A stretch of DNA of 64,000 nucleotides, taken from contig CDRNST010000070.1 of assembly GCA_977016875.1 (NCBI GenBank), positions 744,001-808,000 on the forward strand, read 5' to 3'. The position numbers were made by a program, and so were the translations under genes. Shown here in pieces: positions 1 through 64,000 of the stretch. The number at the start of each line of letters is the position of its first letter. The stretch's first letter is position 1. Below the pieces are notes generated by a model. The model was not told the origin of the DNA. It searched no databases and worked only from the letters and a program-made list of their open reading frames with translations. This DNA comes from Pavona decussata. Lineage: Eukaryota.

Positions 1-823
1 AACGGTGTTACATTAATAGGAGTAGGAAAAATGATGAAACTCTTGATATTTATCAGTATTATTATACAGCTGTTTGCAGAAATTTTGAGCCCCCCAAAAT
101 ATATCGTTATATCCATATATCCGGCAATCTTTGGTAAAATTTGGTTTCCTTGTGCACAGGCTTCACGCATTTATTTTTCATATTCAAATTTGCAACCATA
201 TTACAACAAAAAGATTCTTCTTTTCCTCCGGTTTCACATAAATAGTAAATGTAACACCACTTCAGAAATATGGATATAGTGATATATTTTGGGGGGTTCG
301 TTTCGTAGTACCATATGTTACAAATATACGAAGAACTGCGAGGATAGTTTGGGCGACTGTGCAAATATTATCATTCAGGGCTTGAAGGGCGAATATGACT
401 TTAAATTAAGAAAGCTCTTTTGAAATTGTTTTTCTCTCAATATTAAGAGAGACTTGGTATAAATATTTTGCAGTTATGTATGTGTGTTATGTTATGTAAT
501 GTATATTATTTTTCCTTTCGTTTGTTTTTTTCAAAAAAGATAATTCTACCATATGTTACAAATAGCGACAATTTACCAGCTTTGTATGTTAAGGGTTAAG
601 TATTAGTTACATTATATACACTATTTTTTTTTCTTTCTTGTTAGCAAGCAAGAAAGAAAGACAAGTAACATTAACTAAGCAATAAATGACTGCAAAAAAC
701 ACTACATCCGTCGATCTCAAAAGTGGTAGACAACCACCAATCCTTAAAGTTAAGACTTGTACAAATATCATTCGGGATTGTTCTTCACGTAGAAACTAAT
801 TTTTATACTAAAATACTATGTTC

Positions 824-1408
824 TTACAGTTTCTTGTTGAAAATCCCTTCCATTTTACAAACCACTGATCCTTCGCCAAATCTCTTTCGTAAAACCCTTG
901 TTTTCATTCGCTCTGCGACCACTTTGTCGCTGGCCTCGACGACTCCTATTCGACGTCGCATGACTGAGGAATTTTCTTCTTGTTGTCTAAGTTCTTTTTC
1001 ACCTGCATCCAGGCCATCACATTTGACTTCTTTAGCGCGTTCTTCACTGGCCCTTCTCGGCAAACTGTTCTTATCTTGTTCATGTCCGCCCTCCTGAGTG
1101 TGGTTTTCAGCCGACGTTGAAGGGCCCTCACTGTTGAGTTCTTTAGCGCTTCCCTCATTGGCTGCACTCGAGTTTAGGCTCCTGGCGATGTCTTGTTCAT
1201 GTCCCTCACTTTGATTTTCAGCCACCGTTGAAGCGCTATCACGCAGATGCATCTGACTCTCTTCAAGGTTTATCGAGCACTCTGGAATATCCAACAATCG
1301 CTCACTTTTGGAGGAATCTATTTTCAACGATTCATTTGCACATTTTTCCTGGCTCTCTTTTCCGCTCAAATCTTGGCTCGCGATTGCAGCACTTAAACCA
1401 AACGCCAT
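824..1408 (-). CDS. Possible terminal exon or ORF of an unknown acidic low-complexity protein (194 aa)
   Basis: Long ORF in a GC-richer patch, with an internal repeat (STVAENQSEGHEQD / STSAENHTQEGGHEQD) and a possible acceptor near 1452. No recognisable domain. Confidence 0.3.
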   Translation of the reverse strand: MAFGLSAAIASQDLSGKESQEKCANESLKIDSSKSERLLDIPECSINLEESQMHLRDSASTVAENQSEGHEQDIARSLNSSAANEGSAKELNSEGPSTSAENHTQEGGHEQDKNSLPRRASEERAKEVKCDGLDAGEKELRQQEENSSVMRRRIGVVEASDKVVAERMKTRVLRKRFGEGSVVCKMEGIFNKKL

Positions 1409-2970
1409 TTCAGTCGACCCTTGAAGTGAAGAGCTAGTGCCCTCTGGAATTCTTCAGAAGTTGACAAGAAGTCGGGTAAACTCTGACCGTTACTGGTTTG
1501 AACGTATCACTGCTTCTTTGTTTACGTAAGTACTTTCGGTTGTTATTCAGATATTGAGTCACAAGACAACAAAATTGCATGAGACAACGCCTCATCCGGT
1601 TCTTTGAACCGACCGGGGATAACAGAACACCAAACGAACGTATATGCGTAGAACCACAGGGTTTTTTCTTTTGTTCATTTTTTGTTGGTTTTCTTTTTTG
1701 TGTTGTTTCATTTTTGCTTTTGCTTTTTTTTTTATTTTTACCGAATTTCCCAACTCTTTATTTCAACCACAGCCGGAGAGCAAGAAAGGATAACAACAAA
1801 CAAAAAAACAAACAAACTAAAAATAAAACTCGTCGATGTCAATGGACATCGGGAAAATTATCCAATGTGCATGCAACCAATCAACAACGAGATGATAAAT
1901 ACAACAAAACACGTTTATTCTTTGAACTGCCCGAGGAAAGAGATCGATCGTGATCCGAGAGATCCCTGTATGAAACAAAACAAAAATAAAAAATATATAT
2001 ATATATATTCTTCTTCTTTTATTATATTTCTAGTTTAATACTGTACATATTTTCCACTTCATTATGTATGTATGTACTTATTTTTGACTTTAGTAGCTGT
2101 TTAATTTTTTTTGTTAATATAGGCTTTAGGTAACACTTTAGTGAGGGACGTAGCTCCTGTTTCGGATTTTCCTGTCAATACTTGTCCTTTGTATTGCCAA
2201 ACTATTACAGTAAAGTACCGATTTTAACACAAAAAATGAGCCATTTGAAAACTAAGGAAATATAGTTAAGTTGTCCTTGTGCAAGACGTTCGTGTCAGTT
2301 TCATTTCTCAACGCGGCCTGTTTGTAAGACTGAAGATAGATAAAATTCCTGATGACACAGAGTCAACCTCGGGTATGATCATTCAGCTTGAGTGCAGGTC
2401 ACCAAGGTCTGATTCGCTGCCAGCTTTCGAAGCATTTCGATGAATGCCTCCAAAGATACGGGTGTTTTGAGATTTTTTCCAAATTAGGCTGCTGTGCCTC
2501 AATATCATGCAACCTCGTCTCTAAGAAGAGATCGGAGATGGTCCTGAAGACGAGGTTGGCGAAACTGACAATCGATCTGTTTTTATGGCCAAGCTGTACG
2601 TGAATAAGTGAAAGCATAGGCACGCAAAGCGTGCATGACTTATGTCGAAGTTTTTGAGGCTACCAGGTGGGCTATGAGAAATCACCGTGAAAAACACCCA
2701 GTCTTGCTCACTAGTCGAGGAAAAAAGAAACAAAGGACTTTTAAGTTTACCAGACAAGCAGTTGCTGTTTAGACTAGTTATTTTAAAAGGTCTTGCTTGT
2801 CTGTCATTACAAGTACGCTGTAAATTTTTTTGAAGGGTAACTGCTGTCATCAATAGTGCCGTGAAAAATAGTGAAATAAGAGAGGTGCTAGATAAATTGC
2901 AGGTGGGATTTAAGGTCGGTTTACATTGCATCGCTAAGGATTACACTTTTTATGATATAAAGGGAGCGAT

Positions 2971-3550
2971 CCCCGTGGGCGGGGGGGGGGGGGGTTAAAC
3001 TTGACCCGTGTTTGGGTATAGGGGTGCCGCTGGGGGTTTGAAACCCTGACCCTGTTTAGGACGAAAATAACCTTATACATACATACCCTGTGTAGGACAA
3101 CGCCCTCTATTTAAAGACGCTATTTACGACAAAGGACAACATCTAGCTCTTGTTTTACACAAGCGTTTATTGGCAATAGTAATTACATTTAAAGGCCCAC
3201 TGTCACTTAGCCGACGTGATGTTCCACTAGCTCATCCGAACACCAATCACAACAGATAAAATAATACATTACCTAGAAGTGATGACGAAAAATCCCAAAA
3301 TTTCGCATTAACAGCGGTGAACCTCTGGTGGAAACTTAATTGACGTGAAGCATTGTTCACTAAAATAAATACGGACAAACGTCTCTGATTTTGGATTGCC
3401 AAATACTCGACGACAGTCTTGTCTAGGACGGATCCAGGAGAGACTCCCCTGAATTTATATACCCTGTTCAGGGTATATAATATAAGGGGCCAAACGGGGT
3501 AGAGGGCAGATGGTACAGGACAGAGGGACCAAACGCCATACCCATATATT
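2971..3550. mobile_element. Degenerate MITE of a G-run-terminated family
   Basis: G-run terminus and repeated subterminal ACCCTGTTTAGGAC-like motifs. Similar sequence occurs at 11087-11405, 16370-16660 and 63818-64000. Confidence 0.5.
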
Positions 3551-3927
3551 AGTGACATCTTAGTACAATTTTAGCTAGTTATTTTAACTATTACTTTTCT
3601 TCGTCGAATTTTTTCTCGCCCGTTTCGACTTTTATCCTCGTCCTCGCTATCTGTCCCCCGGTCTCCAAGGAGGTGACCTTTCGCTAGAAGCACGCTGTTC
3701 ATTGGTTGTCAGCTCGCCCTAAACTACACTCAATCTGATTGGTGCCACATAGCGTTACACACAAACTGAACATAGATATGTTAATAAGATCAACATAGCT
3801 CTAAAGCGTTGAAAATTAAGCTGACTCAGTGACTGCCTCGTGCACGGTCAAACGAATTGCCCTATTCAGATCATCCCACAACAATCGCTGCATTGAACAC
3901 AGTCTGTTTCAATTCACCGATTTAGAA

Positions 3928-4852
3928 ATGGCTCTCAGGCTGATTATCGGTGTCCTAAAGAGACAATTTCCCAAAGTACCAGTAATAACAACCGATGAAC
4001 TCCAAAAATTAATGGAAACAACACAGACACAGCAACGAAAACTCGTCTTGTTGGTGAGTAAATTTTTAGTGCCGAGTATAGCTGAAATCTGATCGAATAC
4101 CTGAAACGGTTTTGTATCTCACGTTTAGGCTGTTTCAGTGACAAAATATGGGAAACATACGTCTGACTTGTTATAACCGTGTTGATATAAGTGTTCAGGG
4201 GTTATACACCACTGGTTATAGTCGGAAAGAAAGATAACTGGAGAACCTTAAATAACATTTCCGCTAAATTCAGTTCCATGCAAACACCCAAATTGTTACG
4301 ATAGGTGAGACTAAAGGGGCCCATACACAAATGCACTGCATACAAACCTAGAAAAGAATCCTTATAAGAACACAATTATCAATTATGCTAATTTTTCAAA
4401 AACGCTTATTGGGTAAATATATCTCGAATCATGCAAGAATTACAGCCACTGAATACCAGTTTTTTGCGCCAACAGGCGAGATTTACAAAGCATCCAGCCT
4501 GGGTTACACAGAACAGTAGCACTGTTGTAGGTTCCTGGGAGATTTCACATTTTATTTTATAAGTTCGAAGTTGTGCTATCTTTCAAGTACTGACAGTCCA
4601 ATTTGAATGTTAGTTGTCAAACCATTATCCGGCTCAGGTTGTAATACGCATAACGGCGTAACGAGTAACGACGTGACGGGGAGTTTTTTCAACTTATATT
4701 TTTTATTGTATATATATTTTTTTCTTCTCATAAAATGGTCTTTTTTTTTTTTTCATTTCATTTTCCGCTTTCATTTATAGAGTGAAAACAAGACTACAAG
4801 ATAACTAACTGGCAATTTTTTAGTGCTATTGAGGACAGATTATACTTTCATA

Positions 4853-4924
<72 letters not shown>

Positions 4925-7900
4925 TAATTTACATTTATATAGCGCAAACCTCTATATGGATATATGGATAAAGAGTGAACTCAGAATATTTGTATTAATT
5001 CTCAGTGTGTAGCTTTTATTTGTTCATCATAATACGAATTCATATTGAAGGAATTTTCTTAAATGGATAAAGAAGTAACGAGATTGTTTAATACAACGAA
5101 ATTTTCCATGTTAATACACACCTGCCAACACTCCCGGTTTTTTGCCTTTTCTCGCAGTCTACCGACAAAGACCTGAAATATCCTGATTTTTCTTAAAAAA
5201 AAAAAAAAACTGGACTGGTTTGATTTATAAAATGAAACTTCTAAAAGTTTCTTTAATTTAATCTAAAAAATCTGCGATTTAGCGCACGAATCACTTTTTG
5301 CTTCCACAAGGTAAAGGAGAGGACCCTGGGAACGAGTTTGAGATAAGTGGGGTCTAGTTTCAAGATTGGCTGCCACGCTTGTGCTGGACGAGTGAATCAA
5401 AAATTTTCTGTTACGTTCGTCGCCGTTTTTACATGTAACTGTACTCCGTAGTACAGTTGTGTTTATAATCAGCCTCCGCCTAGATATGAATTAAATAATG
5501 AAATCTCCAGATTTTTCCCTCAATCTCCAGGGCCCAGTTGTTCGAAAGCCGATTAACGCCAATCCAAGATTAAAGTTAGTCGAAGTTTTTATCTCGCTCG
5601 TTTAAAATGGTTTAAAAGGTTAATTTCTGGCTAAAGGTTAAGAAACGTCCAAGTCAAAACTGAGGGACAAATTAAACTCTAATCAAAGTTCTAGTTAATC
5701 TAGGCTTACCGTAATCGGCCTCCAGATTTTTCACCTTTGGGGGTTGGCAGGTCTATTAATGGCAAGCAAAATTTAAGCTCGCTTGCGTTTTCAATACGAT
5801 TAACAATTAGTGCGTAAACAACAAAAAACTAGAAGCTGAAAATCCACGTTTATTTTAATACGTCGATTCTCGAGACATAAGACTCCACAAATCCTTTTTC
5901 TTTTTTTTTTTTTAACCGAAATTTATCGTGAAATTTAAAGGAGAACTGGAATGGGGTTAGTGATAAAAATTCATTTTCGCTGTTGTATAGACTCCACCCA
6001 GAATTTCGTTTGTGTTTTGTGGCTCAAGTTCATTTTCAACTCGGAGTTAAAAATGAACTTGAGCCACAAAACACAAAAACGAAATTAATATAAATAATAG
6101 AGACATCCGTGAACTCTGATCGATAAGTTTTTGTGGCGGATAATTCAGTAAACCGCAAAAGGTGTGAGAATCACCACAAAAGCGTTTGAACAATCCCTCC
6201 CCTTGATCTGGCACCAGGTTTTAGCCAGAACTTTTGTTGATGTTATATATACTTTTTACCCCAACAGGACACGCGTGAAGAAAAAGAGTTTAAAGTAAGT
6301 CATCTTGCCAGGGCTGTGCAGCTAGACCCTGAAGAGAAGAACATGTCCAAGGTTTTCAAAATGATCCACCAAAAAGGTATGAGCCGAGAGAGTGCACCAG
6401 GTCCTGACCAGTTAACAAATCGACAGCAGTTTTCTATGGTTTGTACTCTTATAGACCGTAAAATGACGTCATAAAATGTTCAAAACTCAAGTGGAACCAC
6501 AAGCCGCAGGCGAGAGGAAATTCACTGCCAAGTTTCGATTTGTTTTTTGCAATAACATGGAAAAAAACACTAGAGGAATTTTCTTTATTTTCCGTTGAGA
6601 AAGCGCGCACGTTACATCTGACGTCATTCTTATTGTCTGTATACTCTTATTACCTACGAGCCAATCAGCGGGCGGGAATTTTGACGGTTATTGTAAAATT
6701 ATAAATATAATATTATATTATATATGTATATATAAAGCGATAAGGAATCTAGACCCCTCATGCCACCAACTTTTTTTTGAAAGGTCTGAAAGGAAACAGT
6801 ATCAGAGAATCAAAGATATTTTAACCTTTGTTGGAACTACAATGTTGAACAGAGGGTAAAGAAAGCCAGCAAGAGACTGTATTATTTGCGCGAATGTAGG
6901 AAAACAAATCTACCTACAGAGATCGGCACCACAGTATATTGTACTAAGAATTGCGTCCACTCCTCGAAAATGTATCCCCAGTTTGGGGTGGTCTGCCGAA
7001 ATACCATGCAGATGAGTTGCAGTCCACACAACCACAGGTCGGTGCGGTTTGGATATCACTGGGATACCAAGAATATCCCTTGCAATGTTGGAGGAAAGAT
7101 GAAAAGCAGCGACCAAGCGAGAAATGGAAAGAATTGTAAATGATAAAAACCACCCAAATCAAATTTTCATTACAAAGCCAAATACCAGCTACAGCTATAA
7201 CTTAAGGTGGGGCTCTACCTGAATTTGAGTGAAATTTGAAGAGTTTTAAGAATGGATAGAAGAAAGAAAATGATTTTTGGAACACTAACAGACAGTCGAC
7301 AACCACGCAAGAGCACCCCAGGTTGCTAGTGGACTAACTTGGTATCCGTCTATTAATTATTAACTACAAATTCTAATTTTAAAACTTCACTAAATCTTCA
7401 ACATTCCTTATTTCTTTTAATTTTACCAATCCTTCAAGAAAAATTATTTCCTTCCAAATATACCTAAAAATCACCCAAAAATTCATAAAACACCCCAAAT
7501 CATTAATTTGTGCTATGAATGGAGGGTTTTTGTATTGCTTGAAATGCAAACAAGATATTTTCATTTGACCGATTTTAAGCGGCGTGAAAATGGCTTTTAG
7601 GTGAACCCCCACCTTAAGGGGGGATTACACCTAAACGCCATTTTTCCGCCACTTGACATGGCTTTAATGGAAATATCTCGTTCACGTTTCAAGCAATCCA
7701 AAAACTCTACCGTCATCCTGTGAATCTGTGTTGTGGAGTGTTTTGTGAATTTTTGGATGATTTTTGGGTATATTTGGGAGGAGTAGTTTTTCTAAGGATT
7801 GTTAAAATTAAGAGAAATAAGAAACATTGAAGATTTAGTGAAATTTTAGAATTAGAATTTGTAGTTAATAATTAATAGACGGACACCAAGTTAGTCCACT

Positions 7901-10900
7901 AGCAACCTGGGGTGCTCTTGCGTGGGTATTAACTGTCTGTTGGTGTTCCAAAAATCATTTCTTTCTTCCATCTCTTCTTAAAACCTCCTCAAATTTCATT
8001 CAAATTTAGGTGTAATCCCCCCTCAAGATCGGTACTAGGCCCAGTAGGAATACCAAGCTCTACAACGAACCGCAAAGACATGCAAACTCTTTTATGTATG
8101 GCGCGGGCAGCAAGGCTCCTTTGTTTATACAATTGAATTGTGTATTTTTGACTTGAGTCTAACTGTATGTAAATCCAGATGATAAAGCATTATTTAACAT
8201 TTCATTTTTCTAGTTCTGAGGACATTGGTCACGCTATTGTTGGCAAATTGTCACGCTTAATTTTACTTTTTTCCTATTTCGTGGGGGGGGGGGGGGGGAT
8301 AGGGGGGTCAGAACCTCCCGCCTCCCGTACCTTTGCCTCCCGCCTCCCGCCCTTTTTCGCGTTTCTCCCGTCCCCTAGTAAATTAGAAGGCTTTAAAACC
8401 CGTATTAGTCATAGAGCTGTACCAGGACGTACCATTCGTCGTAGGCCGTTCATTTTTCATTTTTTTACTATATTTATTTTGATTAACGTTAGCATTATTG
8501 ATAGGTTTTGTACTCTGAGTTAATGAAATTTTGACTAACATAAAGACTTTTGTTCTTGAGCCATCGTAGCTTGATCAGATATAAAATACAAACAGCGGTG
8601 ATAAACATAATAAACTTGCGCATTTTATGTAACTTGACGTTTCATATTCCACGTCAAGCTAAAATGCGCAAGTTTATTATCTTTATCACCGCTGTTTGTA
8701 TTTAATTTTTGACTAACATGTTCGTCTTGTTTGACGGTTTAACCATTCTTTCAGTGTCAACAGTCTTAGTCCATCGTGCAGTGTAGTAGTTGTTGCATTT
8801 CTTAATTATTCATTTGTTGGGATCATGTAATTCAAATAGGGACATGGCGAGCTGGCAGCCAAACGCCCCAGTTAGAGTTCAGTACGTCTGCCTAATTCTT
8901 GGCGCTGTATTGCGGATCCATCGCATTTACTTGATACACTAATTATAATCTTGATATCTTTCTCGATATCCTTACTCCCTAAAACTGCGTAAAAAAAATT
9001 GCTTTTAGTTCGGGAAAAGGTAAAATGAAACTTTAGGACCTACTTTCAATCCAAGTTTTAAATCTCTGGGTTACTGGTGGTGAATTCTAAGCTCGTTGCT
9101 ACTGCTCTGAGGAAAGAATTACTGCATTAAATGCAAAAAAGCGTTCGAAATTAGGCAAACTGTTCATCAAAAAGAAGTCTTCATCAATGTGCCGAGGAGG
9201 CGGCACTGATCTCCTGCTACTCCTAATCCTACACCTTTTTTCTATAAAGTCGTTCCTGGTTGCTTCCCGTGCTGTTTGGCTGCCTATTGTGATAGGAATC
9301 GATTTTGCCTTGTCCAAAACGAAAAACAGCGTCGTGAAACGAACCACTCCACACTCTCCACGTGCTCATTGAAACAGCATTCTATTCGCAAATTCCCATA
9401 CACCATGCAGCAAAATCTTTAGTACGGTCCGATTGGCGGTCATTGGGAGCTAACTCCCAAGAAGGTCGTCCATGCCCCAGATTTCTCACTACCGTACTGA
9501 AAGATACTAAGAACTACTAAAATGGTCTTTGACGACATTGAATTTTTTTTTATATCTCTGATACTAAATTTACAAGACGCGTATGCTCACCTCTTTTGAG
9601 ACTACTAACAACTTGCGCGGCACTCACACATGTGTTTACATGCCACGCTTGACATTTCATGAGCTATGACGTAACACAATGAAAGGGTTTACAATTTCAC
9701 CGGAAGCAACCCTGTTTATCGCCTGAGCACGAATTTTTGTGTGCCCTTGGATATAAAATATTGTGTAAAGCCTCGGAGGACGCTAAATGGAGGACAAATA
9801 ACATTGTAAAACATTGTTGGGTTCTTTTTTTGATAGTATTCTAACGCATTAATAAGTAAAGAAATTCACTGCTTTGTATTGCTCTCCCGCTTCCCGTCCT
9901 CTTAGAACTCCCGCCTCCCGCCCTTTCCTCTCCCGTCTCCCGTACCCCTCCCGCCCCCTATTCTCCCGGGCTCCCGCCCCCCTGTCCCCCCCCACTATTT
10001 CACAACTATATAGTCAGTATAATAACACTAATCTTTAGTGACTCCAACCATACTCTAGAAAATTATATTATGAACTGGTCATGTTAGTTTTTTACGTTAA
10101 ATGCCAGCTGTCAGGCAATTTGATGTTTGGCCAAACAAAATCACGCTATTTTACGCAAATAAGTCACGCTAGATATTTGATTCTGAGTCACGCCATGTAA
10201 CATAAGGTGTATTTTTCATGCCGTCATGCTTCTTTGGGTGACTGTCACATATGTTAAAAATTATTAAAAGCACATAATTAATCAGGTGGAGGCAAAGGAT
10301 GAAAACCAGGGCGCAGAAAAGAATGGGCGGTGCCCATTCTTTTCTGCCCCCTGGTGAAAACGTTTGGTGAACCTTTTCCTGTCCAATAGGGATTCACTTA
10401 TGGATGGACACAGTCAATCGACTCAACTTAGTTTAACTACAGGTTTGATGGCTTGTCTTACATTTGCTTTAAGACAGGTCTCCTCTTTTTAACCTTCAAA
10501 ATGCTGTCACACCAAGTCACATAACTTTAGTTCTCTTGCACAACAAAAATTCGCACAATCAGCGAGCAGCTCTAGGTGGTTTAAAATTATCCTCTCTAAA
10601 ATAAAACTTAATGCACTCTTTTTCAGCTGGGCCACCACAAGACCCTAAAACAGTAGTGTGCTACTGTGCAGTTGGTTACCGAGCAAGTATCATGTCGCAG
10701 CGGCTGTTAGACCAGCTTGAAAAACCAGAAAGTCAAGATGTGAAGCTAGACATAAAGGTGTACAACCTGGAAGGGGCTATTTTTAAATGGGGTAATGAGA
10801 GAAAGGAGCTCATGGACCCCAATGGTAGCAGTACACAATTTGTCCATGCAGTTGATCGCTTTTGGGGAATGCTTGTGCATAAAGACATAAGGAAATTAGA

Positions 10901-10907
10901 CCCTTAA
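3928..10907 (+). CDS. Single-domain rhodanese / sulfurtransferase-like protein, 3 exons (3928-4053, 6268-6376, 10627-10907), ~171 aa
   Basis: Exons join in frame at GT-AG sites (phases 0, 1). The protein reads ITTDEL...LVLL|DTREEKEFKVSHLARA...VVCYCAVGYRAS...VYNLEGAIFKW. This matches the rhodanese motifs D-x-R-xx-E-F-xx-SH, the active-site loop C-x-x-G-x-R and NLxG. Confidence 0.85.
4850..4927. repeat. (AAT)n microsatellite
   Basis: Read directly. Confidence 0.95.
5120..5753. mobile_element. TIR element (ACCTGCCAAC...GTTGGCAGGT) with nested MITE fragments
   Basis: 10-bp inverted termini. Internal fragments of other repeat families lie at ~5318-5340 and ~5531-5720. Confidence 0.5.
7206..8022. 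mobile_element. Two inverted copies of a ~405-bp TTAA-targeting non-autonomous transposon (Kolobok-like GG ends): 7206-7613 and 7618-8022
   Basis: TTAA at 7202-7205 and 7614-7617, TCAA at 8023-8026. Each copy has its own TIRs, and copy 2 is the reverse complement of copy 1. Confidence 0.8.
8281..9995. mobile_element. 1.7-kb non-autonomous TIR element with subterminal CTCCCG repeats
   Basis: GTGGGGGG...CCCCCCAC ends, flanked by the direct repeat TATTTC (8275-8280 / 9996-10001). Confidence 0.75.
10306..10354. mobile_element. 49-bp hairpin mini-element, CCAGG...CCTGG, 6-bp TSD TGAAAA
   Basis: Near-perfect inverted repeat. TGAAAA at 10300-10305 and 10355-10360. Confidence 0.75.
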
Positions 10908-12919
10908 AGAACCTGTCCATCAACAATCATTTCATTATACTGCATCACACAATAGATGATTTCCCATTGTATGGGGGTTTGCTATTGTGAAAACACAATA
11001 CCAGGTGAAAGGGAAGCATTGAAAACAAACTCCAGAGGTTTTGATATAAACAGGTTTTTACCATTTTTAGTATGTCAATTGGAATGCTGGGGGTGGGGGA
11101 CTCCCATATAAAAATGGCCGGAGTGATCATTGGAAAACAACCCCTAAAAGGTACCGGAATTCTTTTTTTTGTGTGGGCGTGGTCTGAACAATTTTTTTAC
11201 CCCTTCGAGGTACCAAATCAGTTGACTGACATTTACCTCCTCTCATATGTTTCGGCTCAATACCCTACAAGGTACCACCATACCTCTGACGAAAGTCATC
11301 TTGGATATTAGCAACCTAAGGGGTACCAAACTGCAAATTTTAACCCCTAAAATGTATGACTATTACCCCTGTCACTTTTTTATGGGAGTTCCCCTCCCCC
11401 CAGGGTTGGAATGCTACATGGTCCCACAGCCTACCAGTTTTTAGTTCAGATATTTCACTCTAAAGTTATTTCAGGTAGCCACTGTACCCCTATTATTTGT
11501 GTCTTATATAGTCAGTGCTTTATGTAAACTATGGGGTTAATAAAGTTGGTTATTGTTGTTGTTCATATTTGCAATCAACCGTTACTTTGAACATTGATAA
11601 ATTGAAACATGGCCAAACAGAAGTTTAACTTTGGTTAATAAACTGTTATTAACTGGTTTGGGTGACTCTCAATAGCAAGTAGCAAGCAAGTATAGCAAGT
11701 AAGACTTAATACTAGTGTTTTTCAAATAAGCCTGTTACAAAAAGATTGGTCAAAAGGACTAGAGGAATTTCATTTGATACATTTTTGGCTGCAGTCATAC
11801 TTGACACTGTAGTAGGGAAATCAACAAAAATTCAGTGCAAAGTTACGTGAATTTAATTTATTTTGTATCATTTAATAATAATCTAGCTGACAGAAATGTC
11901 ACACTTGAATTAAGTAAATAAAAAATGGCAAAAATATATATATATAAAAATAAATAGTTTGCTACAAGAAGTTAAGATCTAGACAAATAAATAACACACT
12001 AATCCATAACTATTAGTTGCTTTAAGGTACCTTCATTACAATTCATGTAAGACAAATTAAACAATATAAAATGCCAATAACATTGTTATCTTTTGTTTAA
12101 TTTTGAGAACTAAACAATGGATGTTATTTGTTACACGTAAGAAGTTCTGTGAAATACCCCAAAAGGTTTTTTTTTAATGTTCATCCACATTTTCCCATAC
12201 TATTTTAATATGTGCAGCCTTTATGTACTAACACAACAAAAACATCCATTAAGATAAACTTACACCATGGCCCAATTTATTACTGTTTGTTTAATAACAA
12301 ATAACCATTTAAAGGTTATTCTTTGACTCAAATCTAAATTTTTTTTTGGCTGCTTTTACTTTAGGGTACAGTTTGAAAGTAGCCAAACCACAAGGATGAT
12401 ACAAAGAATTTAAATAAAAATTCCAATTATTACACAAACTATAAATTAAATTGATGCTTAACCCTTTTTAATTTAACCACCAATATCAACATGTATATTT
12501 TCATTACGGTGATCAGTATATTTCTTTTGGTATTGTTGGGTGGGTTTCTTAAAAAAAATAACAATAATAATAACAAGAATTGGTAATCAACTCCTAAAAT
12601 CTTGTGTGCTAAATATTCAGTCAAGTAGTGATATTGTTATTGGTCACCATTGAGGCTTAACAAGTGGAAAACCCTGCTGGAGAATTAGAGAATTCTAAAA
12701 CTAAAGAAAAGCACCAACATAATAATTTATTCAGAACTAAAACAACATGATAAAGGAACTTTTGGCTCACAGCTACATCATTCTTTCATAGGGGAATCTA
12801 ATGGGGCCATCGTATGGTACCACTCACATTTTTCTTTAAATATCGAAATGTGTATTACTTTATTCTTGGGCCAAAAGGGTTGCTGTCTCAAATTGGACTG
12901 GCAGGCTAAATTCTATTTT

Positions 12920-14535
12920 CTACTTGCTTTTCTTTTCTAATATCTTTCTTAAGAAATATTCATGCCACCTTGTATCCTCTGTTAATTCTGGATGAAAAGC
13001 AGTTGCCATCAAATTATCCTGTGCCACCCCAACAACGACAGGTTCTTCCCTTTGGGGCCAGTCAATGGTTGCAAGAACTTCAACTTTAGGACTGTCAACT
13101 GATACCACTGCAGGTGCTCGGATAAAAACTCCATGGTAACTGGCATCGGAGTCACCGTCACTGCATCCATTTATGACACTGCCGCTATCAGAGAGAAGTT
13201 TATTATGAAGATTGACTTTCGTCTCAAAGCTGTTCACCTGGCGTCCAAAAAAATTTCTGGAGGTTGTGACATCAATGCCACCAATCTGATGAGAAAGGAA
13301 AAGAATACAAACTTAAACTTAACTAATGCAAAAAAGGTTTGGCAAATAATGGGAAGAAACATTAAAAAGCTAAGAATGTTCTTTGACTTTGAATGAGTTT
13401 AAAAGGGACCACAAATCCTCCATAATCAGTGGAGGGAACTGGGAGAAGGGGGGAGAAGAGCTGAACTTCCTGGTTAGTTGCAACTTGCCATCCCTCCCTT
13501 TCTAGCTTGCACAATAAAATTTTTTAATATATTTACTGGTAATGTTGGAAAAAATTTCTGTTTTCATGAGCCTGTGTATCTGGCAGTTTTGTTGGCGTTT
13601 GGTGGCCTGCAGCAGAGCCCATTCTTATCGCAGCTTTGCCGCTCACTTTTTATGGCTCTCCCACAGGCCACTCAACCCCAAGTAAATCGCCAGCTACACA
13701 GGCTACTGCTTCATCTGCTTCCTAATTCATTAGGATTCCTGCTTACTGTTTCCGATACCCTCTTCTCTTACATGGCCATTAACCAGTGGCCTAGAATCAA
13801 CATCCATCTTCTCAGAGACAAGAAAGATGCATACTGAGAGTTCATTCTGATGAGAGCTTCCATATAGCTATACAGCGGAAATAGGCCATAAGAGATGTTT
13901 GCTATAAAAATGTGCAGTTCCAGGAAATAAAATGAAACAACAACAAAAAAGCAATACCCCTCCCATGGAAGATTTTTTAGTGGGGCGGCAGGGGGGCGGG
14001 GTGGGAGGAAGGGGGGGGGGGGGGGTTGGCAGTGCTCACCTGCCATTGCCATGTCCAAAACATGATAGATACCCCTACAGAGTACAATGTGGGATCAATT
14101 GTACTGCTCTCAACCAATGAGACTTTTTGTTTAGTCTACAATGTATGATTCTGTGAGGAACTCTATCAGCCAACTTCATACCTTTGACTGTCCACCTTCT
14201 TTTTGAGCTTCTATGTCGTTAGACAGCAAAATCAAGCCAGCACATGTCCCCCAGATAACTTTAGGTTTCTCTTTAGAAGCGACCCATTCTTTCAACACGT
14301 CCTCAAAGTTGCTGGATTGAAGGAACAGACTCATAGTCGTACTCTCTCCTCCGGGCAGAATAAGCCCGTCTAAATCGGAGAGTTGTTCAGGCTCCTTGAC
14401 ATCGCTAACCTCAAGATCAACATCTTTGTTGAATGAGGAGTTGTTCAAGGCTTTGAGAAGGGCTGCTCTGTGCTCAAAGAAGGCGCCTTGAATTGCCAAA
14501 ACACCGATCCTCAATTTCTTACGAGTATCCACCAT
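12920..14535 (-). CDS. PDX2: PLP synthase glutaminase subunit (PdxT/SNO), 2 exons (14535-14182, 13285-12920), ~239 aa
   Basis: Motifs GVLAIQGAF, LPGGEST, WGTCAG (catalytic Cys), RNFFGRQVNSF, FIRAP and FHPEL (His/Glu of the triad). Phase-0 intron AAG|gtatga...atcag|ATT. Confidence 0.95.
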
Positions 14536-14964
14536 GTTGGGGAGTTAATAATGTTAATTAATGTTCGTCGAAGGCCATGCAAGCGTGGACAGGATTGCGT
14601 AATGCAAAATTCATTTTGCTGGGAGGGGAGGGTTAGCTTTAACAAAGCACCTAATCTATCAGCAGAACTATCCTTGCACAAAGTGATACAACTTTGGCTA
14701 AAATAGTATTTTTTAAAACGTAGAATAAAAGTGGCTTTTATTTATGTCCCTCGATGACATCGTTTGTTTTTTCTCTAGGCTTAGCATTTTTTCATCCCCT
14801 CCCCTCCCTAGGTTGATAGTCACAAACGAGCCCGCGTTATTTGAAGCTCTCATTGCACATGTGGCGATATAAGGTAAACCAGTAAAACCACGGTCTGGCA
14901 AAACTGGTGAGATACGTAGCTTCTGCGATCTATATTTTAGAAGAGTAATTTTCTTGAAAAAAAC
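14536..14964. promoter_or_regulatory. Putative bidirectional promoter shared by PDX2 and PDX1
   Basis: Only 429 bp lie between the divergent ATGs (14535 minus, 14965 plus), with no recognisable repeat insertion in this interval although the flanking introns are repeat-rich. Confidence 0.6.
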
Positions 14965-15837
14965 ATGTCTAATACTGTCGCAGTCCCGACTGTAAACGGC
15001 GTGGCCAACGGTGAGTTTTTCAGTTACCACATTAGTGCAGTAGACTTGTTTGTAGAGTTCTTAAAAACTTCACAAGTTTGTAGTTTTCCAAGGCTCCCTA
15101 CATATGATCGAGAAAGTTGTAGTTCAAATTGTGACTTTCGCGTTGAACAGCAGGGCCAATTTATCGACAAATCAAACCGGCGGCTAACGCAGAACAATAA
15201 TGAAAATTACATGTCGCACTTTCGTCTAGCTTGGATCTTTAAACTAATTAAAGACGTGTTTGCTTGTGTGTTGCTTTCTACGAAATCTTTATAGTGAAGC
15301 TAAAACGCGTTGTCATTTATAATAAGGCTCCCTTGTACGCTCTCCTCTCAGTTGTTGCTGTTTTTTTTTTTTGCTCGGTTATATATGAAATATTGACCTC
15401 CAGCTAAATTTAGTTGGTACTCTTGCATAACAATCGCACAAAGAGCTAGACCGCGGTGAAATTTCGTCTGTAAGCTTAAGTGCTTTAATTCTGTTGACTT
15501 ATTTCCCGTTTAGGCGTAATATAATCCACCTTTTTATTGTTATTTGTTCATGAAATTTAACAAGAAAAATATCTAAAACTAAAGGAGGAGAAGAAAGTTC
15601 CAAGATTTTGTAATAATTTGTTATGCAATTCTCTAAGACATGTCACTGTCTACATGTATATAATTACCATGTAATTATGTAACTATGTAATTAATTATGC
15701 AAGCATTGAATTTATAAAGCACCGTGCATAATTCATGACATGTTAGATATAGAACAACTTCAATTTAAAGTTATGCCCAATTTACATGGAAAAAAGTTGT
15801 CCCAGTTAGAAGGGTCACTCGCCTACCCGAGCTACCG

Positions 15838-15868
<31 letters not shown>

Positions 15869-18800
15869 GGAAGGGTGACCCGCCTAGCCGGGTCACCCTT
15901 TTTCGATGGAAGGGGTCACCCTCCTAGCGGAGCCAAGTTTTCTCCATGTAAACACTTTGGCTCGCCCTGCCGGGTAAACTCCATCAAGGCAAGATTATCA
16001 GAGCATTTGCGAGCACTGTTGGCTCGGGCAAAGGGGTCAACTTTTTTCTGACAGTTAATCGCTCGCTGCAGTTGACTCGGCTAGGAAGGTGACCCTCTTT
16101 CCCAGAACAACTCTTCTCCATATAAAAGGGGCCTTAGTTTCCAATGTGGGTCTTTTTCTCATGTTGAATCCATTTAGTTTGAGAGAGCAGGCACTTTTCC
16201 TGGATTTTGTTTTACTCACCAAGAAAAGGTTGTCTACAAAACCAAGGCGACAAATTATTTCTGCTGACAGACCAATTCAAATTATTGATGGAATAGGATG
16301 AGTTAGTGCACTTATGAGGGTGTGATCAGCACTAACATAGACATCCAGTAAACAATGGAAAATTTAAGCCTGTGAGGATACTCCTTAGAATTTTTTGTGA
16401 GGGTGTGCAGCTCGGTTCTCCAAACCCTGATCCTATTTCCAACCAAAGTATATAATTTCCAGTAGCCTTTCTCATATGTGACTTCCAGAATTCATACCCA
16501 TCCTCAGGTACTGTTGCTAGAATGCATACCAGCTTTCAGACTTTTGAATTCAAACTATAGTTAAAATTTATACCTGTTTTCAGATTAAAATGACTCAAAA
16601 CCCATACCCTTTTGCATTTCACATACCAATATAGATTTAATAGGTGAGTCCTCCCGCACGAGCTTACGCCAAACAAAATGTTTGTACAGTTTAATTTAAT
16701 TTAAAGAAGAGCGAATCTGACAAATATGACAAAAACCATAGCTATGACTGAAACAGACTGTCAGCCTTCAGTAAAAGTTGCTTTTAAATGATTGTATTGC
16801 TTCCACTTTTGTTGTTTTAGGCTTAGAACTAGAGGTCAGCAATCTTTCTTTGAACAGAAGAGCAGCAGAGAAAAGTACCAAGGATGTCGTACCATTGCAC
16901 AAGACAGGTAAGCATTTTTTGCCCTGAATTTATGGTGAGATGCACCATTTCACTCAGAGCTAGAATTAGCAAAATTATCGGACACATGAGAAATGGGAAG
17001 GGTGGTGGACTAGTGGTCTCATGGTTTAGTGCATAATGGACAAGGTAAATTTTCTATGAGCAAATTGACATTGGGACTGGCTATTCACAGAACAATTCCA
17101 AAGTGCCACGCAGCTCACCGGTATTTTGCCATTAATTGTTTTATTCACAGAGCACAATGATATGCTTTTTTTTCCTTTTTGAGTGTGCCAAAACTGTTAT
17201 TTTTAACCACTAACAGGAACTTTCAAGGTCAAAGCTGGATTGGCACAGATGGCTAAGGGTGGAATTATTATGGATGTCACTACTGCAGAGCAAGCGAAAA
17301 TTGCTGAGAATGCTGGGGTATGTTTTACACGTACTAAACCTTTCCAGTCTCTGTTGAACCCTGAAGGTATAACACTTCCAAGGATTTGGTTGGCACTCTT
17401 TATTTATTGGATTTAAACTAAGAATGTTCACAGATACAGCCATGAATTGCCCATTCAAAAAACTTCATCTATGAGGAATCTGGGTACAAATTATGCAAAG
17501 GGATATCCGTGAAAGTTTTTAAAACAGACAAACAGAGATAAGCTGCGATATGAACACAGTTTTGAGTGCAGGAGCAGACATTCTTTTTGGAGCTATGTTT
17601 CTGGGAACATGGCAACTCCAATGCTTTGGCCCTTCTGGTCCCATGATTTTCCTTTCTCACAATTAAATAATTAATGATGCCAGAAATCATAGCAGTGTAA
17701 GTTTGTGCCCAGACTCCACACAAGGCAATACAAAAGTGCTAAACTTGGAGATTCTGAAGGTGGAACAATATTGTCAAAAATCAAGGCATAGAGCAGGTGT
17801 TTGAGACCTGCATTGTTCAAGTAGACTGCAAATTATGTGCTGTAAGGCACAGAGTTGAAATATATCACCCTCGTTTGGGGGATGAGTATACACACTAACA
17901 CAGTGAACATCCTTATCATAAGTACTTTGAAAATTAATGGTAACTGTATCCCAACAGGCCTGTGCTGTGATGTCTTTGGAGAGAGTTCCAGCTGATATCC
18001 GCAAACAGGGGGGTGTGGCAAGAATGACAGATCCCAAGGTATAGTGGGTTCCTGTAGTGTCTTTTTTGTAACTCATGAATAGATTTCTGATGCCTGCAAT
18101 TGCTTTTGATTGAAACTTATAATTATGGTCAGTGATTTTCAGACTTAAAAATGTTGGGATTTGAGTTGCAAGTGTTTGTTGTCCTTAAACCCCGTAGAGC
18201 CAGTCCAGAAGAGGCTTGGAGAGATCCTATTCTTCCTAATACCTGTAGCTACATCTATCCCCAAAGGCATAAACATCATCTCGCCCACCACCTCACCCCC
18301 CCCCCCCCCCCTCTTCCAGGTCTCAGGTTAGTTGGCAAGGCTGTCTCAGTCTTAACCCAGCTGTAGGTAATGAGTGAGCCATAAAATCAATCAATCAACT
18401 TTGTTTAAGGAGGGTGACACTTAACAGTCTGGGGTTACAACTGACAAACGTGTGGCCCTCAGATTCCAGATCAAATTTGGTTTTTGAGGAGAGGGGAAAA
18501 CCAGAGAATCCAGAGAAAAACCTCTTGAAGAAAGGATGAGAACCATCAACAAACTCAACCCACATACCGGTATAATGCTGAGTCGGTGAATCGAACCCAG
18601 GCCACATTGGTGCATGGCAAGTGCTCTCACCACTGTGCCATTCCTGTACCCCATGCAAGTGCATCTTCTAATAATACTGTATAGTAACAACACTTTACTT
18701 TTGTTTTGTAGAGGACAAAAGAAATCATGACTGCTGTCACCATACCTGTGATGGCCAAGGCAAGGATTGGACACTTTGCTGAGGCACAGATCCTAGAGGC

Positions 18801-21800
18801 AATTGGTGTTGACATGATTGACGAGTCAGAAGGTTAGCCTCATGTCACTTGTAGTGACTGTCTTTATTGTGCAACTCCAGAAAATAACCATACAGTCATA
18901 AGTTTTTTGCTTTACACCCCCTCCCCCAGGAAATTCCAGTTAAGCTTCATAATTTGCTTCTAAAAGCTTTTAAGACCCCCCTTCATGTAGGAATTTTCAA
19001 TGACCTTCCATGGGGTGGGTATGGATTTTGTCTGGAACTTCAAATTGACATTTGAGATACATTTATTTTCCAGTCAACATCAACTTAACAGGGTTGTTTT
19101 CTGTCTTTTTCTTCTGTCTTAATGAATCTTGAATTTTCCCTGGAAAAAAAAAATGTATTTTTTTTCCTTTCCCTTATAAATTGTTCATACCCTGCTGTGT
19201 GCATGTTCTTTGGGCTTGTGACAGGTCCTTCCCTGAGAATGTCTGCTCAACAGAGTAACAGCTTCTTCTCTGAATTTGCTATTTATTGTAACCAATTGAA
19301 AAAGCCAATCAGCACTACATTGGAATTTAATCCAACATATAATGGGCAATTCCAGAAAATATCCATACCCAACCACGGACGGCTTCCATGTTTTAACCCC
19401 CCCTTGCCTTCGGAAATTCCAAAATGCGTTACCCCCCCATGCCCTCAGAATTCCATAATCGTGAACCCCCCCTCCCCTTCAGAATTTCCGGTTTTTCTGG
19501 GAAGTACATTTTCGATTTTAGCAACGCCTATATGAACAAACGAACATGAATTTATGCCTCCTCAGGGCTGCGATCTAGCTGCGCTAGGCAACAAGCTTTA
19601 CTCTTCAACAAGAAAAACCTACCGCTAGTGGCCAGGCCGTGAAATGGTCTTTTCAAGTCCGAATTTGGCTATAATAATAAACACCATTTACGGCAGTTTT
19701 ACTCCTCTTTGTTTTATTGTGCCATTCAACTCCTTTAGGAAAAGTAGGAAACTAGAACAATGCATTGGATGAAAACAAAAATTATTTCTTTTCACCCCTT
19801 GTTTTATACCCGCACAAAATCCATGCTTCAGTCGGCTTCAGTTTCTGAACCAAAAATTCAATTAAATAAAATTGTATCTGTGATTCCAGGCGCTATCAAG
19901 AGAAAACTTGTGGTTTCAATTACCACATTACGAATACCTAGTATTAACTATTTCAAACGCTTTTAGCGAGGAAGAAGAAAATTACCGATTGTCAACTACA
20001 TTGAAAACAACTTTATGCAAATTTATCAGTGATATGTGATGCGCGTCTTGAATGTTCGATTCCACGTGCCCGAGTCCCTCACGAGTAAACATACATCGTT
20101 GCTGTTTTGTAATTATCTACTTTATTTACAAAATGTTACTGAAAAAAGTAGCAGTCATTAACCCTCATACAAGAGCAGCCTTCCAATCGATCGACTCTTA
20201 CGCCGGAGCACGTGGACAAGATTGCGGCTTTTTCGCGGAATGTAACACGATCGCTTCTGAAATATCTTCGCTGCGCAAGCAGTACGCTGTGCAAGATTAT
20301 ACTTGATTGTACTTGAATCTTTCAAATGAAAACTTCGGAAAAAGCATTTCCTTTTTTAAAAACGTACAACGTCTACGGTAAAATTCGGCAAGGAACCGGG
20401 GAAACTTCAACGTGGCCGCTCGCTTGCCTTTGAGCAGACTTTGTTTACATCTTTGGCGTAGCGTTACAAATTTGCATAAATATTATCGAGATCATCGAAT
20501 CTCAAAAGGCGATGTCACGTTTTCTTCATTTCAAATCGTAACCGTGTCTTCCTCTCAAAGATGACTACCTGTCCACTTAACCCAGTAATAAACAGTGAAG
20601 GAAGCGATATTAAAGGATTGCACCTTTTTCGGCCGCTGTTTCACAAGCTGAGAATGGAAACACGCGCGATCGCTACCAGTACGCTGCACATAATTATGCT
20701 TGATTGTACTTTAATCTTTCGAATCAAACCTTTGAAAACAGCATTTCCTTGATTAAAAAACGAGCAAAGGCCCCCCCATGCCCTCAGAATTCCATAATCG
20801 TGAACCCCCCCTCCCCTTCGGAATTCCATAATCGTGAACCCCCCCTCCCCTTCGGAAATCCTAAAAGCCGTCCGTGGTATGGTATGGATATTTTCTGGAA
20901 TCGCCCAATGCAAAATATATAGGTAGTGTGCTCTAAACAAAATTTGGAACTAAACGAGATGTCTTGATAAGAGTCCAGGCAAATTGTTTTCAGGTAAGGA
21001 TTTTCATACCTTGGACAATTACCAGATTTTGCTTGGAATACACTAAACGAAATACTGTAAGTTAACAATGTTCAATAATTGGATTAAATACTGATAATGC
21101 TTTGTAAATTTTTCCAACAGTGTTGACTGCTGCTGATGAGTCTCACCACATTGATAAACACAAGTTTACAGTTCCTTTCGTCTGTGGAGCAAGAGATCTC
21201 GGAGAAGCACTCAGAAGGATTGCAGAGGGAGCAGCTATGATCAGGACTAAGGGACAGGCTGGGACAGGTGAGAGTGGCTTAAAATGTCCCCACCCACTCC
21301 TCCCTCCCAGCATCCCATCCCACCACCACACCCACTGTTACCACAGTTGAACCCTTTTGTATCAGATCAGCCTAATTTAAAAATAAAATTAAGTTTTTCA
21401 TGGTTAAGTTACTTGTTACTATTGCAAGAAATTAAATAAATAAATTAATAAATAAATAAGTAAATAGAGGATGTAATTTTGTTTTTATCATACAGACAAT
21501 CTCTTGCTCGCTATTTTTCACCGACTGTTTGCACAAACAACCATGATAAAAAGGGAAATGACGTTATCAATATCCTCATGAGTGAGGATATGGAAAATAC
21601 GTCACTTGTGTGTCCCAGGTGTTGTTTTGAATGAATTTTGTGAGTGATGATCCAGTAAAACACTCATATCTATATAATAAGTAAAAACATTTAGTAGGGC
21701 TGTCATAAGTAGCCAGTAACCGACTTTTATGGGTGGCAACTACTGTGAAGATGACCAGCTAATCAGAGTTTGAAAGAGACCAAAAGACAGCAGTCAAATG

Positions 21801-23424
21801 AATTATATGGCCAGCTACTTTTCCTGAAGAGCTGGCTTCTTCAAAAGCTTAATGACAACCCTACTTTTACTACCTTGAATTTGCGGGTCACTGCTTAAAC
21901 ATGTAACGTTGCTGTAAATTGTGTACAGTTGCATATGTGGGTCAATACATGATATAATATTTAATTGTGAAAATTGCAAACATTTAATGGCAATTGTTAT
22001 CGAGGTACACCTTATTTGCTAAAACTATCTTTTAACATTCTCAAAGTGTGATATTTATAACTATTTTTAACTTGAAGGTGATGTTGCTGAAGCTGTTCGT
22101 CATGCCAGAACCATACGCAGTCAAATTCGCCATGCACAATCATTGGACTCAGCTGAACTGTTCTCTTATGCAAAAGAGCTGAGGGTTCCGTTTGAGCTTC
22201 TTCAAAAGACTGCTGAGATGGGTCGCTTACCTGTAGTAAACTTTGCTGCTGGAGGTCTTGGTAAGTTTTACTTTGGACTTACATGTGCTCATAAGCAAAA
22301 ATCCACCTGAGCAAATATGATTATGGGGTCATAAAAACCTAATGCAAGCCCTTCCAAAAATAATCTTCCCAAAACTTACGTAGTGCTCCCAATCTTGGAT
22401 AGATGATCACAGATGCAAGCATCCTTCCAATAATTAGCCCTTTGCCTGAATAATTATAAGCCTGCAGACTGTAACTCTTTAAGCTCCAATAGCGAACAGC
22501 GTCTAATTTCTCCCTACAATACCACTGCATGATCAAACATGTAAGTCATGGAGAATAAAGGAAATGATCACCAAAGATAAAATGTCTTGTGTTCAAATAA
22601 AAAAGAAATTCTCCCAACTAGTATCACAAGAAATGTTTGTTTTTCGATATTTGGACTGACAGGGTAAAGGTTAGCTGTCTTAAAGGGAGGGGTTCTGCGC
22701 ATGTCCATGAATCAAAATACTTTTTCGCCTTTGCTCGCTATGACCCAAGCCTGTGTAAGTTAATTCGTTTATGAACCATTCAGAAGGGAATAGGTAAGTC
22801 GGGTGGTAATTTTTTCATGTGATTGCGTTATTTCGCATGCAAATAACTCTAAACACATTAACCGTGGAATAAATCCTACGGGTCAACACTAAATTCAATA
22901 TTGACAATATGAGTACAATCCACTAGCATTTTCTGTGAATTTTGGTCATCAGACATTTTGCTTGGACTAATTATAGAATGTGATCACTGAAGTATATGTG
23001 AGTGGGATTTTTAAGGCCATTTAAGAGAAAAAATCATTTAGATTCATGCACGTGGACTGAAACGTAAACTGCTCCCGTTTAAACAGTCTTTTGTCAAGCT
23101 AAACCAACTTGAAAGTGAACAGCCCCTCTAACAATAAGTTACCAAAAACACAAACCGTCCTTGAAAATGAGCTCTAATATGTCAATTTGTTTTTGCCGCA
23201 CATGTACAGCCACTCCAGCAGACGTGGCGCTTCTGATGCAGCTTGGTGTGGATGGCGTCTTTGTTGGATCGGGAATTTTCAAGAGTGACAATCCCACGAA
23301 GAGGGCCTGGGCAATGGCTCAAGCTGTCACTCATTACAACAACCCCAAGAAGCTCGCCGAGCTTAGCGAGGACTTGGGAGAGGCGATGTTTGGAACACCA
23401 GTCAGTGATGTCAAACACAAGTGA
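14965..23424 (+). CDS. PDX1: PLP synthase synthase subunit (PdxS/SNZ), 8 exons (14965-15010, 16821-16907, 17217-17317, 17958-18038, 18712-18832, 21121-21267, 22078-22260, 23210-23424), ~326 aa
   Basis: All exons join in frame at GT-AG sites (981 nt total). Motifs [92 protein letters not shown]. The first two exons are inferred from splice-phase fit only. Confidence 0.93.
15771..16136. mobile_element. MITE, PIF/Harbinger-like, in PDX1 intron 1
   Basis: Imperfect TIRs (GCCCAATTTACATGG / CCATATAAAAGGGGC), TTA flanks and internal AAGGGTCACCC repeats. Confidence 0.55.
18385..18652 (-). mobile_element. tRNA-derived SINE in PDX1 intron 4
   Basis: On the minus strand: A box TGGCACAGTGG, B box GGTTCGATTC, central GGTTTTTCTCTGGATTCTCTGGTTTTCCCCTC block and a (GATT)n tail. 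Confidence 0.8.
19344..20906. mobile_element. 1.56-kb non-autonomous TIR element (PIF/Harbinger-like) in PDX1 intron 5
   Basis: TIRs GGGCAATTCCAGAAAATATCCATACC / GGTATGGATATTTTCTGGAATCGCCC, AAT on both flanks, subterminal repeats GAATTCCATAATCGTGAACCCCCC. Short relatives at ~18869-19040 and 25283-25469. Confidence 0.85.
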
Positions 23425-25282
23425 AGTCTTGGCCAGCTTTAATAGTGTGTACTTAGTGCCTTAGGAGGCCAAATATAAATTTTAGTGAAAGTAATAGGAT
23501 GTTGGTCCAAAACACTTGAAGTCAGAGTGGTAGAATAAATTATGTCAGTTAGAAGAAGTGATAAAGATGGGTAATATTAGTTTTACTGGGGTTTACAATG
23601 CTGCACGTTGTACCATTGGTCTTAGTGAACTCTTTTGTAATGACCTCTTGGTTAGACTTTAGCATGACTCTTTTTTTGGTTGGCCAATCAAATCCAAGTT
23701 ATGTGAGAGGTGTTTATAGAGTAATCAAGGAACTTAACAACTCCACCTTCCACAGTTGGGATACCCAGCTAGCAAAAAGTTGTCAAAAAGATGGAATAAA
23801 AATTATGTCATGTTATGTCAATGCCATGTGGTAACAGTATATTGCAGAGTACTGTGAAGGGTCAAAGTTGGGCAGCTTACATTTTATTTATAGTATTTCC
23901 AGAATATGTTAGTAGTGTCATGTTTAAAATGGTATATTTAATGGACACTTGTGGTAGTTGTTATTCCTTTCATTTCTAATAATTGGTTTTCCTCATGACC
24001 TAACAATATTCCAGATGTAATTCTAGAGTTCACCTTTATCCAGTTTGCTTTGTAAAAACACTTACACTACCGATTACACCTTGCTGCAATTTGTCACTCC
24101 ATTGCCGATTCAACTTCATCTCTGTTCCCTGCATTCTTGAGTCACTTTGATAGGCAAGCACAGCTTGAGGAAGGGAACTCCCCAGTTCTCCTCTAACCAA
24201 GCTTGTTTTGGTCGTGATTAGCAACCCTCTCAACTTTCAAGAGAGGTGCTGTTACCAGTCTAGATCTCTCACACACAGTAGCTCGACAGGCATTTATTTA
24301 TTACTTTCACTTGTCTTTAATTTATTAAATCTGTTACAATAATTTGGTACATGTAAAGGTACATGTAATATCACTTGGTGTACTGTATTAGCTAGACCAA
24401 CCTTAAAATTATTGAAAAAGAACATTGATACAATAATATCAGTAGTTAAATGATCAATGTTGACATTCATTTTGAATTAAAGCATTTCAGTAAATTTTTA
24501 ACTAGTTGGGAGTTGATGATAATAAATCACGTTTTTTTTTATATGGATTTGTTTATTTATTCTTTCATTTATATCTGGCAAGATTCAACAATAAAATGCA
24601 AAAAAGGAATGGTGCATTGATAAATCGTTGTATTTTGCTGTATTTCTTTTTCACTACTAAAATACTATGTTATTGGCCTCTTGTAAACAACATTCATTAT
24701 TCTCTGTAATACCAGCGCACTTACAAATTTCATGTAGTTCTTTTTTTAACAACACTGAAGGTGTGGGAAATTTTTCTTTTCTTTTAATAAATACAAATTA
24801 ATTTATAACAAACTGATAAATACATAATATCTCCTTCACAAATTGAGGGAGTCATTCCTATCTAAAATTGATGGATTAATCCCCACATCCTTATGGGACC
24901 TGCTTAGGATGTCCAAATGTGAACGACCGCTGTATGAGAGTTATCCCAGTACCTTGTTCAGTATTTGTCTGAAAAACGTAAGACCGGACAATTTGTTTCA
25001 AAGAATAGGCCATTTTCATGGTGTGTCATTTTACTACAACTACCAGAATTAATCTTGGTTTCTGCTTCAGTCAAATTTTTTGTAATTCCCGAAGGGAGTA
25101 AATAAACTGCAAAAATGACCACGTCACCAAGATTACTCTACATTTTGATAATTGACTGTTTTCTGTTTCTCAGTGAAGTGTATTAGTTTTGCGCTGACAT
25201 CAATGGCCAGAATTATTTTGCACTATTCTTGTCTATTTCCTAATTCTTTTGAGGAAATGTAAAACTCAAATCCGATACTTAT

Positions 25283-25469
25283 GTGCAGTTCCAGAAAATA
25301 TCCATACTCCCCCCACAGAAGGCTTTTTGTTTTGCACCCCCCGTTCGCCAGGAAATTCAAGTTTAGCTTCATAATTTGCTTCTAAAATTTTGACTTTTAA
25401 GACCCTCCTCCCCCTAGGAATTTCTGATGACCTTCCATGGGGTGGGTGTGGAATTTTCTGGAACTGCAC
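25283..25469. mobile_element. MITE (GTGCAGTTCCAGAAAAT TIR) containing the duplication breakpoint
   Basis: TIRs read directly. Only the right half reappears at 31816-31909. Confidence 0.8.
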
Positions 25470-25472
25470 AAT

Positions 25473-25707
25473 CGGCCATTTTACAGTTGCTTACTCAGTG
25501 ACGGGGCCTATTAATGGTAGCGAGGCTGCCGGTGACCATGTATTGATACAGACCTCACTGTTTTTATCATGTAAATTGTGTTGTTGTGATGCAAGCTAGC
25601 CCGAATTTGCATAAGAAAAGTAAAGAGATTTGTATCAAAACAAGGTCACCGGCAGCCTCGCTTCCAGCGATATGCCAGGTAACACAGCAACAACTGTAAA
25701 ATGGTCT
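25473..25707. mobile_element. MITE present only in duplication unit 1
   Basis: TIRs GGCCATTTTACAGTTG / CAACTGTAAAATGGTC with AT flanks. Empty site at ~31909-31913. Confidence 0.8.
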
Positions 25708-25902
25708 ATTACCCTTTGCGATAAATATGGACCTAAATTTCTCTTACTAGCAGTTCTAATTACCTTGAGAAAACAGAAAGCTACAGGATCCTGGAGACTG
25801 TGGTCAAATTATGCCATAATGGCATTGTCCTATTAGTGTCCCTTGGGTTAAATATAAACTTGAGCAGCCCACAAAATAAGATTCTGGTACCTTTCCCTTT
25901 AA

Positions 25903-26050
25903 CCCATAATATCAAAGAACAAATTCTCCTTTCTTGTCCCCATACTTTTCTTATAAAAAAACTGGGGAGAAGTCGTTTTTTAATAATCAAGAGTAAGTAT
26001 TGATATTAAAAGGAGAAATTTGATCTTGATCACTCCTAGGGCTTAAAGGG
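25903..26050. mobile_element. piggyBac-like MITE (TTAA CCC...GGG TTAA); longer copy at 33187-33390
   Basis: TTAA flanks and CCC/GGG ends. Present in both duplication units, so it predates the duplication. Confidence 0.65.
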
Positions 26051-26164
26051 TTAAGGGGGTGCTTTTAGATTTTCTTATAATCATCCACATCACTTCTGTA
26101 TAAGCCTTTTTCCTGCCTTTGAAGGATGACTACTTGAAGAAGTACAGTTGTTTTCTGAGTATTT

Positions 26165-28863
26165 CTAAATTGTAGCAGCAGCTGCAGCTAATCCGTGCTC
26201 AAAATAGTTAGCAAAGTACACCTTCTTTGTGAGCATGGAGAGTTGACATGAAATCTGCTTGCACCCACCAGGCACTGTGTACTCCCTGCACATAGAATTG
26301 TTGACTCTGGTCAGCATTGTCATCAAATCTTCTTTGTGAGAGTATTTCTGGAAAACCTGCACCAAACAGGAAATAAACCAGGAGCCCAGCATCTTTCCAT
26401 GAGCTGCCGCAACCCTCTTATTGTCTGTGAATCGTCGATGGGATACATACCCCCTTGTGGTAGAGTATGCAATTAAAAAATCTGCATCTGATGGCAATTT
26501 CACAGGCATCTCTTCTATATTATCACCAGCATCTGGGTAAACATGGCATGGTCCTCTCTTGACTACATAACCATCATCGTCGACATCACCCCTACAGGCC
26601 TGAAGGAAGAATAGTTTGGGTTTTGTTGCTAGTTGGGGGCATGTGCCACCTTGAAATTTGGCTGTTATGTCGTCGACTGGTACTGTTTGGCTGTCTGATG
26701 CCAAGATACCCTCTTCATTTCCATGGCTCATTATAATGCAGATAAAACTGTCATGATCAACTATAAAAGCAAACCAAATTGACAAGCACTTAAATTTTAA
26801 AGTGATACCACATTGAACTATGTTAAGGCAGATATAAATTATGCTTATATAATGTTCTCCCTTATTTCTTGAAATACCAAATTCTTGCAGCTCAATATTG
26901 AGCCATCTGTTTTGCTTTCTCCATAATCTTTGATTAAATTGAAGCACTGATTAATACATTAAAGACAGGAGAAGCTATCCCTTTTATAGGGTGGATCCTA
27001 ATAGAGTAGAGTTTTCAGACAAACAAGTGAAATTTGTCAAGGACCACATGAGCTGACGATGTCTTCCTTACTTTGAAGGAGTTCACAGTGTACCCTTTCA
27101 AATGAATGAGAAAAGCACAAAGGAAGCTTTGGTGTGGGAGGTAGGGAGAGATGGCCTAATCCTCCCCCCCCCCCCCACCCCATCCTTCACCTTTCCTACA
27201 TTATCAAATGCAAAATAATACCGATAGTGAAATGTTACTGAGGTTTTTTTCCCAGGGAGGTACTCGGGTATAAATTTGATGGGGGGGAGGGGGGGTCCGA
27301 TGGAGCCTAATATTTTGCACCCAAAAAAATACATGGACCTTATATTGTGCACCCAAAAAAATACAAGATAATATAATATTCAATCATGCTTTCCGATCAT
27401 GCGGGAACTTTGGCTTGAATTGTGTGAACTATTACCCTGGCGGAAATTCGCACCCAAAAAAATACGCGCAGATTTGTTAGACCCCCAAAAATACATCTTC
27501 AACCCAAAAAAAATAAAGGAGTTGAAAATTTTAGACCCAAAAAAATATGTTGGACCCCCCCTCATCCCCTCCCGTCACGTTTATACCCGAGTATCCCCCC
27601 TGGGGTTTTTTTATGTTCTTTTACATATGATGCATGATTTGTCATTTCTATTTAGTTAATTATGCTTTGTCTGAAAGTCCTGTGATTTGTTTTTGTGTTT
27701 TTAAAGTTTGGGGGAGTAGAGGGCCCTTTTTAATAGGCTATGTTCCGGATAGCTTTTGTGTCTAATAATTTTCCCCACAAAAAACTCGCCCTCTCTAATA
27801 AATTCTGCCAAAATGAGGGTTGTTACCATTTTTGACCGTAGCGGAAGTATTCGGGTGTATTTGTAACGGGAGGTGCGAACCTGGGTTTGAGATCACAGAG
27901 ATGGGGGACTTTTGGAAAAAATTAACTGACGGGCTTTTTGAGGGGGATTAGGGTTTTTTATGTGGTAGTTCGTAAAAAAGAGACGTTAGAACATATCCAA
28001 CCTACCAAGTGATCCCTTCAGTCGAGTTTCCTCCAACACTTCCAACATTTTCTTTTTCGGCAAATCGAAACGCTCCACAACAGTTTTAAATCCAGCTTCT
28101 TTGACAAACGTTCTCACGTTGTCCCGATCGTGACTTGCACCATTTCTCGGCCGTGGGTCCCTTGTGAAGTAAAAGTTGACATTGTTTATGACTAAAACGT
28201 ACGGATTCTTTATTCCATCGTATGCTTCAACTACGGAGAGATGCCTTTGTCTGGCTAGAGCACGAAGAATGTTTCGATTTACGTCCATAGTAGGTTGAGC
28301 CGGAGCTGATGAGGGAGTATTCTCTGAAGTATTTGAGGTAGCGTCTGCTTGGTCCAAACAACTGAAATATCCTAATGTAAAGGAATCTGAAAAAAAAAAC
28401 AATCAAATATAATGAAATAATTGTCATTTGATTCGTAATATTTCTCTTTCACTTCCTAAGGAAACAAACATAAAAAATTATCATCCGTTCTTCGAACTAT
28501 TCTTGGATGTTGCAAAACGAATGTGTACTAAAATATTACGTAAATTGCAACAGTTGTACGCACGTGGTAATAAGAAACAGAAATATTCAACAAATCCTCC
28601 TCGCGCTTGTGCATTTCCTGATTTGCAGACTTACCAATTTTTCCCCCCGTTTGGGCATTCCTGTCTATAAAGTTAAAACTGCGAGCTCCTTGTGACTTTT
28701 CACTTCGCTGCAACTTACTGACGCATTGACAATCCATTCCTCCGAGCGCCGAGCAATCGCAAAGGCGAAATCGTTCTAAAAGTTCTTGGGCTCTGTGTAT
28801 TTTGTCACAGGCATATCGTAGACAAACCGTTCTGGTTATAGACCTGCAGCGCTCTGTATCCAT
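26165..28863 (-). CDS. Caspase (peptidase C14A), copy 1, 3 exons (28863-28635, 28386-28006, 26760-26165), ~401 aa
   Basis: Motifs VLVINNVNF, RNGA..D, IMSHG (catalytic His), KPKLFFLQACRG (catalytic Cys), ADFLIAYST, GSWFI and SMLTKK. The exons join with phase-1 GT-AG introns (1206 nt). Exon 1 is inferred from its ATG plus the donor ATTG|gtaagt. Confidence 0.88.
27251..27604. mobile_element. MITE in caspase copy 1 intron, 8-bp TSD GTTTTTTT
   Basis: TIRs CCCAGGG..TACTCGGGTATAAA, subterminal ACCCAAAAAAATA repeats. Empty site at ~35313-35320. Confidence 0.85.
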
Positions 28864-28946
28864 CGTTATATAAATTTCTCAGTAAAATTTGTTCACCGAG
28901 TTCTGAGTTATAAACCCCGGGGTTTAAACCAGTATAATGTTACATA

Positions 28947-29007
28947 CCGGAAGTGGTTGCTAGGTGTTTTCGCATTGGATGCAACCGGAAGCTTTAGTGC
29001 CGGAAGT
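28947..29007. promoter_or_regulatory. Cluster of three ETS-type CCGGAAG(T) motifs upstream of caspase copy 1
   Basis: CCGGAAGT at 28947, CCGGAAG at 28985 and CCGGAAGT at 29000, about 85-145 bp upstream of the minus-strand ATG at 28863. Confidence 0.5.
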
Positions 29008-30806
29008 CAAAATACCTTCAACGTCACTCCTTCTTTTCAGTCCTGTTATTTCTTTTCTTTTCTTTTTTTTTTTTTTTTGAAAAGAAAATCACACGCGTTA
29101 AGAACTTAAGCCAACCTTTTTTCCTAACATCTTGACAGTTAAATTTCTTTTTTGGGCCTAAATGATGTCAATACGTTACGGGTAAGTCCCAGTATACATG
29201 CTATCTGATTGAATTGAACCGTGGAAGAGCGTTTCAGACAACTGAATGGCGGACACTATAATACATCCGTTTTATCTTCATAGCTGAACGGCACGTGATC
29301 GACGGCTTCGAAACCAGTTATTTTCAGTTTCTGAGACATGATGTTGTTTCCATCTCACAAACTGGCACGTTTTCGCAAATAAAGATTATCACGAGTGATT
29401 ATTTCTAGTGATAAATATACTAACTTGCGAGTGACAACTTGACACAAAAGTTTGTTAGTTGACGTTCGATTCAGGGGTTTAACGTTTGTATTCAGAAGTT
29501 TAACTTGCTTCCTTTCACCGCTTTCGTAAAGTAATAAATCTCTAAAATTTGGGTGGAACGTTGGTAATTGTAATCTTTAAGTACTTAGTACCGGTTTAAG
29601 TGACTCATGTGGAAGTGGACTTTCGAAAGAGGTTCAGAAGTAGTACAACTTTTACTTTGGGGTTTGATGTAACGATCTTTCAACTTTTAACTGTTGTAGT
29701 CTATGGCTACCTCCCTATCAAGGATCGTCCTCCACGCAAGTGCTGCATTTTGAATCCTTTCATAGTACAAGAATCCAGCTTGTGGATTCATATTCATTTC
29801 CTCTTAAGTTAGTTTGGGGCAACTGATTGTACATCGGGCACCAAATCTGTCAATCCTCAACCGTACACTTGTAAAATAATTTAGCTCTGACTTATGAGGA
29901 CGTCGGTGCAGTTACCTTGTTACTTGTTTTTATTTTTATCCGAGTTCAGAAATATCATGATGAAATCGTAGAAAACTTAGAAGCCCCGATCAAAATATAG
30001 TAGCCAGAAGACATGAAGACATGATAATGTATACAGACAGGAACGGAACAGGATTGACCTTAATATTTGTTCAAAATTCTCCACCCATGACCTCAGGTGT
30101 GATGGAATGTTTGGAGCTTTGTATCCAAACAAGATTATGTTGACATTTCGTTGGGTGGTTCTTTCCCAGAATTACATCCATTTTACGTAAGCGGCAAGCT
30201 TCTTATGTGATCGAACGTATTATCTTCTTAGTACGTGCACGTTCTACGGGGATAAATAAATTACTTACTTACTTTAAATAGTATAACATAAAGGAGACCT
30301 CACACTCTTTATGGCGTCATAAATAATTCACCAAAACTGTTCAAAGAGCCTGTGTACTTCAGACTTTAGTTATAAACGAATGACGCGCAAGTTGTTACAC
30401 TGCAGACAAATATTGCAGAAATCTTACCGGGAAGTAGAATTTGGAGCAGAACTGTTCAATTGTAATACGGTTCAATGGCTTAATGGTAATCACGGAGACT
30501 GACTCGCGAACTGTTATGGAAACCTAAAAGCTGGGAACCAGACTTTTACCTTTTTATGGAAGCTTGAGTGCGTCAGCGATCAAAGACAAAGTCAGAGGTA
30601 TAACTTCATAGAGTTTCATAAATCTGTTCCGGTGTATCGCGGCTGGCCGTTATATATTTTACTCCTGCGCACGGAATCTTTATTTTGCTTTCCGTTCACA
30701 GCAGTTTGTGTAGCCACCCTTTAAAATTTCATTTTCTATTTTCTGATACCTCTCACCCAATCTACGCTGAAATAAAAGATTCCATTACGTTATTCTTGCA
30801 AAAAAC

Positions 30807-30837
<31 letters not shown>

Positions 30838-32037
30838 CAGTCAAAATTCGTGCGCGTGCTCGCGCGCGCCTCTCGCGCGTGGGTTTGATAATACTCCCCC
30901 GGACCCCAAATGAAGGACCAAGCACTCGATAAGCAATCTTTTGTGTGAGTTCCATCATTGTATAACAGCAGGAGCATAGTTAAGCACAACGCAAAAATGA
31001 AGCAGTCATCCTGTATAAATGTCTTCTTTTATTATTATATTACCATTAACTGTGCGAAAGTGTTAAGAAGGTGCTAAGCATGAGGTCAAATTATTAAATT
31101 ACCCTTGGTTTGTCACGGGATCCTAGCTCAGTTCTCTGCTGGACTGCTGATAACAAAGACCTACCAGACTGCATGTACTGACAGTAAAGATTCTTCCTAT
31201 GGGAAGGGTAAAGAAGTGTATTAAATTGCAGTGATAAAACCCCAGAGAAAACAAAGAGATCAATGAAGCGAAAGAGTTTTTAAGTGGCACTTCCGGTAGG
31301 AGGCTCTTGTGACTGCCGTCGATATTAGCGTGAAATCGAACGAAATTCAATATGTAAGAGTTTGACCCGAGCTAGGTAAACGAGGGTTTAATATTACACT
31401 GTGCTTTGGCAAACGTCACGTTTTTTCAGAACTGTTAATTAAACACCAATAATCATATTTGTATATGTGTTAAACTGCGGTCAGATAGCGGAGCAACAAA
31501 CAAACATATACTATAGCAAAGAACAAAGCCAGCACCCCGGGGAAAACATTTAAAGAACGAAAGTTTGCGCTGCGTGAGTTATCTGTCTGAAAAAGAAATA
31601 AACCGTTTTGTTCAACATCAAATGTTGTTCGCAACAAGAGTGCAACATATAATTCGCTTGTCCGCTTCAGCTAAACGCCAATTCTCAGACGTTCCCTGGT
31701 CGAGACGAGGCATCGGCAACAAAGACAACGTGGACAGTTCATTGTATGCTAAGCAATCGTCCAATAAAGGATTTTAAATAAACCATGTGTCATTAACAAT
31801 TAATTTTTAGTCGAAGCTTCTAAAATTTTGACTTTTAAGACCCCCCTCCCCCCTAGGAATTTCTGATGACCTTCCATGGGGTGGGTGTGAAATTTTCGGG
31901 AACTGCACAATTGCCCTTTGCGATAAATATGGACCTGAATCTCTCTTACTAGCAGCTCTAATTACCTTGAGAAAACAAAAAGCTTAGGATTCTGGAAGCT
32001 GTGGTCAAATGATACCATAATGGCATTGTCCTATTGG

Positions 32038-33105
32038 CCAGGCGTAGTCAATCGATAGAAATCGATATCGGAAATCAATCGATACCATCGATATCAATCC
32101 GTGATTGATATCGATTGATAACGGTAATCGATAACAATCGAACTCCCAGAAAAAATTTATTATCGACTTTTATCGATTGAGATAATGGATAATAATCGAT
32201 AACAATTACTAATTCCAGGGAGTCTCTGGAGAAGTATTCGTTTCAAAGATGGCGTTACTATTTAGTAAAGAATACGAGACCCGCGTTCAAATGGTAAAAC
32301 ATTTTATTATTTCAGCAGGTAGTTCTTGGTTTGGGGTTTTAAAATATTTTAACTTGGCCATTCATCCCAGCGCTGTCGATTGCATCTTGCATCTCCTTTA
32401 TGGCGCTCTCCAAGCACTTCCAAACAATAATATATCACAATTCGCGAGTCGAGCCTTTATTTTATGACGACGAAAAACACAGAAAATTACTTCTTCTTTT
32501 ACATCTGTTCTTCCTAATCAATATTTAGGGAGCAAAAGTGATTACTTCTGTGCTACTGGATTATTTTTTATTTCTTGCTTGCTCTGCCATTTCGCTTCTT
32601 TCTTATTGTAATTAACTGAAATTATAAAAAGACTGATTTTGTTGTTTATTTTGCTTCATATTTATGGCGTTGCTATAGCGAGACAAGAGGGTTGCACACC
32701 GCTACTTTGGTCGCAACTTCCTCTTCTTCTTTGAACCGCGCTGAAGCTTAACATCGATAAAAATACCAAATTATTTCTGTTATTGTTCTTGTTCTTTTAG
32801 TATCAGCTTGTTGATATTTGCATTGCATATATATCCACGATTGAATGACTCAATAAAACCATAAAAAAAATCGTGTCAATCTTTAACTTGTAGAGATTGA
32901 CAAAAATAGTTTCCAATAAAAATCGATAACAATCGATAAATCAATCCTTATCGATTTCCATCGGAGATCGATATCAATCGAACTCACAACTTTTTTTCTT
33001 TATCGATTCCTATCGAGTGGTATCGGAAATCGATATCAATCGAAGATTGATATCGATTGCTATTGACTGTTATCGATTATCGGTTTATCGATTGACTACA
33101 CCTGG
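32038..33105. mobile_element. 1068-bp non-autonomous TIR element with ATCGAT-rich subterminal arrays, 6-bp TSD TATTGG, only in unit 2
   Basis: TIRs CCAGGCGTAGTCAATCGATA / TATCGATTGACTACACCTGG. TSD at 32032-32037 and 33106-33111. Empty site TATTAG at 25831. Confidence 0.9.
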
Positions 33106-33503
33106 TATTGGTGTACCTTGGGTTAAATATTTTGATAATTTATTTGAGTAGCCAACAAAATGAGATTCTGGTGCCTTCCCCTTTAACCCCTAATATCAAA
33201 GAACAAATTCTCCTATCTTGTCCTCATACTTTTCTTATAAAAAGTACTGGGGAATAGTCATTTTTTTTTAAATATCCAGGAAATTCACCTTAGTTGATCA
33301 TTTCCTTAATTCTCGTGACCTCAGGGGTTGAATAAGCATTGATTTTAAAAAGGAGAAATTTGATCTTGATTACTCCTAGGGCTTAAAGGGTTAAGGAGGT
33401 GCTTTTAGATTTCTTATGATTATCTGCATCACTTCTGTATGAACGTCCTTCCTGAGTTTGAAGGATGACTACTTGAAGAAGTACAGTTGTTTTCTGAGTA
33501 TTT

Positions 33504-36048
33504 CTAAATTGTAGCAGCATCTGCAGCTAATCCTTGCTCAAAATAGTTAGCAAAGTACACCTTCTTTGTGAGCATGGAGAGTTGACATGAAATCTGCTTG
33601 CACCCACCAGGCATCGTGTACACCTTGCACATAGAATTGTTGACTCTGGTCAGCATTGTCATCAAATCTTCTTTGTGAGAGTATTTCTGGAAAACCTGCA
33701 CCAAACAGGAAATAAACCAGGAGCCCAGCATCTTTCCATGAGCCGCTGCATCCGTCTTTTTGGCTGTGTATCGTCGATATGATACATACCCCCTTGTGGT
33801 AGCATATGCAATTAAAAAATCTGCTTCTGATGGCAATTTCACGGGCATCTCTTCTATATCATCACCAGCATCTGGGTAAACATGGCCTGGCCCTCTGTTG
33901 ACTACATAACCATCATCGTCAACATCACCCCTGCAGGCCTGAAGGAAAAACAGCTTAGGTTTTGTTGCCAGTTGGGGGCACATGCCACCTTGAAATTTGG
34001 CTGTTATGTCGTCGACTGATACTGTTTGGCTGTCTGATGCCAAGATACCCTCTTCATTTCCATGGCTCATTATAATGCAGATGAAACTGTCGTTATCAAC
34101 TACAAAAGCAAACCAAATGGACAAGCATTTTTTAAAATTTTAAAATGATACCGCATTGAACTATTTAAGGCAGATATAAATTATAAATTATATTATTATG
34201 GGGGAGGGGGTAGGGAGAGAAGGACTCCCCCCATCCCATCCTCCACCTTCCCTTCATTATCAAATGCAAAATTAGAAAAACTTTTGAATGCAGAGGTCCA
34301 CACAATGCAGGAATTAAACTTGCTGCTAATTTTGCTGGATCTCTGTTGTGAAAGATCTCGTGTCAGGCGTCACTTGAACGTGAAAGTACAAAACTGAATG
34401 CAAGGCTGGCATTACGGCAAAGGGCAGATTTATTAGTGGCCAATATTTCCACTAATAGAATTAGTCTTCCTCAGGGCCAGAGCTATACTGAAGGAAAATA
34501 TAGTAACGGCTCCTTAAATTAAAGTTTGAAAAATACATGGAAAAAATGATTGGCTAATACATGACATGAAGACAGCGTAATTGTAAATCTGAGATAACAA
34601 AAATATAGAAGTGTATAATCAAGGTTCAGCGTTCGTTTTTTCTGTTAATGCCTTCTGGAGATAAAGTTTTCCCTCCCCGATCTATAAATTAGAAAAGCTT
34701 CGCGTGCCGGCGGGAGGCATTGATGGTGGGTTGTAGTTCGAGAGGGATGAGTCGCATGTCCGCAGAAGAGTGACCTGGTAAGTTGAAGTGTGTAGGGACT
34801 GGTGCTGTAGAGTCGGCGTGACGTGGGTTTAAGGAAGGCTTGTCTGTGTTCTGTGAACCTTTCACGGATCGTGCGTTTGGTTTCCCCTACATACTGTTTT
34901 TTACATTTTTTACATTCAATCATACATGTAAGGTTAGTAAAATTACAGGTTATATGTTGTTTTATTTGTCTTGTTTCGCCGGTGTTGCTAAAAGTGTACG
35001 AAGTTCTTGCATTGTCAATGTAAGAGCAAGTGAGACATCCATGAGTGGAGTTGCAGCGGAAAGTGCCAGTGGTGAACATAATCATGATAAAGATAAATCC
35101 AACTCCCCAGTCCCCTTCACGATCACTTATAACCCAGCACTACCTAATATTCAAGAAATACGTCACAGGAAACAACCTATTCTCAACTCCACAGATCGCC
35201 TTCAAAAAATATTCAAAGATAAACCATTCATCGCTTACCGTCGTTCACCAAACCTTCGCGACCTTTTGGTTCGAGCAAAATTAGACTCATACAGTATGAA
35301 ATGTTACAGAGGGTTTTTTTACGTTCTTCTACATTTGATGCTTGATTTGTCATTTCTACTCAGTTAATTAACTTTATCTGGACGTCCTGTGATTTGTGAA
35401 TTTAAAACCAATTTTGTGTTATTTTTTCAAAGTTTGGGGGAGTAGAGGGCCCTTTTAGGCTATGTTCCGGATAGCTTTTGTGTCTAATAATTTTTCTCCA
35501 CAAAAAACTCGCCCTCTCTAATAAATTCTGCCAAAATGAGGGCTGTTACTGTTTTTGGCCGTGGTGGAAGTATTCGGGTGTATTTGTAACAGGAGGTGTG
35601 AAGTGATGAGGGACTTTTGGCAACCTCGTTCCCAGGGAAGAAGAGAGACCCTGGGAACGAGGTTGGACTTTTGGGTTGAAAATTAACTAATGGGCTTTTT
35701 GAGGGGAATTACGGTTTTTATGGGGTAGTTCGTAAAAAAGAGACGTTAGAACATATCCAACCTACCAAGTGATGCCATCAATCGAGTTTCCTCCAACACT
35801 TCCAACATCTTCTTTTTCGGCAAATCGAAACGCTCCACAACAGTTTTAAATCCAGCTTCTTTGACAAACGTTCTCAAGTTGTCTCGATCGTGACTTGCAC
35901 CATTTCTCGGCCGTGGGTCGATGTTAAAGGGAAAGTTGACATTGTTTATGACTAAAACGTACGGATTCTTTATTCCATCGTATGCTTCAACTACTGACAG
36001 ATGCCTTTGTCTGGCTAGACCACGAAGAATGTTTCGATTTACGTCCAT
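33504..36048 (-). CDS. Caspase copy 2, N-terminally truncated (36048-35766, 34099-33504), ~292 aa from an internal ATG; may be a pseudogene
   Basis: SHG and QACRG are intact and the frame is open from MDVNRN to the stop. The exon-1 homolog is deleted, and the exon-2 homolog (36117-35766) is 29 nt shorter than in copy 1, upstream of the ATG. Confidence 0.72.
34277..35274 (-). mobile_element. 5'-truncated, internally inverted Penelope-like retroelement in caspase copy 2 intron
   Basis: The minus strand encodes the GIY-YIG region (CLTC...ITCNFTNLTCMIECKKCKKQYVGETKRTIRERFTEH). The plus strand encodes the adjacent linker (ITYNPALPNI...PFIAYRRSPNLRDLLVRAK). Flanked by GCAAAATTAGA direct repeats. 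Absent from copy 1. Confidence 0.85.
34437..34479 (-). ncRNA. Minimal hammerhead ribozyme-like motif in the Penelope terminal repeat (stem II closing pair mutated)
   Basis: Minus strand reads TGGCC CTGAGGA AGACTAAT-TCT-ATTAGTG GAAA TATT GGCCA. Confidence 0.55.
35621..35665. mobile_element. 45-bp mini-MITE with 9-bp TSD GACTTTTGG (Mutator-like TSD length), only in unit 2
   Basis: TIRs CAACCTCGTTCCCAGGG / CCCTGGGAACGAGGTTG. TSD at 35612-35620 and 35666-35674. Single site at ~27906 in unit 1. Confidence 0.85.
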
Positions 36049-39000
36049 AGTAGGTTGAGCCGGAGCTGATGAGGGAGTATTCACTGGAGTATTTGAGGTA
36101 TCCTAATGTAAAGAAATCTGAAAAATAAGACAATCAAATATAATGAAATAATTGTCCGTTGATTCGTAATATTTCTCTTTCACTTTCTAAGGAAACAAAC
36201 ATAAAAATTATCATCCGTGCTTCGAACTATTCTTGGATGTTGCAAAAAGAACAGAAATATTCAACATATTCTCCTCACGCATATCGCCGGAAGAGCGTTT
36301 CAGATAACTGAATGGCGGACACTTTTTAAAATACACCCGTTTTATCTTCATAGGTGAACGCACGTGACCGACGGCTTCGAAACCAGTTATTTTCAGTTTC
36401 TGAGACATAATGTTGTTTCCATCTCACAAACTGGCACGTTTTCGTAAATAAAGATTATCACGAGTGAGTAAATAGAATAACTTGCGAGGGACAACTTAAC
36501 ACAAAAGTTTCTTAGGTGACGTTCGATTCAGGGGTTTAACTGTTGTATTCAGAGGTTTAACTTGCTTCCTTTCACCGCTTTCGTAAACTGAGTAATAGAT
36601 CTTTAAAATTTGGGTGGAACGTTGGTAATTGTAATCTTTAAGTACTTAGTACCGGTTTAAGTGACTCATGTGGAAGTGGACTTTCGAAAGAGGTTCAGAA
36701 GTAGTACAACTTTTACTTTGGGGTTTGATGTAACGATCTTTCGACTTTTAACTGTTGTAGTCTATGGGTGCTTCCTTATCAAGGGTGGTCCTCCACGCAA
36801 GTGCTGCATTTTGAACCCTTTCACAGTAAAAGAATCCTTGTGGATTCATATTCATTTCCTCTTGGGTTAGTTTGGGGAAACTGATTGTACTGATCGGGCA
36901 CCACATCTGTCAATTCTCAACCGTACACTTGTAAAATATTCAGTTCTGACTTATGAGGGCGTCGGTGCAGTTTCCTCGTTACCTGTTTTAATTTTTGTCC
37001 GAGTTCAAAAGTATCATGATGAAATCGAAGAAAGCTTGGAAGCACCGATCAAAATAAAGTAGCCAGAAGACATGAAGACATGATAATGTATGCAGACAGG
37101 AACAAAACAGGATTGACCTTAATATTTGTTTAAATCCACTCATGACCTCAAGTGTGATGGAATGTTTGGAGCTATGTATCCAATCAAGATTATGTTGACA
37201 TTTCGTTGGGGTGGTTCTTTCCCAGAATTATATCTGTTTTACGTTAGCGGCAAGCTTCTTATCACGGAGTTGAATGTATTATCTTCTTAGTACGAGCACG
37301 TTCTACGTGGATAAATAAATTACTTACTTACTTTAAATAGAGGAGACCTCACATGTACACTCTTTATGGCGTCATAAATAATTCACCAAAATTGTTCAAA
37401 GAGCCTCTGTACTGCAGACTTTAGTTATAATCAAATGACGCGCAAGTTCGGTTACACTGCAGACAAATATTGCAGAAATGTTACCGGCAAGTAGAATTTG
37501 GAGCAGAACTGTTCAATTGTAATACGGTTCAATGGCTTAATGGTAATCAGAGACTGATTCGCGAACTGTTATGGAAACCTAAAAGCTGGGAACCGGATAT
37601 TTACCTTTTTATGGAAGCTTGAGTGCGTCAGCGATCAAAGACAAAGTCAAAGGTATAACCTCATAGAGTTTCATAAATCTGTTCCGGTGTATCGCGGCTG
37701 GCCGTTATATATTTTACTCCTGCGCACGGAATCGTTTCTTTAATTTTGCTTTCCGTTCACAGCCAGTCCAGGCCAGGCCAGCCTTAAAAATTTCATTTTC
37801 TACTATCTGATACCTCCCAACCAATCTACGCTGAAATAAAAGATTCTCTTACGTTATTCTTGCAAAAAAATAAAAAAACAATTAAAAAAACTGTCAAAAT
37901 TCGTGCGCGTGCTCGCGCGCACCTCTCGCGCGTGGCCCCCGGACCCCAAATGAAGGACCAAGCACTCGATAAGCAATCTTTTGTGTGAGTTCCATCATTG
38001 TATGACAGCAGGAGCATAGTTAAGCACAACGCAAAACTGAAGCAGTCATCCTGTATAAATGTCTTCTTTTATTATGATATTACCATTAACTGTGCGAAAG
38101 TGTTAAGAAGGTGCTAAGCATGAGGTCAAATTATTAAATTACCCTTGGTTTGTCACGGGATCCCAGGTCAGTTCTCTGCTGGACTGCTGATAACAAAGAC
38201 CTACCAGACTGCATGTACTGACAGTAAAGATTCTTCCTATGGGGAGGGTAAAGAAGTGTATTAAATTGCAGTGATAAAACCCCAGAGAAAACAAAGAGAT
38301 CAATAAAGCGAAAGAGTTTTTAAGTGGCACTTCCGGTAGGGGGCTCTTGTGACTGCCGTCGATATAGCGTGAAATCGAACGAAATTCAATATATAAGAGT
38401 TTGACCCGAGCTAGGTAAACGAGGGTTTAATATTATACTGTGCTTTGGCAAACGTCACGTTTTTTCAGAACTGTTTATTAAACACTAATAATCATATTTG
38501 TATATGAGTTAAACTGCGCTCAGATAGCGGAACAACAAACAAACATATACTAAAGCCAAGAACAAAGCCAGCACCCCGGGGAAAACATTTAAAGAACGAA
38601 ATTTTGCGCTGCGTGAGTTATCTGTCTGAAAAAGAAATAAACCGTTTTGTTCAACATCAAATGTTGTGCGCATCAAGAGTGCAACATATATTCTGCTTGT
38701 CCGCTTCAGCTAAATCCCAATTCTCAGACGTTCCACGGCCGAAACGAGGCACCGGCAACAAAGACAACGTGGACAGTTCATTATATGCCAAGCGATCGCC
38801 AATAAAGGATTTTAAATAAACCATGTGTCATTAACAATTGATTTTTATGTCGAAGCGTGTGATCACAAGTGCAGGCGCGACAACAATCGTAATCCTGTAA
38901 ACAAAGCGGACGAACGCTGCAGTAGTGCAGTTTGTATATGTTATGAATGTTTTATCGACATCCACTTTTACATATTCAAGCCGCGCGCGCTCCTAAATTC

Positions 39001-39182
39001 GTTTCCATAGATCGCAGTCAAGCGTCGATGGGTTGGTTGAAAAATCGTTCATCGCTATGCAGCCGTTGTTGAGTTATCGTTCTCCTGGCGAATAATATGC
39101 CAAGCCAATAGGAGCCGGCCAATCGAGAAAAACGTTTACGAATAATATTTCGGTTATTAAGAAGCACAGCTTTATTGGAAAC

Positions 39183-42100
39183 ATGGCGGAGCGGAGCAGA
39201 GATCGATCGGGAGGCCCAGACAAATGTATGGCGGCAATGAAAGAGGATCTTACGGCGTGGATGTCGAGTATCTTGAGTCTGGTGATTACGGTAGAGACGC
39301 TGTTAGAAGATCTGGAAACGGGAGTGGTTGTGTGTAGACTTGCTAACGCGATTCAAAGCACGGGTGAAGATTTTCTTCAACATAACCCATCTATACCTCG
39401 AAACACTTTTCCACTGTGCGGGGTTACTTACAAAGAAAGGACAGCCTTTCGCGGCTCGTTCATTGCAAGAGACAATGTAGCGAATTTTATTCGGTGGTGT
39501 CGTGAACTTGGAGTATCGGATGTTATTATGTTTGAAACGGAAGATCTTGTTCTTCATAAGAACGAGAAGTCTGTTATTTTAACTCTGATGGAGGTGGCTC
39601 GTATCAGCGTAAAATTCGGCTTAGAGCCGCCAGATTTGGTCAGAATGGAGAATGAAATCGACCAAGAAATTGAACACCACGCGGACGAGATCATGGAAGA
39701 GCCGATGATTCGGTTAAAAAAGAAACATAAATCTCACAGCCTCGATGATTTGGTGAGTACGTGCCCTGAAAGGTGTCTTAAACTTGAAAATAATAAAATG
39801 TCAATAGATTATGGCGCTTTTATTGAATGATTCAAGTGAAAGTACACAGCGAGGGATACGGCACAGCAAGGAGCGCGTGAATTGTAATGAACGGTCATGA
39901 TTCGAGCCGAGAGTTATCTATACAAAATATACTACACTACCATTATTCAAATTAGGCAGTCTGACAGTTCCATTTTTATCACAAAAAGTTTTCATTATAA
40001 TCGCATTGTACTTTGTTAGCTCAACTTGTTTGCATTACAAAACCAGTAACTTTGCTCGCTGTTCGTAAAGAGCTTAGATTTGCGATTACTAAAAAAAATT
40101 ATTGATCACTAAAACCAGGCGAAAATATTAGTCGGCGAGCCGTAAACTCCTTGCCGTGACCCTGCAAATTCTATCCTCTTTACCTTTGCTCTATATTAAA
40201 ATTATGTTTTCGTTTGTGACCACAAGACTATCTCGTGTTTCACGAATCGATGATCTGAAAAATAAGGTAACAGAAAGGATAAAGAGAGTAATCAAGCGAA
40301 TCAAAAGAAATTTCCTTTATATACACCAAGCGACTGAAGAAACCAAAATTATTATCATTCATGTAGAAAGCATAGACCCTATTTTAATTCCGAAAGGATT
40401 TGTTTCACGAAAATTGCATTATATTTATCATAAGATTACAGAGTAAATTTCTATAATGATTTAAAAATTATTTTTTGCTTGAAAAAAAAATTCTCCACAA
40501 CCGAGAATTCCTGGACTGAAATGAGAAGTGCTTCTGTATTTTATGTATTAAAATATTAAAATTGAAACAGGTCGCTGTTTGTACAGCCGCACGTGTTTTT
40601 TCCCTCAGAGTATAATTATTATTACGCCGAAAGGCGGTGCAATTTTTTGTTTGAGTTCTGAAAAGAATATTTTAAATATTGGTTCTTTTTAAACGAGAGG
40701 TTTATTGCGTATTAAACTGAACGAACGTGCTCACTTAGAAGTCGATCAACCATTACTGAAGCAGGAAAATTTCCTGTCCTCGGCGAATCATTTGAATTTA
40801 CCAGAGAAAACTAGCAATGTACATGTATAGTGGACCGAGAAACAGAGATTATCAAACAGATAAACATACCATTGATGGTCTCACCAATATTCACCCATAA
40901 GTAGTTACTACTGCTTTTAATATCTTAATTGAAAATGTGAGTAAGTGTCTGAGGTTCGATTAATAATTTTTCGGTAAGAAAGCTGGATGCGATGTTTCCT
41001 GTTTGCCGTTGCAATGCCGAAAAAATCACTATCTTTACTTAGTTGTACTCTATAAAACTTAACGATCCAATTTCTATTCTTTGCTACATTTGTAAAGAAT
41101 AAGAATTGACCAAGACTATAGTGCTTCACTTCACGCGATGTGATCAATGTGTTTCCATATGTAAATTTCTGCACTAATTTCTTTTAATTTCAATGCAAAC
41201 TCGCGAAAGTTCGGAAGCATGAATATTGTTTTTATTTCACCGAGGGAAAATTCAGGAAAATGCTAAAAACCTGTGTTTTCAATTTCGTGTTTTGATGTTC
41301 TTATTCACAAGTTAAGTCAACAAAATTGTTGGTTTTTAATTAGTTCTTAGCAGTACTATACACTAAATTCACGATGTATAGAATGATGATTTGGAGTAAT
41401 TATTGCTCATTGCATGGCACAATATTCTTTTGGAGGGTAATTTAAAATGTGAGCCGTGCACTTTGTTAAAACACCCTCGAGGAAAACTGGAATCGCAAAC
41501 CGCAGGATTCTGAAAAACCGAAATATGGCGATGTCGAAATCATGCGTCCGTCATGTTACTAATTTTGTAATCCCTTTTCAATTCGTTTATGTTAATCCTT
41601 TAATCCGTCTTAGTTTTAACCCAAAAATTAATTTTATTGTCTGTTTTTTCCCCTCAAAATTCGAACAGTAATTATGGATAACTTAAATTCGTCTCGAATT
41701 TTAGAAATTCATGAACAAATCCTTTTGTTGGAAAATGCGACAATCTCTATCTTTAAAAAAAAAAGAATAATAATAATAAGTGCTTTCAGTTGAATAATAC
41801 TCACACTCACTTTACCAAAAAACCTGGTGTCTCAATTTGTTTACGATTTCCTTTCATATTTTGTTTATCATGAACGTTTTCATACTTCGATTAACAAGTC
41901 GTCGAAAAAAGGTTGACAATTCAAAAATGTTTACAGTTGTTGGTATAAGGTGTAGGTCATAAAACGTTTTCATACTTCAATGCTTTCATGGCAAGCAAAA
42001 GATGCTAATTAAATTTTGATGCAAAAAACAGCAAACAAACTTCTTCACTGATTCTTGGTCAGATTGCTTATGACTTGTTTATAGCAAACGTGTTCATACA

Positions 42101-44568
42101 TCAGCCTTTATGCTCAAGATGGGAAATAAATTGATTTGGTAGAAAAGGAAAAGGGGGGATAAAATCGGTCACAATTGCTAATAGACCCTAGTGGATTGCT
42201 CTCACCCTCGTTAATGTTTTCAAAATTACCTTGAACGATGACGCAAACAAGAAGATGATTATTAATTGGTGTTAAAACACCTCGAAAACAGATGGGACGT
42301 GCAGCTCGTAAAATGTTTATTTCGGTTAAAATCCCCGAATATTTCGTTGCAAAATCGCACGTGAAATATTGTTCATCTCCGGATGGATTCCTGTCCATCG
42401 AGCTCGTTGTTGCGTGCAATTTTCAAGACCCGAGCTGGACGAACAACAAAAGAAATAAAGAGAATTAAAAAGAGAGTTTTCAAACTACCAGCGATGCTGA
42501 AGTTTTTACTTCCAAGCATTTTAGTGCAGCGATGAGCTACCGTACGAAACAAGCATTCATAGGTTTTTCGTAATAATTCTAGTAATATCTTGTTAACAAC
42601 ATCTCATTATTTAAATAAGGCCAAAATATTGGCAAAATTCCGCCTAAAGGTACCAGTTTTTGTTGAGTCTTATAATGTTAGTTTGGAACACTGGCAAGGA
42701 TGTTCTGGATCTTACTGTTGCTGGAAGAAGTATAAAGTGATTTCGAACGAAATTGGTTGCCTCGTTACGCGACCAACCAAAGCCCCTGTATAGCTTTATC
42801 CGAATGGTTTGTTTGTTTTGGGTTTGAAATGAAATTGCACGCATCAGTTGATATCAGAATGTTTAGCGTTGGCGGATTAACTGGCACATAAGCAAATATA
42901 GATAATCAGCGTTACAGGATCGTTTCGAGATGACCTTAAATTAGGCGATAAGAGGTTTAAGTTGTTTTTCGGTCGGGTTCACTTGTATTGTAACTGCCTG
43001 ACTGTCCATCTATTTTTATTTTAATGAAAGACTAAAATTCTTCAAACGATTCACGCTCTTTTTAGCTTGGGCTTTTTGCGCCAGGCTGGGGCTTGTACCT
43101 TCAGGAGCAATGAAACTTGGGGGATAAATAGAATATCCAAACTGTTTTCTTTGCGGTCCGCCGCAGAATGGGACGGTGACTTTGCACAGCTCCCATCTTC
43201 AATCTAAACTTTCAGAAGACAGTCCAAACTGACCAAAAAAAAAAAATAATTAAAACCGATAAAGAAAATGGTATAAAAATGTCAACGTTACGATAATGAA
43301 TATCGAAAAACATGGCTGACACCGCGGGAAACATCAAGTTACGTGAGCAATCACAAATGTTTTAATACCAAATTTCTGCCAGATAAATTTTAGGCAAAGT
43401 CAGAAGTTTTACTGATATTTGTTGCAATATTTGAAAAAAATAAGAATTTTGTGCATCCTCCGTTAAGACGCGCGCCGAATTTGCTGCCAAAGTAGAAGCC
43501 GTTTAACTTCTGCAAAGTTGTGCGCAACAATGGATTCATCACCCGATTTAGTGGTTTGTTAACACACTGTAAGCTGGACCTTCAGTTTACACACGCTTCA
43601 TTCGTGATATCAGAAGTCTGACTAAATTAGGGAGCATTGTAGTGGAAATATTAGTCTTCCAGTATGGCCAAACCGCTGGGAAAGGTAAATTTCGGAGGCA
43701 AAATTTGAGTCTGTGAACAACCAAATGATCTTCATGTTGTCTACTCATTTAGTAACCTTTTTTTACGAGACTTGGAAACATTTCCTTAGGTAAAACATTT
43801 TCCTTTTTAGTTTTAATGATGCGCTTATATTAGCATGCAGGTTTCAATCAGGAATGACTGGTTTTTGTTGTATTTACAGGTTTTTCAGGTATGGGATCAA
43901 TGCACATGCCCAGTGCGGTTTCCAGTCCTCCGCGTTGCGGAAGGGAAATACCGAATGGGAGAGAACAAGTCTCTGATATTTGTCAGGGTAAGGAATTTTT
44001 CTTCGGTTCCTTTTGATTGGCTAAAATTGGCAGGCAACATAAGAATCTTAGGGATTTCAAGTGACTGTCAAAACAAGAAGACTCTAGGTAAATATCGGTA
44101 ATATCCCTCTAGTGCAGGGGAACTCTGTGGCGCAAGTAAGCTATGGCTTTCTTTAAAGATGGTTGATTGAGAAATAGCCTGTGCACAGCCGCCCCTTCCC
44201 CTCAGGCGGGCGGGGCGGCTGTGCACAGGCTATTGAGAAAGAGACCCTAAGAGACCTATCACAGAGTCGCAGTAAACTGAAAAACATTCTATTCGTTTCC
44301 ATTTTGAAACGTGTCGATTCGTTGCCTTGTTTATATATTTGGTCAAAGTTATCATTAGAGGAAAGCGGGGGATGTCTTTCTGAACTGCAAATTCTGTTTT
44401 CGTTGTGTGAAATCAGAAATTAGTACTGCTTATTTGCTCTTCGGATACCTGATCTGCTAAGTAGCCGTTTTGTTTTATATTCATCAGTGTTAATTGGGAT
44501 ATGGGTGTAGAAGCTTTCTGTTTCCGCGTACGTTTGTTTTCAAAAGTACTCTAAGAGTATCAGTGCGT

Positions 44569-44603
<35 letters not shown>

Positions 44604-46343
44604 CGAGAAGAAACGAATGTTTAGTTTATAACAGAGTTGATAACTAAAGGAAAATTGGCGACCGTAAAGAGATTCGAGTGCTGACGTTTCGAGCGTTAGC
44701 ACTTCGTTAGTGCGGATCTAACAGAGTTGATACTAAATTAAAGGTAAATTGGCCACCGTAAAGAGATTTCGTTTATCGAAGGGCTCATAGTGAAGGCTTA
44801 TTGTCTTGAGGTTTCCTCTTACTAGGTCATGCGCAAACACGTGATGGTAAGAGTTGGTGGAGGATGGGACACACTGGAGAGATATTTTGACAAACATGAT
44901 CCATGTAAGATGCCTGGTGAGTGAAGGACATAATTAGCTAACATTAGTAAAAGGAGCGATGATGCGCTTTTTTGTTTTTACTCAAGAACAAGTCTTCTGG
45001 GTCTCTCTTCTTACTTTCTTTTAATTTGTCCGGATGAGAGAGGGTCGTTATTCAACATTGTCTATGCCCACGATAGACGATTGTCGTTGGGTTTTAGGAG
45101 TCTAACTTGTTGTGCGCGATAAGCGTATCTAATTTACACAAAACAATTCGTATTCTAGGCTTGTTATCAGCATTCTGCACGCAAGAAAATTGTACCTTCT
45201 AAATAAACCCTTGAGGAAGATAAACAAGGAAAACAGTGAAGCAAATGTCTTTTATTTCTAGTTTGAGGCCAAAAAAGAGTTGTACATAACGAGTAACCCA
45301 CAGGCGGGCTGAGCTAACCATCTGACAACACTAGCATGAACTTAGCAAAAATCTAAAACTGAATGCAAGACCGGCACTACGGCAAAGGGCAGATTTATTA
45401 GTGGCCAATATTTCGACTAATAGAATTAGTCTTCCTCAGGGCCAGAGCTATACTGAAGGAAAATATAGTAACGGCTCCTTAAATTAAAGTTTGAAAAAAT
45501 ACATGGAAAAAAATGATGGCTAATACATGACATGAAGACAGCGTACTTGTATTTATGAGTTAACAAAAATATAAAGGACATAGCATTCAGTTTTGTATTT
45601 TCACGTTCAAGTGACGCTTGGCACGAGGTCTTTCACAAGAGAGATCCGGCAAAATTACCAGCAAAATTACCTGCGTTGTGTGGACCTCTGCATTCAAACG
45701 TTTTTCTATGAACTTAACGTGATGAGTGCGGTGAAGAAAATTTGTCACACAAAGTCTAATCGACATCACGCATTCGTGTTATAGGACTAACTGAGATAGT
45801 GTGGCTTGTCTCACGATAATGATTACAGAAGCTATGATATAAAAGACCGTGATTAGTCCCACGAGCATTTGCTAAACGAAACAGTGTAATGTATTTTGAG
45901 AAGATGTAACTGCTATCGAATCATGCTTAGTTCAACATCAGTTTTTTTTTCTACTTCAATTTTTTTGTCACCCTTAAACTTTAGAGAGGCAAAGAAGAAA
46001 CTCGGTGAAGTCTCCGAGATCGCGCTGTGGAAGTGATGTGATTGGTCGATCTCCAAGCTCAATGAGTATTTCCAGTACCGACAGCCACGACTCGAGTGGT
46101 ATACCTGTGACACACGGGCGTGCAGCATCCTGGTCCTCGCCCCAAACTTCCTCTTCACAGGTTTGTATCAAAAAATCTTTGCCCGATTTTTCTATAGTTT
46201 TAATATTTTCGTCGAAATAATATGTAAACTTGAGTTTCTGGTTTTCTTACGCTGCTCACACTAAGGTTTTTGGTTTGAAATCGAGGCCAAGCTTACTTGC
46301 AATTGGTTTAAATATTTAAAATTAAAGTGGACGTAGCATCCAA

Positions 46344-46420
<77 letters not shown>

Positions 46421-49400
46421 ATTTTTCTTTTTTTTTTTCTTCCTCACTTTTTATTGAAACAGCAGCTGTGTTCTGGTAATTTTTTTTAATTTCATTTTTG
46501 TAATTTACGTTGGAAGACCATTTCTTACATTCTCCGTTCATTGAAGCAACAGTTCCGCTCAGTTTAACAGCTGTACTGTCGAATCACTTGCTTGAAGTTT
46601 GTTTAATTCGGATCAGCAAACGGAGTGGAGGATCTTCAAACCCACCTAGGAACAAGTCCTTTTCCTGTTTTTTATTTTTTTTTTTTCGAACAAGCAACAT
46701 TTCCTGTATGGCGTCGCCTTTTAATTCATCCTTCGAATCTTTTTTTTAGCCAGTTAATTCGACCGCAGTCAGTAGTCAGTTCAGTTGTCGACTGAACGAT
46801 TTTGATAAAGGTTTCAAACGATTCGGGTCGGGAGCAATCTAAGAGACTGATAAGTTGTAGCTAGTTCAATTCAGTGACGTGCGATAGGCGTTATTTTCTT
46901 TATACGTAGCGTTACGGAAGTATTTTCTTATGCGCGGCCTCACGCTGAATCGAACAAGATAACGCCACGTCACATCGCAGCATCACATCTTCAGCCGATT
47001 GCAATCGAACGTTAACTTTCTTTTAATCACCTTACAATCGTTGAGCACAATCGTTCGACAGTATTGAAGATGAGTTTTGATCAGGGTAGCGCTGAGTTGC
47101 TTCTTTAATATCGTAAACTCTGGCTCCACCAAACACGAGGTGAGTCGAGGCAAGGCGAATCACGCGATTTTATACAGTTTTATAGCTTCGACGTTTTCGA
47201 AAAGAGTAACGTTCGATTGGGTTTAGATACGTTGGGTTATCTTTATTAAGGTCTTTATTCTCGAAGCAATCGTAACGATGAATCTCCCGGCGAAAACGAT
47301 TATCATAATTTATTTGTAGTGGTTTAAATATTAAAAGATAAACGTCACCTATCGTGCCAGGCCCTGTGGCCCAATGGATAAGGCATCTGACTACGAATCA
47401 GGGGATTCCAGGTTCGAGTCCTGGCAGGGTCGATTTTTGCTACTCTCCGCAATTTTATTTTCCTTTTTTTTTTCTTTCCATTATTAGTTGCAAAGTGATA
47501 AATTCATCAAGTTGTAGCAAATTTTATTTTTCAGTAAAAAAAAAAATAATAAATAAATAAATTTAATGTGAACGGAAGGGAACGGATCGCATTTTTTGCG
47601 CATTTTTAATTCCGGTTCAGGAATATTAACAAAATAGACAGGTACCGGTTACGAAAAGAACGCAATGCCTCCTATTCTCATTAAACCGAAAACCCTTCCT
47701 AAAAGAACACAATTCCTTTTATTCTGATTAAACTGTATTTATTCCGGAAACACTGAGAAACGTGTAATCCTATTCTGGAATACTCCCAAAAAACGCGTCC
47801 TTGATTTCCCAGTAAGCCTAAAAAATATATATATTTTTTCTTTTACAAGAATATTTTTTTATAAGAACGTTCAGGCCGAGATTAACCAAAATTTTAAGAG
47901 CACACTAAGAACACACCCAGGCTGAGAGTCAGTTAAGAATTTTTATTTTGCTCACTTTTTTGTGAGTAGTTTAAATGAAGGTATTAAAAAGAAATGTAAA
48001 ACTGTAGTTGAAAAGGAAAATTAACTCAAATACTTAGGGACGTTTTTTTAACATTAACAATGTGGTTTTCTTATTGCATGATACACTGAAGAACAACTCA
48101 GTTTGTAGTCGAACTTAGTCCACACTGATTTATTGAAATACTATACCACACAACATTCAGAACTAAGAACGANNNNNNNNNNNNNNNNNNNNNNNNNNNN
48201 NNNNNNNNNNNNNNNNNNNNNNNNNNNNNNNNNNNNNNNNNNNNNNNNNNNNNNNNNNNNNNNNNNNNNNNNNNNNNNNNNNNNNNNNNNNNNNNNNNNN
48301 NNNTTAGACGTTTTTATATATAAAAAAGTGTATATTTTAGCGATAATTCAACTTAGAGAATAGCTGTTTCCCTTCGCCACCTTTTTTCTCCGAGAATTCT
48401 GAGTTAAAGAATTGAATCTTTCAAAGCACCATCTATTTATAATTAAAAAAGCATCCCACCATGCCTGTTTATGAAATTGTAAAGTATTGCCTTTCCGAAT
48501 AAAGCTACTGAGCAGTGCAGTACTCTCCTACGGTGCCATTTATTATGTTGCGCAAGGTCAGGTGGTTCTACCTTTTGAGTCTGTGGAGGAAATCCTAAAG
48601 TGTTGCCATTCAAACGAAAGCTATTGAGCAGTACTTTCAGGGGTGCTGTTTATTATGCTGCTTGTAACTTTTGAGTCTGTGGATGAATTCCTAAAGTGTG
48701 ACCCTTCAAATTAAATCTACTGGGCAGAACTTATCAGTAATACTGCAGCTTATGATTGCTGTACAAGGTGGTTCTAAGTATGATGACTAAGGGGACAGCT
48801 TTTGAGCATTTGTTGTTGTTGTTGTTTTATTTGTTTGTGGTACTCTTTGTTATGCTGTATGTGTATGAGGTTGAATTCCTGAAGTGTGACCATTTAAGTA
48901 TTTTTGCGCGGTTTGTGAAAATGCGGGAAAAGCAGCAGATTGAAGCAAGTGTTATTGAAAGCCCAAAAGAAAATTTGGGGTAACCGCGCATTCTTCATAG
49001 ATAATTAAGCTACCATAATTCTAAAAGCTTTATTACATAACAAAGTATGTCATTTTTTTTTTCCAAATTGAAGCTTAATTATTAAACAAAAATACCTTTG
49101 AATTAGTAGGCACCGTCCTTAAGAAATGAGAGCCGAGTCTCGGACGCCGCACAACGTCTTCAAAACGAGGCAGTACGTTGCACTTCAAAAGTAGGACAAG
49201 GTTAAACAGCATTCTAATAAAGCGGTAGATGACTGATGCTATATCTCTGTTTTAGCTCAAGAGTCCACGAGATCCTGTGGCGCGAACGACGAGCACATCC
49301 CCCACACGAAGCCCTTCTCCATCCTCTCCGCGTCTGCAGCACCGGCAAAGGCGGGGCACAATGACACGTGATACGCCACCCAGAACCATCGACACACAGC

Positions 49401-62125: not shown

Positions 62126-64000
62126 ATGGGAAGCTTTTTATTATTAAATTAAGAAAAATGTTTAAAAAATAGGCTCCTTATTCAGAGACCTAAATTCGTG
62201 TTGGTGAATATAACTGATATATTTAGAACAACTGGCGTTAACAAATACAGGAAATATAAAAAAATAGAAATTATTTTTAATTTAAAAAAAGTTTCGTAAG
62301 GCGAATGTACATAAAACCCGCTAGAAACATGCAGGACACGAGATCTTTGCAAGCGCTAATTATTTTGTTCAAACAATTAGTTTTCATTTGGAAAGATATC
62401 AATGCATTGTATAGTTTGAAAAATGTGTTTTTAGAATTTCAAATGAAGTGGTGGCAGAGGTCATGAAAAAACATGGAGTCAGTATTGTGTGATGTGACAC
62501 ACTCGGCATTGATAACTTTTATACTATTTATGAAACAAATGTAAATTAAATTAATAGGACTGAATGATAAAATAAAATTGTTTGAATCACTTCAGAACTT
62601 GTCATGTTAAGGTAATGGTGTCCAGGGGACAAACACTTTAACACAGGACTTGCAACGCAACAACTTTAATCACTGATCGGACGCATAAACACTTGACAAA
62701 CACTTCACTTCGATTTCCCACCTGTGTTACTGACAGACGCACGCGCCGTAAAACCTATACGAGAATATATTCGTCACTGACTAAACAGAATTCTGAAAAC
62801 GTTACATCAGGGCTAACAACGTACCAAACGATGGGAAAACCAGAGAAATCGATCGCCACAAGTCGGTAGCGTATGGTTTCTTGTAGTCCCTTACAGTGGT
62901 AGCCTCAACAGATAGAGTAGTACAGTTGGGTGGTTAAAGACATCACCTTTGAGTGGAAGGTGGATTGGCGATACAAACTTCATGTGTGAATCATCATGTG
63001 GTTCTTATGCAGAGCCATTGCTGATCACCCTTGAGTAAAGTCTGCCTCGTTTTCCTCTCAAAGGCTAGGTCGCTTTGCACACAACTTTAGCGGGCAACTG
63101 ACTATGGTGCGAAATCTATTCCCACCGAAAGTAAAAAAAAAACAAAACAAACCGCTGTACCATAAGATACTTAGAGTGCATTCTTTTGTGACGATTCTGA
63201 CTATTCTTTTTCCCGTTCAGGAATAACATAATGCCCAGAATTTCAGTTCTCAAAATGCACAATTCCCCCTTTTTCCCATTAAACCGAACACCTTCCCAAA
63301 AGAACGCAATTCCTCTCATTCTGAGTAAACTGTTTTCCGTTTATTCTAGAATGAACGTACGGAATAGTGGTTCTTTGGTCAATAAACCACAGTGGCGGTA
63401 AGTTATTCGTATATCGTGAAAACTTAGAGTTGCTTTTAGGTTTAACGAGGTTTATTAAGAAAAGCAAAGGCAGATATATAACTTATCTTGCGTTCTGTCT
63501 TGTTAGCATGCAAAGAGTTATGCGAGTTAACTTCTTGCATTTAAATAATAACCCTTTTACCGTTTTATAGGGTTTTAACTCTCTCAGATTTTAACTAGTT
63601 GTTTATTAGCCCTGGCTTCGCTTCAAACAATGAAAGCCGCATCCGGCTTTACAGACAGTTCACTATGAGGTAGGGAATAAGAGCTCAAGTGAAATAAAGG
63701 GCTGGCTATTTCGGCGAAGTTCAGATGGTGTTTAACAAAATCCCGGTCTGAACCGATTTTATAATGGCCAACGCACATAGTCAAACGTTCTGTAAAAGGA
63801 GTCAAGAAGGCATCAAGCCTGGGAGGGTGGGGGGTACTCAAAAAAATTTAATACAGGGAGGCTCCGCCCCGAGGTCCGACCCCTTACCCTTTTATATACC
63901 ATTTTTGGCAGAAAAAGGTACCCCTTTCGTATACCTTCCATTGGAAAATACGGAAAACCCCTTTTAAATACTTAAATGACGGATTGCCCTGCCCTTTCAT

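What the first reader, a model, noticed from the sequence alone, without database searches (positions are those of the whole stretch)
12920..23424. Complete de novo vitamin B6 synthase as a head-to-head PDX2/PDX1 pair in an animal genome
Seen: both subunits are intact, spliced and divergently oriented, with 429 bp between ATGs. Catalytic residues are present (PDX2 Cys/His/Glu; PDX1 Asp of MDV, Lys of MAKAR and RTKG). Established: PDX1+PDX2 make PLP from glutamine, ribose-5-phosphate and glyceraldehyde-3-phosphate; vertebrates and most bilaterians lack them; yeast SNZ/SNO pairs are divergent and bacterial pdxST are operonic. Inference: the host makes its own B6 (also a singlet-oxygen quencher, relevant to a light-exposed symbiotic animal) from a co-regulated two-gene unit that is either very ancient or convergent. 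Seven introns filled with host-type repeats argue against bacterial contamination.
Basis: partly seen in the sequence, partly recalled or inferred. Interest (0 to 1): 0.75.

Follow-up and report, generated by a model that had tools for sequence, protein, structure and literature searches.

The report
Coral's own vitamin B6 synthase genes
This stony coral carries one intact, transcribed pair of back-to-back genes for making vitamin B6, but the same pair in the same layout occurs in many other invertebrates, so it is a real though largely ordinary feature.

Summary
PDX2 (minus strand, 2 exons, 239 aa) and PDX1 (plus strand) face away from each other with exactly 429 bp between their ATGs. Every catalytic residue checked is present. 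Each gene is single-copy in the 602-Mb genome. PDX1 therefore has 8 exons (326 aa) and the pair has eight introns, not seven.

The scaffold is animal. The introns hold dispersed repeats of the same genome, caspase genes lie next door, and PDX2 groups with named stony corals.

The finding is not rare. PDX1 or PDX2 is already annotated in sponges, cnidarians, molluscs, annelids and tunicates. The head-to-head layout was present in 11 independent outside loci, including annotated Ciona and Owenia; it was absent only in Amphimedon. Several intron positions appear shared among coral, annelid and sponge-like loci. The pair is therefore old and inherited, not convergent and not a gene transfer.

The new lead is in the promoter. 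An identical 12-mer occurs once upstream of each gene in mirror orientation, and nowhere else in the 64 kb. A bZIP site sits where other corals and sponge-like loci have the exact ATF4/C-EBP core, recalling Gcn4 control of yeast SNZ1/SNO1.

The scan had not noted this pair before.

The parts
12920..13285 (-). PDX2 exon 2 (coding, includes the stop codon); carries the FHPE His/Glu of the catalytic triad
   Evidence: Pfam SNO. The acceptor AG and the RNA joint 13285>14182 are seen in 3 runs. It aligns to PdxT/Pdx2 structures.
12495..12919 (-). PDX2 3' untranslated region (minimum extent)
   Evidence: RNA contigs run on from the stop codon down to 12514 and 12495. One contig continues past 12400.
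13286..14181 (-). PDX2 intron (896 bp), phase 0 after Lys118
   Evidence: RNA joint that skips 896 bp with CT..AC ends, i.e. GT..AG on the minus strand. Twelve exon-1 homologues all end at the same residue.
14182..14535 (-). PDX2 exon 1 (coding, ATG at 14535); carries PGGESTT and the catalytic Cys of GTCAG
   Evidence: Pfam SNO, 7.7e-27. Aligns to B. subtilis PdxT structures 2NV0/2NV2.
14536..14964 (.). 429-bp region between the two ATGs: the presumed shared bidirectional promoter plus both 5' UTRs
   Evidence: Sequence. RNA contigs reach 14572 on the PDX2 side and about 14849 on the PDX1 side. No contig bridges the middle.
14594..14603 (+). bZIP site ATTGCGTAAT (C/EBP-type), 22-31 bp beyond the furthest PDX2 RNA contig end
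   Evidence: Alignment A1. In the same place and orientation, L010, L012, L014 and L016 carry the exact core TTGCATCA, and L015 carries TTGCGCAA. Post hoc binomial P is about 8e-8.
14621..14632 (-). C-rich box CCCTCCCCTCCC on the PDX2 strand, 49 bp beyond the PDX2 RNA contig end
   Evidence: One of only two matches in 64 kb at up to 1 mismatch; 0.09 expected by chance. Conserved in L008 and L010.
14797..14808 (+). Identical C-rich box CCCTCCCCTCCC on the PDX1 strand, the mirror partner of 14621-14632
14828..14846 (+). Conserved block GAGCCCGCGTTATTTGAAG directly upstream of the PDX1 RNA-covered region
   Evidence: Alignment A1; conserved in L008 and L010.
14965..15010 (+). PDX1 exon 1 (ATG plus 15 codons plus 1 nt)
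   Evidence: RNA contig covers 14876-15009 and joins to 16820/1. Homologous first exons are present in L008 and L010.
16821..16907 (+).
   Evidence: RNA joints 15010>16821 (1 run) and 16907>17217 (3 runs). The frame is open. Conserved in L008 (87%) and L010 (61%). The coral N-terminus from residue 15 aligns to the Pomacea PDX1 N-terminus.
17217..17317 (+). PDX1 exon 3; carries the catalytic Asp (D24 in B. subtilis numbering)
17958..18038 (+). PDX1 exon 4
   Evidence: RNA joint 17317>17958 in 3 runs. Pfam SOR_SNZ.
18712..18832 (+). PDX1 exon 5; carries the Schiff-base Lys (K81) and D102
   Evidence: Loose RNA ends after 18038 read the start of this exon. Aligns to PDX1/PdxS structures.
21121..21267 (+). 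PDX1 exon 6; carries R147 and K149 (RTKG). The usual Glu after the Gly is Gln here.
22078..22260 (+). PDX1 exon 7
   Evidence: Pfam SOR_SNZ. Splice sites and frame. No reads were laid on this exon.
23210..23424 (+). PDX1 exon 8 (includes the stop codon)
   Evidence: Frame and splice site. Collinear with annotated animal PDX1 to the C-terminus.
15834..16140 (.). Roughly 300-bp dispersed repeat with inverted ends, inside PDX1 intron 1
   Evidence: 281 candidates in the coral's own genome; the 40 that were scored are 86-89% identical and lie on many contigs. It has very high depth in RNA contigs.
19341..19560 (.). Young dispersed repeat inside PDX1 intron 5
   Evidence: 301 candidates; all 40 scored matches (one of them this copy) are 96-100% identical, and they lie on many contigs. 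Related pieces occur at 20754-20907.

Best explanation
This is the coral's own single-copy gene pair for the DXP-independent PLP (vitamin B6) synthase. PDX2 is the glutaminase (SNO/PdxT type). It releases ammonia from glutamine. PDX1 is the synthase (SNZ/PdxS type). [quoted passage not shown] The two genes are transcribed in opposite directions from a gap of about 430 bp that acts as a shared bidirectional promoter. Both the pair and its head-to-head layout were inherited vertically from early animals. Shown here: intact reading frames, catalytic residues, splicing, transcription, single copy, animal context, and conservation of the layout and of apparent intron positions. Inferred: enzyme activity, use of one shared promoter, and co-regulation.
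For: Family and residues. Open spliced models that are collinear end to end with annotated proteins: PDX2 is 81-84% identical to Montipora and Desmophyllum, and PDX1 is 74-79% identical to mollusc, annelid, tunicate and sponge proteins. Transcription and splice joints appear in RNA contigs from three studies, with no contig bridging the gap. There is one copy of each gene in 602 Mb. Animal scaffold: dispersed host repeats in the introns, caspase, CH-domain and isocitrate-lyase neighbours, and a caspase beside PDX1 in a TARA coral scaffold as well. The same head-to-head layout occurs in L008, L009-11, L012-L016, in two further loci listed without DNA, and in annotated Ciona intestinalis and Owenia fusiformis. 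Trees: PDX1 falls in the eukaryote/animal cluster, separated from 28 prokaryotic PdxS by a branch with 100% SH-aLRT support. PDX2 falls in a clade with 98% SH-aLRT support together with named stony corals. Intron positions appear shared with Owenia and the sponge-like loci: PDX1 after residues 78, 105, 145, 194 and 255, and PDX2 after residue 118. Mirror-image 12-mers lie in the gap.
Against: No enzyme assay or complementation was done. Contigs cannot give true transcript starts or expression levels, so a shared promoter and co-regulation remain inferences. PDX1 exons 6-8 rest on homology and splice consensus; exon 5 has only loose-end read support, because reads were laid only up to 18100. 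A nearly invariant Glu in the RTKGEAGTG loop is Gln in this coral and in two related loci (3 of 62 rows), with unknown effect. The PDX1 tree lacks fungi, plants and dinoflagellates. Shared intron positions were read from tblastn segment ends, not from annotated exon tables.
Confidence: 0.88

Rival explanations
1. The pair comes from bacterial or algal contamination, or from a recent horizontal transfer into the coral lineage.
For: PDX1 is so conserved that sponge PDX1 is up to 73% identical to Chloroflexota PdxS. Percent identity alone therefore cannot exclude this. Cyst nematodes are reported to have acquired such genes by transfer (from my own memory; the papers listed were not read).
Against: There are eight GT-AG introns, and they contain repeats dispersed through the same genome. 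The window lies more than 740 kb into its contig and has animal neighbour genes. Both trees place the genes with animals and apart from prokaryotes. Apparent intron positions and the head-to-head layout are shared with annelid, tunicate and sponge-like loci.
Confidence: 0.02
2. The genes are intact but no longer make B6. They would act as a pseudoenzyme or regulator, like plant PDX1.2, or have some other role, and the coral would still depend on food and microbes for B6.
For: The Glu-to-Gln change next to K149 is found only in this coral and two related loci. No activity data exist. Coral microbiome papers attribute B6 supply to bacteria (PMC9296628).
Against: All catalytic residues of both subunits are kept. 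Each gene is single-copy, so no catalytic paralogue exists for a pseudoenzyme to regulate. Protein identity to active homologues is 74-79%. Both genes are transcribed.
Confidence: 0.07
3. The head-to-head layout arose independently in this coral lineage (convergence) and was not inherited.
For: Amphimedon PDX1 has no PDX2 within 10 kb, so the linkage can be broken and could in principle re-form. Whether the yeast and animal layouts share an origin cannot be decided from these data.
Against: The same orientation, with a short gap, occurs in 11 independent outside loci. These span stony corals, other cnidarian-like lineages, sponge-like loci, a tunicate and an annelid.
Confidence: 0.03

Closest known systems
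Saccharomyces cerevisiae SNZ1/SNO1 (and SNZ2/SNO2, SNZ3/SNO3) divergent pairs
   Same: The two enzyme families are the same. The genes are adjacent and divergent, and each pair is expressed from one bidirectional promoter. SNZ1/SNO1 is activated directly and in both directions by the bZIP factor Gcn4 (PMC7187267, PMC7773203). The coral gap also carries a bZIP site, and related corals and sponge-like loci carry the ATF4/C-EBP core.
   Different: The yeast genes have no introns and exist as three paralogous pairs. The coral has a single pair with eight introns. The coral site is a C/EBP-type variant, not a Gcn4 site, and no regulation has been shown in any animal.
Suberites domuncula SNZERR/SNO genes (Seack et al. 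2001, PMID 11470156; cited in PMC7954711 and PMC3078890)
   Same: This was the first animal SNZ/SNO pair, and its gene structure and promoter were studied. As I recall it, that paper describes the genes as linked head to head, but I could not read it here. L014, whose PDX1 groups with Suberites in the tree, shows the same head-to-head layout.
   Different: It is a sponge with compact genes: about 0.45 kb from the PDX2 ATG to the conserved PDX1 exon, against 2.7 kb in this coral. The coral PDX1 has two small extra 5' coding exons.
Bacterial pdxS-pdxT operon (B. subtilis PdxS/PdxT, PDB 2NV1/2NV2)
   Same: The same two-subunit glutamine amidotransferase with identical catalytic residues.
   Different: The bacterial genes are co-directional in one operon and have no introns. 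Prokaryotic PdxS sequences fall on the opposite side of the tree.
Annotated animal PDX1 ('SNZERR-like') and PDX2 ('PdxT-like') genes in public genomes
   Same: These are orthologues. PDX2 is annotated in Montipora, Desmophyllum, Actinia, Nematostella, Xenia, Hydractinia and many molluscs. PDX1 is annotated in sponges, annelids, tunicates and molluscs. Ciona and Owenia have the same head-to-head layout.
   Different: I found no paper that discusses the layout, the promoter or the host's own capacity in corals. The Gln in the RTKG loop is specific to this coral and two related loci.

Membership tests
PDX1 / SNZ / PdxS (PLP synthase subunit, Pfam PF01680) | Match to the SOR_SNZ profile above the curated cut-off, covering the whole domain | tested here: met
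   Exons together cover profile positions 2-207, each above 27 bits.
PDX1 / SNZ / PdxS (PLP synthase subunit, Pfam PF01680) | Catalytic residues D24, K81, D102, R147 and K149 (B. subtilis numbering) | tested here: met
   Mapped through gap-free matches to 2NV2 chain A.
PDX1 / SNZ / PdxS (PLP synthase subunit, Pfam PF01680) | Uninterrupted full-length reading frame that is actually spliced and transcribed | tested here: met
   326-aa open model. The joints between exons 1-4 are seen in RNA contigs, and exon 5 is read in loose ends. Exons 6-8 rest on homology only.
PDX1 / SNZ / PdxS (PLP synthase subunit, Pfam PF01680) | Forms PLP from R5P, G3P and ammonia | not testable with these tools
   Needs an enzyme assay or a complementation test.
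PDX2 / SNO / PdxT (glutaminase subunit, Pfam PF01174) | Match to the SNO profile above cut-off, plus the Cys-His-Glu triad | tested here: met
   94.8 and 53.6 bits. The Cys of GTCAG aligns to B. subtilis PdxT. The His and Glu of FHPE align to T. maritima and Plasmodium Pdx2.
PDX2 / SNO / PdxT (glutaminase subunit, Pfam PF01174) | A PDX1 partner is present in the same genome | tested here: met
   One copy of each gene, adjacent to each other.
Divergent SNZ-SNO gene pair with a shared bidirectional promoter (yeast/sponge type) | Adjacent genes on opposite strands with their 5' ends facing and a gap under 1 kb | tested here: met
   429 bp between the ATGs.
Divergent SNZ-SNO gene pair with a shared bidirectional promoter (yeast/sponge type) | Both transcript starts lie inside the gap | tested here: inconclusive
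   RNA contigs end at 14545-14572 on the PDX2 side and at about 14849 on the PDX1 side, and none bridges the gap. Contigs cannot prove a transcript start.
Divergent SNZ-SNO gene pair with a shared bidirectional promoter (yeast/sponge type) | The two genes are co-regulated | not testable with these tools
   Both genes are present in the same three RNA libraries, but contig depth is not a measure of expression.
Gcn4/ATF4-controlled B6 synthase promoter (as in yeast SNZ1/SNO1) | A Gcn4/ATF4-class binding site lies in the shared promoter and is used | tested here: inconclusive
   The window has ATTGCGTAAT, a C/EBP-type site, not the ATF4 core. The exact core TTGCATCA is present in four related lineages. 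Binding and use were not tested.

The most novel reading that the evidence does not exclude
The animal PDX2/PDX1 gap would be an ancient, structured bidirectional promoter under bZIP control. In this coral an identical 12-mer (CCCTCCCCTCCC) sits once upstream of each gene in mirror orientation. A C/EBP-type site lies next to the PDX2 start. In other corals and in sponge-like loci that position holds the exact ATF4/C-EBP composite core (TTGCATCAT) in the same orientation. If that site is used, vitamin B6 synthesis would be tied to the amino-acid/integrated stress response from yeast (Gcn4 on SNZ1/SNO1) to sponges and corals. That would make it a regulatory link as old as the opisthokonts.
Probability: 0.35. 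Interest if true: 0.55.

Novelty: new member of a known kind. Interest (0 to 1): 0.3.

Why it matters
Textbooks and recent holobiont papers state that animals cannot make vitamin B6. One 2025 sponge paper says so (PMC12665527), although that sponge's own PDX1 is in the public protein database. Such papers credit symbiotic bacteria with supplying the vitamin. This coral, and many other marine invertebrates, carry an intact, transcribed host-encoded synthase. Models of B-vitamin exchange in coral and sponge holobionts should take that into account. The pair is also a compact, widely conserved animal bidirectional promoter, and its candidate bZIP site gives a directly testable hypothesis. As a discovery it is modest, because the genes and their layout are already known from a sponge and from yeast and are annotated in public genomes.

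Tried and rejected
(1) A scan of metagenome contigs with an alignment of cnidarian-type PDX2 exon 1 was meant as a hold-out test of the promoter motif. The generic pattern PGGESTTM flooded it, and it returned only matches of at most 49% identity, apparently bacterial PdxT-type. No new cnidarian or sponge locus was gained.

(2) The 2001 sponge paper is not held. Its head-to-head statement is therefore from my memory only. I relied instead on L014, which groups with Suberites.

(3) Searches for 'SNZERR' and for coral or cnidarian B6-synthase papers found nothing that describes the host genes.

(4) Bacterial contamination or gene transfer was considered and rejected, on introns, host repeats, neighbour genes and the trees.

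(5) A PDX1.2-like pseudoenzyme was considered and rejected, on the conserved catalytic residues and the single copy.

(6) The TATA-like GATATAAGG at 14866-14874 is not conserved in L008, so I did not use it.

(7) The large representative protein search, structure prediction and fold search were not run.

(8) The spliced (joined) proteins were never sent to any search tool. Exons were searched by reference. The join was made only inside local scripts, for the frame check, local alignments and trees.
Full report
OBSERVATION. On the minus strand, PDX2 has two coding exons: 14535..14182 and 13285..12920. Both have consensus splice sites, and the frame is open for 239 aa. On the plus strand, PDX1 starts at 14965 and stops at 23424. 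The gap between the ATGs is 14536-14964, which is 429 bp. Pfam SNO and SOR_SNZ hit the exons far above cut-off. A six-frame search of the whole 602-Mb assembly finds each family only at this locus.

RNA EVIDENCE AND ONE CORRECTION. I laid contigs from four runs on 12400-18100.
- Three runs, from three studies, hold spliced PDX2. Each shows the joint 13285>14182, which skips 896 bp with GT..AG ends on the minus strand.
- The same three runs hold spliced PDX1. The joints 16907>17217 and 17317>17958 appear in all three.
- One run, in a 3,038-nt contig, also shows 15010>16821.
- The exon is in frame. It is conserved in two other coral loci, at 87% and 61%. The coral N-terminus from residue 15 aligns with the N-terminus of Pomacea PDX1.
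- PDX1 therefore has 8 exons and encodes 326 aa. The pair has eight introns.
- Exons 6-8 were not covered by laid reads. They rest on homology and splice consensus.
- PDX2 contigs end at 14545, 14566 and 14572. The PDX1 contig reaches about 14849. No contig bridges the middle. This fits transcript starts inside the gap, but contigs cannot prove a start.

ENZYME IDENTITY. Exon translations were matched by reference against solved structures.
- PDX1: gap-free matches to B. subtilis PdxS (2NV2) place Asp at 24, Lys at 81, Asp at 102, Arg at 147 and Lys at 149.
- PDX2: it keeps PGGESTT, the Cys of GTCAG and the His/Glu of FHPE.
- Full length: the locally joined models are collinear end to end with annotated proteins. 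PDX2 is 81-84% identical to Montipora and Desmophyllum. PDX1 is 74-79% identical to mollusc, annelid, tunicate and sponge proteins.
- One oddity: the nearly invariant Glu in RTKGEAGTG is Gln in this coral and in two related loci, 3 of 62 rows.

ANIMAL ORIGIN.
- The introns carry dispersed repeats of the same genome. A roughly 300-bp element at 15834-16140 has 281 candidate copies; the 40 that were scored are 86-89% identical. A young element at 19341-19560 has 301 candidates; the 40 scored matches, one of them this copy, are 96-100% identical and lie on many contigs.
- The neighbouring genes are caspases, a CH-domain gene and an isocitrate lyase.
- A TARA coral metagenome scaffold has the same PDX2-PDX1-caspase order.
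- Earlier scan notes call this genome a stony coral. In my PDX2 tree the window falls in a clade with 98% SH-aLRT support together with Montipora and Desmophyllum.

COMPARATIVE EVIDENCE.
- A word search with PDX2 exon 1 found exon-sized reading frames on long eukaryotic scaffolds, at 99% down to 43% identity.
- I fetched nine of these places. In every one, SOR_SNZ exons lie directly upstream on the opposite strand. tblastn confirmed this on the seven that came with DNA.
- A search with a long PDX1 frame from L016 showed that PDX1 ('SNZERR-like') is annotated in sponges, annelids, tunicates and molluscs.
- Annotated Ciona intestinalis and Owenia fusiformis have the same head-to-head pair. Amphimedon does not.
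- A third search named PDX2 in stony corals, anemones, an octocoral, a hydrozoan, many molluscs and Monosiga.
- In the PDX1 tree, 28 prokaryotic PdxS sequences sit across a branch with 100% SH-aLRT support from a eukaryote cluster made up mostly of animals. The coral clade (99%) groups with molluscs.
- Segment ends from tblastn suggest shared intron positions in coral, Owenia and the sponge-like loci. In PDX1 these follow residues 78, 105, 145, 194 and 255. In PDX2 the position follows residue 118. Twelve PDX2 exon-1 homologues all end at the same Lys.
- The pair and its layout are therefore old and vertically inherited.

PROMOTER ANATOMY.
- The ATG-to-ATG gap is 429 bp in the window, 442 in L008, 398 in L010, 367 in L012 and 655 in L015.
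- The 12-mer CCCTCCCCTCCC occurs only twice in the 64-kb window, at up to 1 mismatch, against 0.09 expected by chance. Both copies lie in the gap, one on each gene's strand: 14621-14632 (minus) and 14797-14808 (plus). Each is 41-49 bp beyond the RNA-covered end. The mirror pair is kept in L008 and L010.
- At 14594-14603 lies ATTGCGTAAT, which by my own knowledge of the consensus is a C/EBP-type bZIP site.
- At the same place and in the same orientation, L010, L012, L014 and L016 carry the exact core TTGCATCA, extended to TTGCATCAT. L015 carries TTGCGCAA.
- Given the background rate in these loci, four of seven lineages within 150 bp in one orientation gives P of about 8e-8. This test is post hoc. 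It is still about 3e-3 after correcting for all 8-mers.
- In yeast, each SNZ/SNO pair has one bidirectional promoter, and SNZ1/SNO1 is activated directly and in both directions by Gcn4, the ATF4 counterpart (PMC7187267, PMC7773203).
- The parallel is a lead and has not been shown.

MECHANISM. PDX2 hydrolyses glutamine. PDX1 uses the ammonia together with R5P and G3P to make PLP; this is established for the family (PMC7954711). The coral makes both subunits from one short divergent control region. That arrangement would keep their amounts matched, which is an inference.

WHAT IS KNOWN, AND NOVELTY. The DXP-independent pathway is recorded 'in some sponges' (PMC7954711), citing the 2001 Suberites paper on SNZ/SNO gene structure and promoter. 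I could not read that paper. The genes are annotated widely in public genomes. I found no paper that discusses the host genes in corals. One 2025 sponge paper still states that animals cannot make B6. I file this finding as a new member of a known kind, with interest 0.3.

LIMITS. The spliced proteins were joined only inside local scripts. The metagenome scan gave no new animal loci. The N run at 48173-48303 was left untouched.

Noticed in passing
window 21247-21249 (codon after RTKG in PDX1 exon 6): The nearly invariant Glu of the RTKGEAGTG phosphate-binding loop is Gln in this coral, in L008 and in L010. Across the alignment 58 of 62 rows have Glu and only these 3 have Gln. It appears to be a substitution specific to these three related coral loci, with unknown effect.
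   Followed up: partly
window 15834-16140: A roughly 300-bp repeat with inverted ends lies in PDX1 intron 1. It has 281 candidate copies in the genome. It also reaches very high depth (up to about 2,270) in coral metatranscriptome contigs, so the family is abundantly transcribed.
   Followed up: partly
window 19341-19560 and 20754-20907: A very young dispersed repeat: the 40 scored matches are 96-100% identical and lie on many contigs. Related direct and inverted pieces occur twice within PDX1 intron 5, which suggests recent activity.
   Followed up: partly
L013:6629-8135: In a sponge-like locus the 3' half of PDX1 (residues about 194-315) is present twice in tandem. PDX2 there has no intron.
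   Followed up: no
L017 (Amphimedon queenslandica GL345375.1): PDX1 is flanked by PARP/macro-domain genes and has no PDX2 within 10 kb. This was the only locus examined where the head-to-head linkage is broken.
   Followed up: partly
window 12400 and below; RNA contig of run X6: One PDX2 RNA contig continues about 1.5 kb beyond 12400. The PDX1 contig of run X16 is 3,038 nt long for a 981-nt coding sequence. Either the UTRs are long or the contigs run into neighbouring transcripts.
   Followed up: no
window 26165-34124 and L009:1-69: Caspase paralogues lie downstream of PDX1. The same PDX2-PDX1-caspase order occurs in a TARA coral metagenome scaffold, so local gene order is conserved between stony corals.
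   Followed up: partly
L018:9158-9276 and 9920 (Ciona intestinalis): Two perfect CRE palindromes (TGACGTCA) and AP-1/Gcn4-type TGA(C/G)TCA sites lie around the annotated starts of the Ciona PDX2/PDX1 pair. This is another bZIP-rich gap, but without the TTGCATCA core.
   Followed up: no
Literature: PMC12665527 compared: A 2025 paper on the sponge Halisarca dujardinii states that animals cannot synthesise vitamin B6. The public nr database nevertheless holds a 'SNZERR-like' PDX1 from that same species.
   Followed up: partly
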